From an uncultured Acidobacteriota bacterium (lineage in GTDB: Bacteria; Acidobacteriota; Blastocatellia; RBC074), in the NCBI GenBank assembly GCA_963796275.1, contig CAWCKY010000002.1:640001-704000 (forward strand): a DNA stretch of 64,000 nt, written 5' to 3'. The notes under the pieces are model-generated. The model was not told the DNA's origin. It saw only the letters and a program-made list of their open reading frames with translations, and made no database searches. This document shows, piece by piece, positions 1 to 64,000 of this stretch (position 1 is its first letter; the number at the start of each line of letters is the position of its first letter). The position numbers were made by a program, and so were the translations under genes.

Positions 1-672
1 CCAACCCCGGCGGATGCGATCGGGGCTGGCGTCGCCCCTGCTGAAAGTTCTTCCGCTTCCTCTAGTTCAGGGTCTCCAGGGCGAGGATCGTCAGCTGGCT
101 CGTCCGGCTCGTCTGCTCCGGCGTATGATAGACCGAGACCTGCCGCTCCACCGCGGACCTATACGATGAAATCAGGTTCAGTTATCTCAATCTTCACCGC
201 ATCGGATATATCAACGAAATCCAGCAAAAACGGCGAACGTTTCACCGCCAGTCTCGGACGCGCCATTACTGACGGGGATTGGGTGATCGCCAAGAAAGGC
301 GCGCCTGTTGAAGGCGTCGTAGTCAGCTCAGACCCCGGCGGGCGAGTCAAGGGAGTCGCTTCGATAGCCGTTCGTCTGGAAAGCATTACACTGGCAGACG
401 GCAGACGGGTTGAAATTTCGACCAACTCATACACAAAGGAAGCGAAAAGTTCTAAGAAGAAAGATGCCGCCAAAATCGGGATTGGCGCTGGCATCGGCGC
501 AGCGATTGGAGCGATCGCAGGCGGCGGTAAGGGAGCTGCTATCGGAGCGGGCGTCGGCGGCGCCGGTGGAACCGGCCTGGTGCTCGGGACGAGAGGCGAC
601 GCGGCAGTCATACCGAGCGAATCGCAGCTGACCTTCAGACTCACGGCTCCGATAAATGTGACCAAGCGATGA
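1..672 (+). CDS. 5'-truncated secreted/membrane protein with beta-rich domain and glycine-zipper (Acidobacteria-type)
   Basis: Frame of ORF 166..672 is open from base 1 (Ser/Pro/Ala-rich linker PTPADAIGAG...); C-terminal IGIGAGIGAAIGAIAGGGKGAAIGAGVGG glycine zipper. Confidence 0.8.
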   Translation, partial: PTPADAIGAGVAPAESSSASSSSGSPGRGSSAGSSGSSAPAYDRPRPAAPPRTYTMKSGSVISIFTASDISTKSSKNGERFTASLGRAITDGDWVIAKKGAPVEGVVVSSDPGGRVKGVASIAVRLESITLADGRRVEISTNSYTKEAKSSKKKDAAKIGIGAGIGAAIGAIAGGGKGAAIGAGVGGAGGTGLVLGTRGDAAVIPSESQLTFRLTAPINVTKR

Positions 673-790
673 GCTTTGTCCCCTTACTCACAATGGCATG
701 GATTACGGACGATAACCCCGATTAGGTCGAACAGCGTGCCATGGGTATGGGTTTAGCCCAGATAGCTCATATCATATCAACAACGGCTGC

Positions 791-873
791 CATAGAAAAA
801 AGAAACAATTCACCACATAATCCACAAGCCGAAATCGTTCATTTTTGTGGGTTTTGTGGTGAATTTTTCTATG
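791..873. terminator. Long imperfect hairpin between convergent genes
   Basis: aattcaccacataatccacaa (807-827) pairs with ttgtgggttttgtggtgaatt (845-865); outer catagaaaaa/tttttctatg. Confidence 0.6.
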
Positions 874-885
874 TGTTTAGTTGAT

Positions 886-1263
886 TCAATGATTGAAAAA
901 ATCGGCGAGTTCCTGGATCCTAGTATGCGGTTTCGAATGGATCAGATTGGTCATGGGAACGAGCTGTTTTTTATATACTTCAGCCACGCGGTCAATCAGC
1001 CTCGCGAGTTCCGTTGATTTGGGTCGATATTGAAAGGACGGCGTCTCATTACAATTCAGAATTATCAATCCCTGGTCGCAAAGCCTCGTCAACACATGCA
1101 TCGACTCTTGTTCAGTGATGTAGAGCCTTTGTGCGACCGTGTGGATTCCCCATTTTTCATGCGCACCTGTACGCAAAAGCAGAAGCGCCTCCAGATGCGC
1201 CACTGAATCAATTCCCGCTATGATAAATTGTCGGATGTCCTCTGGAATCAGGTCGTCTATCAT
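886..1263 (-). CDS. Conserved hypothetical protein (winged-helix-like)
   Basis: 125 aa ORF with GGAGG RBS; IDSVAHLEALLLL / LCDQGLI pattern resembles small wHTH-like proteins found near sensor kinases. Confidence 0.7.
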   Translation of the reverse strand: MIDDLIPEDIRQFIIAGIDSVAHLEALLLLRTGAHEKWGIHTVAQRLYITEQESMHVLTRLCDQGLIILNCNETPSFQYRPKSTELARLIDRVAEVYKKQLVPMTNLIHSKPHTRIQELADFFNH

Positions 1264-1589
1264 TTACATCCTCCCCCAAATCAGACTGTCAGAGGTGCTT
1301 CTAACGTAACTTGGAGCCAGCAACCCTCTGATTGATGGAACAAATGCCTAGTTTTTTATCAGTCTCTCGGTTCGAGCGCATGGCACACGACCTGTTAATT
1401 CACTCGACCGTTTGGGAAGATTAAGTTGAAAATAGCAACGAAAAGCCCCTCTAATTTCTCCGGCGCCCTACCGTATCCTGATCGTTCATTACTTTTTAGA
1501 TTAAATGAAAGGGAGATTAATAAAGTAATAAAACGGTAAACTCTAACCCATCACTCCCAATACGAATTGAGGCACTAAATGTCTGCTAA

Positions 1590-1605
1590 AGCAAATATCA
1601 GGCCA
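1590..1605 (-). promoter_or_regulatory. sigma54 (-24/-12) promoter candidate
   Basis: Minus strand TGGCCTGATATTTGCT, exact GG-N10-GC spacing, pointing at ORF 886..1263. Confidence 0.55.
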
Positions 1606-2028
1606 TCGTAGTTCAATCACTCAAATATCGATAAAGCTGGATGGCACAGCTCTTATATCAAATATAACTCTCTACAGACTTTTATAGCATTGTATATTCA
1701 TCATACATACCGCATCTTTGCCGTACAGTTCTTTATTGTCTTATGTAATGCTTTACAACGCTTATTAGGGTTTTCTACCACATGCATGATAAAAAACCAT
1801 TAGCAAATTGAAGTCTTTTTGAGCAATACAGTTCATTTTTAAAATTAACACTTGCTTAGGCATCAAGGATTGCATAAAATACATACGTTTGTCCGGATCT
1901 CAGTCCATCGGTGAGAAGGATGAAGAAGGTGTAGAGTGGGATTCACAATCAGAGGCCCGATAAAAGATTAAGAGGTGAAGAGATTTACTGCAGCCATCGT
2001 GAGAAACTTCAGCGCATTTAACTATCCA

Positions 2029-2044
2029 TGGCATATATCTTGCT
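2029..2044 (+). promoter_or_regulatory. sigma54 (-24/-12) promoter candidate
   Basis: TGGCATATATCTTGCT, exact GG-N10-GC spacing, about 75 bp upstream of ORF 2120. Confidence 0.7.
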
Positions 2045-2067
2045 TAACCTCCAGTTGTAAAAAATAA

Positions 2068-2098
2068 AAGCGGTGTGAGTTAAGCGGTGTGAGTTAAG
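2068..2098 (+). repeat. 14-bp tandem duplication in 5' leader
   Basis: aagcggtgtgagtt x2 followed by aag. Confidence 0.85.
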
Positions 2099-2119
2099 AA
2101 GCGGGACATCGAAAAATAT

Positions 2120-3565
2120 ATGTTGGTTCAAACTAGTCCTCGCCCAGTTTCCTTGTTCAGCCTACTTTCGTTGATAGCGGGCGGCGTAGTCATCGTCATT
2201 GCCTGTTACGCGTTGCTAGCCTGGATTATTGATATCGACTTCCTCAGGAACGCCATACCGGGGTGGCCGAAGATGATGCCTGTGACTGCCCTGTGCTTCA
2301 TCCTATGCGGCTCCTCGCTATGTTTTCAGAGCACGGCATCTGTCGACTCGCAGACGCACGAGATGGATTGGGAGCGGATATTTCTGTCGCTGGTCTCTCC
2401 CCGTCTTCTGGCTCGGGGGAGCGCATTTATCGTCATCCTGATCGCACTTTTAGGCCTGGCATACCATAATAACTATATCTGGGGCTTATCCACGGGCAGC
2501 CAGCGGCCCTTCCTTCCGGATACGCTGACATCAAAGATCAACGGCATCGCAAGCCAGATGCCGCCCAACCCCTCGCTCATCTTTTTACTTGTTGGTTGTG
2601 CGCTTCTACTGCTGCATATCGGGACACATCGCGGGGTGAGAACGATGCAATCGCTCTCCATGGCTGCCCTGCTCGCGGTATTGGTAGCCGCGCTCAACTA
2701 CGCTTTCGGCACGCAAATATTCAGCGGGGTGGAGATCTGGCCGAAGATGGATCCTCACGTGGCATTCTCCTTCGTCTTTCTCTCAGTCGGCATCGTCTTC
2801 GCGCGACCGGAATATGGTCTGATGGGGATACTGACCAATGAAAGCCTCGGCGCTTACACGAGCCGCCGCATGCTGATTGCAGTAGTCGCCATCCCCGCGG
2901 TCATAGGCTGTTTATACCTGCTCGGATGGCGGGTGGGATTTTACGATGCTCGCAAATGGGTTCCACTGATTATCGTTCTGAATGTCCTCGTTTTATTCAT
3001 CGTTATCTGGGTCAATGCCGTATCGCTCCACAAGCGCGAGAGCAGGCGTCTGAAAGACGTCGCGGTCCTGCGCGAAGTTAATTCCCGTCTGGAAAGACAA
3101 GTTCAAGAACAGACCGCTGAAGTGATGCGGGCAAACCACGACATCTGGTTGGAGATTCAGGAGCGAGTTCGGTTGGAAGAAGAATTGCGCGCTCTCAGCG
3201 AGGAGTTGGAGAATGAGCGCGAACAGCTCCTATTGAAAGAGCAAGAGGTCGAGCAAAGCGTCGAAGATGCTACCCGGCTTAGAGATGAATTCCTCGCGTC
3301 TGTCTCAGAAGAGATGAGAGCGCCGCTCAACGCTATACTGAGCTGGGTGAAGCTGCTTCGCGATCATCCGCTCACTCCGGAGGAATCGGCGCGCGTGCTC
3401 GATGCCATGGAGATCAGCACGACGGAATTGCTGGCAGTCGCGTCCAGCCTCGGCGGCGACCCACATAACGGGGAAAATGATCTAATTCAGCCCTCTCTGC
3501 CCAGACTAACCGCAGGTGAGTTGTCCGGTCAAAATAATCAACCGCAGATCGTTATGAAGATTTGA
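2120..3565 (+). CDS. Membrane sensor with degenerate HisKA domain (His->Glu), no HATPase domain
   Basis: Several hydrophobic segments, coiled coil, then DEFLASVSEEMRAPLNAILSW versus canonical DEFLAxxSHELRTPLNAILGW; ORF ends before any N/G1/F/G2 boxes. Confidence 0.75.
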   Translation: MLVQTSPRPVSLFSLLSLIAGGVVIVIACYALLAWIIDIDFLRNAIPGWPKMMPVTALCFILCGSSLCFQSTASVDSQTHEMDWERIFLSLVSPRLLARGSAFIVILIALLGLAYHNNYIWGLSTGSQRPFLPDTLTSKINGIASQMPPNPSLIFLLVGCALLLLHIGTHRGVRTMQSLSMAALLAVLVAALNYAFGTQIFSGVEIWPKMDPHVAFSFVFLSVGIVFARPEYGLMGILTNESLGAYTSRRMLIAVVAIPAVIGCLYLLGWRVGFYDARKWVPLIIVLNVLVLFIVIWVNAVSLHKRESRRLKDVAVLREVNSRLERQVQEQTAEVMRANHDIWLEIQERVRLEEELRALSEELENEREQLLLKEQEVEQSVEDATRLRDEFLASVSEEMRAPLNAILSWVKLLRDHPLTPEESARVLDAMEISTTELLAVASSLGGDPHNGENDLIQPSLPRLTAGELSGQNNQPQIVMKI

Positions 3566-3620
3566 CGCGAAAGTGTAGAGACTTCCCCATAATTGCCTTT
3601 GTGCATTGTTCCCCTAACTG

Positions 3621-5357
3621 TTATTTTTTTATAGGGATCAGCCGCGGATCGAGCTGCTCCGCTTTGCGCAACATCTCCTGCGCCTTCGCACCATTGCCCT
3701 TCTTCCTCAATGCAATGCTCAATCGATAATAAGCATCCGCGTGTTGTGGGTTGAGTTTAATAGCCGCTTCGAAGCGTTCAATAGCCTGGTCGATCTTCCC
3801 CTCTTTCAATCGTTGAATGCCGGTGTTGGTCGCGGCGATGGCTGCCTCCCGCTCCTGTTTGAGCTTTATCAGACGCGCGGCCTCTTGTAGTTCGAGGCGG
3901 GCTGCTTCGGAGTCACCTTTCTGCCGCAACGTGGTTCCCAGCGAGTTATGCATTTCCGGGTTGCCGGGCGCGAGTGTAATCGCTTTGCGGAACTCGAGAA
4001 TTGCTTTATCCGTCTGGCCGATTCTCTGAAGAGCATTGCCGTAAGTGTAGTGGTATTCGGCGTCGTCAGGTTTGAGCCTAATCGCCTGTTCCAACTCGGT
4101 TCGCGCTTCCTCGACCTTTCCCTGTTGTAAATATATCTGTCCGAGCGTGAAATAGGCGTCCGCGAAATCGGACTGCAGAGCTAGGCATTTGCGCAGGTTA
4201 TCTACAGCATTCGAGAGGTCGTCTTTTCGTTTATAGGCGAGCGCGAGATTATACCTGGCTGAGACCAGTTGCTGAGGCTCCGGGTTTGAGTCGATCATCT
4301 TTTGATAAGTCGTAATCGCGCTCGAGATATCGCCTTTCTGCATCTGTGCCAGCCCGAGGTTGAGATAAGCGGTCGCATTCTGATCGTCCAACCTGATCGC
4401 TTCCAGAAACTCGGCGATTGCGCCGTCGTAATTCCTGTTGTTAAGCAGGGACAGTCCCAGGCTGTTTCTGGCTTCGACCAGACCGGGCTTGAGCTTGATC
4501 GCTTTTTTCAGGGCGTCTATCGATTCGTCGGTTTCACGGTTTTCACGAAGGGCGATCCCTAGGCTCGTCATCGCCTCGGCCGATTGCGGTTTGAGTTTCA
4601 CCGCCCGGCGCGTAACCACAACTGCCTCCGACACCTCGCTGTTTCCGCCCTTTCGTATCAGAGCAGAGCCCAAGGCCTGAAGTGCATCGAAATTCTCGGG
4701 CTGCAGTTTAACCACCTCGCGCAGCGATCGGAGGGCCCCGTCGATATCATTCGTAAGCAGCCTTCCTATGCCCAGGTAATAATGGGCTACGGCCAGATCG
4801 GGTTTGATACTTGTGGCGAGTTCAAATTCTTTAAGTGAACCCGGGAGGTCTCCCATCTGTCCGAGAATGAACCCCAGGTTGCTATGGATCTCGGCCGAGG
4901 TCGGCTCGATCTTCAGCGCATGGCGAAATGTGAGGACGGCCTCATCCAGACGTTGTTGTCGGTGCAATAGCGAGGCTATGGAAACGTACAATTCGGCATC
5001 TTTCGGATCGAGCTCGGCCGCTTTGCGGAACGCCTCGAGCGCTTCGTCGAAATTCCCCCTCTGTTCGAGCGCAATTCCCAGATTTGTCCAGGCTTGTAAG
5101 TAATCAGGCTTGCTCGAGATCGCCTCGCGGAATTCCGCGATCGCGGCGTTCAACTGCCCGCTTTTGCCGAGCGCCATGCCCAGGGCATTTCGGGCTTCGG
5201 AATTTTTCGGATCGGCCTTCACAGCTGCACGCAATTTTTGGATCGATGGCGCCGAGGTTCGCGGAGTCACTTTACGCGTCTTGGTTCCTTGGGCCTCCGC
5301 GAATATAGAAAAACCCGCCAGGAACAGCGCGAGGATAGTGATCTGTCTCATACGCAT
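3621..5357 (-). CDS. Secreted tetratricopeptide repeat protein
   Basis: Signal peptide then many A-x-x-x-L-G / A-I-x-L-x-P TPR units. Confidence 0.92.
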   Translation of the reverse strand: MRMRQITILALFLAGFSIFAEAQGTKTRKVTPRTSAPSIQKLRAAVKADPKNSEARNALGMALGKSGQLNAAIAEFREAISSKPDYLQAWTNLGIALEQRGNFDEALEAFRKAAELDPKDAELYVSIASLLHRQQRLDEAVLTFRHALKIEPTSAEIHSNLGFILGQMGDLPGSLKEFELATSIKPDLAVAHYYLGIGRLLTNDIDGALRSLREVVKLQPENFDALQALGSALIRKGGNSEVSEAVVVTRRAVKLKPQSAEAMTSLGIALRENRETDESIDALKKAIKLKPGLVEARNSLGLSLLNNRNYDGAIAEFLEAIRLDDQNATAYLNLGLAQMQKGDISSAITTYQKMIDSNPEPQQLVSARYNLALAYKRKDDLSNAVDNLRKCLALQSDFADAYFTLGQIYLQQGKVEEARTELEQAIRLKPDDAEYHYTYGNALQRIGQTDKAILEFRKAITLAPGNPEMHNSLGTTLRQKGDSEAARLELQEAARLIKLKQEREAAIAATNTGIQRLKEGKIDQAIERFEAAIKLNPQHADAYYRLSIALRKKGNGAKAQEMLRKAEQLDPRLIPIKK

Positions 5358-5452
5358 AGGTCGTTCGCATTGTATTGAAGGCGATCGATATGGGTCAAGC
5401 GAACGGGGTGTTACAGGACGGGCACGGGGATGGGGGCAGAGCCTCTGGCCAC

Positions 5453-6790
5453 TTATAACAATCCCCGCTCCTTAACTTCCAGATACTTATTTACCAGCTG
5501 AATCGACAACTGGCCCGCCGGCACATCGAGCGCCAGGCCCCCGAGCTCCGTAATCCTGCCCAATGCCTCCTCGCGTTGCTGTAACAATTCCTCGGCGACA
5601 CTCTGGCGATAAACATCGGCCACCTCTTTCGGTTCTCGTGCGACCAGCGCTCGTAGGTCGTTATCGCCGATTGTGACGATCAATGGGAGATGGCGAGGTA
5701 GCAGCGCCGCCGTATAGACCAGCAGCTCTCCCGATGCATCGCGATCGACGAGGTCGGTCAGAATCACGACCAGCGAACGCTTCTTGCAGTTCAACGAGAG
5801 GTATTGGAACGCGCGCGCATAGGAAGGCTCCATCATTTGCGCTTTGACATTGTAGAGGGATTCGATCATCGCCAGCAATTGTCCGTGACCTCGCTGGGGC
5901 GGCAGATATTTTACGACCTGGCGATTGAAGACGAGCAATCCGACATTATCGCCGCCGCTCGTAGCCACATATCCGATCGCCAGCGCGGCATTGATCGCGT
6001 GATCGAGTTTCGATAGTTGCTCTATCCGCGACGTCATCAACCGGCCCGCATCGATCATGATTACTATGCTCTGGTTCCGCTCGACCTGATATTGTTTCGT
6101 GATCAGATGCCCGCGGCGCGCCGTCGCGGTCCACGATATATTGCGGATCTCGTCTCCGCGAACGTAATCTCGCAAACTCTCGAATTCCCTGCCCTGTCCG
6201 CGCAGACGCGTCTTCCGGTGCCCGCTGAGAAGCTGGCGGCTGCGCTGCGCCGATAGTTTATGACGCCGCGCCTCATTGATATTCGGATATACCTTGATCC
6301 TCTCGGAGGCGGGAATGCGAGACTGCTTGATGACCAGACCCAAATGGGAATGCCACCGGATCAAAATGTCGCCAAAACCATAATCTCCGCGCCCGAACGC
6401 GTAGAGCTTATAGACTGCCGCAGCTTCAGCTGCGCGCCCTCCACCATACCCCGGGGTTACGATCAATAGCCGGTCGCCGCGCAGTTCGAATTCCGGCGGA
6501 TATTCATCTTTGATCATCAACGTCAATCTCCTCGATGCGCGGTGAGATACGAGGAGCTGGACCTCGTTCTCCTCGCCTATCATGAAGCGGTGCGGCAGAT
6601 GGCGACTGATCTCGATGAGCGAGATATCTTCCATTCGACGATAATCGATGAAGGCTGTAACCAGGAGAGCGATGTCATAGAAGAGTATCCCCCATTTGAC
6701 GATGGAAATCGTGCCGAATGACGACCAGAGCACGATAAGTGGGACGGCGCCGGACGCGAAGAGAATCAGAAATCGACGAGAGAAAATCAT
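5453..6790 (-). CDS. DUF58 domain protein (VWA-like MoxR partner)
   Basis: [24 protein letters not shown] motif, DAGRLM; coupled to MoxR gene. Confidence 0.9.
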
Positions 6791-7740
6791 CTTGGAACTT
6801 CGACGGAAGAGACGATCTCATCGAGGATCGTTTCCGGAGTGATGCCCTCGATCTCCGCCTCCGAGCGAAGCAAAATCCTGTGACGAAGGGCTGGATGGAC
6901 GATATCCCGCACATCATCCGGAGTGACGTAATCGTAACCGCGCATCGCGGCCAGAGCCTTGCTCGCCAGCAGCATCGCCACCGACGCGCGCGGGCTCGCG
7001 CCCCAGAGGAGGCTCGGATGTTCGCGTGTTCGGCGAACCAGATTGACGAGATATTGCTGAACGCTCTGTTCGACTTTCACATCGCGGACGAACGCGCGCG
7101 ACTGCGGAATTGCAGCCGGATCTTGGACTTCTGCGAAATCGACGGCCTCGAGCTTGCGCGAATTGAACCCCGCCTGCCAGTTCCCCACAACCTGCAGCTC
7201 CTCGTCCGGACTCGGGTAAGTGATGAGTATTTTAAAGAGGAATCTGTCGAGTTGCGCTTCCGGCAGCGGATACGTGCCCTCGTATTCGATCGGGTTCTCC
7301 GTAGCGAGCACGAGAAAGAGCGGAGAAAGATGATGGCTCTCGCCATCGATCGTCACCTGCCGCTCTTCCATCGCTTCGAGCAGCGCGGCCTGCGTCTTCG
7401 GTGGTGTGCGGTTGATCTCGTCAGCGAGCAGGATGTCGGTGAAGACCGGGCCGTGCCGCAGGGTGAATTGCGAGGTGGCCATATTGAAAATATTTGTTCC
7501 CGTGATGTCTGATGGCATCAGATCGGGTGTAAACTGTATACGGTTGAATCCTGCGCCGATGATGCGGGCGATGGTTTTTACCGTGAGCGTCTTCGCCGTC
7601 CCGGGGACACCCTCGAGCAGCGCGTGGCCCTCGGCGAAAAGGCAGATCAGGATTTGATCGATAACCGCATCCTGTCCAACGATGACTTTTTGCGTTTCGC
7701 GCCGTATATGCGCGGCGACCTGGCTGACGTAATCGGTCAT
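6787..7740 (-). CDS. moxR: MoxR-proper family AAA+ ATPase
   Basis: Walker [49 protein letters not shown]. Confidence 0.95.
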
Positions 7741-7927
7741 GTGAGATTGCTGGCTGATTGTCCTTTCTTCGATCTTTACCTTCGGTTTATATACTCTAAC
7801 GCCGCAACTATACTGAAAGCTACGGTTAAATCAAGTTTTGGGTGAGAAATCGATACGAGGATTTACAAGATCGGCTAGATTAGATGAAAATACTCGACTG
7901 CCCAATTTCCAAAATCGAGATTGAAAT

Positions 7928-9802
7928 ATGACAAAGTTGATTATCGGTTCGCGCGGGAGCAAGCTCGCGTTGTGGCAAGCCAATTGGATCAAAATTAAAC
8001 TTGAGAAAGCACACCCCGGCCTGAACGTTGAGATCGATATCATCAAGACTACCGGGGACAAATTAACTGAGGCATCGTTGGTACAGATAGGGGGCAAAGG
8101 CGTCTTCACCAAAGAGATCGAAGACGCGTTGATCGAGCGCCGCGTCGATCTGGCGGTCCACAGCCTGAAAGACTTGCCGACTGCATTGCCCGAAGGATTG
8201 CATATTGCCGCGATTACCGAACGCGAAGACGTGCGAGACGGCTTGATCGTCGGCGAGCCGCTGCGCAGCAAAGTGAAAAAGATAGCGGACCTGCCACAGG
8301 GTGCGCGCGTTGGCACGAGCAGTCTTCGTCGCCGCGCCCAGCTGCTCTCGGCCAGGCCGGACCTGCAAGTCCTCGAACTCCGCGGCAATGTCGACACGCG
8401 GCTTCGCAAACTGGACGAAGGCCAGTATGACGCGATTATTCTGGCATCTGCCGGTCTGATCCGTCTCGGTTTCGGCGACCGCATAACCGCGCGCATCGAG
8501 CCAGAGGAGATGTTGACCGCAGTCGGCCAGGGCGCCCTGGGAATCGAGGCGCGCATCGACGATGAAAATACCAATGCTATTCTAATTCCACTCAACCACT
8601 GGCCGACCCGCTACGCCACGGAGGCCGAACGCGCTGTGCTGCGCCAGCTGGGCGGCGGTTGTGCGGTCCCGATTGCGGCGCTTGGCCGCGTCAGTAAAAA
8701 TAAGAGCAGTAACAAAAAACCGGGCAAACTGATCCTCGAAGCGCTCGTGGCGGATGCAGAGGGAGGGAAGCAGATTCGCCATCGGTTGAGCGGCCCGCTC
8801 GCTCAGGCAGAAAAGCTGGGCGCCGAGCTCGCCCAGCTTATGATTAAAGCGGGCGCACGTGAATTGCTTCCGAAAATCGGTGATGAATTTCAGAATAAAG
8901 ACGTCCCAAGTCCAAAGCCCGAAGTCCCAATAGAGGCATCAGAGGTTGGGGAGAGCGATTCTGGCGTTAAAAGATTGCAGGAGAAAGAAGCAAATAAGAC
9001 GGTTGCGCGGCCCCCGCTCGCCGGTCGACGCGTCATCGTCACACGCTCGGCCAAACAGGGGCGAGAGTTAACGGAGGGGTTGCAAGGACTCGGTGCAGAA
9101 GTTATCGCGTGTCCGACCATTGAAATTAAAGATCCGGCGAACTGGGAGCAGCTCGATCGCGCCCTCAAGCATTTGAGCTGGTACGACTGGCTCGCATTCA
9201 CGAGCACCAATGGCGTCGAATTTTTTTTACGCAGACTGGATGGACTGGGCCACGGGCGCGCTGAACTGATGGGCCACAAAGTCTGCGCGGTCGGCCGTAA
9301 AACGGCTCAGAAACTGGCTGAAGAACAGATCACGGTCGATCTCACGCCCGAACGCTTCACCGCAGATGCGTTGGTGGAAGAATTTATCAAACGATTCGGT
9401 GTACGCCAGCGACTCCGCGGCGCGCGCATGCTGCTGCCGGCATCGCAGTCCACACGCGATGTTATCCGCCCTGCTCTGGAGAAGGTCGGCGTCTATGTCG
9501 AGGTTGTCGAGGCTTACCAGACGGTCATCCCGGCGACTTCGGGCGCCGAGGTAACCCAGTTGATACACGACGCCAAAGCTGATTATATTATTTTCACTAG
9601 CCCATCTACAGTAACCAATTTAGCGGTTCTGTTGGAGACCGATCATCTCGCTCAACAGTTGGCGAAAACGCGGGTAGCCTGCATCGGCCCCGTCACAGCA
9701 GAAGCTGCCCAGTTATATGGGCTCGAAGTAAACATCCAGCCTGAAGAGCATACATCGGAGGCAATTGTGAAAGCATTGGTGGCTGATTCGGCTACTTTAT
9801 AA
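7928..9802 (+). CDS. hemC: Fused hydroxymethylbilane synthase / uroporphyrinogen-III synthase
   Basis: N-half [27 protein letters not shown] (HemC); C-half [32 protein letters not shown] (HemD). Confidence 0.93.
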
Positions 9803-10142
9803 AACGTAGCGTGAGCGGGTAACGGTATGGCACACCGTTGTTCGCTTTGATCGACGCAACGATGACCATCACTATTGCGAAAACGTAAATAATGATGAAC
9901 AGAAATATGCCTATCAGCAAGACAACCAAAGGAATGCTGATCAGGATGTAAATCACTATACTGATTTGAAAATTGAGCGACTCTTTGGCTTGATCATCGA
10001 TAAACCACGATTGGTCCTTTTTGATCAGCCAAACGATGAGCGGGGCTACGACATTGCCGAATGGCACGACCGAGTAGCCAATCAACGCGCAGAGGTGCGC
10101 GAGCATACCCCAGGTTCTTTGGTCTCTTGAAACATCCCGCAT
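9792..10142 (-). CDS. DUF4870 family membrane protein
   Basis: WGMLAHL...PLIVWLIKK...[11 protein letters not shown]...YRYP pattern; start taken at ATG 10142. Confidence 0.85.
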
Positions 10143-10220
10143 ATTCGTCTCCACGCCTACCGGTATATCCAACACGGTAAGTATGATGAGGTCGAGGGCG
10201 GAAGTAAATCCTTCAAATCT

Positions 10221-11591
10221 ATGCAAAAAGCCAGAGTCTTAATTGTCGATGACGAACAGGCGGCGCGCGTCGGATTGAGCGAGATATTAACGGCGTGGGG
10301 TTACCAGACTCAGACCGCCGGCGACGGTTTCGAAGCATTGGATAAATCCGACGATTTCAACCCCGCGGTGGTGATAACCGATGTGCTGATGCCTCGGCTG
10401 GATGGGTTCGGACTGCTCTCTCGCTTGCGCGATAAATCACCTGACACGGCGGTAATCCTGCTGACCGGACAGGGGAGCATCGAGGATGCCGTGCGCGCCG
10501 TGAAAGAGGAGGGGGCGTTCTATTATTTCGAAAAGCCGATCAACATCCGGCAGTTGAACGTGGTACTGGAACGCGCCATCGAACAGGCGGCGACGCGCCA
10601 CGAGAACACGCGGTTGCGCCGCCAGCTTTCCGAGTATGGCGTATTCGGGAGGCTCATCGGCGGTTCAGATGCGATGAGGCAGATATATCTGGTGATCGAG
10701 CAGGTGGCCAGTTCGGCGGTCTCCGTATTGATCACGGGAGAATCCGGTACCGGAAAAGAGATCGTCGCGCAGACTATTCACCAACTCAGCCCGCGCATGT
10801 CTCGGCCTTTCGTTCCCATCAACTGCTCGGCGATTCCCGAATCCCTGATGGAATCGGAGTTATTCGGGCATGAGCGCGGCGCCTTCACCGGCGCAATCGC
10901 GCGGCGTGATGGGTGTTTCGAGCTGGCGAATTCAGGGACGCTTTTCCTCGATGAAATAGCCGAGATGCCCGTCATGCTCCAGGCAAAACTACTTCGAGTA
11001 CTCGAAGATCGCAAGGTTCGACGTCTGGGCAGCCCCAAAGAAGTGCCGGTAGACGTCCGCGTGCTGGCCGCGACAAACAAAGACCCGCACGAAGCCGTTC
11101 GGCGAGGCGAGCTGCGCGAAGACCTGCTCTATCGTCTGAATGTCATTCATATCAAACTGCCGCCTCTGCGCGACCGGCGGGAAGACCTCCCATTGTTGAC
11201 GGAATTTATGGTAAAGGAGTTGGGCGAACGGCATCAACGACCGGGAAGTCTCGTCTCCTCAGAGGTCCTGGAAATATTCGCGCGTCACTCATGGCCGGGC
11301 AATGTTCGCGAACTGCGCAACGTCATAGAACATGCCGTCGTCGTGTGCGAAAGTCAGCGCATCGAAAAACAGCATCTTCCGCCTCAGATGTTCGATGGCC
11401 GCGATCTCAGAAACGAGGAACAGATCACGCTGCCGATTCCCATATCGCTCGACGAAGCCGAGAGGCAGTTGATCCTAAAAACCTTGATAAAAACTAACAA
11501 CAATAAAACCCGCGCAGCTGACCTGCTGGCAATCAGCCTCAAGACTCTACACAATAAATTGAAGGCATACCGTGAAGAAGATGAGGGTTGA
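10221..11591 (+). CDS. sigma54-dependent response regulator (NtrC/AtoC family)
   Basis: REC domain, [23 protein letters not shown]-terminal Fis HTH. Confidence 0.95.
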
Positions 11592-11657
11592 TGAGACGAT
11601 GGGAAAATATCGTTTTTATGGTGTGACTAGTTGGCCTTTCCGCTCGCTTTTCCTCTT

Positions 11658-12314
11658 CTAGCCCCCGGCCTCTTCAACCGGTTCTCCCGCAAACTCCTTC
11701 AGATAAGAATTTCCCTTATATTCAAGCTCCTGCCGCAATCCGATCTTTGAAGTGTAGTAGGCATAAGCCACGCGCGATTTGAGTTCGACGAAGAATTTAT
11801 CTTCCGGCGTCTGAGGGCTGGTTTCATTCTGCGCGATATGTTCGAGCACTGCCAGGCGCTGATCCGGTTTAACGCTCATAAAAGCTTGGCCGTGCATTTC
11901 GCGAGCGAGCGTATCTATCGATTTGAGACCTGCCCGCCATTGCTGCCTGGTCTCGACTTCAAGCGTCTCAGCCAGAGACTTATCGATAAATGCGGCGACC
12001 TGGGCGGCGCGGGCTCCCGGAGAATGATCATCCGTCGGAATGATCATCTCGCTCAGTTCATCGACCATCGCAAACTCCGCGCGCGTGAAGAATCGGTGAA
12101 CCCTGCGCTGTCGCTTCCGCACATTCCGCAACGACTGCTTATTTTCCCCTCCGGGAACAGCGAGGACTGCGACCGACATCAACTTCATTATTTCGCGCCG
12201 GCTCAAATTGGAAGCTAGTTTGTCCTTTTGTTCATTCCCGCCATCATCTTCGACCTCATCTTCAATCTCATTCATTCCAATCGGCATTTCAGTATCAGCA
12301 TTCCGCGATATCAT
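11658..12314 (-). CDS. Gluconate 2-dehydrogenase subunit 3 family protein
   Basis: Tat-like SRREIMK, IIPTDDHSPGA..AQVAAFID, AYYTSKIG; coupled to GMC gene. Confidence 0.85.
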   Translation of the reverse strand: MISRNADTEMPIGMNEIEDEVEDDGGNEQKDKLASNLSRREIMKLMSVAVLAVPGGENKQSLRNVRKRQRRVHRFFTRAEFAMVDELSEMIIPTDDHSPGARAAQVAAFIDKSLAETLEVETRQQWRAGLKSIDTLAREMHGQAFMSVKPDQRLAVLEHIAQNETSPQTPEDKFFVELKSRVAYAYYTSKIGLRQELEYKGNSYLKEFAGEPVEEAGG

Positions 12315-14116
12315 ATATTTCCTTTCTTTAGCTCATCAGCCAGATAATCGCAGGAGCGCCAGCACAGAGCCATAATCGTCCAGGTCGGATTTTGACAGGC
12401 CGCGCTGGCGTGACTGCTGCCGTCGACGACGAAAAGGTTTTTCACATCGTGCGATTGTTGAAACTGATTGAGCACGGACATCTTCGGGTCATTTCCCATC
12501 CGGGCCGTCCCCAGCTCGTGAATCGACCATCCCTCGGTCAACATTCTTCGATTGACTTGAACTATCTCGAAACCAGCCGACTCGAACATTTCCTGTGCGG
12601 TCTCCGCCATGTCCTCGCACATACTCTTTTCATTGTCGCCGAAATTGTAATTGAAACGCAGGACCGGGATGCCCCACCGGTCTTTAACGTTCGGATCGAT
12701 CTCGACGAAGCTGTCGTAGCGCGCCAGCACCTCACCAAACCCTCCCATCGAGACAAAAGCACCTGCGTGATCGCGCACCTTCTTCTTATAACCCGCTCCG
12801 AAGCCGGGCAACCCGATCGCATCTTCGGGAAACATTGTCGTTCCGGAGCCACCCTCGAAGCCATATCCGCGAATGAACTTTGGGGCTCTCTCCGAAAGAT
12901 TGCGAAAGCGCGCGATATAAAATCCCCCGGGCCGACCGTCATCCAGCGTGCGCGGAGCACCGATCTTCTTTTTGTAAATCCCCAGCACACTTGGCCCCAT
13001 AACGTGCTCGCAGAAGTTGTGACCGACATGCCCGCTTGAATTGCCGAGCCCATTGGGATGAACCCGCGACCGCGAAAGAAGCATCAGACGCGCCGATTCA
13101 AGCGTCGACGCCGCGAGTACCACTACCTTCGCCTTCGCTTCGTAAGTCTTGCCAGTTGCCGTATCGATGAACGATACGCCGCGCGCTTTCCCCGTATTAT
13201 TGTCGACGAGGACTTCAGAAACGGTCGCGTTTGTGCGAATCGTCAGATTTCCGCCATCGAAGGCGGGATAGATCAAACCCGTGGGGGAATCGAATGCTGC
13301 ATGGATGTCGCATCCGCCGGCTCGGCGGGCGCAAGCGCCGCGCCCGAAACAGCGCATGCGGTATTTCGTATTGTGCTTCAACCCATCGGTCGTCACTCCG
13401 GCACGATATGGCGTGAGCGTTCTACCCATCCCGGACAGAGATTGCCGGAGATGGACCTCCGCCTCATTCAATCTGACCGGCCGTTGAAAAATACTGTCGG
13501 GAAGATATTCAAGATGCTCTTTCACGCCGGATATGCCCAGCAACCGATCGACCTTATCGTAATAACTCTCGATGTCTTTGTATCCAATCGGCCAATCGAC
13601 TCCATAACCGTCTCTCGTCGCCGCTTTGAAATCATAATCCGAAAGCCGCAGGGCCAGTCTTCCCCAGATGTTTGTCTTTCCGCCCAGACAGCGCGCGCGC
13701 ACCCAGGCGTAATTCGACCCGGTATAAGGATTATCCTTCTCATCGACCACGATTTTTTTGCTGTAATCGCTCCCGCCCCAGCTCTGGACGTAAGAATAGA
13801 CGTGATTCGCTTTCACGCCCTGAGCGTAAGGCGGTTGGCGAATCGTGTACTCATTGAGGGTGAGCGCAACCGAGTCAGGCGGCATCGTTCCCCGGCGCTG
13901 ATGTTCGTACGGCCATTCGGTGGATTTCAGCTCCTTCGTCGTATCGATCTGTTTGCCCGCTTCAAGCAGCAGTACCTTCAGGCCATGCGACGACAATACG
14001 TATGCCGCCATCCCACCGGCAGCCCCTGAACCGACGACGACGGCGTCATAGACTTTCTTCAAATTGACAGGTTTGAGCTCCTGCAGATTGACTGTCATCA
14101 GACTCATTTTCGCCAA
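12311..14116 (-). CDS. GMC family oxidoreductase
   Basis: VVGSGAAGG FAD motif, LGGKTNIWG, HELGTARMG, NPTWTIMAL. Confidence 0.93.
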   Translation of the reverse strand: MAKMSLMTVNLQELKPVNLKKVYDAVVVGSGAAGGMAAYVLSSHGLKVLLLEAGKQIDTTKELKSTEWPYEHQRRGTMPPDSVALTLNEYTIRQPPYAQGVKANHVYSYVQSWGGSDYSKKIVVDEKDNPYTGSNYAWVRARCLGGKTNIWGRLALRLSDYDFKAATRDGYGVDWPIGYKDIESYYDKVDRLLGISGVKEHLEYLPDSIFQRPVRLNEAEVHLRQSLSGMGRTLTPYRAGVTTDGLKHNTKYRMRCFGRGACARRAGGCDIHAAFDSPTGLIYPAFDGGNLTIRTNATVSEVLVDNNTGKARGVSFIDTATGKTYEAKAKVVVLAASTLESARLMLLSRSRVHPNGLGNSSGHVGHNFCEHVMGPSVLGIYKKKIGAPRTLDDGRPGGFYIARFRNLSERAPKFIRGYGFEGGSGTTMFPEDAIGLPGFGAGYKKKVRDHAGAFVSMGGFGEVLARYDSFVEIDPNVKDRWGIPVLRFNYNFGDNEKSMCEDMAETAQEMFESAGFEIVQVNRRMLTEGWSIHELGTARMGNDPKMSVLNQFQQSHDVKNLFVVDGSSHASAACQNPTWTIMALCWRSCDYLADELKKGNI

Positions 14117-14328
14117 ATCCTTTCAGTCCGGATACCGTCGTTGATCTTTTAGTAAATCGTAATTTGGGCCGCAGCCTATCATCTACATCAATCGATTTCA
14201 ATCGGAATGGGTTGGAGGGTGGAAATTGAAGGTTAATGATCGTGGAGGTTTAGGTTCAGATGTAAATTCCTGGGATTAATAATTAGTATGGTGGGAGCTA
14301 ATGCATCGGACCAACCGATTTAGCCTTC

Positions 14329-15099
14329 TTATTCATTTTTAATAAGAAGCGAAATTGCCATTGCGAGACCGATCACGACCACGGTTCGCCGGACAAATTT
14401 TTGTCCGAGCCTACGGGCCAATCCGGCAGCCCCATATCCGCCGATAATTGCTCCGGCAGACATAAGCAAAGCAGCGGGCCAACTTACCAGGCCAAAGATG
14501 ATGAAATAGATGGAAGCCACCGCATTTACGGATGAGCCGAATATGTTCTTCAACCCATTCATCTGATGGATATTGCTCAGTCCCATGAATCCCAGCGCCG
14601 CTAACACCAGGATGCCCATACCGGCGCCGAAGTATCCGCCATAGACCGCGATAAAAAATTGATAGAACGCGGTGCCGATCAACCACATTTTGGTGGCTGG
14701 AGCCTGCGTAGCATCTTTGATTCGCAATAATCGCTGTATGGGTTCTTGAACCAGGAACAGAATGGTGGCGAAGAGGATCAAAAACGGCGCCAAATCGGCA
14801 AATACGGATGGAGGCGTGCGTTTGAGCAGAGCTGCTCCGAGAACGCCCCCGAGGAGGCCCGGAATAAGCAAAACAAAAAAGCGTCGCGGCGTGGTTCCGA
14901 GCTCGCTTCGATAGCCCCACATGCTGCTCCATGTTCCCGGTACTAGTGCGACTGTGCTCGTCGCATTAGCGATGATAGGCGAGTGCCCTGCCCAGATGAG
15001 CGATGGAAAGGTGAGCAAGGTCCCACCGCCTGCTACAGAATTGATCATTCCAGCCGCCATTGCCGAGCCAAAGAGCAATGAGTATTGAATAAATGTCAT
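14329..15099 (-). CDS. TauE/SafE (TSUP) family transporter
   Basis: [24 protein letters not shown], multiple TMs. Confidence 0.9.
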
Positions 15100-15163
15100 G
15101 GAACAAATTGTGTGCAGGGGCTGGATATTATGAACCGGTGCGCCGAGCTGTTATTCGTTGAGA

Positions 15164-15195
15164 AGGGTAGGACGTTTGGAAACCATTCCTACCCT
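15164..15195 (-). terminator. Hairpin downstream of oxidase operon
   Basis: agggtagga ... tcctaccct inverted repeat. Confidence 0.5.
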
Positions 15196-15247
15196 CAATA
15201 ATTCGCCCTCAACTTATTGCCTTAGTGCCTCGTCTTTTTAAGCGCGG

Positions 15248-15568
15248 TTACTTGGCAGGCCACCCGGTGCGCGTCGAGTAGTCGCTCATGGTAAAGGCCA
15301 GCATAATGATCAGCCAAAAGACCCCTGAAACGACTATGACCTGAGTGAGTCGCGAACTCCAGCGCACGTGCATAAAAATAAGGACTACCGCCGTCGCCTT
15401 GATAACGGCGATCGTCAGCGCCACGATGGCATTGAGCGGCCCCCACGTCTTCTCGAGGTTAAATGTGGCGACATAGACCGTAAGGCCCGTCAGCACCATC
15501 AGCAAGATAAAAACCGCAAAATAATACTTAATCGGTACAATATGATGTTCGGAAGAATGATCTGCCAT
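15248..15568 (-). CDS. ctaF: caa3-type cytochrome c oxidase subunit IV
   Basis: [33 protein letters not shown]; start MADHSSEHH. Confidence 0.85.
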
Positions 15569-15588
15569 AACTTTCAAGCCTCGTCTTG

Positions 15589-16299
15589 TCAGTGCCCGCT
15601 CGTGATATGGAATCCGGTCAGATAGAGCAGCGGGAAGAGGAATATCCAAACGATGTCGACGAAGTGCCAATAGAGCCCGCTGATCTCAATCGGCGAATTA
15701 TAATCTTTAGTGAACTTTCCTCTCATCGTCATCAGAATCAATGTGATCAGAATACCGATTCCGACGATCATGTGGACCGCGTGCAATCCCGTCATCATGA
15801 AATAGATCCACAAGAAGACCTGCACTGGCTGTTTTAATTCCAGTGGCACGCTATGACCGGTCGACCCGATTGTAGGGTTGTATAACGCCGCTGCCGGAAA
15901 GAGGTGATCTTCGATCTTCGATTTGTATTCGAAATATTTGATGACCAAAAAGACGATCCCCAGCAGCAGGGTTACCGTCAGGAATAGCAGCACCCTCTTC
16001 TTGTTCCCCAGCTGCGAGTAGTAGACTCCCATCGCCATCGTCAGACTGCTGAGAATCAGCACAACCGTGTTCGTGCCTCCCAGAGGCACATTTAGTAAAT
16101 GGCTGCCGTATGAGAAACCAGCCGGATAGGTTGTCCGATAGATCGTATAAGCCAGGAACAGCCCGCCGAAGAACATGATTTCAGTGAGGAGGAAGAGCCA
16201 CATCCCGATCGTTCCGGCTTCTTTCTGCTGCTCCATCGAAACGAAGTGATGAGCCAATCCTGGCACGTGCGCTGTGTGTGCTGTCTGAGTTTCCGCCAA
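15589..16299 (-). CDS. ctaE: Cytochrome c oxidase subunit III
   Basis: [38 protein letters not shown]. Confidence 0.93.
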
Positions 16300-16317
16300 A
16301 ATAAGTTCTCCTAAATG

Positions 16318-16385
16318 GTTTTCAGTTTTAGTTTTCAGCAGGCGCCCCTGACCAACAACTGAAAACTGGAAACTGGAAACTGAAT
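16318..16385. repeat. Inverted heptamer-repeat array (STRR-like)
   Basis: gttttca/gtttta units versus aactgaa/aactgga x4 forming a hairpin between cox1 and cox3. Confidence 0.8.
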
Positions 16386-18045
<1,660 letters not shown>

Positions 18046-18179
18046 AATAGTTACCTTATTAAATTAGATGCCCGCGCTGGTGACGGGACACATTCTTTGA
18101 GCCATATCCCATCCCAAAAGCGAAAGCGAGGTTGATGACAATGAAATTTTGCCTCAGTTGCCTCCTCGCCATTTTTGTT

Positions 18180-20213
18180 TCACTCTGCATATCTCTCTAT
18201 TTTGCTGGTCCGGCTGCCGGGGCAGGGGTCGCCGGCTGCCCCGCTGCCGCTCCGCCCGCGGCGCTCGCCCTGCTTCGGGCCGATCGATTTGATATAGGCG
18301 ATTAGCTGCAAAACCTGCTCTTCGCTAACCTGCCCTTGAAACGTCGGCATAATTGCCTGATATCCATCGACTATCTTCGCGGTCGGATTGAGAATCGACT
18401 CTCTGATATAGTCATCGTTTACGGTTACGGTCGTTCCATTATTGAGCTTCACCTGTGTGCCGTAGACTTCGACCAGTTTGGGACCGCGCCCGCCGCTCTC
18501 TTCTCGGTGGCAGGTATTGCACGAGAGACTCGCAAATAAATTCTGGCCCGCTGCGACCGGTGATGTCTCTTTTGTTCCCCCGCCCAGCCAAGCCTGATAA
18601 TCAGCAGGTTCCATTACTGTTATCTTCCCGATCATTCCGGAATGCTGCGTTCCGCAATATTCAGCGCAGAACAGATGATAGGTCCCGACCTTCGTCGGCT
18701 GGAACCAGCTCATCTGGATGCGTCCGGGTATCACGTCGGCCTTCGTGCGGAATGCCGGGATGTAATAGGAATGGATCACATCCTCGCTCGTCATCGTGAG
18801 CTTGATACGCCGCCCCACCGGTATGTGAAGTTCGTTGATTTCGCGCATCCCATCGGGATGTTGAGCGCGCCACATCCATTGTTTTCCGGTGATGAATATC
18901 TCCAGCGCCTCTGCCGGCGGGGTATACATCTGGTAAAAGAGTTTTGCCCCCCAGACAAAGATAAACATCGAAATGATGAATGGGATGACCGTCCACGCGA
19001 TCTCGAGCTTGAGGGCCCCCTCGATCGCTTCCGGTATTTCCGACTCGCTGCGACGGCGATATTTGATGGCGAAGTAAACAATTGCAAATGCGATTGCGAT
19101 TGAAAAGGCAGCCGTCAATGCGATCAGGAAGAAATAGAGCAGATCGATCTCCAGCGCGAAGTTCGAAGCCTGCTCCGGCATGAATGGCAGGTTAAACAAT
19201 AAGCACGGTAAGAGGCTCATGTGAGTATATCCAATTTTTGAATCGGGTTTGCCAACCTCAGGCATCTGTCTCGCCCACTCGGCCTCCTTCTGTTTCGTCT
19301 TGTGCCTTAGGAAAAGGAAGAGCGCAATAAGCGTGACTATAGTTAGGAGACCGAATATCCGCAGCAGCCGCATCAAGACCAGACTATAAGTGCCTCGCAT
19401 AGGATCGTATTGGTAACAATAGAGGATGATCTGTTCGGCGAGCGACCCGATCTTGCCATCCGAAGCGTCCATCACTCCGAATCGCAGATCGCGCGGCGCA
19501 TACTCTATCCCATAGAAATAACGGGAAACTTTACCACCGGGCGTCAGCACCATTATGCCGCTGGCGTGAGCATATTGCTTCGTGACAGGGTCCCACAGAT
19601 AGCGGAACCCGACGGCCTTGGTCAACGCTTGAATCGCGGGTTCCTCGCCCGTCAGGAAATGCCAGCCCGCTTCGACCCCCGGTCGCTGAAGACGTTCGAG
19701 ATACTCTCTCTTCTTCGCCGCAGCCAGCTCGGGCTTTTCGCGCGGATCGAAACTCACGGTCACCGCAGTGAACTCTTTCCCCGGCGTCATAGGCAAGGTT
19801 TTCAAGGTCCCGAGCAGCCCCGACAATACCTGGGTGCAGAGCTGTGGGCAATCGTAATAGACGAGCGACAGGACGACCGGCCTGTCCTTGAAGTATTCGG
19901 CGAGTTTTACGGTACGACCCGTCTCATCCTTGAACTCAAGATCGAGCGGAACCTGGTTATTTAAAAGCTGGTCGATTCCCACATCCTTCAGGACGGGCGG
20001 TTTCATACTAACCGGCTGTGCGCTGGCGGAAGAGAGAAGACACGCAATCAGGAGACAAATAGACAAGGAGACGAGAAGACAGAATTTCACTCTCGCGATA
20101 AAATTAAACTTCCGATATCCGATTTTGAATTTATCATCTACCAAATTCAGCGTCCTTGCGTCTTCGTCCCCTCGCCCCCTCTTCTCCATCTTGTCTTCTT
20201 CCTTTAAAGTCAT
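18180..20213 (-). CDS. ctaC: SCO/SenC domain in frame with cytochrome c oxidase subunit II carrying a cytochrome c domain
   Basis: SCO CPQLC and YAHASG; Cu[18 protein letters not shown]; heme CNTCH; internal Met at 19220 may be a separate cox2 start. Confidence 0.88.
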
Positions 20214-20725
20214 TGTCCTCCGATTATCCTTCCTGCGCTTGGCCCAGCCTCAAGGATCCGCTTTCTCGCTGTTTCAGCCTTCTGAACCTCTTCGATCAAG
20301 TTGTCCGATGCCATCGGCAGGCCGCGCTCTACCATCAAGGTCTTCGCGCGATCTAACGGGATGTGCACAATGCCGGTATCCTTGCTGATCCAGCCGTAGC
20401 TCTGCGCTTGCTGATCGATCTTCGCGCGATACTCTTTCATATCCTCCAAAGGCAGAAGCGATGGTTTATTATTCGGGCCATCGGGAGCACCCTGCAACCG
20501 CGGTTCCGGTGGCAGCTTCCGCTCTCTACCCTCGGGCAATGCCGTGACCGGTTGCGGCTCGGTATATTGCTCCATCCTTTTAAAGCCGTAGAGCATCCCC
20601 TGGATAATGAGGAAAACAAGAATTGTAGAGACAGTCAGAATGACCAGAAACCAGATGACCGGCTTCGGCTTGATTCCACTGCTTTCGGGTTGCAGGTTGT
20701 TTTGATCGTTATGCTCAGTATTCAT
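20210..20725 (-). CDS. ACIII/oxidase operon-associated single-TM protein
   Basis: TM then PPEPRLQ...SYGWI..G..HIPLDRA pattern; lies between actF and SCO. Confidence 0.75.
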
Positions 20726-20746
20726 CTCTCAAATCTCAAATCATTC

Positions 20747-21940
20747 TCAATGATGCCCGCGTGCAGCGAGCGCCTCATCAAGTTGCGGATCGTTGACCGG
20801 CAATAATGCACGTTGCCGTAATTGCCAGAAGAACCATCCCACCCAGATACCGCCCATTCCAACGGTCGCGGCCAGATAGATCGAGTAGCCCATAATCGAA
20901 ACGCTATGCCCGTGCTCGAATTCCGGCACGATCATCCACAATAGATCGGCGAAACGCATCACTATGATAAGCCAGGCGACCATCACCAGCCTGCGCGAAT
21001 TACGCTTCAGATCGCGCGAGAGAAGGAGGAAGAACGGCAAAAAGAAATAGAGCAGTATCAGCCCGATACCGATATATCGCCAATTGCCCTGGAAGCGCTC
21101 CAGATACCAGGGAATCTCTTCCGGCAGGTTGCCCGACCATATAATCAACAACTGCGAGAATGAGAAATATGCCCAGACCATAACCAGCGTCAGCAGCAAT
21201 TTCCCCAGATCATGAAAATGCTTCGGCTGTAAAACGTGCGACATCGGTTCCCACCGGGCCAGAACCACACAAACCGAGATGATAAACGCCATTGCCGAGA
21301 CGCCCTGCCCCGCAATCATGATCAACCCGAACATAGTCGAGAACCATTCGGGATCGAGCGACATAATCCAATCGACGCCGGCAAAAGTGCAGGCCAGCCC
21401 ATAGAATACAAACCCCGGTCCACTGAGGTTTTGCGCATATTGAACGAAGGCCGGATCCCCGGTCTCATCCTGCCGGCGCGACCACCTCTTCAGGTAGTAG
21501 AACATCGTGAGCCAGACGATGAAATATATGACAGTGCGTACAACGAAGAATCCCGCATTCAGATAGGAGCTCTTATGCGTGAGCACCTCGCTCCCCTTCA
21601 CGGCTTCCGCATCCGCCCACTCATATATTTCATGCAATCCCACAGCTATCGGCACAAAAAGTACCAGCATCAGGAAAAGAGTGTGCGAGCCCGATTCGAG
21701 CTGACGCCGAATGACGATTCCCCATGTCGCCCCACCGAGGTATTGGATCAACAGCCACCCCAGGCATCCCAGCGCGATCCCGCTCCAGAAGATATAGGCG
21801 ACCAGGTATGTGCGAAAGAACAACTCTCCCCGGTTGCCGGAGACGCTTATGCATGCGATCCATATGAGCAGCGCGATCAGACCGACGCCGATCGCGATAC
21901 CCTGATAACGTTTGAGATCAGCTGGAGGATTGTAATTCAT
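20747..21940 (-). CDS. actF: Alternative complex III subunit F
   Basis: Polytopic; [33 protein letters not shown]. Confidence 0.88.
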
Positions 21941-22650
21941 TGGTTACCGTGCCCTTCTGGCGATTTTCCCACTGGATTTTGCCCGGCCTCTGCTAACTTC
22001 TTCTTTTCATCCTCATTCAAACCACTGTAATTTTCGTTTTGGCTCAATTGCAGGACGCGGATCCAGGCAATCACCTTCCAACGATCCTCCGGAGTCAATT
22101 GATCCGCATAATTGGACATAGCGCCGAACCCGTTGGTTATCACATCGTAATAATAGCTCGATGGAGCCTTTCGCAATCGCTCCTCATGATACGAGGGTGG
22201 ATGCCTGAAGCCTCGCAGCACTATCATCCCATTGCCGTCGCCGAGCTTTCCGTGGCAGGGCGAACAGGAGATATTGAAACGGTTCTCGCCACGATCGAGT
22301 ATCTCTTTCGTGACCTTGAAGGGGAACCCATCTTCGCCCGCTGGAATCGACTGCGCGACCGTTGAGGCCGTCCCCGGCGGCTGCGTTCCCGTTGCCGTGC
22401 CCGGAGCCGCCGCCGTTTGTGACTGGGTGACTGTCACCTTCGGCGCCGAAGGGTTAAGGTTGAGGGAGCCGCGTGCAACCGTGCCTTCCGGCAATGCGCG
22501 TATCGAGCCTTCCCGGTAGGGCTTGAACTTCGGGTTATCGTGCATGTCCTGACGGCAACCAGAAAGCAGGAAGGCGCAAAGTAAAAGACAGATCACGAGT
22601 GATTGCCCCTCCTTTATATGTTTCCTGCCCATAAGCATAAGACTTTTCAT
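21937..22650 (-). CDS. actE: Alternative complex III monoheme lipoprotein
   Basis: [13 protein letters not shown] lipobox, CSPCH, GFGAM. Confidence 0.88.
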
Positions 22651-22664
22651 ATTTTGCCTTTTTA

Positions 22665-23210
22665 TTATTCATCTACATCACTCACCGATTTCGCGCCCAG
22701 GCCCTTGAGAAACGCGCGAGTGTCTGCAGCCCTGAACTTCGGATCGTCCGCCTTGACGCAGAGAAAGAAGCGGTCCTGCGATGCGCGGCTGAAAGCCGGC
22801 ACATTGAAGACCGGATGATAAGGCTGCGGTAACCGATTCATAATTACCATTCCGATGAAAGCGGCGATGGCTGCGAGGAGCACCGTACATTCGAAAGTGA
22901 TGGGAATGAATGACGGCATGCTTACCAGCGGGCGCCCGCCGATATTGAGCGGATACGCTATCGCCGAGGTCCAGACCTGCAATGCAAACCCGCCCAGTCC
23001 CCCCACTACCCCGAAGACCAGAACTGCCAGCGGAACATAGTTGCGGCGATATCCGATCGCCTCCGACAACTCGTCAATCGGATAGGGTGAGTACGCATTG
23101 ATACGACGATAACCCGCATCATAGGTTTTCCGCGCCGCGGCAACGACCGCATTCGGATCGTCGAATTCCGCTATTACTCCGTAAATGCCTGGCTCTTGAT
23201 GTGTCGTCAT
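22665..23210 (-). CDS. actD: Alternative complex III subunit D (DUF3341)
   Basis: [23 protein letters not shown]; start at ATG 23210. Confidence 0.88.
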
Positions 23211-23296
23211 AATCGCTAAGTGATATTTGCTAATCGATAATTGATGGGGAAAGTATGGCTTTCTCCAATGATCAATTTTCAATTACCAATTGTTCT
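23211..23296. repeat. Inverted heptamer-repeat array
   Basis: aatcgct/aagtgat/aatcgat/aattgat versus caatgat/caatttt/caattac/caattgt between actC and actD. Confidence 0.7.
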
Positions 23297-24742
23297 TCAG
23301 TCTCCATACTGCGGAACCGGGGTCGCTCCGATCGGGGCCTTTCCATTCGCATGTTCTTCGACTCGCTGCTCGTCCACTTTCGATTCGGGCAAGAGCGCCT
23401 TCATCTCGAAGATCGGGATCATTGGCACAAACCTGATGAAAAGGAACATACAGGTCAGGAAGAATCCGATCGTGCCGAAGAACATAGTGAAGTCGAAGAT
23501 CGTCGGGCGATACATATACCAGGCTGACGGCGTGAAGTCCCGATTGAGGCTCATCACGATAATCACGAAACGTTCGAGCCACATGCCGGCGTTGATGACC
23601 ATCGAGATGAGGAATATGACCGTCAGATTATCGCGCATCTTCTTCCACCACAATAACTGTGGTATTACGATATTGAAGAGGATGAGCAGCCAGTACATAT
23701 AACCGTACGGACCGAACATGCGGTTCTTCATCATGAACATTTCGAAAGTATTCGCGCTATACCACGACATGAAGAGCTCCATCAGGTAGCCATAACCCAC
23801 GATCAATCCGGTCGCCAGCATCACTTTGCAGCAATTGCGGATGTGACGGAGCGTGATGAAGTCTTCGAGGCCGTAATACTTGCGCACCGGAATCGCGAGC
23901 GTCAGCACCATCGCGAACCCTGCGTAGATAGCGCCGGCGACGAAGTATGGCGGAAATATCGTCGCATGCCAGCCCGGAACGATGCCCGTTGCGAAGTCGA
24001 ATGACACCACCGAGTGCACCGAGAGCACGAGCGGCGTCGAAAGACCGGCGAGCAACAGATAGGCCGTTTCGTACCGGTGCCAGTGACGCGCATCGCCGCG
24101 CCACCCCATCCCCAGCATACCGAAGACTATCTTCTGCCACTTATGCTTCGCCGTATCGCGCAGGGTGGCGAAGTCGGGGATCAACCCCATAAACCAGAAC
24201 AGGATCGAGACGGTGAAGTAGGTCGAGACCGCAAAGACGTCCCACATCAGCGGGCTGCGGAAATTCGGCCAAACTCCCATCGTGTTCGGAATAGGGAAGA
24301 GCCAGTAATCGACCCACGGGCGGCCGGTGTGCAAGGCCGGAAAGAGGCCGGCGCAAGCGACCGCGAAGAGCGTCATCGCTTCCGCGAAACGGTTGATCGA
24401 GTTGCGCCACGACTGCCTCAACAACAGAAGGATCGCCGAGATCAGCGTGCCCGCGTGGCCGATTCCGATCCACCAGACGAAATTGATGATGTCGAACGCC
24501 CAGCCGACTGGAATGTTGTTGCCCCAGATCCCCACCCCTTTCAACACCAGATATCCGATAGTGTTGAAGAGCATGAGCGATCCCAGGAAGACGATGGCGA
24601 ATCCGAAAATCCACCCCTTCTTGAATCCGCGCATCAGAACGATGTCGGCGATTTTTTGTGTGATCGAACTGAAATCATGCCCGGGCCCTACAACCGGTGG
24701 GCGCGGATCGACGTAACCGCTTTTCTTTACTGCATCAGCCAT
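23297..24742 (-). CDS. actC: Alternative complex III subunit C (NrfD/PsrC family)
   Basis: NFVWWIGIGHAGTLISA, SPLMWDVFAVSTY, WHATIFPPYFVAGA. Confidence 0.93.
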   Translation of the reverse strand: MADAVKKSGYVDPRPPVVGPGHDFSSITQKIADIVLMRGFKKGWIFGFAIVFLGSLMLFNTIGYLVLKGVGIWGNNIPVGWAFDIINFVWWIGIGHAGTLISAILLLLRQSWRNSINRFAEAMTLFAVACAGLFPALHTGRPWVDYWLFPIPNTMGVWPNFRSPLMWDVFAVSTYFTVSILFWFMGLIPDFATLRDTAKHKWQKIVFGMLGMGWRGDARHWHRYETAYLLLAGLSTPLVLSVHSVVSFDFATGIVPGWHATIFPPYFVAGAIYAGFAMVLTLAIPVRKYYGLEDFITLRHIRNCCKVMLATGLIVGYGYLMELFMSWYSANTFEMFMMKNRMFGPYGYMYWLLILFNIVIPQLLWWKKMRDNLTVIFLISMVINAGMWLERFVIIVMSLNRDFTPSAWYMYRPTIFDFTMFFGTIGFFLTCMFLFIRFVPMIPIFEMKALLPESKVDEQRVEEHANGKAPIGATPVPQYGD

Positions 24743-27700
24743 GCTTAACCTCTCCTGACTCCTGGCCATCGCCTCTCATTCCGTGACTGCGGCCTCCGCC
24801 GCCCAGCTCACCATTGGGGTTCGTGATCGACGCCAGGTAGCTCGACCGCGGACGTGTGTTGAGGTCCGCGAGCAGATCGTAATTTCTCGGCTCTTTCTTC
24901 AGCTTCGCAACGCGGCTCTGTTCATCATTTATATCTCCGAAGATGATCGCTTCGGTCGGACACGCCGACTGGCAAGCCGTAAGTATCTCGCCATCCCTTA
25001 CTTTCCGGTCCTGCTTCTCGGCTTCTATCTTCGCGTTCATGATTCGCTGCACGCAGAAGGTGCACTTCTCCATCACTCCGCGGCTGCGGACGGTGACTTC
25101 GGGATTACGCACGTTCTTGAGTGATGGCGTATCCCAGTCGCCGTAGAGAAGATAATTGAACCGCCGGACTTTGTACGGACAGTTGTTCGAACAGTACCGC
25201 GTCCCCACGCAGCGGTTGTAAACCTGTACGTTTAAACCTTCTGCATCGTGAACCGTCGCATTGACCGGACAGACGACCTCACACGGGGCATTCTCACAGT
25301 GCTGGCACATCATCGGTTGAAAATAGACTTCAGGGTTGACCGTGTCGCCCTTGAAGTAAGTGTCGATGCGCAGCCAGTGCATTATTCGCCCTTTACCGAC
25401 CATCTCCTTCCCGACGACCGCGATATTGTTCTCTGACTGGCAGGAGACGACGCACGCATTGCAGCCGATGCACGCGTTCATGTCTATCGTCATGCCCCAC
25501 GCGTAGCCCTTATATTCCCAGGGAGGATACATCGTCGTCTCGTCGTGGGGCACATGCGCACCGTGATGGACTGCGCGCGGGTCTTTCTTGTATTCCTCCA
25601 GAGTCGACGTGCGAACGATATGCCGATCAGCCAGATCGGTTTTACCCTCCATGAACGCGTCACTCCCTACCCCGGTTATATTGCTCGTCTCGATATTGAA
25701 ATGTTCTTGCGTCGATGCGAGTTGATAGCTTCCCCCGCCGACTTCGAAGGCGACTCCCTGGGTCGAAATCCAGGGTGCGCTTGCCGCGCGGATATCGTAA
25801 GTAGCGAATCCAATATCGTTTCCGACATTGCCCGCGCGTTTGCGCCCGTAACCCAGATAGACCGTCACCGTGCCGTCCGGATGACCGGGTTGTACCAGTG
25901 CCGGAATCGTGAGCTCTTTGCCGTTGTTTTTTAACTTGATCAACTTGGCGTTCGCCTGATACGGCTCTTCGTTAGGCGCGAGACCCAAACCATAGGCCGT
26001 CCTCGAGCTGATGATCGCGAAGTTATCCCAGGTTATCTTGTTGAGAGGTTTGGGCAATTCCTGCAGCCAGGGATTGTTGGCGAACCGCCCATCGTGGAGA
26101 TTCGGGTCGAGCCGAAAGACGATTTCGTATTCACCCGTCGGTACGGGTTTGAGGGACGAGGCCCAGTCCGGTTTGAGCGCCAGGGTACTGGGCGGCAACG
26201 CGCTATTGGCTACGATGCCATCATTGAGCGACTGTCTCCAGGCCTGCTCGAAATTGGCCCCAAGCTGCGTCTTCCAGTAATCCTGCACGATGTCATAACT
26301 GGTTTTACCCGCCTGGTCTGACATTGCGGCGAGCAACTCGTGCGGCGATTTGCCCGAATAGAGAGGGATGATCAAGGGTTGAACGATCGAAACCGTCCCA
26401 TCATAAGCGCGCGCATCGCTCCACGATTCGAGGTAATGCAATCCGGCTACGTGCCATTGGCAGTTCGCGCCGGTCTCATCATTGTAGAGCCCCAAATGAA
26501 TGCGCAGCCCGACCTTCTGCATAGCCTCGAGGAAGGTCACATCCTGGCCCGTCTTCTCGTCCTTGAACAGCGGCGCGTTGTAAACCGGGTTGGCCCCGAT
26601 GATCACTAGCATATCGACTCTCGCCGATGTCTTCTCATTCGGCAGCGTCGTGTTCATATCCGCGACCAGATCGGCGATCGATGCGACCTGATCGACAGGA
26701 TTGGCCTCGATCGGATCGGTAATAACCACCGTCTCCCCGATATTGCCGAGAGCATTATTGATCGCGTGGGCGATCGCGTGGACGGAAGCCGGCTGGTGTT
26801 CGCCGGCGATCACGATGCTCTTGCCGCGATGAACCCTTAAGTCTTTGGCAACTGCGTCGACGAACTTCTCTGCTTTCAGGTTTCCGGAAGCAGGAACCTG
26901 AACTCCGATGGCATTGGCGAGCGCGCGCACAAACGAATCGACATCGCTCGCCTTAACGGGCAGCCGGTGATCCGCTTTTGCGCCAGTCGTCGTCAGCGTG
27001 CTTTCGACGACGTAGAGCCGGTTCATCTCGTTCGAGCCATCAACGAGCCTCCGCTTGCCGATGAAGTCGCGGGCGTAACGGACGCTGCCCGGCCCATTGG
27101 TGAGAAAATCGGCGTCGAGTGAAAGGACGACGTCGGCCTTGTCGAACCGGTAAACGGTGTTGACAAATTGGCCATATGCCATCTGGGCGCCCATCCGCGC
27201 CCCGTCGCGGTTCGCGGGTTCGTAGACGTGCCACTTAGCTTGCGGGAATTCGGCCAGCAGCTTCTTCATCTGGTCGGCGAAGGTCGGCGATGTAATCGTC
27301 TCGGTCAATATGCGCAACCCAGCTCCCTGCTTGCTGCGCTGGCCGTCCATCGCCCCTCGCAAGACGCTGAGTAATTCGCCCCATGTGCGCGGATCGCCGA
27401 TATACAGCGTCGACTGCGAACGGTCCGGATCGTAAAGTTCGAGCACGGATGCCTGCTCATAGACGGTCGTCCCGCCCTTGCTGCCGGGGTGATCGACGTT
27501 CCCTTCGATCTTCGTCGGCCTCCCCTCGTGACTCTCGACGAGCAGTCCGTTGGCCACACCGCCCATCGTCATAGCCGTGGCATAGTATTGAGCCTTGCCC
27601 GGAATCAACCCTTCAGGTGTCCTGACATAGGGAACTATGTGTTCTTTCGGCTGGCGTGTGCAGGCGGTGAGACCGGCGAAGGCGAGGGAGGCGCTCATAA

Positions 27701-27914
27701 GCTTAAGAAAATTGCGTCGTCCGACCGGATCGAGCATTGCCGGATCGGCTTCGGGAGCATTGAGCGCCGGAAACTCGCGATGCAGAAATTCGCGAAATCT
27801 CGCAGTACCGGCCAACTCCTCCAGACTCCGCCAATACTCCTGCCCTTTTCTTATCTTTAACTTTCCCTCGATTTGTATGGGTGCGATATCGTTATTTTGG
27901 TCTTGTTGAGACAT
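24735..27914 (-). CDS. actB: Alternative complex III subunit B (molybdopterin-oxidoreductase-like plus Fe-S domain)
   Basis: YWRSLEEL and RRNFLK Tat-variant N-terminus; CIGCNAC, CQHCENAPC, CVGTRYC, CTFC. Confidence 0.95.
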   Translation of the reverse strand: MSQQDQNNDIAPIQIEGKLKIRKGQEYWRSLEELAGTARFREFLHREFPALNAPEADPAMLDPVGRRNFLKLMSASLAFAGLTACTRQPKEHIVPYVRTPEGLIPGKAQYYATAMTMGGVANGLLVESHEGRPTKIEGNVDHPGSKGGTTVYEQASVLELYDPDRSQSTLYIGDPRTWGELLSVLRGAMDGQRSKQGAGLRILTETITSPTFADQMKKLLAEFPQAKWHVYEPANRDGARMGAQMAYGQFVNTVYRFDKADVVLSLDADFLTNGPGSVRYARDFIGKRRLVDGSNEMNRLYVVESTLTTTGAKADHRLPVKASDVDSFVRALANAIGVQVPASGNLKAEKFVDAVAKDLRVHRGKSIVIAGEHQPASVHAIAHAINNALGNIGETVVITDPIEANPVDQVASIADLVADMNTTLPNEKTSARVDMLVIIGANPVYNAPLFKDEKTGQDVTFLEAMQKVGLRIHLGLYNDETGANCQWHVAGLHYLESWSDARAYDGTVSIVQPLIIPLYSGKSPHELLAAMSDQAGKTSYDIVQDYWKTQLGANFEQAWRQSLNDGIVANSALPPSTLALKPDWASSLKPVPTGEYEIVFRLDPNLHDGRFANNPWLQELPKPLNKITWDNFAIISSRTAYGLGLAPNEEPYQANAKLIKLKNNGKELTIPALVQPGHPDGTVTVYLGYGRKRAGNVGNDIGFATYDIRAASAPWISTQGVAFEVGGGSYQLASTQEHFNIETSNITGVGSDAFMEGKTDLADRHIVRTSTLEEYKKDPRAVHHGAHVPHDETTMYPPWEYKGYAWGMTIDMNACIGCNACVVSCQSENNIAVVGKEMVGKGRIMHWLRIDTYFKGDTVNPEVYFQPMMCQHCENAPCEVVCPVNATVHDAEGLNVQVYNRCVGTRYCSNNCPYKVRRFNYLLYGDWDTPSLKNVRNPEVTVRSRGVMEKCTFCVQRIMNAKIEAEKQDRKVRDGEILTACQSACPTEAIIFGDINDEQSRVAKLKKEPRNYDLLADLNTRPRSSYLASITNPNGELGGGGRSHGMRGDGQESGEVKHG

Positions 27915-27923
27915 CTCAATTTA

Positions 27924-28031
27924 CAGTTTTTCAGTTTTCAGTCTTAAGTTTTTAAACGGTTGGATAGGCGCAGTATATTAGAGCAACATGCGCCCAGAAA
28001 ACCGGAAACTTAAAACCGAAAATGAAAACTT
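27924..28031. repeat. Inverted heptamer-repeat array
   Basis: cagtttt/cagtctt/aagtttt versus aaaaccg/gaaactt/aaaaccg between actA and actB. Confidence 0.75.
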
Positions 28032-28032
28032 C

Positions 28033-28722
<690 letters not shown>

Positions 28723-28985
28723 AACTGTATCTCCACTTACCTGACCCGATCCTTGGTTTGATTTTAATACCCTGGGGAGTATGAGAATAATATGTAGTAA
28801 AGCAGGGTAAGACTTAAAAATCGAGAGTTATATCCCTCATCCTTCCCCATGCTCCCCCTGGTTGATTTTTCAACTCAAGACTCGGAGATTCCTAGACTTG
28901 CTTGATCGATCCGAAGCTTGTGAAATTTCGGATTTGTTGAAATGTGGATCATCTATGGAAGAGGGGAAAAAGTCAAGACCTCAAA

Positions 28986-30749
28986 TTAGCTATCTGGACC
29001 TATAGGATTGAAGTTCTGGACACCGCTTCCGATCACCTTTCCCGCTTCGTTCCTGATCTCATAACTATACTGCCCTGTAGCATCTTTTGCGGGGACGAGA
29101 AACGGCACGCTTCCATTCGCGCTCGGGAGCACGGCGATCTTCTCGTCTTGAAAAGTTCCGGCACGGATCGAGACTTTAACATAGCCAATCGCTTGCGAAC
29201 CAGCGATCCCCAGCTCCATCGCAACGCTTTCATTAGTAGACGAAATTTGTCGCGGACTAATTAATAGCTGTCCCGGAGGAATCTCCGAATTGGCATTCTG
29301 AGGTGCGCCGTTGCCATTGCTGTCGCTCGGCACACCGGGAGCTGCCTCCGGCGCCGGCGGCTTTGTGGCGTCGAACGTGCCAGTTACATTGGGCAAGCCC
29401 TGAGGCGAACCACCCGAGACCTCGACGGATGGGCTATTATTACCTCCTGTATCCGTGAGTTTCCAGGTGTTATCGACTGGAGGCGCTCCCCCTTCAAATG
29501 TTTCTGCCTGTTGCTCCGCATCTGCACGATTCGCCGCGATTATGGGTCGCTGCTCTTTGGGTCTCTGGCCGAACGGGACATTACGAATCAACTGGACAGT
29601 CTGCCTCTGGTCATAAACCATCAGCATCAAATCGCCATATGCCCTCTTCACATCATTTATCGGTACAACCTTCTCCTCTTCAGGGTTTAACTCTATCGGC
29701 ACAGGTGCTATGTCATCAGTGTTGTTATCATCGCTGAGCGTGAGACGCGCTACACCGCTGAAGCTCTTCTGCTGATCGAGATTCCGCAGCTTTAACACCA
29801 TCTGCCCATTGTTCATCTCGAGAACGCCGCGCAGCCGCGGTCCTGAGCTCTGTCCTGCATCACTTATCGCCGCCCGGGGGGCCGGTCTGCCCCCTGCTAA
29901 CGGTCTTGTTTCAGCCCTCGAGAGAAAGGACGACATAGAAGGAGTCGATGGCACAGTCGCCAATTGTCTGCTCGTGCGAATCTCCGGCTCGCTATCCTGC
30001 TCTTTATCCTGCTCTTTACGAGTATCGCCGCCGCGCTCGCTTATTAAATTATTGACAGCCTTATTTATGCCGGTATCAACCGCGGTCAGATTGATCGCCA
30101 TATTCACTTTCGGCCTGATGGAACTCATCGCCGCCTGGGTCGACGCTATGACATCGTCCATCGCATTTTTCAACGCGAGGTCGCGACCTGATACCCCTGA
30201 CCGATCAGAATTAGAAGCCGCGCTAATGACTGCCCCTGACGACCCGTTGGTAGGGCTGAGCCCTACTATGGCGGCTTCCGGTTTTATCGAATTTTTCTCC
30301 GTAAGGTTGATCGGGCAATAGGCTCCTATCGGAGTGCTGCGCAGCTCGATCGGCAGGAGCGTTGTCTGCTTCTTTTTGGAGGCTTCCATCATTAATGAGT
30401 ATAACGGCGCCTCATAGGCCGTAATCGAGCAGGTATCGAGCAACCCGGAATCGAGCAGGTTATCGGCAAAGCCGCGAGCCATGTCCAGATTTGCGAATTT
30501 GCCCACCCGTACTCGATAATAATCTCCCAGCTTCGACTGGGTGGTCTTCAACCAGTAGGCGTCTAAACCACGCGCAGCCAATCCATTAACAAGCTCGACG
30601 GCGCAATCTCGCGATGATAAAGCCGCAACCTCTACCGCAAACTCTTTTCCCTGCGAAAACGCATCACACGGCGCGAGGAACATGCTCACAAAGAAAATCG
30701 CCGAGCAAATATAGATATTCCATCCCTTTAGGTTCTTCACTTTATGCAC
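28986..30749 (-). CDS. Secreted SPOR-domain protein
   Basis: Signal peptide; FAVEVAAL...YYRVRVGKF SPOR motif; long low-complexity linkers. Confidence 0.75.
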   Translation of the reverse strand: MHKVKNLKGWNIYICSAIFFVSMFLAPCDAFSQGKEFAVEVAALSSRDCAVELVNGLAARGLDAYWLKTTQSKLGDYYRVRVGKFANLDMARGFADNLLDSGLLDTCSITAYEAPLYSLMMEASKKKQTTLLPIELRSTPIGAYCPINLTEKNSIKPEAAIVGLSPTNGSSGAVISAASNSDRSGVSGRDLALKNAMDDVIASTQAAMSSIRPKVNMAINLTAVDTGINKAVNNLISERGGDTRKEQDKEQDSEPEIRTSRQLATVPSTPSMSSFLSRAETRPLAGGRPAPRAAISDAGQSSGPRLRGVLEMNNGQMVLKLRNLDQQKSFSGVARLTLSDDNNTDDIAPVPIELNPEEEKVVPINDVKRAYGDLMLMVYDQRQTVQLIRNVPFGQRPKEQRPIIAANRADAEQQAETFEGGAPPVDNTWKLTDTGGNNSPSVEVSGGSPQGLPNVTGTFDATKPPAPEAAPGVPSDSNGNGAPQNANSEIPPGQLLISPRQISSTNESVAMELGIAGSQAIGYVKVSIRAGTFQDEKIAVLPSANGSVPFLVPAKDATGQYSYEIRNEAGKVIGSGVQNFNPIGPDS

Positions 30750-30837
30750 CTTTGGCGTCTCGAATGTTTCAAGATCGTGAGGGACTATTTGCGGATGGCA
30801 ACGCAGCTTCGGGACAATCGGGGTAACGGAGTAATTT

Positions 30838-31072
30838 TATCAGCAATTACTATCAGCAATTAACAGCCGATCTGGTCGTTGCTGATGTCTTCTATGTCTT
30901 CTATGTCTTCTATGTCTTCTATGCTCTATCTATCTTCTTACTACTTATATCTTCTTAGTACTTATATCTTTATATTTTCTTTTTCCTGATATTTTCTTTT
31001 TCCTGTCCGATCGATCTATCTTATCTCTTCTTTAGCTGTTCTCTATCTCTTCTCTGTCTTGTCTCTATTTTA
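30838..31072. repeat. Pyrimidine-rich low-complexity tract with several tandem duplications
   Basis: tatcagcaatta x2; atgtcttct x4; cttcttaStacttatat x2; atattttctttttcctg x2. Confidence 0.85.
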
Positions 31073-31294
31073 TGTGATTTTTACTCCAGGGGTCAGTGAG
31101 AAAATCTGTATTCAGATAATAGCAGAACCTTATATTAGTTCTCAATAGCTTTCCTTATTATGAAGATACAAATTCTTGCAGACTTGATCAGGGTTTCCTA
31201 ATGAAATAGAATATTAATTCTCCCTTCCCCAACTCAGCGTTCAAAACAGGCAACGAAATGAAACTTGGAAACAATCAGGAAGGAGATATTAATC

Positions 31295-31570
31295 ATGAGA
31301 GATAGTTTTCTATTTAAAGTGATTCGAACCGGATTACTGCTATTGTCGCTGGCGATACCGCTGGGGATGATAACAGCCGCTCAAACTCCGACCGCGACGC
31401 CTTACACATATTCTCGTACCGAGAGCATCGAGAGAGGCAGTGGGGACAATTGGGGATGGATCGGTTTACTCGGTTTAGCCGGGTTACTCGGATTAATGCG
31501 AAGGCGAGAGAGCCATACCCGCGAGCAGGTTCGAACAGCGGATACAACGGCTGGGAGAAGCAGTTATTAA
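31295..31570 (+). CDS. WGxxGxxG family small membrane-anchored protein
   Basis: AGGAG RBS, signal peptide, WGWIGLLGLAGLLGLMRRR tail. Confidence 0.85.
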   Translation: MRDSFLFKVIRTGLLLLSLAIPLGMITAAQTPTATPYTYSRTESIERGSGDNWGWIGLLGLAGLLGLMRRRESHTREQVRTADTTAGRSSY

Positions 31571-31583
31571 TCCCATTGCGTGA

Positions 31584-31618
31584 ATGCCCGATTATGGCCA
31601 TTGTCCATAATCGGGCAT
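31584..31618. terminator. Perfect 14-bp hairpin between convergent genes
   Basis: atgcccgattatgg / ccataatcgggcat. Confidence 0.8.
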
Positions 31619-31629
31619 CGCTTTTCAGA

Positions 31630-32646
31630 TCAAACTTTCACAATTACCCGGTGCAAACCGGTGGCTCCGGAGGGGAAGCTGCCGGTATAGCTCTCATCCT
31701 GGGCCTTTCCCGAACCGTCTTTCACACGGGCTGTAAGGATCAATTCACCTTTTTTCTGAGGCTGCCACGCATACTCCCAGGTCGACCAGGCATTTGGGAA
31801 GCGCTCGCTCGTTATTTTTGCCTCTTTCCAGGATTTCCCCTCGTCATCGCTTAGTTCAACCATTCCGACAGGTTGGCCACCGCAATAAGCGATCCCTGTA
31901 ACCATCCATTTCCCATCGGTTTGCGAGACTGCCGAATCGACCCGCGCCATCATCCTCACATTGCATTCGCCACACCAACCGCGTTTTTCCCAGTAGCCGG
32001 ATTCGCTTCGATCAGTGACCTCGATCTTGCTCAACCAGCGAGGCTGCTTCATCCCATAAATATTGGGCAGCAGCACGCGCGCCGGGAACCCATGTTCGCC
32101 CGGCAAGGGTTCGCCATTCATCTCATAGGCGATGAAAGATTGGTCGCTCATGGCGACCTCGAGCGGAACGCTGGAATAGAAGCCATCAAGCGCGTGGAAG
32201 ACCACTCTCAACCCATCCTTTTTCTGTGTTATGACTTTGGCGATTACGGGAGCGAGCGGTGTCACCGTCCATTCGGCATTACCGATCGATGATCCGCCGA
32301 CCGCATTTCCGACGCACTCGAAAGTCTTAAAAACGCGCCGTTTCTCGAGATTCAACAATTCTGCATAGTTGAGTTTGTAGTTGCGCGACTCGAGCCCTAC
32401 TACTTCCAGTCGCCAGATATCCCGATTGGTTTTTGCCGTATACCCGGGATATATGCAGATCGTGTAAAAATCATCGTTCTCCGTAACGTATTTCGTTTCC
32501 CGCTGAGCTATCGGGCGCGGGCGGTCGCGCCACCATCGATACCCGAAGTAAGAGCCGGTCATGCCGATGGCGCCCAATAGAAATCTGCGACGCCCGGACT
32601 TCTTTCGGCTTTCCTCTAACTGTTTGATCGAATCGAAGAGTGCCAT
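31630..32646 (-). CDS. Sulfite oxidase family molybdopterin oxidoreductase (Tat-exported)
   Basis: RRRFLL, FECVGN, YEMNGEPLPGEHGFPAR, YGMKQPRWL. Confidence 0.88.
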   Translation of the reverse strand: MALFDSIKQLEESRKKSGRRRFLLGAIGMTGSYFGYRWWRDRPRPIAQRETKYVTENDDFYTICIYPGYTAKTNRDIWRLEVVGLESRNYKLNYAELLNLEKRRVFKTFECVGNAVGGSSIGNAEWTVTPLAPVIAKVITQKKDGLRVVFHALDGFYSSVPLEVAMSDQSFIAYEMNGEPLPGEHGFPARVLLPNIYGMKQPRWLSKIEVTDRSESGYWEKRGWCGECNVRMMARVDSAVSQTDGKWMVTGIAYCGGQPVGMVELSDDEGKSWKEAKITSERFPNAWSTWEYAWQPQKKGELILTARVKDGSGKAQDESYTGSFPSGATGLHRVIVKV

Positions 32647-32769
32647 ATCATTTTTCCTATGAATATTCCGAAGAAGGTAGACAGAATTCCCGGACTGGAA
32701 TTACAAGATACATCACCAATCGGTCCACCAAACATTCCGGTAAAATTCTGCCTGTTAATCCATCAAAAT

Positions 32770-35289
32770 TTATCGTCCCATCGGATTTTCCGGCCAGGCG
32801 TGGCGCGGATACTTCCGGCTCAACTCGCGGCGCACCTGCGGATACATCCGCTCCCAGAAGCCGGCTAAATCTGTTGTCACCTGAACGGGTCTTCGATTAG
32901 GGGCGAGTAGATGCAACACGAGCGGAACTCGTCCGCCCGCGATCCTTGGGCCTTCTGTCATGCCGAAAAAATCCTGTAGGCGTGACTCAATCCACGGAGG
33001 TTTTCCACGCTCGTAGTTTACGCGTACCTGGCGGCGTCCTGCAATCGCGACGTCCTCCGGCGCATCCCGAGAGAGCAATCGCTTCTGTTCCGGATTCAAT
33101 TTTCGCCGCATTGATTCGATCAGGCCGCCGCGACCTGCAGCCTCCCGCAATTGAGCGAAACTGTTCAACCCGGCACATAAGGCGATCAAGGCTTCACGCA
33201 CAACGGAATCATCAATTATCGGCAGCCCGGCTTCGGGAAATGTGCGGGCGACGAAATCTATCCGAGCGATAAATTTTTCAACTACATCCGAATCCACGAA
33301 TCTCTGCAGTCCGGCGGCCAGCGCCGCTTCGGCGAGAATTTTCGCGGCCTCATCGCTGTCCGTTTGACTCGCCCTGGCCTCATCGACGACGAGTTGGTCG
33401 TAGAGCAATCGTTTGACGATCTCGACGCGTTCGGTTTGCGCATTCCACTGACAATCGGTCGTCTCGCGCATTTGATCGGAGAAAAGATCGATCAGCCATT
33501 CGGGCTCGATCGCGCTCGCAATGCGCACCAGCTTGCCCGCTTCCCGCCGCTCTTCGGCGTCGACCGCAACCATGAATTCGGATTTCATCACGACACTAGA
33601 TGAAGAGAGCGAAGCAGCCCCGCCGTTCGATAAGAGCAAATCGGCGTTGCCCGATTTCAATGACCTGCGCCTCGCCACGCGGTCGGGATACCCCGCGAGT
33701 ATCGAGATCAGGATATCTGACTCCTCCTCCGTTGAAACAGCCGCATCGTTTTTTTCGACCAACCTCTGAAGCTGTTTTCGCACTCTCTCAACTGCCATCA
33801 CAGCTCCAGCTTCTAAATCATGCAACCCCGAGAAATTCGAACTGGCGGCTCGTTCAAACAGGTCCAAACGATCAAGCAGATCGCTCGGGCCGGCGGTCTG
33901 AGCCCGTCGCCGTTCATCTTTGAAAAGATCCGTCGCGACTATATCTCTTTCGCCGATCAAGGCCGCAATGATCGAAACCTGTTGGCCCACGCCTCGCGAT
34001 CGCGCCTCATCGATCATGCGTGACTGGCGGGGATGTAACGGAAAGCGGAGCATACGGGCGCCGGCTGGGGTGACGTCACCGCTCTCATCGATCGCGCCGA
34101 GCCTCTTCAACAAATTATCCGCGGCATCTATGGCGCGCTGCGGCGGTTGTTCGAACCATTCAAAGACGCGAACATCGGAAATCCCGGCAGCGTGCAGTTC
34201 GAGCGCGGGCTCAGCCAGATCGAGTCGGTGAATTTCCGCAGTTTCGTAATCCGGGCGGGCGTTAAAATCCTGCGCGGTATATAGTCTCAGACATCTTCCC
34301 GGACGCGTACGTCCGGCCCTTCCGGCTCGCTGCTCCGCCGAAGCCCTGCTGATCCGTGACACATTCAAAGTCGGAAGGCCCGACCACGGCGAATGCCCGG
34401 CAATTCGCGCCAGACCTGAATCGATCACGGCCGCCACGCCATCGATGGTCACCGAACTTTCGGCAACATTTGTCGAAAGGATCAACTTGCGTTGCGCGGC
34501 TGGCCGTACCGCCATGTCCTGTTGGGCAGCGGACAGCTCGCCGTGGAGCGGCAGCATCAGCAGGTCGTGGCCTTCTGCAACCGTGGAACACGCCTTCTGT
34601 GCCTTCCTGATCTCCGCCGCTCCCGGCAGAAATACGAGGATGTCGCCATCGATTTTCTCGTCCGCCAACCGCTTTACCGCCGCTGCTATCTGTGCCGCCA
34701 CCGGTCGATCGTCCGGTCGCATCAGATGTTCGATCGCAACCTCGAACTGCTTCCCTTCCGATCTCAGCGTAGGGGCGTTCCCCAGGTATGCGGCGATGGG
34801 GGCGGCCGCGAGAGTCGCGGACATCACGACCAATTTAAGATCAGGCCTTTTGCCATTCTGTAACCGGCGCAAAAGTGCGAGCGCCAGGTCGGCGTGCAGA
34901 TGGCGTTCGTGGAACTCATCTAGCACGACGAGCCCGACATTTGCGAGGTGCGGATTAGAAAGCAATCTTCGGGTCAATACTCCCTCGGTTAAAAACCGCA
35001 GGCGCGTGCGCGGCCCGGCGACCTCTTCAAATCGCACCTGATATCCGATCGTTTCGCCCAATTTTTCTCCTCGCTCCTCGGCGACCCGGCGAGCGGCCAG
35101 ACGGGCAGCCAGTCTCCTGGGTTCGAGCACCCAGACCTCGCCGTCACCGGCCAGTCCGGCATCGAGCAATGCCGTTGGCACACGAGTCGTTTTTCCCGCG
35201 CCCGGCGGAGCTTCAATAACGAGATGCGGATTTCGGCTCAATTGCTGGATGATGTCGGGAAGGAGCGAATCGATGGGTAGGGACTGCAT
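32770..35289 (-). CDS. hrpB: ATP-dependent RNA helicase HrpB
   Basis: APPGAGKTT, DEFHER, MSAT, QRAGRAGR, C-terminal VTTDLAGFW..YPRHAWP. Confidence 0.95.
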   Translation of the reverse strand: MQSLPIDSLLPDIIQQLSRNPHLVIEAPPGAGKTTRVPTALLDAGLAGDGEVWVLEPRRLAARLAARRVAEERGEKLGETIGYQVRFEEVAGPRTRLRFLTEGVLTRRLLSNPHLANVGLVVLDEFHERHLHADLALALLRRLQNGKRPDLKLVVMSATLAAAPIAAYLGNAPTLRSEGKQFEVAIEHLMRPDDRPVAAQIAAAVKRLADEKIDGDILVFLPGAAEIRKAQKACSTVAEGHDLLMLPLHGELSAAQQDMAVRPAAQRKLILSTNVAESSVTIDGVAAVIDSGLARIAGHSPWSGLPTLNVSRISRASAEQRAGRAGRTRPGRCLRLYTAQDFNARPDYETAEIHRLDLAEPALELHAAGISDVRVFEWFEQPPQRAIDAADNLLKRLGAIDESGDVTPAGARMLRFPLHPRQSRMIDEARSRGVGQQVSIIAALIGERDIVATDLFKDERRRAQTAGPSDLLDRLDLFERAASSNFSGLHDLEAGAVMAVERVRKQLQRLVEKNDAAVSTEEESDILISILAGYPDRVARRRSLKSGNADLLLSNGGAASLSSSSVVMKSEFMVAVDAEERREAGKLVRIASAIEPEWLIDLFSDQMRETTDCQWNAQTERVEIVKRLLYDQLVVDEARASQTDSDEAAKILAEAALAAGLQRFVDSDVVEKFIARIDFVARTFPEAGLPIIDDSVVREALIALCAGLNSFAQLREAAGRGGLIESMRRKLNPEQKRLLSRDAPEDVAIAGRRQVRVNYERGKPPWIESRLQDFFGMTEGPRIAGGRVPLVLHLLAPNRRPVQVTTDLAGFWERMYPQVRRELSRKYPRHAWPENPMGR

Positions 35290-35319
35290 TCGACTTGAAT
35301 TCAGTTTGAGACGTGCTAA

Positions 35320-35407
35320 TCATTTTTCATCGTTCATTCGTCATTTGTCATCTGGTTTTTTTGTAAACCTTCAATGACAAATGACAGATGAACGATGAAA
35401 ATGAAAT
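35320..35407. repeat. Inverted heptamer-repeat array
   Basis: cattttt catcgtt cattcgt catttgt versus aatgaca aatgaca gatgaac gatgaaa. Confidence 0.85.
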
Positions 35408-36462
35408 CACTTATGTGACGTGTTCTGATAGTGCGCGCGCAGCAGGTCCTCACCGAAATCGCCGTTGAAATCGCGCCAGGTCGTATGAATATGGTTGGCG
35501 TTGTTCTGCGTGTCGTCGTATTCGATGAGAAATGTCGGGCCCTGGATGCGATAGTAATGCGGCTCGCCGCGATTGGTGCCGCCGGCCCAGGCGAAATGGA
35601 CCTTATCCGTTCCCGCCTCACGAACCTTTTTCCTCCGCTCATCCGCGATATCTTGCGGCATACGCGAGAAGTATTCTTCCATCAGTTTGTTGAGCAGGTC
35701 TTTCTGCTGCTTTGTCATCTGGGCCGCCGCCACGCCTTCCGGTTTGAGCGGATCGGCTTTCTTCGAATTGCCCGTGATGACATCGCGCGGCGCGGTTTTA
35801 TCGAAGATCGCCGTCGAGCGCTGTTTTTCATCGAGCGCCAGGATCAACTCGCGTCCTCGGTCCTCTTCGGCGGCAAGCGCGCGCAGCCCCTGGCGCGGCC
35901 CCTGTTTCACCTCAGCCGGATTCGCGCCGAAAAAGAACGGCGTATTCGCGATCAGTTCGCCTTTAACAACCGTGAAATTGAGCGCGAGGTGGTGGCCTTC
36001 GAAGCGCCAACCCCAGACGTTTTTAGTCGAAGGTTCGCCGAAGATCGAGAAAAAATAGAGCTCCGGATCACGTACCGGACCGCTTCCCTTCTCCAGCTCT
36101 TTCAGGATCGGCTCGAGACTCATGATCGTGGTGGCTTTCTGATAACCGTTGGCGCTCAGCCCGCTCTTCATGAATTCGATGGCGGCCTTGCGCTGCTCCG
36201 CACTCAACTCCTTGATGGGCAGGCCCTGACGAGCGCGGGGGATGAAATGCCAATCGTACCGCTGCTGGTCATCGAAACGGAAAACAGCTTTTGCCTTTTG
36301 TTCCGGTGATAGTACGGAGAGAAATTTATTCGCGCTATCCGCCATAGCGGCAGCCGAGCGAAGGCGGGCTATCCCGTCGACGATCGAGTATGAGATGAGC
36401 AAAACTGCGCCCATGCAGGAGAGTGTGAGTGAGATGATCCTCAGGGTTTTCAGCGTTTTCAT
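35407..36462 (-). CDS. DUF3500 domain protein
   Basis: WGWRFEGHHL, YYRIQGPTFLIEYD, NANHIH. Confidence 0.88.
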   Translation of the reverse strand: MKTLKTLRIISLTLSCMGAVLLISYSIVDGIARLRSAAAMADSANKFLSVLSPEQKAKAVFRFDDQQRYDWHFIPRARQGLPIKELSAEQRKAAIEFMKSGLSANGYQKATTIMSLEPILKELEKGSGPVRDPELYFFSIFGEPSTKNVWGWRFEGHHLALNFTVVKGELIANTPFFFGANPAEVKQGPRQGLRALAAEEDRGRELILALDEKQRSTAIFDKTAPRDVITGNSKKADPLKPEGVAAAQMTKQQKDLLNKLMEEYFSRMPQDIADERRKKVREAGTDKVHFAWAGGTNRGEPHYYRIQGPTFLIEYDDTQNNANHIHTTWRDFNGDFGEDLLRAHYQNTSHK

Positions 36463-36634
36463 CTTTGTCCTCCGGGCTTGTTCAATATTCGAGATATGGT
36501 ATGCCGCAAATCTAAGCTGACTCTATACGCAAGTCAATAAGCGCCGAAGAATAAATCGCTCTTGCCAAGCCAGGACATCTCACTTATCGTTTTCGCATCA
36601 AATCTCAACATCAGATCACAAGGAGAAAATATAA

Positions 36635-37567
36635 ATGCTAAAGCAGAATCTCATTGCCTCTTTCTTCCTCGTCTTCGCCGGCATTATTACATACGCGCAG
36701 GACAATCCATTTCTAGGGAAATGGGATATCACAGGCACGGCACCAAATAACAACCATGTCTACTGGTTGGAAGTGAAATTGGAAGGAGGTAAGCTGGTCG
36801 GCTATTTCCTCAATCGCGGCGGAAGTGTGACGAAGTTGCCCGAGATAGCCATCGATAATGGCGAACTCGTCTTCTCACCCTCGGCCAAGGCTGATCCGGC
36901 GAAGCCCGTCCATCGCGCAAAAGTCGAGGATGGACGGCTGCTCGGCATGCTGACGGCCGGTGACCGCGAGATCGCATGGATCGGAGTACGCCCGCCCAAG
37001 TGGGGAGATTTCAACGCGAACGCGAAACACAAATTGGGGACACCGGTGCCGCTCTTTGACGGCAAGACGATGGATAGCTGGGATGTTCAACATAAAGATC
37101 GTCCCTCCGGCTGGAGCATCGTCGATGGTGCCATGACGAACGAACCGCACGCCAACAATCTGGTCTCCAAACACCGTTTCCAGGATTTCAAAATCCATTG
37201 CGAATACAAACTCGAAAATAAGAGCAACAGTGGAATCTACCTGCGCGGGCGCTATGAGCTGCAGGTATTCGATGATGCCGGTAAGGAACCTGAAAGCCAT
37301 GGCCATATGGCGCTTTACAGCCGCGTCGCTCCGCTCGTCAATGCCAGCTTGCCCGCCGGCCAATGGCAGGTGATGGATGCGACGATCGTAGGCAACCGGT
37401 TGACCGTATTCCTCAACGGAAAAAAGGTGCAAGACAACATCGCCATTGATGGCATCACGGGTGGCGCGCTCGACAGCAATGAAGGGGACCCCGGGCCGAT
37501 CATGCTGCAAGGAGATCACGAAAAAATATGGTACCGCAAAGTTATTGTAACGCCGATTGTGAAGTGA
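36635..37567 (+). CDS. DUF1080 (3-keto-disaccharide hydrolase-like) secreted protein
   Basis: PLFDGK, NSGIYLRGRYELQV, LQGDH. Confidence 0.88.
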   Translation: MLKQNLIASFFLVFAGIITYAQDNPFLGKWDITGTAPNNNHVYWLEVKLEGGKLVGYFLNRGGSVTKLPEIAIDNGELVFSPSAKADPAKPVHRAKVEDGRLLGMLTAGDREIAWIGVRPPKWGDFNANAKHKLGTPVPLFDGKTMDSWDVQHKDRPSGWSIVDGAMTNEPHANNLVSKHRFQDFKIHCEYKLENKSNSGIYLRGRYELQVFDDAGKEPESHGHMALYSRVAPLVNASLPAGQWQVMDATIVGNRLTVFLNGKKVQDNIAIDGITGGALDSNEGDPGPIMLQGDHEKIWYRKVIVTPIVK

Positions 37568-37818
37568 ACAATTGAATAAGTCGGTCGGCCAATGAAATCC
37601 GGCTCACCGAAACGAGCGGAGAGGGTAGAAGAGGATAGATGATGTCGGCAGAGTGAGCGGTATTGAGGATGCATCTGATTCACATCGCGATCTCTGCCCC
37701 ATCTGAAATGAGCCGGGTGTCTCCTTGCGGACGGTTATCCATGCTATGTACGATGAACAAACGAGCTTGACTCAGGCGATAAGTTTTTCACGATCATCCT
37801 TTGCGGTATAATCCCGAT

Positions 37819-39096
37819 ATGTCTAACTTCAGTCTTTTACGAAATGCTTTCAGTCTCTTGTTACTTGGCGTCACATTCACTTTTCCTTCCTTCGGTCAAT
37901 CAGCGCTCAATATACAAGCAGAATCCGGTTTGAGGACCCAGAATCCGGTCGGCCGACCCAACCAACAGCCGATCACGATCTCCAACCCGAGTCTCCCTCC
38001 CAAACAGATCACTCCGCAGGCTCGCCGCAACATCGGCGTCTTTTTCGACAAGCTGCGCGCAGGTAAGGCCGTCACAGTCGCATATCTCGGCGGGTCGATA
38101 GCTGCGGGCATAGGCGCAAGCAATCCGGAAAAAAGTTCTTACCGCGCGCTCGTCACCGACTGGCTGAAAAAGCAGTATCCGAAATCTCAGATAACCGAGA
38201 TCAACGCGGCAGTCGTCGGGACGGGATCGCTATACGGCGCCCTGCGCGCGCGGCGCGACGTGATCGCTTTCAAACCCGATCTCGTCTTCATCGATTTCAC
38301 GATCGACGACGCAAGCGAGGAAGAAGGCTCGGCGAAGAAAGCCATAGAGGGTCTGCTGCGGCAGCTCCTGATAATCCCCCAGCCGCCGGAAATCCTGATG
38401 CTCTACACTACGACGGCGAAACGCGACGTGTCCAACGACTGGCATGAATCGATAGCCGGATATTACCAGGTCCCAGCGATCGACCTACAAACCGAGATAA
38501 ACGCCGTGATCGATGCCGGTAAGATCAAGCCGTCGGAATTCTGGCTGAAAGATGGCGTCAACCCTACTGACTCGGGGCATAGATTCTATGCCGAGCAGAT
38601 TACGAAGTTCCTGGCCGGTCAGGAGACGCTGAAGCCCACGCCGATCGCGCGCAACCTTCCCTCGCCGTTCGTGAGTGACGAAATGAATTACGGCGAGTTC
38701 AAAGCGCTGGCTGAAATCAGACATGATTCGAGTTGGCGCAAGGAACAGAACGCTGATCGCAAGCTGCCGACGATACTGCTGGCGAGCGTCAAGGCGGGAG
38801 CCCAGCTCGATTACTATTTCGAGGGCACGGTCATCGGGATTTCGTTTCGCATGGGGCCAGATTGCGGGATCGTCGAGGTTATGATTGACGGCAAACCTGC
38901 GCCCTTCCCAGTAGGTAGGATCGACTGTTACGACAGCGTAATGCATATCGGCACACGCATAATAGCCGGCGGGCTCAGCCCGGGCGAACATAAACTTACG
39001 ATTCGCGTAACCGGCGAAAAGAACGCCAAGAGCGCGGGCAATGCCGTGCGGCTCGGTTATTTGCTGGTCGGCGGGACGAGGCCGGAGAGGCTGTGA
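37819..39096 (+). CDS. SGNH/GDSL hydrolase family protein
   Basis: AYLGGSI block I, INAAVVGTGS, PDLVFIDF, DGVNP (the catalytic DxxH His appears replaced by Asn). Confidence 0.78.
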   Translation: MSNFSLLRNAFSLLLLGVTFTFPSFGQSALNIQAESGLRTQNPVGRPNQQPITISNPSLPPKQITPQARRNIGVFFDKLRAGKAVTVAYLGGSIAAGIGASNPEKSSYRALVTDWLKKQYPKSQITEINAAVVGTGSLYGALRARRDVIAFKPDLVFIDFTIDDASEEEGSAKKAIEGLLRQLLIIPQPPEILMLYTTTAKRDVSNDWHESIAGYYQVPAIDLQTEINAVIDAGKIKPSEFWLKDGVNPTDSGHRFYAEQITKFLAGQETLKPTPIARNLPSPFVSDEMNYGEFKALAEIRHDSSWRKEQNADRKLPTILLASVKAGAQLDYYFEGTVIGISFRMGPDCGIVEVMIDGKPAPFPVGRIDCYDSVMHIGTRIIAGGLSPGEHKLTIRVTGEKNAKSAGNAVRLGYLLVGGTRPERL

Positions 39097-39178
39097 AGGC
39101 GAAATCGAAAAGCAAAAAGCGCGAAAGTATTTTTATCTGAGTTTGCCCTTTAGCTGGCTGCTGACCTTTTGTTTCCGC

Positions 39179-40522
39179 TTAACTCATGTAGCGAGAGTCG
39201 CCGCGTAGAATGGGTTCCGGCATCATTTCCATTCTGACTCTCGTAATGCGCCGGCGGACAACGCGTTCGACCGTGAATTTGGTGTCGTTGTACTCGACGA
39301 TGTCGCCCTGAGCGAGGAGACGCCCCGCGCGCGCCATCAAAAACCCGGCGACGGTCATATAGTCATCGGATTCAGGCAGGTTGAGGTTAAATTTCCGATT
39401 CGCATCGCGCACGGAAAGGCTGGCGTCGATAATGAAAACACCCTCGCCGCTTTGCTTCAGTTTATCTGCCGATACTTCATCGTGTTCGTCCTGAATCTCA
39501 CCGACAATCTCCTCCAGTAAATCTTCGAGCGTCAGCATGCCTTCAACACCGCTGTGCTCATCGACGACGATCGCCAGATGCACGTTGCTGCGCTGTAAAC
39601 TCTTGAGTGCGTCACCCAAACGCGCCTTGTCTGGAATGAAGACCGGTTGGCGCATGATCTTCTTGAGGTTGAACTCCTGTGCTCTCAGCAGGTATGGCAT
39701 GACATCTTTTCCGTGGAGCACGCCGACGATGTGGTCGAAGTTGCCGCGGTAAACGGGCAGGCGTGAATAACCGGAGATATGGAATTGATGGACGACTTCG
39801 GCGAACTGCGCTCGATCGTCGATCGCCACAATCTCGGTGCGCGGGACCATGATTTCACGCACCGTCAGTTCGGAGAATTCAAAGACGTTGTGGATCAGTT
39901 CCTTTTCATCTTTCTCTAAATGGCCCGATTGATGGCTGAGATTTATCAGATGGCGGAGCTCCTCTTCGGTATAGACCGTGTGATGACCGGGTCTGAAATT
40001 AACGCCGAAGAGCCTGAGGAATCTGATGCCTGAGACATTGATGAACCAGATGAACGGTTTAAAAGTGCGATAGAACAGGTCCATCCAGCGCGCCGTCGCC
40101 AGAGAGATCGCTTCGGCTTTTTCGATGGCGAACGCCTTGGGCGCGTATTCGCCGAGGACCAGATGGAGATAAGTTATGACAGCCAGAGCGACCGTGATGG
40201 CGATGGAATGTGCGATGAGAGACGAAGCGTCGGGCGGCAGAAACCTGAGGATGATCGGCTCGATGAGACTTGCGATTGTCGATTCGCCGACCGCGCCGAG
40301 CGCGAGGCTGGCGAGCGTGATCCCGAACTGGCTCGCCGAGAGCATGGCGTCGAGTTGATCGAGCGCGCGCAATACGGACGCCGCTCCTTTATGGCCGGAT
40401 GCCACCATAGTTTCGATCCGGGCGCGCCGGACGCTGACCAGCGCGAACTCGACGGCGACGAAGAAGGCGTTCGCCATCACCAGCACTAATACGACAAAAA
40501 TTTTGAAGAGAGCCCATACCAT
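39179..40522 (-). CDS. Hemolysin/CorC (CNNM-CBS) family protein
   Basis: [44 protein letters not shown]. Confidence 0.92.
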
Positions 40523-40615
40523 AGGAGGGACTGGATTATAACGCACGTTTTCTCTGTTCGACTAATGACAATTTGATTGAGACGATCGATGATCAATGAG
40601 ATAATACATGTCGTC

Positions 40616-41383
40616 ATGGAACAGGGTTGTCCAGGTTGCGGATTCGTTTCAGATCGTCCATCTCGATATTGCCGCCAATGCGGAAAACAGCTCGTTGTCG
40701 AAAATGAGCTGACATCGGCGGAGACTAGAAATTATGACTCGATCCGAGCAGCACAAGCTGCAGGCGTTTCATATCCTTCGCATCCCGGAATGCAAGCCGA
40801 AAATGTGAAGGAGGTTCAAGAAACGGCCCGATTTTATACCCCTCCTCTTACATCCGACTATGACCTCCCTGAGAAGAAAAAATCCAGGACGGGTTTGTGG
40901 CTCATACTCGCCTTGCTCTGTATCCTGCTGGTTGGCGGTGGTTTGGTCACTCTCGTCGTCCATGCATTACGTCCGCCGCGGCAAGTCGCTTCAGCAGGCG
41001 AGGAGAGGCGGTTTCCGTTTCCGCCTCCGCCACCACCTCCCCAATCTCCGGATACATCCCAGGCGGGCATGCCGGCGATATTCGATAAGTACAAATACCC
41101 TAACGCTAATGTCGATCAAACGGTGAGCGGAATAGGGATAGGCGATTTTATCAAGATGAGCACAACCGATACCGTCGGCGTTGTGAGTGATTTTTACAAG
41201 CGGGTAACAAAAGCCCCGCCGATAACCGAGAGCAGAGATAATGATGAGGGGCAGATTATATTTCAGGCTTCCAACTCTCCTCCGATTTTAGTTATCATTG
41301 GCCCCGATGATGAACTCCCCGGCAAGACTCAGATAGTGCTTATCCACTCCAGTTTCCAGATACCCAAAATAGGAAGATACTGA
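40616..41383 (+). CDS. Zinc-ribbon membrane protein
   Basis: CPGC..CRQCG, TM, poly-Pro linker. Confidence 0.75.
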   Translation: MEQGCPGCGFVSDRPSRYCRQCGKQLVVENELTSAETRNYDSIRAAQAAGVSYPSHPGMQAENVKEVQETARFYTPPLTSDYDLPEKKKSRTGLWLILALLCILLVGGGLVTLVVHALRPPRQVASAGEERRFPFPPPPPPPQSPDTSQAGMPAIFDKYKYPNANVDQTVSGIGIGDFIKMSTTDTVGVVSDFYKRVTKAPPITESRDNDEGQIIFQASNSPPILVIIGPDDELPGKTQIVLIHSSFQIPKIGRY

Positions 41384-41499
41384 GTCGTATTTTTGGGAAT
41401 CTAGAAAAAAATGGATAGTTGACTCCTCCTCGCGAAAAGGCGTAACATTAATATCTAAAAAAAAATCAACGCGCAAAGTAATTTGCGAGGGAGTTGGCG

Positions 41500-41769
41500 A
41501 TGACCAAGGCCGATCTAGCAAGAGCAGTATATGAGCGGCATGGAGGGATCTCGCTTCAGGATGCGCAACGCATCGTTGATGGAATCTTCACCATCATCAA
41601 GCAACAATTGCTTGATGGCGACCGGGTTCACATAGTAGGGTTTGGGACACTGGAGATAGTCACACGCCGGCCGCGGCGGGGGCGTAATCCGGCGACCGGT
41701 GAAACGATTGAGCTACCAGCGAAACGCGCGCTCGTTTTTCGTCCATCTCGTGCGATGAGATCAGTTTGA
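41500..41769 (+). CDS. ihfA: Integration host factor subunit alpha
   Basis: [21 protein letters not shown]; conserved ihfA-merR-tRNA-Pro context. Confidence 0.85.
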
Positions 41770-41794
41770 GTCGATCAAGTAAATATTTGATGAT

Positions 41795-42244
41795 ATGCAG
41801 CAATCAGCACTAGTAATCCCAGACAAACTTTTTTTCAAGATCGGAGAGGTCTGCGACATAGTAGGTGTCCAACCACACGTGCTCCGCTACTGGGAATCAG
41901 AATTTCCAATGCTGCAACCGCAGAAGAACCGCGCCGGGCAGCGAACTTACCGGCGGAAGGATGTGGAGATGGCGCTGCGGATCAGAGAACTTCTCTATGA
42001 AGAGGGGTTCACTATCGCGGGAGCGAAACGAAAATTATTGGGAGAAGGTCGTAGCGGAGGATCATCACGATTACAAATCGTGCCGCCAGGAGGGATACCT
42101 AGCGATGAGCCGGAAGCTCCGCCCGAACCCACCACACCCGAGCCGACACCTCAAATATCGCGTCTCTCGCGGGATACCATCAAACGATTGAAACTGATGG
42201 CGGAGGAATTGTTGACATCACTCAAGGCCGATGTTAAAAAGTAG
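41795..42244 (+). CDS. MerR family transcriptional regulator
   Basis: [35 protein letters not shown]. Confidence 0.92.
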
Positions 42245-42274
42245 CCCGTTTCAACATCGGGGTTGAGCGAAAAA

Positions 42275-42351
<77 letters not shown>

Positions 42352-42358
42352 CTTTTAG

Positions 42359-42424
42359 AATCAATAGTTTACGGGCGCTGAGGAGGCGCCCGTTTTCATT
42401 GTGTTACACATTGAGTTACACATT
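42359..42424 (+). promoter_or_regulatory. att-border: IHF site, hairpin, tandem arm-type repeats
   Basis: AATCAATAGTTTA matches WATCAAN4TTR; hairpin acgggcgc/gcgcccgt plus T run; gttacacatt at 42403 and 42415. Confidence 0.7.
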
Positions 42425-42642
42425 CGCCCCGAAAAATATTTTCGAATTAGCCATATCGCATTGGTCTTTTCCACAGTAATCCGGCTCAGTCAGCAGAAGG
42501 ATCACTCTCTTATAAAGATTCAAATGATCGCTCAGTCCCCGGGCGACTTTCTCCAATCTACTGGACAGGTATCGGAAGAAAACATAGCAATCGAATCCAG
42601 CCCACGCATCGTTTCTACAACAGTACTGGGACTGCGGTAATA

Positions 42643-43242
42643 ATGCGTGGCAAGAAGATATTGGTGATCATCATCGCGCTGGCGTTGCTGCTTGCCTGTA
42701 TCGTCGCGCTGAGACTGCGAAGGGACAAGCCGATTGGCCCGAGTGTGTCGGAAACTTCGCGATTAATCGGAGGCCCGGCCTTCGAGGTTCAGGTCGAGAT
42801 GCCTGCCTTCAATTCAGGCCGCGCACCTTGGGAGATCCCTGGCGTCATCTTGGGTTACGATCATGGACCGCGGTTCGATCAGGCAAGTCCCGGCGCCCAG
42901 GTCGGGAAGATAGCAGCGGATCATATCGAGCTTAGCGCCGACGGCGGCTGGGACATTTTGATCGAGACCGACGGCGAAGGACGGCTCACTCAAGGAACAC
43001 ACGTCGCATTTCCGGTAAAACTCGGGGGCAGACCGTTGAAATTCAACTGTCGACCCGCAGATCCGACCGTTGGCTATCTTCACACCACCGCGCGCACGGG
43101 CTCGGATGAACTCGAAGGGAGCTTCCAACTGGAAGTCGCTATCTGCAAGAATGCTGTCTCAGGAAAAACTGCCGCGTGGCCCTACCAACCGCTCAAGGTT
43201 CGTGGGAACTTTGCAGGGTTGAAAAAGCAAGGAGAAAGATGA
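42643..43242 (+). CDS. Hypothetical exported protein, integron cassette ORF
   Basis: N-terminal TM/signal; stop codon 6 bp before an attC. Confidence 0.75.
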   Translation: MRGKKILVIIIALALLLACIVALRLRRDKPIGPSVSETSRLIGGPAFEVQVEMPAFNSGRAPWEIPGVILGYDHGPRFDQASPGAQVGKIAADHIELSADGGWDILIETDGEGRLTQGTHVAFPVKLGGRPLKFNCRPADPTVGYLHTTARTGSDELEGSFQLEVAICKNAVSGKTAAWPYQPLKVRGNFAGLKKQGER

Positions 43243-43248
43243 GTCGCC

Positions 43249-43353
43249 GTCGAACAAATCGTTGGACGCGAGCGGCGGCCAAAAGCAGTGACAAGTGACG
43301 CGTGACAAGTGACAAGTGATAGGCCGCCGCCGCGTCAACTCAACCGGTTAGGC
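43249..43353 (+). other. Integron attC recombination site
   Basis: R'' GTCGAAC, L'' GTTGGACG pairing with L' CGTCAAC (one extra base), gcgAgcggcggcc/ggccgccgccgc (second extra base), R' GTTAGGC. Confidence 0.85.
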
Positions 43354-43641
43354 GCCGATCGGCCAAATAGATTCAACTACCGTTAGAATCATCGCGGTAC
43401 CGAGTACATGGGGCACCGCCTAACCTGCGGGCTCACAACGTCGCGCACGGAGGCGGAGAGCCTGGTCGAGCGCTTTGCGGTGGGCACGCGCTGGGAAGTA
43501 CGGATATGCGAAGCTCGGCCCCAGCTGTCGGTCCTGCATCCTGGTGTAACCCCTCGCCTATGGTCCAGCTTGGCATTCTTCGTCGTGTTCTCGATAGGTT
43601 CGGTTTACATCTTGATCAGCGTCCTGGCCACCCTTCAGTAG
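43354..43641 (+). pseudogene. DUF3592-like fragment, N-terminus missing, in-frame TAG
   Basis: FNYR*NHRGTEYMGHRL..EAESLVERFAVG..P..SVLHPG plus C-terminal TM; TAG at 43384. Confidence 0.5.
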
Positions 43642-43746
43642 TAGCTCCTAAGGTGTGCCTTTGGTGATCAGGTTTGACATACTGCAATGCGCCAAACCGG
43701 CCCACCGAAGGCACAAACAACAGCGCCCCGCGCCAATATTTCACGG

Positions 43747-45079
43747 TTATTTTTCCTTCGTGAAAACCCTCGCCCCACCGCCCCGTTTTAAGATCATCTG
43801 GTTTTTCGCGGCGTCGAACTCAAAAACGACCCGCCCGCCGAAGATTTGAAATTTATCCTGCGCCGTCGCTTCGAGCGGGGCAGCGCTTTCACTGCCCGGC
43901 TGAAAGAAAAGCGTCGCGCCGTCTCTGGTGATCGTAAATTTCACGGGGGCGTCGGGGCTCGAATAAACTCCGACGTATTTGTCCAGAACTTCCGGGCTGA
44001 CGGCGATCGATTCGAAGGCGGGAATCTCAAACGGTTTATTGTAGTAGATGTCGATAACGCCGCTCACAATATCCTTTACCGGGTAAACCTTCGCGTTCGT
44101 AGTGTAGGCGACCGCCAGCTTTTCTTCCGGCAGGTAAGCCAGCCACGCTCCGTAGTTGTCGCCCCCGCCCGTGTGCCCGTAGAAGGTCTTGCCGGCGAAC
44201 GTGAAGGTCACCATTCCGAGCCCCTCGCCGTCCCTCATCGTTTTCATCTGATCGAGGCTCTCCTGAGAGATCAATTTCCCGTCGAACAGCGCCTGGATGA
44301 ATTTGGCCAGGTCGTCCGGTGTCGAAACAATCGCCTGCCGAAGAGGATGCTCGGATGGGTTTCGGAACCCTGTTTCCAGTCGCTGCCGGTATTGATATAG
44401 GTAAGAGCTTCGTTTTTGTTCACATCGATGTTTCCGGTCGCGATGTATGTATCCTTGAGCCCGATCTTGGAGGTGATTCTTTCCTCGAGAGCTTCCTCGT
44501 AGGGTTTGCCGGTTAGCTTTTCAAGGATAAGACCTAAAAGGAAATAGCCGGAATTGCTGTAGGAATGCTTTGTGTCCGGCTCGAAATCAGGCGTGCCTTT
44601 GACGATCAGGGCGAGCATTTCATCCTTCGTTACTGGTCGTCTCCAGGTTTCCAGATTGCCTGATCGCGCCTTACGTTCGGGATACCGCTGCGATGCGAGA
44701 GGATTTGCACGATGGTAATTTTCTGGGCGTTCGGAACCTGCGGGAAGAATTTGTCGAGCGTGTCGGTCAGCTTCAGTTTTCCTTCCTCGACGAGCTGCAG
44801 GATCATCGCGGCGGTGAACATTTTTGTGATCGAACCGATCCGGAATCTGCTCGCCGCGGTCAAAGGTTTCTTTTCGGTTCCGTTGATCTGGCTGTAGCCG
44901 ATGGCGCGGGTGTAAAGAACGTTGCCGTCTTTGGCGATGGTCAGGCTCCCCATCGCCTTATTCTTTTCGGCGAGCCGGTCAAAAAACTGGTCGAGTTTGG
45001 CTTTGTCCAGCGTCTGTGCGTAGCCTGCGGTGAACAACGCCAGTGTCAGTAAAGTTGCGAATAATATTTTAATTTTCAT
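43747..45079 (-). pseudogene. Serine hydrolase (beta-lactamase-related family), broken into three ORFs
   Basis: FRIGSITK (SxxK), YSNSGY (YxN), GHTGG in successive frames; breaks near 44635 and 44335. Confidence 0.85.
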
Positions 45080-45220
45080 AGTTGCGCTCCCCTTCTGCCA
45101 ACGTTTTGCGCTTCCGCGCTACGGCAGCAGGAAGACTTTTAAAACACCTCCTTGGGCTTGTCAAGGACTTTGCATCACAAAGCTCTTTTATTTTTTCAGT
45201 TTTTAGAAATAACGCCTCTT

Positions 45221-45466
45221 TCAATCACGTCCCCTCTTTCCATCGCCATTTTCATCTCCCTGCAACCATTTCAATAAATCAGCCCCAAGATAATATCGCC
45301 GTCTCCCAATGTTACGTCCTCTGAGTTCACCGGATTTCTCTGCGCGAATGAGAGTAGATAAGGAAAATCCGGTAATCGCGATAGCCTCCTCACGCTCGTA
45401 AACCGCATTCTCGATGATTGGCTGTTTTTTGATCGTGGCTTGAATCAGATTTTGTTCTATTTCCAT
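45221..45466 (-). CDS. Excisionase/AlpA-like HTH DNA-binding protein
   Basis: YEREEAIAITGFSLSTLIRAEKSGELRG..IGRRRYYLGADLLKWL; GGAG RBS. Confidence 0.75.
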   Translation of the reverse strand: MEIEQNLIQATIKKQPIIENAVYEREEAIAITGFSLSTLIRAEKSGELRGRNIGRRRYYLGADLLKWLQGDENGDGKRGRD

Positions 45467-45510
45467 AATAATTCGGAATTACTCCTCTCCAGAGATTAGG
45501 TTTCTTCTGA

Positions 45511-45609
45511 TCAGTACCGCAGCGCGAGCCCTTGTTCCATACTGGTGGCGTACTTTCTGATTTCTCCCTCAATTTCTGTGTTGATCCGATCCATATCGAT
45601 TTCGCTCAT
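45511..45609 (-). CDS. 32-aa ORF ending in a copy of the VirB6-like C-terminus
   Basis: AAGGAG RBS; MSEIDMDRINTEIEGEIRKYATSMEQGLALRY*. Confidence 0.4.
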   Translation of the reverse strand: MSEIDMDRINTEIEGEIRKYATSMEQGLALRY

Positions 45610-45775
45610 AGTTCCACACTCCTTTGCGTAGTACCACTGCTGCGATTCCATAGTCGCAATCAAATACAGCTCAAGAGCATTTTCTCGAAGACGGCAATGT
45701 TTTCCACCTGATTTGCATCATACGTTATCAACTTGAATCCTCTGTATTCCCGTGACTCGACCATTTGACGGTGAA

Positions 45776-46250
45776 TCAGCCGTTTACGGAGGTAAACCCG
45801 GCGCCTTCCATTAAGGTGAACAAGACGCTGAATCCTCTTGCGTATTTGAGACTGTTCTCCATTCCCCCGTGGTTCTTTCGATCCCCGTTCTTACGGTCAT
45901 CCTCTTGTCCCTCAAGATGGGTGCGAGTTCCCAAGATAAAGCCGATTCCAGTGTTCGGACGCCTAGCGAGGCTTGCCCCTTCGGAATGATCCTCATGAGC
46001 GCTTGAACTTTCACAGAGCGGACATTCAGGGCCGGTCGAAAATTGACCGGGATTTCGTCGCAAAAACGGGAATTCGCGCTGAACCACCTGCAGGATGCGA
46101 CCACAGCCGCAAAGCAACCTGAGGCGCCCGCGATATAGACGATCCAATTCTTTGATCGCCGCGTCCGACCAAGGCCGGGATATCTGAATCCAGAATGGCG
46201 CTTTCCATATCTATTACCTCACTATCCCGACACTCTATCCAGAAGGCCAT
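45776..46250 (-). pseudogene. Cys-rich (DUF1173-like) protein, frameshifted and probably truncated
   Basis: MAFWIEC..GRGDQ joins ELDRLYRGRLRLLCGCG..FLRRNPG..CPLCE on removing one base near 46150. Confidence 0.45.
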
Positions 46251-46252
46251 GC

Positions 46253-48224
46253 TCAATACCGCAGCGCCATGCCCTGCTCAGCACTACGCGCGATGTTATG
46301 GCCCATAGCGCTCATCAGGGCTGCGACTGCGCGCAACTGGGCTGCCTGGAGCGATGCATCCCGCACTTCCTTAGCCGCCCCGACCGCGCCTTCGTAGGTG
46401 ACGAGGTTTGCCTGTCTCTCGAGCGCTGCCCCCAGCAGTTTGATTCGCGTACGCTTTGGCCGTATCGATCTGGGTGGTTGCTAAACCGCCGTGAAGACCA
46501 TACATATTTTCGGTGTAGGTACCCCAGCTTTTATTCAGATCATTGTAATATTCCTCGATGTTCTTGGTGCGCCCTCCGGCGCCTTTGATAACCGCATCTC
46601 CCTGCCCCGCCCACCTGATGAGATTGCCGCCATGTTGAAGAGTAAGGCCTATAAAGGCTCCATCCCCCATTTTGTTCCTACCCATGCCGAAGGGGCTCAT
46701 GTTTCTTCCACCGATAGTTAATGCCTCGCTGATCGCGCCCCACTTCTGCATTTCGCGTTGCTGGTGGCCCGCGACCCTATTGTCATTGTTCTCTTTGGTG
46801 CGACCGGTCATCATGGTGCGATAGGTGTGCATGTATTGCTGATAAGCGGCGTTATTCTGGAAGTCGCGCCCTGCCTTGGCGAGGCCGATCTGCTGGTCTC
46901 GCTGTGCGAAGAGCTGAGCGAGTTTCTCACTCTGCCTGGCGCGAATCCCCAGATTGCCCGCCTCCTTCCCCGCTTCGGCGCGCATCATCTCGGCCCCAAA
47001 ACCACCCAGCGCCTGCATTTGGTCGGCCATGTTAGTGATCTGTGCCGCAGCTGACGCGCTGTAGAATTCAACTCCAGCCCCGACAATCGCCCCCATCCAT
47101 CCCGAGATGGTCGACGATACGCTTTCGTAGATCTGGCCGCTCGCTACTTTGTAGGCGATCATCGGCGATGCCCAGAGCGACAGCCCGGCGATGGCCATAA
47201 TCAAGACTGCCAAAATGACAGTGTGATAAGGCTCCGCGCCGGAAGACATGATTTCCTGCATCGTCTGCGGATTCCATTGATAGACGGCATCGCTTCTACC
47301 CAGACTCATCGCGAGGTTTCCTCCCATATAGGCGAGCCCCCTGATCAATTGAGAGACAACCGGCCACACCAATGTCAGAACGATAACGCCCCAGGCGAAT
47401 GGGTAGGATATCTTTTGGGCCAAGTTCCGATCGATCGCCAGGGCAATCATCACCGGCGCCGCAAGCCTGACGGCGATCATCAGAAAGCCTCCGAGCAACA
47501 GAAGCCATAGATCCCCGAAGGCCAGTATCCCGCGTGCGAAGCTCAGCAACGAAAAGAGGAACGGCATATTGTGCGAGAGGCTCTCGAACTTGTTATTGAT
47601 CCCCTGAGGCGAAGAGACCACGTCGAGGAGCACTCCCAGAACTGCCTCTTCCCCACCTGGAGGCGGTTTGAGATTTTCGCCAGTTGGCTCAACAGTGAAA
47701 TGCCCTTTGGTGAATCTGCGGTAGCCTTCTTCGAAGCTTTTACGCTGGTTGTCGTAGAACCTATGGAGAACGGCGGTATCGCCGTTTCTGTTGCTCCCGC
47801 CCCAGGCGATCTCCTGACCGATGGTATCGAGAGTGTTGATGATGGTCGGGCCGGTTCCCATCAACGCGAAAATGATCCCAACTCTCCCGAACCACCAGAA
47901 AACATCCACACCGGCTCCTGCGTTTTCGCGCCACAGCCTGGCGAAGCCGAACATGATGACGAGCGCGGCCAGTGTCCAGGACACTTTCTCCAGCCACGGC
48001 ATGAGAGGGCCTTCGATCTCGCTTTGTAGGAGCGGTATGAGGGCGCCGGCATGGCCGATTAACGCCCGGAAGATATCCGATAAGCCACTACCTGCAGGAT
48101 TCGCAGGTGCGGGGGATGGTGTAGGCGTGGGCGTCTGAGCGAGCATGGGCAGGCTCACGCAAACAATTACCGCAGTAATGTGCAGGATGGACAGTGTTGA
48201 TAGCCTGAGTTTGCTTGCACGCAT
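46253..48224 (-). CDS. TrbL/VirB6-like polytopic T4SS protein with extended C-terminus
   Basis: Several TMs, downstream of VirB5-like gene; removing one base from the C5 run at 46429-46433 extends the frame to ...NIARSAEQGMALRY*. Confidence 0.7.
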
Positions 48225-48256
48225 GATTGCTCCTTGATCCTATCTTCTTATAAACA

Positions 48257-49108
48257 CTAATCGATTTTGCTGAGCGTCCTTTGAAGCTCGTCGAGCGCAT
48301 TATTGAATTCCGACCATGCCTTATTCATCGACTGTACCTGCTCCCCGAACTTGACGCGCTCTTCCATACGAATGTTGTATTGCTTCATGCGATTCTCGAT
48401 TTGGCATCGGAGATCTAATATCTCCACCTCAAGCTGTGCAATCAGTATCTCGTAACTGGCCAGTTCATCCTTCAGGCTGGCGATACACGAAGCACATTTC
48501 TGCGCGTCAGGCTTCCGTTCCTCCATATAAAGTAGGTCTGCCGTCATCTTCTGCTTCCCCTGTGCCCAGGCTTTCTTCTGCTCCTTGAGACTCATTTCGC
48601 GCTGCCACATCGCGATCTGGTTGTCCATCCGCACAAGCCGTTCGCGATTTGCGATCGTATCTTGACTGCTCCTGCCGATAGATTCTCTTAAATACTCATC
48701 AAGGTCTCGCAGATCGGCTTCAGGATCAAAGATACCGTTGCGAAGGCGGTCGTCGATCCTTTTGATCATGTTCAGGCGTGTGGTAACAATCGCTTCAAGC
48801 TGATCCTTCAACTGGAAGGAGGCGCGCACTGTCCTTCCAATGTTGCTCATCGTGGCGATTGCATTGTTCTGTTTCGCTACGAGGTCATCGGCGGCTTTGA
48901 GCACCCCGCCCAGTGTTGTGAGCTGCTCTACCAGCTTCTGGTAGTGCTCCATCCATCGAGCCGCCTCTTCGACTTTCTTTTCGGCTTGAAGCACGTATTG
49001 CGCTGGATCATAGACGGTCCATTGTGCCTGCGCTTCTTCCGGGGGAATGATCAGAATGCCGATGAACAACCCAAGTATGAGTTGACGAAGCAAAGATGCC
49101 TTTTTCAT
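48257..49108 (-). CDS. TrbJ/VirB5-like protein
   Basis: Signal peptide then QWTVYDPAQY, long coiled coil; sits between VirB4 and VirB6-like genes. Confidence 0.7.
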   Translation of the reverse strand: MKKASLLRQLILGLFIGILIIPPEEAQAQWTVYDPAQYVLQAEKKVEEAARWMEHYQKLVEQLTTLGGVLKAADDLVAKQNNAIATMSNIGRTVRASFQLKDQLEAIVTTRLNMIKRIDDRLRNGIFDPEADLRDLDEYLRESIGRSSQDTIANRERLVRMDNQIAMWQREMSLKEQKKAWAQGKQKMTADLLYMEERKPDAQKCASCIASLKDELASYEILIAQLEVEILDLRCQIENRMKQYNIRMEERVKFGEQVQSMNKAWSEFNNALDELQRTLSKID

Positions 49109-51969
49109 TGCTCCCCTCCTCTGACGGTTTCGTGTTGAAAGTCTAAAAGCGATTCATCCACTTCAATCAATCCTGCAGCGGCTAGTCCTCTCGGATAGAC
49201 AGCGGCGAGCCATCCGATCACATCAGCCAGCGGCCAGCCGGTGAGCGACTGCACCCGCGCCCTGGCGTTGCGTTCATCCGGGTTTGTGGCGAATGTCCAT
49301 AGCTCAGCCGGTGAGAGGTCCATCTGAATCATTTCGACGATCTGGTCGAAGCCCGATCCCAGCACCAATACATACTGGGCGTACTCGCCTCGAACATTCC
49401 TGATAGTGCCTATCGCGGCAGCAGCGTTGTCCGACAGCCCGGCGTCATCAATGAGCTTCGAGCAATCGCCTATTTGTTTGCCGATGATCTTTATCCCGGC
49501 GGTCCTGGTAATATCGTGCAGTTCCTCGAAATCCTCATAAGCTTGCGTCGCCAGCATCGTCACCGCGTTCTCTTTGCGCCCTTGTCGTGCACCTCGTTTG
49601 ATGACAGCTAGAATGTGGGGGTACTTGTCCCTGATCTTCCAGACCTCATCGAAGACGAGTAACACCGGCGCGCGCGTCCCGTCTTCTTTCAGCCGCCCGA
49701 TAGAGCGAACTACACGAGCTGCAACCCGTCCGGCCAGAGTCTCCCTCACGTCCTGTTGGAAGTTATCCAGGCTATCGAGCTCATACACGTCATATGGAGA
49801 ATCAGTGGCGAAATCGGGATGCGTGGGCGCATCGATCCAGGGATGGGCGCGGTACTTCTCAAGCGCCACTGCAAGCGTCGCGGCGCGGTCTCTCACTGCC
49901 GGCGCCTGGAAAGGATAGCTATCGAGCATCGCCAGCAGGTGCGAATGGGTCGGCTCATGTTTCGGCTTCCCGTGGCCGTTGCGAGGAACCTCATTCCGGT
50001 AGACCTCAGTCACCACATTGGTCAGGATGTCCTCGGCGATGTTGTCATCTGGCTTGACTCTCGCCAAACGCATCGCATCACCTACCACGAAAGCGATCTG
50101 AGTCTCATCGGGCGGCTCGCCCAACTCTAGCCCCGGATAATCCCAGATATTGATCGTGCGAGGCTCTCCGGCGATGAAACGCAGATGACGGCTCCCCACC
50201 ACATCTACGTGCGGGCCGAGCGATTCGCCGAAATCGACCGCTCGGACTCTCGCTTCTGGCAAGGTTGCCAGCACATCATTGATGATCCGTGCCATTAGCA
50301 CTGATTTGCCGGCGCCCGGTTGCCCTAACACTACGGCAAGCGGAGAAGCGATCTCTCCGCGGTCGAAGAAGTCCAGACCGATCAACCTCCCGGACGGTGT
50401 TGAACACAATGTGTGAGGTCTCCTGGCCCCGCTCCAGCTCGATTCGGTCGGAATGAGCGCGGCGAGTGAGCCGGCGACCTCTGTAATCTCCCTCCCTGTG
50501 GGCCGCCGGTCCGCTTCACCCGCCAGCCCCCGGTGATAGATGGCGCGTATACTGTCCGGGTCTTCACGCGCCGCCTCCACACCGGGGATAGCCTTCATCG
50601 CCGTCACCATCTGTTCGCAATAGTTGTCGAGAATCCTGAGCGACTCCCTCTTCTCTTCCCGCGTCCGCGCCGACGGGCTGTAGATAAGAGCGTAGAAACG
50701 AATTTGCACCAAAGCCTCGCGTGATCCGGTAACGTGCTCACGCACGTTCTCGAGGTCAGCGAGGGCCACCCTGGATTCCGGTGTCTGTTTCACTCTCCCA
50801 TCAGGGCGAATTGACGAACGGCGTAATTGCTTAATGCGCCGGTCGAGGAGCCTTGTCGCCTTATTCTGGTCAGGGTAGATGAACTCCGCGACGAGGGTAT
50901 GACGAAAATTGAGCGACGGATTGAGAGTCAGCGCTCGTAATGCGTCGGCGGCGACCGATGGCTGTGGAGGCGTGAACATCGAGACGACGGCCGCCGGATA
51001 CAAACCATGCATAACGTAATCTCCCTCGGCTCGGATCGACTCGCTGCACAAATAATCCCGCACGTCGAAGCCGTGGACATCGGGCAGGACTGGAATAGCG
51101 CGAGCATTCTGCTTGTGCCCGAGGTAGACGGCATCCCACAACTCTTCTCGACCAAAGCGCTGCAGCGACAACGGACATTCCCGTTCGATCAATCGGAAGA
51201 CCTTCTCGACGTTTCTTCTCGCTTCGCGTTCATCGGCAATGAGCCGCCGCACCACGCCGTCATCGGCCGTCTCCGTCCACTTTCTGTGGAGCAGCCGGGG
51301 AATGTCTGTGAGGCGTTGCCTGCGTAACTCCACCCAGACGGCGGGAATAAAGGCGCTCAGGCCACTGTTGGTGTCGTCGCCTTTGTGCTTGACCGGCACT
51401 CGCACCCAAAGCGAAAGTGTCTGATGCCGGTAGGCTCCCACCGCTGCCGCGCCTTGATAGAACTCTACATTATTCATATGCAGTCCCGAGGCCTCCGGGT
51501 GGGTTAATTCCCCATCTCCCCGCACCCGGAGATGGGCGAGGATCGCATGCCCCGGATCGGGGCCGGATGAATAACGGAATTGGATCACGGTACCCGGCGG
51601 TTTCCCAACCGCCAGCAGCCGCGCTAGTGCGTCACAGTTGGATTCGACAGTATGGTCGTGCGCGAGCATCGTCGGAGCGAGTTGTGATTTCCAGGCACAC
51701 GTATATGAGCCGTCGGCGTGCCGCAGAGCGTCTTCGCTGATGCCGACTATTGAAGAGTCCCGCTTTCGCCCCGGAGGCTTTGCCAGCCTCTTCCTCGCTT
51801 CTTCATCCCTTGCGATGCGCTCCTGCAGGCGACCATCGTCGCTCAGCTTCCAGACTGTCAGGTCCCGGCGCGTCTGACGGAGCAGAGGCAATAAGCGCAG
51901 CGCGGCGCCGATGCCGAATCCGATACCCGCGCCGGCGGAGATACCGCTGATGATCAATGAAGGATCCAT
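49105..51969 (-). CDS. virB4: VirB4/TraC family conjugative ATPase
   Basis: 954 aa; Walker A GQPGAGKS, Walker B LVFDEVW, RQGRKEN..LATQ. Confidence 0.88.
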   Translation of the reverse strand: MDPSLIISGISAGAGIGFGIGAALRLLPLLRQTRRDLTVWKLSDDGRLQERIARDEEARKRLAKPPGRKRDSSIVGISEDALRHADGSYTCAWKSQLAPTMLAHDHTVESNCDALARLLAVGKPPGTVIQFRYSSGPDPGHAILAHLRVRGDGELTHPEASGLHMNNVEFYQGAAAVGAYRHQTLSLWVRVPVKHKGDDTNSGLSAFIPAVWVELRRQRLTDIPRLLHRKWTETADDGVVRRLIADEREARRNVEKVFRLIERECPLSLQRFGREELWDAVYLGHKQNARAIPVLPDVHGFDVRDYLCSESIRAEGDYVMHGLYPAAVVSMFTPPQPSVAADALRALTLNPSLNFRHTLVAEFIYPDQNKATRLLDRRIKQLRRSSIRPDGRVKQTPESRVALADLENVREHVTGSREALVQIRFYALIYSPSARTREEKRESLRILDNYCEQMVTAMKAIPGVEAAREDPDSIRAIYHRGLAGEADRRPTGREITEVAGSLAALIPTESSWSGARRPHTLCSTPSGRLIGLDFFDRGEIASPLAVVLGQPGAGKSVLMARIINDVLATLPEARVRAVDFGESLGPHVDVVGSRHLRFIAGEPRTINIWDYPGLELGEPPDETQIAFVVGDAMRLARVKPDDNIAEDILTNVVTEVYRNEVPRNGHGKPKHEPTHSHLLAMLDSYPFQAPAVRDRAATLAVALEKYRAHPWIDAPTHPDFATDSPYDVYELDSLDNFQQDVRETLAGRVAARVVRSIGRLKEDGTRAPVLLVFDEVWKIRDKYPHILAVIKRGARQGRKENAVTMLATQAYEDFEELHDITRTAGIKIIGKQIGDCSKLIDDAGLSDNAAAAIGTIRNVRGEYAQYVLVLGSGFDQIVEMIQMDLSPAELWTFATNPDERNARARVQSLTGWPLADVIGWLAAVYPRGLAAAGLIEVDESLLDFQHETVRGGEQ

Positions 51970-51970
51970 T

Positions 51971-52315
51971 TCAATTCTCTTTGACGTTGACGACCCAGGC
52001 TCGCCTCGGCTGTCCCTCTATATCTCCGGGAAGTGAGTGTCGCTGGATCGGGTTAGTGAAGGCGGCGCGCAAACGGTGCTGCAGCCAGAAAGGGCGGCGA
52101 CCGATTCGCGCGTAGTTGAAAAACGCTATGGAGAATGCCCCGGCACCAAGTCCGCACCACAACTCCAGCGGCACTCCCCACAGCTTCAAGTTGAGTAAGA
52201 AAGGCACCGTATAGCTGACGAGCGCAGCGGCGAAGACGAACTTCCAGTCCTCGACACGGACGCCTAGTCGCGCTACCGGTAAATAGATGTTCGGCCTGAT
52301 GGGTCTTGGCCTCAT
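51971..52315 (-). CDS. VirB3/PrgI-like small membrane protein
   Basis: MRPRPIRPNIY.., two TMs, between pilin and VirB4; AAGGA RBS. Confidence 0.65.
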   Translation of the reverse strand: MRPRPIRPNIYLPVARLGVRVEDWKFVFAAALVSYTVPFLLNLKLWGVPLELWCGLGAGAFSIAFFNYARIGRRPFWLQHRLRAAFTNPIQRHSLPGDIEGQPRRAWVVNVKEN

Positions 52316-52332
52316 GATTCTTATTCCTTCAA

Positions 52333-52800
52333 TTACCAAGATACCGTATCGAGGTTGACGGCATTGCCCTGTGAGAAGCTGTAGATTAACGACAGGATCC
52401 CACCGATTCCCATTGCAAGACCGCCCCCGACCATCTGCCTTCCCCAGCTCTTCTCCATCATGTAGTTGACGGCTCCCCAACCGATCCCGGCCACGCCGAG
52501 CAAGAACAGTAGATTCCGCCCCCACCTGATGGCCTCGCGGACTCCGGAGCCCACCGCCTGATCGTTTTGACCGAAGATGCTTCCGCCCTGTACCTGCGCG
52601 AACGCCGGTTGCGCCAACGTCATGCCCACCAGCAGCGCCGAGGCGATCAGTGCCAGCGCCGGCTCGATCGATCGAACCAGCACGGCGAGCTGAATCACCC
52701 ACCGGCCCGCTCTGGCGGCCATCGAGCGTTCGAGCAGCTCGTCATCCACTTCACAGGCCGCAACGCGCGGACGAATCCCTCTCAAGCCTTCTCCGTTCAT
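52333..52800 (-). CDS. TrbC/VirB2-like pilin
   Basis: Long leader ending AQPAFAQ, two hydrophobic helices; first gene of operon with AAGGAG RBS. Confidence 0.72.
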   Translation of the reverse strand: MNGEGLRGIRPRVAACEVDDELLERSMAARAGRWVIQLAVLVRSIEPALALIASALLVGMTLAQPAFAQVQGGSIFGQNDQAVGSGVREAIRWGRNLLFLLGVAGIGWGAVNYMMEKSWGRQMVGGGLAMGIGGILSLIYSFSQGNAVNLDTVSW

Positions 52801-52986
52801 GGCTCTACTCCTTCGTTGAACTAAGTTGTTGTTGTTAAGTAACCCACCTCTTGCTTCGGACCGCTGAACACATCCCAGAAGCGTTGGGAAGCTTCGAATC
52901 CACGGCGGGTCGTTTCGCCGAAGCTATCAATCAACTTCCGTGCCGTAGTTCTCATGCGGCATTGCGGTTGCTGAAGTGACCTGTCG

Positions 52987-53769
52987 ATGAACGATAGAAA
53001 CCGGGTGAGAAGATTGAGATCGATCGGTGTGGCGCTGGCTCTGATCTTGGCGGCGGCACAGGCAAAAGCCCAAGGCAAGCAGCAGGATGACCACACGCGG
53101 CGAATGGCGGCCCGCATTGAGGCGAAGCATCTACGCTCGCGGCAAAACCTCGTTAAGCTGCTCCGCGAGCATCCTCAGTTCTGGCAGGAATTACTGGCAG
53201 TTGCGGAACGGCTGAAGACTGAACCTGCATGGCTGCTCAACGTGCTGGCGACAGAATCTCTGTTTGATCCGGCGACGCGCAACTCCCTTCCTGGACAGAC
53301 CGCCAGCGGCCTGATGCAATGGATCGAGAGCACGGCACGGAGCCTCGGGACGACAACCAGGGCCATCAGGCGCATGAGCCCGGTCGAGCAGTTGTCCTTG
53401 ATAGAAAAGTATTTCGCCCCGTTCCACGGCCGCCTCAACAGCATGGCCGACGTTTATATGGCCGTCTTTCGGGGCTTTATTCTTGATGGGAAAGACGAAA
53501 CCGTTATCGCCCCACTCAACAACTCGCGAAAAGAACAACGGATTTACAGGCTCAATAAATGGCTTGATTTAGATAAAGATCGGAAGATCACCAGGGGTGA
53601 GCTGGCTCTGGCGGCAACGCTGATAGGCAGGTTCCAACCTCAAGAGCCCACATCATCACTCCCCGGCAGGAATCTCAGCCCAACGCTGCTTGCACCCTCA
53701 GCCCCTCCTGACAGGAAGCCCGCGCCAACGCGATCGATCTATATTCGTCCAACCAAGCCCGTGGAATAA
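52987..53769 (+). CDS. VirB1-like lytic transglycosylase
   Basis: LATESLFDP (catalytic ES), ASGLMQW, C-terminal DLDKDRKITRGE. Confidence 0.78.
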   Translation: MNDRNRVRRLRSIGVALALILAAAQAKAQGKQQDDHTRRMAARIEAKHLRSRQNLVKLLREHPQFWQELLAVAERLKTEPAWLLNVLATESLFDPATRNSLPGQTASGLMQWIESTARSLGTTTRAIRRMSPVEQLSLIEKYFAPFHGRLNSMADVYMAVFRGFILDGKDETVIAPLNNSRKEQRIYRLNKWLDLDKDRKITRGELALAATLIGRFQPQEPTSSLPGRNLSPTLLAPSAPPDRKPAPTRSIYIRPTKPVE

Positions 53770-53889
53770 GAATTCCTGGGAACCCTCCGGTAATCATCCT
53801 TTTATCTCTCTCAATCCAGGCTCGATTCGCTGACAGGAGAACCGCGAGCGGCGAACGATGTTCGGCGTCAGAGGCACGGTCATTCGCGA

Positions 53890-54210
53890 CCAGGCATTTA
53901 CAAAACATAAACGGGGCGTTTCCGTTTCGTAAACCGCATTCCAAGGAATGGAGTTATCGAGGCAGGAAATTTACGTTTCGTAAACGCCCAAGGTCTTGCG
54001 CTAAAGATCGAAGCCGCACTCCTGCCAATTAGCCATGAGCTGTCGTCCTGTCTTCCGGCATGGATGGAATGGCCCGGCGTTTACAGAACGGAAACGCCTC
54101 GTTTCCGTTTCGTAAACCGCATTCCAAGGAATGGACTTATCGAGGCAGGAAATTTACGTTTTGTAAACGCCCAAGTTATTGCGCAAAGATCGAAGCCGCG
54201 CTCCTGCTGA
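53890..54210. repeat. Two approx. 140-bp direct repeats, period 183 bp, with six related palindromic sites
   Basis: cgtttccgtttcgtaaaccgcattccaaggaatgga..ggcaggaaatttacgtttYgtaaacgcccaag..aaagatcgaagccgcRctcctgc starts at 53917 and 54100. Confidence 0.92.
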
Positions 54211-54549
54211 TTTGCTCCATAAAATTCGATCATATCTCTTCACCGATGAGCGGCTTTTTCTCTTGGCTCACTGTCCCCAACGTTCCGGGCTTTGAGCGCT
54301 CGGTGGCAACGGTCTATCAGGCATAAGCTGTCGCTCTCTCTTCCCAGTATCGCCTGGAGCGCGGTCAGATCGAGGTAGGGCGACAGCCTCTCCGCCGAAT
54401 AAATTTGAGGCGGAATCTCCGACATGATTACTCTACCAATCATCGATGATCGAAGCGTCTGCTGTCTGGGAATAATGGCAATGAATTGTCTGGCACGCTG
54501 ATTGTTAATTGTGGCGTGTACAAAATGATAGCACTTAAGGGAGCATTCT

Positions 54550-54882
54550 ATGATGGCAGAAAAAGTGATGGAGGAGAACGAAGATACTTTCAACGCCGAG
54601 GATTTACTCGACCTTCTGGATGAATTTATGGGCCGCCGCGCAAGGTGGGGAGGAGATACGCTCGAGCTTGACTCGGGACAAACCATAGCGGCAATCGGCC
54701 TCTTCGTTATCAATGTGGGTTGGATATTGCGGCTGGACGAGCATCGGTACATTCGCCTCCCGGATGAGGCGGTCTTGAGGGGAGAGCCAATCGGCGCGGA
54801 ACTTGGGAGGATATGTTCCAATGAAACAGCTGGAGATGGGCGGAGGAAAAGCAAGCGTCATCGAGGCGATCGTAAGCGTTGA
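54550..54882 (+). CDS. Hypothetical protein
   Basis: 110 aa with GGGAG RBS, acidic N-terminus. Confidence 0.6.
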   Translation: MMAEKVMEENEDTFNAEDLLDLLDEFMGRRARWGGDTLELDSGQTIAAIGLFVINVGWILRLDEHRYIRLPDEAVLRGEPIGAELGRICSNETAGDGRRKSKRHRGDRKR

Positions 54883-55121
54883 GCCGGCCGCGCTTCCGCA
54901 AGCCCGGCCTTGTGGCACACGGATTGTTGATCGTCACATCGACAGCGGAGGTCAACGCGGCAAAGCAATCGGGGAAAGAACCCGGAGCCAAACGCAATGG
55001 AATCCCATGCTCGATTCATAGGAATTGCAGCGCCCGTGGCGGGATGGAAAGAGCCGCCAGGCTTCCTGTAGTTCGCATTTTGTGGATCGACGCCGCTGAG
55101 ACAGCAACAAAGAGAATTCGT

Positions 55122-55904
55122 ATGAGAGCAAAGGTAAATACTCGCAACCTGCCGGCAACTCTCGATGGAGCCTCCGATGGAACGAAGCAGTCGTCAAGTC
55201 GGAGTGAGGTTCCGGAGGCGGTTGTCGCGCACTCGATTCCTCACGTCCTGCACCGCGACCCCGTAGACGTAAGGACGATCTTGAGTCTGACCTGGATGGG
55301 AATATTCTTCGCATTGCTCTTGCTCGCGAGTGTCGGCCTGAACGTCTTCCAATATATTCGCCGTCCCGATCGCATAATCATCGATCGATCGTCGGGCCAG
55401 GTCCTCATGATCAACGACCGGGAGTACGGGGAGACCGGAGCCGTCTCGGTCGGCCCGGACAGGCCCGGGGCGAAGGAGAAAGAATACATCAGTAATCAGT
55501 TCATCAAGGCGGTCTACGGTATCGACCCCGCCACACGGGCTAAAGACATGGAGAGGGCGATACGCATGATGGTTCCGGAATCCGCTGGTAAATTCGCCGC
55601 GTGGCTAAAGCAGACCGGGATACTGGACAAACAGCGAACCGAAAGCTGGCAGGTCGTGTGGACCCCACAACAAACAGAGATCGATCGGACCGACCCCTAC
55701 ACGGTGCGGATACTGGGGAGACAGCAGATCACCAAAGTGGTGGCCAACGCCGCTCAGCAGGAGGCTCGCCAACTCTCTTTAACGCTCAAGCTCGTGGCCG
55801 ATAAGCAAGGCCGCGCCGAGCACAACCTGATGTCAGGATTTCTCGTCGCCTGGTTCGACGAGAAGGAAGTGGTGCCGGACGGTAAGACGCCTGCTTCTCC
55901 GTAG
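55122..55904 (+). CDS. VirB8/TrbF-like protein
   Basis: Single TM then RPDRIIIDRSSG and an NTF2-like-sized periplasmic domain ending GFLV; first of the B8-B9-B10 order. Confidence 0.68.
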   Translation: MRAKVNTRNLPATLDGASDGTKQSSSRSEVPEAVVAHSIPHVLHRDPVDVRTILSLTWMGIFFALLLLASVGLNVFQYIRRPDRIIIDRSSGQVLMINDREYGETGAVSVGPDRPGAKEKEYISNQFIKAVYGIDPATRAKDMERAIRMMVPESAGKFAAWLKQTGILDKQRTESWQVVWTPQQTEIDRTDPYTVRILGRQQITKVVANAAQQEARQLSLTLKLVADKQGRAEHNLMSGFLVAWFDEKEVVPDGKTPASP

Positions 55905-55948
55905 CTATCAACGGTTCCAATTTGTTTCTCGATTTTAGGAGTAAAGAC

Positions 55949-57175
55949 ATGCTGCCTAGCAGTCGTAGTGTCGTTATTTTCGTCTCTACTATCGCCATGA
56001 CGCTGGCTCTAAGCCTGGTTGCCACCGCGCAAGAGAGGCGGGAGAGGCGAAGCACGGTCGATGAAGCGAAATCCCCGCCGATGCCTGAGCACACAGCCAC
56101 TCCCACGCCCGTCAAACTCATCGAGCCACCCGGAGTCGACTATTTCTCTGGCGAAGCGAAGGTGGCCGTCAGCGGAAATCAGGTTCCTGTTATCCGCCTG
56201 GGATTATCGCAGTATGCGGCGACGATCATCGAATTCCCATCATCCGACCGGCTGTTCAATCTGATACCAGGCGACTCGAACCTGGTGACCATCGAGGAAT
56301 CGCCGACCAAGGAGACGGACCATTTCCTTATCGTTCGCCCCGGTGATGGGTTCGCCTCTCCGGCGACCATGTCCAAAGCCCGGCGCGAGCCGGCGACCTC
56401 GGTCATCGTGCAAATGCAGTCCGGACTGGTGGTCACGTTTCTCTTCTATCCCGTCAGGCAACTGAATGAACACGCCCACCGTGTCGTCGTGACATACGAC
56501 CGTAGCGAAGTAGTCGCGGTCAGGCGCGCCGCAGGACTTGCCGTCAATCTCGATAGCACAAACCGCGTACCCAGGCCACGCACTAATTCCCTGCGAATCG
56601 CCACGCCATCCGAATCGCCCGCTCCGGACGAAACAACTCCCGCGCAGGCCCCGGCCCCCCAGGCCCCCAGGGCTGTGGCCGATCTGGCCGAGATCGATAC
56701 TTCCGAGCCTCCAGCCAAGCGCCTCGGGAAGAGCCGAGATCCGGCCCGCACCGCCAGCCTCGCCCTGACCGAGGCAACCAAAACTCCCGAAATTTTTAAA
56801 AAGTGGAGCGAGACGGTCCACGGCCTGTCCCTCTCGGTCTCACCCATTCGCGAAGTGGACAAACACTCACAGCTCGTGGTCGTCGCCGTCAAGAACACGA
56901 GAAAGAGGGATGCGCGCATCGTGCCGGGTCAACCATCAATCTCGCTTGAAACGGTCGACAGCAAGAAACGTCCGATTCAGATAGAAGCGATCAGGACGCT
57001 CGCAGTGGACACGACGGTCGTGGATGAGGTGATCCGAGGCGGAGAGACTCAGTACTACGCGGTCGTTTACGAAACTCCCATTATGGGAGCCAGGCAGCGG
57101 TTGCGCGTATCCGTCGGACATATCACGGCAGCTGACGAACCGGCGACCGTGAATCTGACCTCATCGAATCGCTGA
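55949..57175 (+). CDS. VirB9/TrbG-like outer-membrane-complex protein
   Basis: AGGAG RBS, signal peptide, ATIIEFP..HFLIVRP..TSVIVQMQSG, Pro-rich linker. Confidence 0.6.
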   Translation: MLPSSRSVVIFVSTIAMTLALSLVATAQERRERRSTVDEAKSPPMPEHTATPTPVKLIEPPGVDYFSGEAKVAVSGNQVPVIRLGLSQYAATIIEFPSSDRLFNLIPGDSNLVTIEESPTKETDHFLIVRPGDGFASPATMSKARREPATSVIVQMQSGLVVTFLFYPVRQLNEHAHRVVVTYDRSEVVAVRRAAGLAVNLDSTNRVPRPRTNSLRIATPSESPAPDETTPAQAPAPQAPRAVADLAEIDTSEPPAKRLGKSRDPARTASLALTEATKTPEIFKKWSETVHGLSLSVSPIREVDKHSQLVVVAVKNTRKRDARIVPGQPSISLETVDSKKRPIQIEAIRTLAVDTTVVDEVIRGGETQYYAVVYETPIMGARQRLRVSVGHITAADEPATVNLTSSNR

Positions 57176-57205
57176 TCTCCAACCTACCGGAGAAAGGACT
57201 AGCAG

Positions 57206-58625
57206 ATGGACTCGAACGAATCCAACGACCTTTATCACAACGGCGCCGCCGGCGTCACCGAAGGAGCTCCGGGCGCACAAGACAATGACCTTGACCACCT
57301 GGACATCGAGGATGACGAGGATGATAGGCCGGGGGGTGAAGGGAGAGAGCCCGCCCGCAAAGGCAAGAGTAAGCGGCTCGTGGGCGGAATATTCATCCTC
57401 CTGATTCTCGTCGCTGCGGGAGCCGGCTTGTGGGTGATCTCCAACAGCCGGAAAACGAAGATCCAGATTCCGGTGCGGGACAATGCCAGGAAAACCGATC
57501 AATCAACTGCCCGCGGCAATGACGACTCCAATAGTATGACGGCGCAAGCTATTGAATCTGTCCGCAATTCGATTGCGACCCCGACGCCTGTGGCATCAGG
57601 ATCACCCATTCCCCCATCCGGAGTGAAAGGGACAACCGTGACCTCGAACACCCCTGTCACGGATGTTATTGGAGCCGGGAACACCGTCCGGTCACCCACG
57701 AACGATACAGCCGCCGGGCAAAGCGGCGTATCTTCGGGCGCGGGGGCGTCAAGGCGTGATGAAATCGCCTTCCAGCGCAATCCCGAGCGATCGATCCGGT
57801 GTGCCCCGACTCCCACTCCGGTCCCGGTGCGTCAATCACTCAGAGGAGAACCCGCTACTCAGCCAATACTTGAGCCTGCCGCACTCAAGCGCGTACTCGA
57901 CTCGGGTGTTGTGCTGCCTCCGTTCGGCGCGTTTCTCCCGGTCAGGACATTAGGGGCGATCTACACCCTGCGCCAGAGCATGGCCCGCTTCGAATTGACT
58001 CGAGACGTGCGTGGACAGGGATGGGAGCTGCAGAAAGGCACGCTTCTCATCGGACAACTACAAGGAAGCGAGCAGGACCGCGCATACATCAGCATGACGG
58101 GATTCATAGATCCATCCTCAGGAAAACTGGTAAAGGTGGATGGTGATCTCTTAGGAACCGACGGCGCGCCGGGCATCAAAGGCAAGCGGCACAAAGTGAG
58201 CAGCACCTGGAAGCGGGTCCTCGACCGCGCGGTGACCAGCGGCGTCGCCCTGGGACAGGCGGCGCTCTCAAGAGGGAATTCAACCACGATAGTTCTGCCT
58301 GGCGCGGTAGCTCCAGAGCTTACAGCCCTTACCTCGACCAGTAACCGTGAGTTCGTGGAGGTACCGGCAGCTACGCCCGCTTACCTTCTGATCACCCGCT
58401 TGCCGGAACAGGCGCCAGGCGTCGATGCGCCGCAGGTGGCTGCGGGAATGGCAGAGAACTCAACCTCTGCTTCTAACAACAATGGCGACAAGCTGCTCTC
58501 CGATGAAGAGGTGGCCCGGCTGATGGAATCCGGTTCGCCGGAAGAGATTCGCGCGGCGATGCCTCGCATGAGCTCTCGAGTTGCGGCAGCTCGCCGAGAC
58601 AGTGTTGAAGGAGACGAACAAGTAA
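57206..58625 (+). CDS. VirB10/TrbI-like protein
   Basis: TM, Pro/Thr linker, KGTLLIGQL..DRAYI..GTDGAPGIKG; removing one base near 58575 gives ..ELRQLAETVLKETNK* ending in TAATG overlap with next ATG. Confidence 0.72.
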
Positions 58626-59653
58626 TGCAACCGAAAGATCATTCAAGACCAAGCGTCAATCCGCGCCGCCTGCTCGAACAAAAAGGGATCGACGAGCTGG
58701 CTCAAACACTCGCCGATACCGGCTACCTGATCCAGCGACAGCTGCTCGTTGACCTTGCGCACACGCTGCGAAGCCGCAAGCCGCTGCTGATCGAAGGGCC
58801 TCGGGGCGGGGGGAAGACGGCGCTCGCCGAAGCCCTGGCCGAAGCCTGCAATCTGTCGACCTTCTACCTGCAGGGAATGGAGGGGCTGACCCTGGCCGAC
58901 GTCTTGTATGACTGGGACCGCGAGGGACAGACGCAGATGGTCCGGCAGGAGCTGGCCGCGGGAACTAAACTCAAAGACGCTCAGGACAAGCAATTCACGC
59001 GTGAATACTTGATTCTGGGTGAAGCCTTAGGGGCGTTCAATTACGCCGGTTCGCACGACGACGTGCCGGTGTTGATCGTCGACGAAGCTGACAAGCTTCA
59101 AGAGAAGGTCGAGGACATGCTCCTGCAATTGCTCGGCCGCGGTTATGCCCATGTGCCGCGCTTCGGCGACATCGGCGTGAGAGATCCCGCGCGGTGGCCG
59201 GTGGTGATCCTGCTTTCGAACGATATCCGGCACGACCTGTCGGCCCCACTGCGCTCGCGCTGTCTCTATACCTGGCTCGATCCGCCTTCCCCCCGCGAAG
59301 AAGTGCGAATCCTTAGGGCGCGAGCCCCGCTGGCTGGCCGGGAATTGGTGACCGGCGTTACCAAGCTCATCAACTGCATCAGGCGGGACATGCCTGGGGT
59401 CAGGGACAAGCCCGGGATCCGTGAGTCCATCGACCTGATCAGGGCCCTGACCCTGGCCGGAGTGAAGAAACTGACGGGGGACGTGATCGGCGAACACTTG
59501 TGCTACCTGGGCAAACGGCACAAGGAGCTGCTCAATCTGCGGCAGGGCCTCGCAAGACTTGAATTCGCCGTGCATCAGCCGGATGTAGAGATTGATGAGT
59601 GGGTGGCATGGGCCTTCGAGGATAAGGCCAGTGTGCTCGAACAGGCGGCCTGA
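58625..59653 (+). CDS. CoxD/MoxR-type AAA+ ATPase
   Basis: PLLIEGPRGGGKT, LQGMEGL..LYDWD, VLIVDEADK, LSN..DLSAPLRSRC, KPGIRESIDL. Confidence 0.85.
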   Translation: MQPKDHSRPSVNPRRLLEQKGIDELAQTLADTGYLIQRQLLVDLAHTLRSRKPLLIEGPRGGGKTALAEALAEACNLSTFYLQGMEGLTLADVLYDWDREGQTQMVRQELAAGTKLKDAQDKQFTREYLILGEALGAFNYAGSHDDVPVLIVDEADKLQEKVEDMLLQLLGRGYAHVPRFGDIGVRDPARWPVVILLSNDIRHDLSAPLRSRCLYTWLDPPSPREEVRILRARAPLAGRELVTGVTKLINCIRRDMPGVRDKPGIRESIDLIRALTLAGVKKLTGDVIGEHLCYLGKRHKELLNLRQGLARLEFAVHQPDVEIDEWVAWAFEDKASVLEQAA

Positions 59654-59663
59654 ACTGGAGAAG

Positions 59664-60332
59664 ATGATGGCTCTGAAGGCGCCGGCGCTATCGCCCATGA
59701 CCATAGTTTGCACGACGGCCTTGATCGTCATCGCGGCGTTTGTCGCCGCGAACTACTTCGGGCTGGGCGCAAAAGTGGTTGATCCCCAAGTCACGATGGA
59801 GCCCGGCCGGAGCGCGGCGGGGAAACAAGGATCCGTGCGGCAGGCCGCTATTCCAACAGTGATCGACGGCGAGGTGGTGCGGACTGCGGAGCGCATCACC
59901 GAGGCCACGGCGCTCACTTTTTCGGCCGCCCTTTACGCGGCAAACGAACAGCTCCGGGGGCGCACTCCGCGTACGGTGCGGGACTTGTTGGACGGAGTGG
60001 CCAGGCAAAACCTGATGCCGCCGGGTCTTGCGTTTACTCAGGTCGAAGGTGTGCTCGCTTCATCCTGCCCTCTGCAGTCGGCCGGCTGCGGAACCCTATC
60101 GGTTCGCTATCGCCCCGTCCCTTTGGGCATCGAGGTCGTCTCGATCGGAAGCAAACCCCAGGACGGCCCCGCGCTGATCGTGCGCCTGCCGGATGAGACG
60201 TCGGACCAGGGCGAAGCCAAATTGTTCATCGCCGATAGCCTGAACGTTGTGAAAGTGCCGGATCCGTTTGCGCCGGCGGCAGTGGTGATCGCATCCGGTT
60301 GGAGTCCTGAACGCTGGCGCTCGCTCAAATAA
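59664..60332 (+). CDS. Single-TM hypothetical protein, pseudopilin-like
   Basis: N-terminal TM, helix then GRTPRTVRDLL. Confidence 0.65.
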   Translation: MMALKAPALSPMTIVCTTALIVIAAFVAANYFGLGAKVVDPQVTMEPGRSAAGKQGSVRQAAIPTVIDGEVVRTAERITEATALTFSAALYAANEQLRGRTPRTVRDLLDGVARQNLMPPGLAFTQVEGVLASSCPLQSAGCGTLSVRYRPVPLGIEVVSIGSKPQDGPALIVRLPDETSDQGEAKLFIADSLNVVKVPDPFAPAAVVIASGWSPERWRSLK

Positions 60333-60349
60333 TCCCTGACGAGGTTTTC

Positions 60350-62503
60350 ATGGCCCTGGATCAATTCCTCAAGCGAATAGACGCCCGCTACCGGATACCA
60401 CGCCCCGCAAACGCCCTCTATCTGGACTCCTACCAGGCCGGATTTCGTCTCATGCGCGATGTGGGCGAAGGGATGCTGCTCGTCGCCTGCGGAGTGGGCA
60501 CCGCCTGCATTCTCTGGCAGATCGCGAATGTGCTGCTGCGGATCGGCGTCGAGATCCACGAATACATGCTCGCCGCTATGCCCGTCGCTCTGCTGATCAG
60601 TGTGGCCGAAGCCTTGTCGCTGGTGATTCCCTATTACCGAATCACACAGCGCTTGACCCACGGTTCGGCGCGATGGGCTGATGTGGAAAATCTGAAAGCG
60701 CTCGGACTGGCTCATGATAATCGGCGATTGTTGCCGCCCGGAGCACTGCGGATCGGGAGGCTCACGCGCCGGTATGAACTCGTCCTGCCGTTCGGCCAGG
60801 CCCTCCGCCATGTGGCGATCTTCGGCCCCCCCGGTTCCGGCAAATCGTCGAGCTTTTTTATGCCCATGGCCCGCGATTGGGCGAATCAGGGTTCCGCCAT
60901 CTTTCTGGATCCGAAAGGCGAGCTCTTCAAGCACACCGCCTGCCATTTCAGAAGAAGATACCGGGTCGACCTCTCCGATCCGAGATTGTCGGATCGATGG
61001 AACTTCGTCTCCGCCTGCAAGGGCGACGCGGAGACGGCACACGAGATCGCATCGATCATCGTCGGATTCGACCCGAACAAAGAATCGCACTTCGATCCGT
61101 TCTGGGCGCAGGCGGAGACCGCGCTGCTGACCGCGGTCCTGTTGCACCTGCCACAAATCGCGGTTAGCCCCACTCCGGCGATGATCGCCGAATACATTGC
61201 CAGCTCCGACCTGGCCTGGATCGATCGAGAGATGTCGCAATCGCCCGACCAGGAAGCCCGAGTCTATTGGGGGCTTTTCCAAAAAGCCGATAAGGAGAAG
61301 ACACAGGGAGGCGTCTTCACCGGGCTTGGAGTGAAACTCGCTCCATTCAGGTCGCCGCATGCCATGGCCGTCCTTCAATCTATAAGCCCGGAGGAACGCG
61401 CGCGGGGGCTGCGCGAGATCGATCTGTCCGACCTTCGCCAGCCCGGAACCGCCATCTATGTCGTCATTCCCGAGGGCGATGCGACTCGTTATCAGGTTGT
61501 GCTCTCGATCCTCTTCGGCCTGGCGGCATCCATGACGCGGAAGACGAGCCACGACGAGAACGGCGCTCTGGTGCTGCTGGCGCTCGACGAAGCAGGAAAC
61601 ATACCGCTGCATGGTTTGAGCGAAATGCTCGGCGTGGGCCGTGGGAGGCGTGTCAGCATCGTCCTGGGTTACCAGAACATCGGGCAACTCTACAAGCAAC
61701 ACGGACTCAACGGCGCACACGCGATCTTAGGCTCCGTCGGGACGATGATCTTTCTTCCGGGGCTCGACTCCGAGACGGCGCAGTATGCCGTCAAACGGAT
61801 CGGGCGCACCACGGTCCTGCAACATACTACTGTCGATTCGCCGGGGACCTCGCTGGACAACGAGCGGTGGGCCGAGACCGGGCGAGACCTGATCGACGCC
61901 GCGGAACTGCGGCAGATGGCGGAGTATCTGCAAGCCGTGGCAATCACCACCACAGCTCCGCCGATCAAGTTCGGGTTTCCCGAATATGAGAGGAGCGGTC
62001 GGCTGGCTCGGGCGCTCCCCCGCGAGTTGGGGCAACCGATTTCGCTGAAGGAGGCCATCAAGGCGGCAATGCCGCCGCGGGTGGAGGCGACGGCGGTGGC
62101 GGTGGACACGTATCCCGCCGACTTCCCCTCATCGGGATTCGGTGACGTCCCTTCGCGCCCACAGGAAAAGCGAGCGCCTGAGAGGCTGGCGAATAAGAAT
62201 CAGCTCTCGCTCTTCGACGGCGGCGGCGCGGGAAACGGCAAGCGCGCCACGCAAGATAAGCTCAAGCCCGGCGATCAAGATGACGCAATTTATTTCGGCG
62301 GCAAGCACCAAACCAGGAATTCACTCCCCGGCCTTTCGGAGATTGCCGATGAGAACGACGACAAACAGCGGGCGAGCCGGTTAGATCCGGATCCCGCGCC
62401 GCCCACGGAGCCCGCCCAGGCGACGAGGTCCCGGATCAGTGCGGCCAGGAAGCGCTCCAACCGGCGCGGATTCGGAGAAGCGCCGCCGCAGGAGGAGACG
62501 TGA
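60350..62503 (+). CDS. virD4: Type IV coupling protein VirD4/TraG
   Basis: Two N-terminal TMs, THGSARWA, GPPGSGKS, DPKGEL, LALDEAGN, YQNIGQL. Confidence 0.93.
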   Translation: MALDQFLKRIDARYRIPRPANALYLDSYQAGFRLMRDVGEGMLLVACGVGTACILWQIANVLLRIGVEIHEYMLAAMPVALLISVAEALSLVIPYYRITQRLTHGSARWADVENLKALGLAHDNRRLLPPGALRIGRLTRRYELVLPFGQALRHVAIFGPPGSGKSSSFFMPMARDWANQGSAIFLDPKGELFKHTACHFRRRYRVDLSDPRLSDRWNFVSACKGDAETAHEIASIIVGFDPNKESHFDPFWAQAETALLTAVLLHLPQIAVSPTPAMIAEYIASSDLAWIDREMSQSPDQEARVYWGLFQKADKEKTQGGVFTGLGVKLAPFRSPHAMAVLQSISPEERARGLREIDLSDLRQPGTAIYVVIPEGDATRYQVVLSILFGLAASMTRKTSHDENGALVLLALDEAGNIPLHGLSEMLGVGRGRRVSIVLGYQNIGQLYKQHGLNGAHAILGSVGTMIFLPGLDSETAQYAVKRIGRTTVLQHTTVDSPGTSLDNERWAETGRDLIDAAELRQMAEYLQAVAITTTAPPIKFGFPEYERSGRLARALPRELGQPISLKEAIKAAMPPRVEATAVAVDTYPADFPSSGFGDVPSRPQEKRAPERLANKNQLSLFDGGGAGNGKRATQDKLKPGDQDDAIYFGGKHQTRNSLPGLSEIADENDDKQRASRLDPDPAPPTEPAQATRSRISAARKRSNRRGFGEAPPQEET

Positions 62504-63033
62504 ATCAGGCCGCGAGCAAAAGGCGGGTTCGAATGTCTCTCGTGATGTTCGGCGCATCGGCGGCTTCGCTCATTATCGCCTACGCGGCCGCGACCATCCT
62601 GGAGGTTTGGCAGCTGCGCGAGCAGACACCCCGACTCGCCGCCGACAGCATGGTGAAAACCCTCCGCGCCCATCACCGGCAAACGGGGCGATTCCCGAAC
62701 GATTTCCGTGAGTTGGAGGCGAGAGTCTGGAAACACAAAACCATGCCTGATTTCGGAGCTGACGGACGCAGTCTCTCGATAGCCAACTATTACTACCTTT
62801 ATCACCCGGTCAATGCAGGCGCCTGTACGATCTGGATCATCCCGGTGGGTCCGCGACGCGAAGAGGGCTCGACACACTTTTTGCTGCTCTATCCGGATAG
62901 CCTGCGACGATGGAAAGGCCCGCCGCTCTCGCTCGACGAGATCGGAAAACTTCGCAGCGTGCCGCAGTACGGCGAGATGAACATCCTGGGAATGACCGAG
63001 CAACGGCCGATCGATCTGGTTAAGAGGAAGTAG
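62500..63033 (+). CDS. Single-TM hypothetical protein, pseudopilin-like
   Basis: GTG start overlapping virD4 stop; TM, helix then TGRFPNDFREL. Confidence 0.68.
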   Translation: MNQAASKRRVRMSLVMFGASAASLIIAYAAATILEVWQLREQTPRLAADSMVKTLRAHHRQTGRFPNDFRELEARVWKHKTMPDFGADGRSLSIANYYYLYHPVNAGACTIWIIPVGPRREEGSTHFLLLYPDSLRRWKGPPLSLDEIGKLRSVPQYGEMNILGMTEQRPIDLVKRK

Positions 63034-63044
63034 CGAGGTGAGCG

Positions 63045-64000
63045 ATGCGCGCGGTGGTCAGGGCGGTACAATCCGGGGGAAAAGGCGTCTCTTACCAGGC
63101 GCGCTATATCGCCGAGTCCGAGCTCAACCGCGAGCGTGAAGGGGAGAAGACGCGCCCGCTATTTAGCAACCGAGGCCATGACAGCCTCACCTATCGCGCA
63201 GCCAACCAGTTCCTGACCGGTGGAGAAGGAGATCCTCTGAAGAAGGACCTGATTCACCTAATCGTCAGCTTTGAAGAGAAGGATTTCGAGGCCCTCAGAG
63301 CGCACGATGATGAGCGCATAGCAGCGTTGCGGGAGGTCGCCCGCGAGGCGATGGAAGGTACGAAGGCCGATCTCCGCGTCCGCGACTGGAGATGGGTCGC
63401 CGGCATTCACCTCAATACGGATAATCCTCATATTCACTTTTTGATTCACAAGGAGATCGCAAGCGACGACCCGGAGCGCCTCCGGTTGGGCAATATCCCG
63501 AAACGGCTGCTGCCAAGCCAAGTGACGGGCCAGGATGGAGAGACTCACCCCACCGAGGGTGTAATCGGTGAGAATTTCGTCCGGGCGTTGGAGAGCGGGA
63601 TCAGCCTGCAAGCTCTGCGCCAGGGAAAGCTCGCGCCGTCACCGGCGCTCGCCTCGCTGCTAAAGGAGCTGGAGGTCAGCCGGACCGGACGCCAGGTGCT
63701 CAATTTTGAAGCCTCGTTGTACGAGGTCTCACTCCACAAAACCCAGGTGAACAAACAGAGGCGGACAAGCTACGAATCGCTTACCGCCCACGAACGCCGC
63801 TATCTCTCGGAGAGGATCGAGGAGCAAACACGGTCTCTCGCCCGCGAACGCGGTTCCGACGAGTCTGTTCTGCTCGAAGCGAATCGGAAACGTCCTTCGC
63901 TCGACGGACGCGGCCTGACTCGAGAGATCATCGCCAGAGGACAGGAGACCGCCTCCGGAGAGCCGCCCGACGTTCTTCACGACCCGAGGGCCGTCTTCAA
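63045..64000 (+). CDS. MOBP-family relaxase, 3'-truncated by window (absent from ORF track)
   Basis: GAGGTG RBS, ATG 63045, frame open to window end; ARYIA, HLIVSF, WVAGIHLNTDNPHIH (HUH motif). Confidence 0.9.
   Translation, partial: MRAVVRAVQSGGKGVSYQARYIAESELNREREGEKTRPLFSNRGHDSLTYRAANQFLTGGEGDPLKKDLIHLIVSFEEKDFEALRAHDDERIAALREVAREAMEGTKADLRVRDWRWVAGIHLNTDNPHIHFLIHKEIASDDPERLRLGNIPKRLLPSQVTGQDGETHPTEGVIGENFVRALESGISLQALRQGKLAPSPALASLLKELEVSRTGRQVLNFEASLYEVSLHKTQVNKQRRTSYESLTAHERRYLSERIEEQTRSLARERGSDESVLLEANRKRPSLDGRGLTREIIARGQETASGEPPDVLHDPRAVF

What the first reader, a model, noticed from the sequence alone, without database searches (positions are those of the whole stretch)
55122..63033. 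Conjugative T4SS with a CoxD/MoxR-type AAA+ ATPase in the VirB11 position
Seen: gene order is virB8-like, virB9-like, virB10-like, AAA+ ATPase, hypothetical, virD4, hypothetical, relaxase. The ATPase is coupled to virB10 by a TAATG overlap. Its motifs (LQGMEGL, DEADK, SAPLRSRC) are those of CoxD-like MoxR proteins, not the VirB11/PilT RecA-fold family. No VirB11 and no adjacent VWA gene is visible. Known: VirB11 normally follows VirB10, and MoxR/CoxD ATPases normally act with a VWA adaptor. Inference: non-orthologous replacement of VirB11, or a dedicated assembly/remodelling ATPase, defining a possibly undescribed mating-pair-formation class in this lineage.
Basis: partly seen in the sequence, partly recalled or inferred. 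Interest (0 to 1): 0.85.

Follow-up and report, generated by a model that had tools for sequence, protein, structure and literature searches.

The report
MoxR-type ATPase built into acidobacterial conjugation system
A soil acidobacterium's DNA-transfer (conjugation) machine always carries an extra chaperone-type ATPase between its VirB10-like and VirD4 genes, a part not described in known conjugation systems, though there is no evidence that it "replaces" VirB11.

Summary
The gene order is real, and the ATPase (58625-59653) is a MoxR-class AAA+ protein. It matches Pfam AAA_5, has intact Walker A/B, sensor-1 and Arg-finger residues, and its AF2 model (pLDDT 95) best matches NorQ and CbbQ. Its nearest sequence relatives are CoxD-like ATPases that sit beside CO-dehydrogenase and VWA genes.

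It is a core, co-inherited gene of a very divergent conjugative T4SS found only in Blastocatellia among the genomes searched. All 32 related loci place it among T4SS genes. Its divergence tracks VirB4 (r 0.99) and VirD4 (r 0.96). No VirB11 and no VWA gene lies in the element, and the downstream partner gene is not a VWA fold.

One detail is wrong. As the sequence stands there is no TAATG stop-start overlap, because VirB10-like and the ATPase form one 815-aa ORF. Relatives (14 of 14) have two genes, and 3 of 3 near-identical metagenome contigs lack one base at 58573-58577. The fusion is therefore private to this assembly, either an error or a mutation.

"VirB11 replacement" is weak, because VirB11 is rare outside MPF-T. 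The best reading is a VWA-independent, T4SS-dedicated remodelling or assembly ATPase. This is a new variant of a known kind, with interest about 0.55.

The parts
46371..48224 (-). 617-aa conserved ORF at the end of the VirB4 operon (VirB6 position; function unassigned)
   Evidence: No Pfam or NCBIfam hit. N-terminal parts are conserved next to the TrbJ-like gene in related loci.
48257..49108 (-). TrbJ/VirB5-position coiled-coil protein (283 aa)
   Evidence: Weak NCBIfam TrbJ match (E 0.0029, below cut-off). Conserved beside VirB4 in related loci.
49105..51969 (-). VirB4-family ATPase (954 aa), very divergent
   Evidence: NCBIfam TraC-F-type E 4e-20 and VirB4_CagE E 8.5e-18, both far below cut-off. 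At most 23% identity to any PLSDB plasmid.
51971..52702 (-). conserved 243-aa ORF upstream of VirB4
   Evidence: No family hit. Conserved in place in related loci.
52987..53769 (+). SLT lytic transglycosylase (VirB1-like role)
   Evidence: Pfam SLT 28.1 bits against a cut-off of 21.3.
55122..55904 (+). VirB8-like bitopic protein
   Evidence: 4 of 18 homologues weakly hit Pfam VirB8. Atlas look-alike clusters carry VirB8/DotI/TraE in part of their members. The PDB profile search found nothing.
55922..57175 (+). secreted 417-aa protein in the VirB9 position; lineage marker of this T4SS
   Evidence: No Pfam hit (0 of 18) and no PDB profile hit. Atlas lead DUF4138 only. Found in 9 of 401 Acidobacteriota genomes, always with the AAA+ gene nearby.
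57206..58625 (+). VirB10-like (TrbI/TraM) protein with an acidic cytoplasmic N-tail, a TM helix, a P/S/T linker and a C-terminal barrel domain; its frame runs on into the ATPase in this assembly
   Evidence: Pfam TraM 25.2 and TrbI 23.9 bits. Alignment A5. In relatives the tail ends '...PELRRIAEAVLKE...*', which matches the window's +1 frame.
58573..58577 (.). site of one extra base relative to relatives; it puts the VirB10-like gene in frame with the ATPase
   Evidence: 3 of 3 metagenome contigs crossing the site (runs X17, X2, X1) lack one base here. 14 of 14 related loci have a separate VirB10 stop.
58625..59653 (+). MoxR-class (AAA_5; CoxD/NorQ/CbbQ-like) AAA+ ATPase, 342 aa, with its own AGGAG 11 nt upstream of the ATG
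59664..60332 (+). gene X: N-terminally anchored 222-aa protein, always downstream of the ATPase; not a VWA protein
   Evidence: Alignment A2. AF2 model pLDDT 83.7: TM helix, long helix and beta-sheet. No PDB fold match, best E 0.47. No Pfam, NCBIfam or PADLOC hit.
60350..62503 (+). VirD4 coupling protein (717 aa)
   Evidence: Pfam T4SS-DNA_transf 125.5 bits, TraG-D_C 69 bits, TrwB_AAD_bind 64.8 bits.
62500..63033 (+). gene Y: conserved 177-aa N-terminally anchored protein
   Evidence: No family hit. Conserved after VirD4 in related loci.
63045..64000 (+). relaxase N-terminus; the ORF runs on about 5.6 kb past the window (about 2176 aa)
   Evidence: Pfam Relaxase 27.2 bits and MobL 27.5 bits. 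Continuation in L021:2-5578. No further Pfam domain was found there.

Best explanation
The gene at 58625-59653 encodes a cytoplasmic MoxR-class AAA+ ATPase of the CoxD/NorQ/CbbQ branch. It has become a fixed, vertically co-inherited core gene of a deep-branching conjugative T4SS/ICE family of Blastocatellia (Acidobacteriota).

Shown: its class, its intact catalytic residues, its strict T4SS context, its co-divergence with VirB4 and VirD4, and the lack of VirB11 and of any VWA partner.

Inferred: like other MoxR ATPases it forms a hexameric ring that remodels a client protein. Here it would work without a VWA adaptor, using its clade-specific N-terminal (about 50 aa) and C-terminal extensions to engage a cytoplasmic part of the machine. 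Candidates are the VirB4/VirD4 base or the conserved acidic N-tail of the VirB10-like protein. It would thereby assist assembly or activation of the channel.

It is an addition to a VirB11-less lineage rather than a replacement of VirB11. The single 815-aa VirB10-AAA frame in this assembly is a private one-base difference. The ATPase has its own ribosome-binding site and start.
For: Class:
- AAA_5 47.4 bits against a cut-off of 22.
- Invariant Walker A (G58, G61, G63, K64), Walker B (D153, E154), N199 and R212 across 51 homologues.
- AF2 model pLDDT 95, with an insert after strand 2 and a beta-hairpin before the sensor-1 strand.
- Foldseek top hits are NorQ (E 6e-12, TM 0.75-0.80 on target length), CbbQ2 and cso-CbbQ.
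- The nearest named family, NCBIfam MadB, matches all 51 of 51 homologues.
- The best PLSDB matches (at most 37% identity) are MoxR ATPases beside CO-dehydrogenase genes.
- The genome's own 294-aa paralogue sits in a CoxL-XdhC-MocA-AAA-VWA(MadC-like)-XdhC cluster.

Dedicated to the T4SS:
- 18 of 18 loci from genome contigs and 14 of 14 loci from the genome search have T4SS genes next to the AAA gene. 12 and 9 of them show the full B10-AAA-X-D4 order, down to 33-38% AAA identity.
- 14 of 14 places holding the B9-position marker have the AAA gene within about 3 kb.
- In a tree of 169 rows, the 29 T4SS-context rows and the 20 CODH-context rows lie on opposite sides of one branch (SH-like support 100). 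The T4SS clade holds a further 50 cluster representatives at 50% identity.

Core gene:
- It has the highest median identity to the window of the eight genes compared: 58%, against 49% for both VirB4 and VirD4.
- Its identity correlates with VirB4 (r 0.99, n 20) and VirD4 (r 0.96, n 26).

No VirB11 and no VWA.

Separate gene: 14 of 14 relatives have a VirB10 stop -4 to +13 nt from the AAA ATG. The relatives' tail matches the window's +1 frame. 3 of 3 contigs lack one base at the site. AGGAG lies at 58609-58613.
Against: - No experiment or interaction evidence exists, and the client protein is unknown.
- Every characterised close relative (CoxD, NorQ, CbbQ) works through a VWA partner, so a VWA-less mode is an assumption.
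- Gene X's globular part is probably periplasmic. This follows from the positive-inside rule applied to the K/R-rich N-termini in alignment A2, so X is unlikely to be the adaptor.
- The element in this genome may be decaying. The two other copies carry several frame breaks, including in the AAA gene, and the window copy has one.
- Context is known only for Blastocatellia-labelled or unlabelled loci. The 50 further cluster representatives in the clade have no genomic context.
Confidence: 0.6

Rival explanations
1. Functional replacement of VirB11. The AAA+ hexamer docks under the VirB4/VirD4 base and energises substrate transfer or the pilus-to-transfer switch. VirB10 acts as the energy sensor, as VirB11 does in MPF-T systems.
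For: It sits directly after, and is tightly coupled to, the VirB10-like gene in 14 of 14 relatives. No VirB11 is present in the genome's element. It evolves in step with VirB4 and VirD4. The VirB10-like N-tail carries a conserved acidic motif.
Against: VirB11 is rare outside MPF-T (19%; PMC4027160, passage read), so most T4SS classes work with no VirB11-like ATPase and nothing needs replacing. The fold is MoxR-class, not a PilT/VirB11 RecA-type traffic ATPase. The VirB10-like domain's best Pfam match is the Bacteroides-type TraM. No test of interaction succeeded.
Confidence: 0.2
2. The ATPase is not part of the transfer machine. It serves DNA processing (relaxosome), regulation, element maintenance or anti-defence, and merely travels in the operon.
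For: No direct link to any T4SS protein was shown. MoxR-class ATPases occur in many unrelated systems (searches show only generic matches). Two neighbouring small proteins (X, Y) are of unknown function.
Against: Its position is fixed in the middle of the Mpf operon between the VirB10-like gene and VirD4 in 21 of 32 loci. It is as conserved as VirB4 and VirD4, or more so. PADLOC gave only short P-loop matches.
Confidence: 0.12
3. The 815-aa VirB10-AAA fusion is real in this strain, either as a functional fusion protein or as a sign that this copy is a pseudogene.
For: The sequence as given has one open frame, 57206-59653. The other two copies in the same genome also have frame breaks in B10, AAA and X.
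Against: 14 of 14 relatives have separate genes. The relatives' VirB10 tail is encoded in the window's +1 frame. 3 of 3 near-identical contigs from three studies lack the extra base. A fusion would place a cytoplasmic ATPase at the periplasmic/outer-membrane end of VirB10 (inference). Frame breaks concentrated in the most conserved, multi-copy genes are what cross-copy polishing errors would give (inference).
Confidence: 0.08

Closest known systems
CoxD / 'MadB'-type MoxR ATPases of molybdo-enzyme (CO dehydrogenase) maturation clusters
   Same: They are the closest sequence relatives: 30-37% identity, and NCBIfam MadB is the best model. They share the AAA_5 architecture and catalytic residues.
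   Different: The score is 126 bits against the family cut-off of 475. It forms a separate clade. It has extra N- and C-terminal segments (342 aa against about 295 aa). It has no adjacent VWA (CoxE/MadC) or CODH genes, whereas 17 of 19 CoxD-like loci have the VWA gene and 11 of 19 have CoxL alongside.
NorQ and CbbQ (CbbQ/GvpN/NorQ group of MoxR AAA+)
   Same: They are the best structural matches: Foldseek E 6e-12 to 3e-11, TM 0.72-0.80 on target length. They are hexameric remodelling ATPases (from the entry titles; the mechanism is recalled).
   Different: Only 16-19% identity. Both act through VWA partners (NorD, CbbO), which are missing here. The context is a T4SS, not nitric-oxide reductase or Rubisco.
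VirB11 / TraJ / DotB traffic ATPases of T4SS
   Same: It is a cytoplasmic ATPase encoded next to virB10 in a T4SS operon.
   Different: It belongs to a different superfamily branch: there is no T2SSE match and the fold is MoxR-class. VirB11 is in any case uncommon outside MPF-T.
Known MPF classes (T, F, I, G, B, C, FA, FATA)
   Same: It has VirB4, VirD4, a relaxase, a VirB10/TraM-like protein, a VirB8-like protein and an SLT.
   Different: VirB4 is at most 23% identical to any PLSDB plasmid and far below all NCBIfam VirB4 cut-offs. The B9-position, X and Y proteins have no family. The conserved MoxR ATPase is not among the components named in the passages read of Guglielmini 2012 and 2014.

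Membership tests
MoxR-class AAA+ (Pfam AAA_5; CbbQ/NorQ/CoxD type) | Pfam AAA_5 above the gathering score | tested here: met
   47.4 bits against 22.
MoxR-class AAA+ (Pfam AAA_5; CbbQ/NorQ/CoxD type) | Walker A, Walker B, sensor-1 Asn and Arg finger conserved | tested here: met
   G58, G61, G63, K64, D153, E154, N199 and R212 are invariant in 51 sequences.
MoxR-class AAA+ (Pfam AAA_5; CbbQ/NorQ/CoxD type) | Fold with a helix-2 insert and a pre-sensor-1 beta-hairpin, similar to solved MoxR members | tested here: met
   The model shows strands 95-97 and 129-131 with helices 99-121 between strand 2 and helix 2, and a hairpin at 174-184 before strand 193-198. Top PDB matches are NorQ and CbbQ. Naming these elements as the clade's inserts is my reading.
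MoxR-class AAA+ (Pfam AAA_5; CbbQ/NorQ/CoxD type) | Cognate VWA-domain partner encoded alongside | tested here: not met
   No VWA_2, VWA_CoxE or VWA hit in the element. The neighbours have no VWA Pfam hit. Gene X is not a VWA fold.
CoxD / NCBIfam MadB equivalog | Score above the curated cut-off | tested here: not met
   126.1 bits against 475. Even the genome's own CODH-linked paralogue scores only 283.7.
CoxD / NCBIfam MadB equivalog | Context of molybdo-enzyme (CODH/XDH) genes and a VWA partner | tested here: not met
   The window context is a T4SS. The CODH/VWA context holds for the other clade.
VirB11 / T2SSE traffic ATPase | Pfam T2SSE (PF00437) domain | tested here: not met
   No T2SSE hit on the protein. 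The only genomic hit is on contig C6.
Conjugative T4SS (locus level) | VirB4 ATPase | tested here: inconclusive
   Significant but sub-threshold matches: TraC-F-type E 4e-20 and VirB4_CagE E 8.5e-18, with cut-offs of 567-643 bits.
Conjugative T4SS (locus level) | Type IV coupling protein and relaxase | tested here: met
   T4SS-DNA_transf 125.5 bits against 20.1. Relaxase 27.2 bits against 24.6.
Conjugative T4SS (locus level) | Assignment to one of the eight MPF classes (CONJscan profiles, VirB4 phylogeny) | not testable with these tools
   No CONJscan or MacSyFinder was available. VirB4 is at most 23% identical to PLSDB plasmids.

The most novel reading that the evidence does not exclude
This Blastocatellia T4SS is an undescribed mating-pair-formation class. 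Its fourth, essential ATPase is a VWA-independent MoxR-class AAA+ ring that directly remodels or energises the channel, for example through the acidic cytoplasmic tail of the VirB10-like protein or the VirB4/VirD4 base. That would be a new mode of action for MoxR proteins and a new kind of T4SS motor, functionally analogous to VirB11.
Probability: 0.25. Interest if true: 0.75.

Novelty: new variant of a known kind. Interest (0 to 1): 0.55.

Why it matters
T4SS are thought to run on VirB4, VirD4 and sometimes VirB11. A conserved MoxR-class AAA+ gene inside a T4SS operon would add a new kind of ATPase to conjugation machines. It would also give a natural case of a MoxR protein working without a VWA adaptor.

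It marks a conjugative element family that is multi-copy in this genome, in a poorly studied soil phylum whose gene-transfer machinery is almost unknown. The family was seen in 9 of 401 sampled Acidobacteriota genomes, all in one class.

The practical caveat also matters. The apparent VirB10-ATPase fusion in this assembly should not be annotated as a fusion protein without read-level confirmation.

Tried and rejected
- Complex prediction of the ATPase with the VirB10-like N-tail (residues 1-62): no verdict, score 0.00, controls not run. This is not evidence either way.
- Sequence search of PDB with the ATPase: only short P-loop matches to midasin and p97.
- PDB profile searches for the B8-like and B9-position proteins: nothing meaningful.
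- Literature on 'MadB' as an AAA ATPase: three searches found only unrelated MadB proteins, so what the NCBIfam name stands for remains unknown to me.
- Literature on a MoxR ATPase in T4SS or conjugation, or on Blastocatellia conjugation: 5 papers hold all the terms and none is about this by title or abstract. In some searches, none of the listed papers combines the terms.
- PADLOC: only short P-loop hits, so a defence role was rejected.
The single proteins P0170 and P0275 gave nothing, or only 30%-identical loci that I did not analyse. The context of the more distant clade members is therefore untested.
- Sequencing runs: no run holds half or more of the stretch's words. The strain's own reads were not identified, so the extra base could not be checked in the source data.
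- att repeat search from tRNA-Pro (42278-42352): no match of 14 nt or more in the next 41.5 kb. The element's ends are undefined.
Supplements of papers were not consulted.
Full report
**What is in the sequence.**

Between 46.4 kb and the end of the window lies a divergently arranged T4SS locus.
- On the minus strand there is a 617-aa ORF, a TrbJ-like coiled-coil protein, a 954-aa VirB4-family ATPase and a 243-aa ORF.
- On the plus strand there is an SLT transglycosylase, then a VirB8-like protein (55122-55904) and a secreted 417-aa protein in the VirB9 position.
- These are followed by a TrbI/TraM-like VirB10 protein, an AAA_5 ATPase and a 222-aa anchored protein X.
- The operon ends with VirD4, a 177-aa anchored protein Y and a relaxase.
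- The relaxase ORF continues 5.6 kb past the window, giving about 2176 aa.

The support for these labels varies.
- VirD4 and the relaxase pass Pfam cut-offs.
- VirB4 is significant but far below the NCBIfam cut-offs.
- VirB10-like has marginal TraM and TrbI hits.
- 'VirB8-like' has only weak support: 4 of 18 homologues hit Pfam VirB8, best E 0.0066, plus an Atlas lead.
- 'VirB9-like' has none: Pfam 0 of 18, no PDB profile hit, and only an Atlas lead to DUF4138.

**The TAATG overlap is not there as the sequence stands.**

The TAA at 58623-58625 is out of frame with the VirB10-like reading frame. That frame runs on through the ATPase as one 815-aa ORF, 57206-59653.

Three lines of evidence show that two separate genes are the normal state.
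- In all 14 of 14 related loci where both gene ends could be read, the VirB10-like gene has its own stop between -4 and +13 nt of the ATPase ATG.
- The relatives' C-terminal tail ('...IRAAMPRMTPELRRIAEAVLKEQGR*') continues in the window not in frame 0 but in frame +1 ('ELRQLAETVLKETNK*'), which ends at that TAA.
- Laying public soil-metagenome contigs on the stretch, 3 of 3 contigs that cross the site lack one base at 58573 or 58577. These come from runs X17, X2 and X1 (three studies) and have 3-9 mismatches each.

No run could be shown to be the source sample. The extra base is therefore either an assembly or polishing error, or a private mutation.

The ATPase has its own AGGAG 11 nt upstream of its ATG, and homologues are stand-alone proteins. 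Of the best 120 listed homologues (69-88% identity), most are about 342 aa long and cover the query in full, starting at the same methionine.

**What the ATPase is.**

- It matches Pfam AAA_5.
- Across 51 homologues down to 27% identity, the Walker A residues (G58, G61, G63, K64), Walker B residues (D153, E154), N199 and R212 are invariant.
- The AlphaFold2 model is confident (pLDDT 95, pTM 0.90). It shows an insert after strand 2 and a beta-hairpin before the sensor-1 strand.
- Foldseek against the PDB ranks the NorQ hexamer and NorQ-NorD complexes first (E 6e-12 to 1e-11, TM 0.75-0.80 on target length), followed by CbbQ2 and carboxysomal CbbQ.
- A plain sequence search of PDB gave only P-loop matches.
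- The nearest named family is NCBIfam 'MadB family AAA-type ATPase', at 126 bits against a cut-off of 475. All 51 of 51 homologues hit it.
- In PLSDB the best matches (at most 37% identity) are MoxR ATPases beside carbon-monoxide-dehydrogenase genes.
- The genome's own 294-aa paralogue lies in a CoxL - XdhC - MocA - AAA - VWA (MadC-like) - XdhC cluster.

**Is it dedicated to the T4SS?**

The genome-contig scan returned 18 loci, all but three of them labelled Blastocatellia or Acidobacteria.
- 12 of the 18 show the full B10-AAA-X-D4 order.
- 4 are cut by contig ends but are consistent with that order.
- 2 (L016, L019) carry deletions.
- All 18 of 18 have T4SS neighbours.

I fetched fourteen further loci around genome-search hits in eight other genomes. 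Some may overlap the first set. All 14 of 14 again have T4SS neighbours, and 9 have the full order, at AAA identities down to 33-38%. One of them, L061, has a different arrangement: B4-TrbJ-B6-gap-AAA-X.

I used the B9-position protein as an independent marker of this T4SS lineage. It occurs in 9 of 401 sampled Acidobacteriota genomes (14 places, all in the window's class). In 14 of 14 places a T4SS-type AAA hit lies within about 3 kb.

The wider tally is 113 of 401 genomes at E<=1e-20, and it mixes two tiers. The second tier consists of proteins of about 300 aa. In the 19 loci laid for that tier, the AAA gene is followed by a VWA gene in 17 and flanked by CoxL in 11. One of these loci, L038, is from the unpublished genome G049. 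The count is 16 of 18 without it.

I built a FastTree of 169 rows, made up of four groups.
- The window's ATPase.
- 28 T4SS-context ATPases.
- 20 CODH-context ATPases.
- 120 of the 150 listed 50%-cluster representatives, excluding those outside 270-460 aa.

Locus ATPases with short HSPs or internal stops were also left out. The tree gave two results.
- The T4SS and CODH groups lie on opposite sides of one branch (SH-like support 100).
- The clade spanned by the T4SS rows holds 50 further representatives and none of the CODH rows.

Where those representatives carry names, they are Blastocatellia or Pyrinomonadaceae.

**Core-gene behaviour.**

Median identity to the window across the loci is as follows.

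| Gene | Median identity |
|---|---|
| AAA | 58% |
| B8 | 52% |
| VirB4 | 49% |
| VirD4 | 49% |
| B10 | 40% |
| Y | 40% |
| X | 40% |
| B9 | 39% |

AAA identity correlates with VirB4 (r 0.99, n 20) and VirD4 (r 0.96, n 26). The gene has therefore been inherited with the machine and is under constraint at least as strong as that on the known motors.

**VirB11 and VWA.**

- The only T2SSE-family match in the 9.46-Mb genome is on contig C6.
- I did not run a T2SSE search on the relatives' loci. However, every gene between VirB4 and the relaxase there is a homologue of a window gene that has no such domain.
- VWA_2, VWA_CoxE and VWA models find nothing on the window's contig except window 5753-6067, about 50 kb from the T4SS and therefore presumably chromosomal and unrelated to it.

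Gene X always follows the ATPase.
- Its AF2 model (pLDDT 83.7) is a TM helix, a linker, a long helix and a small beta-sheet.
- It has no significant PDB fold match, best E 0.47, and no MIDAS-like motif in alignment A2.
- Its K/R-rich N-terminus ahead of the TM helix suggests that the globular part is periplasmic. This is an inference from the positive-inside rule.

X is therefore not the missing VWA adaptor.

**How it most likely works.**

The following points are shown:
- It is an intact MoxR-class ATPase.
- It is fixed in the Mpf operon.
- It co-diverges with VirB4 and VirD4.
- It has no VWA or VirB11 partner.
- It has clade-specific N-terminal (about 50 aa) and C-terminal extensions relative to the CoxD-like proteins.

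The following are inferences:
- It is a cytoplasmic hexamer that remodels a T4SS component during assembly or activation.
- It binds its client directly through those extensions.

Candidate clients are VirB4 or VirD4, or the acidic, motif-bearing cytoplasmic N-tail of the VirB10-like protein. A complex prediction with that tail gave no verdict.

[quoted passage not shown] In addition, gene order varies even within MPF-T (PMC3548315, passages read). A functional analogy remains possible but untested.

**Novelty.**

- VirB4 is at most 23% identical to anything in 72,556 PLSDB plasmids.
- No PLSDB plasmid carries an orthologue of the ATPase.
- Full-text searches found no paper linking MoxR ATPases to T4SS or conjugation, and none on Blastocatellia conjugation, among the results listed.
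- The only acidobacterial T4SS mentioned in the 2012 survey was classed as MPF-T.

I rate this a new variant of a known kind: a conjugative T4SS with an added, conserved MoxR-class ATPase. Whether the whole system is a new MPF class could not be tested here.

**Caveats.**

- The genome holds three copies of the element. The C4 and C3 copies have frame breaks in the AAA gene, in X and, in C3, in B10.
- The element's ends are not defined.
- The context of the more distant clade members is unknown.

Noticed in passing
G000:C4:1513001-1533000 (L053) and G000:C3:54001-74000 (L054): There are two more copies of the same T4SS element in this genome. The C3 copy is 88-90% identical in VirB4 and AAA but has several frame breaks (B10, AAA, X, p243). 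The C4 copy has a break in AAA near residue 232 and stops in X. This could be decay, or cross-copy polishing errors.
   Followed up: partly
window 5453-7740 (minus strand): A VWA_2 match lies at 5753-6067, inside the 445-aa ORF 5453-6790. This ORF is adjacent to a 317-aa ORF (6787-7740), so it looks like an ordinary chromosomal MoxR/VWA-type operon, about 50 kb from the T4SS.
   Followed up: no
window 42278-42352: tRNA-Pro (GGG) lies about 4 kb upstream of the first T4SS gene and is a possible integration site. No direct repeat of 14 nt or more was found in the following 41.5 kb, and no integrase was recognised among the ORFs scanned.
   Followed up: partly
window 63045-64000 plus L021:2-5578: The relaxase ORF is about 2176 aa long. 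Only the N-terminal relaxase/MobL domain is recognised. The remaining 1858 aa have no Pfam hit.
   Followed up: partly
window 44630-45079 (minus strand): A 149-aa ORF matches only the first third of Pfam Beta-lactamase (PF00144, serine hydrolase family). It is probably a truncated gene.
   Followed up: no
L004, L007, L013: Three loci carry this element at 58-76% AAA identity. They sit on MAG contigs labelled Gammaproteobacteria, Clostridia and Heliobacteriaceae. This is either mis-binning or mislabelling, or transfer beyond Acidobacteriota.
   Followed up: no
G000:C4:800001-808000 (L052): The NCBIfam 'MadB' (AAA) and 'MadC' (VWA) models match the CoxD/CoxE-position genes of an aerobic CO-dehydrogenase-type cluster. 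I could not find what the Mad name refers to.
   Followed up: partly
L016 and L019: These are variant elements with internal deletions. L019 lacks B10 and the N-terminal two thirds of the AAA gene. L016 joins a truncated AAA gene to a truncated VirD4.
   Followed up: no
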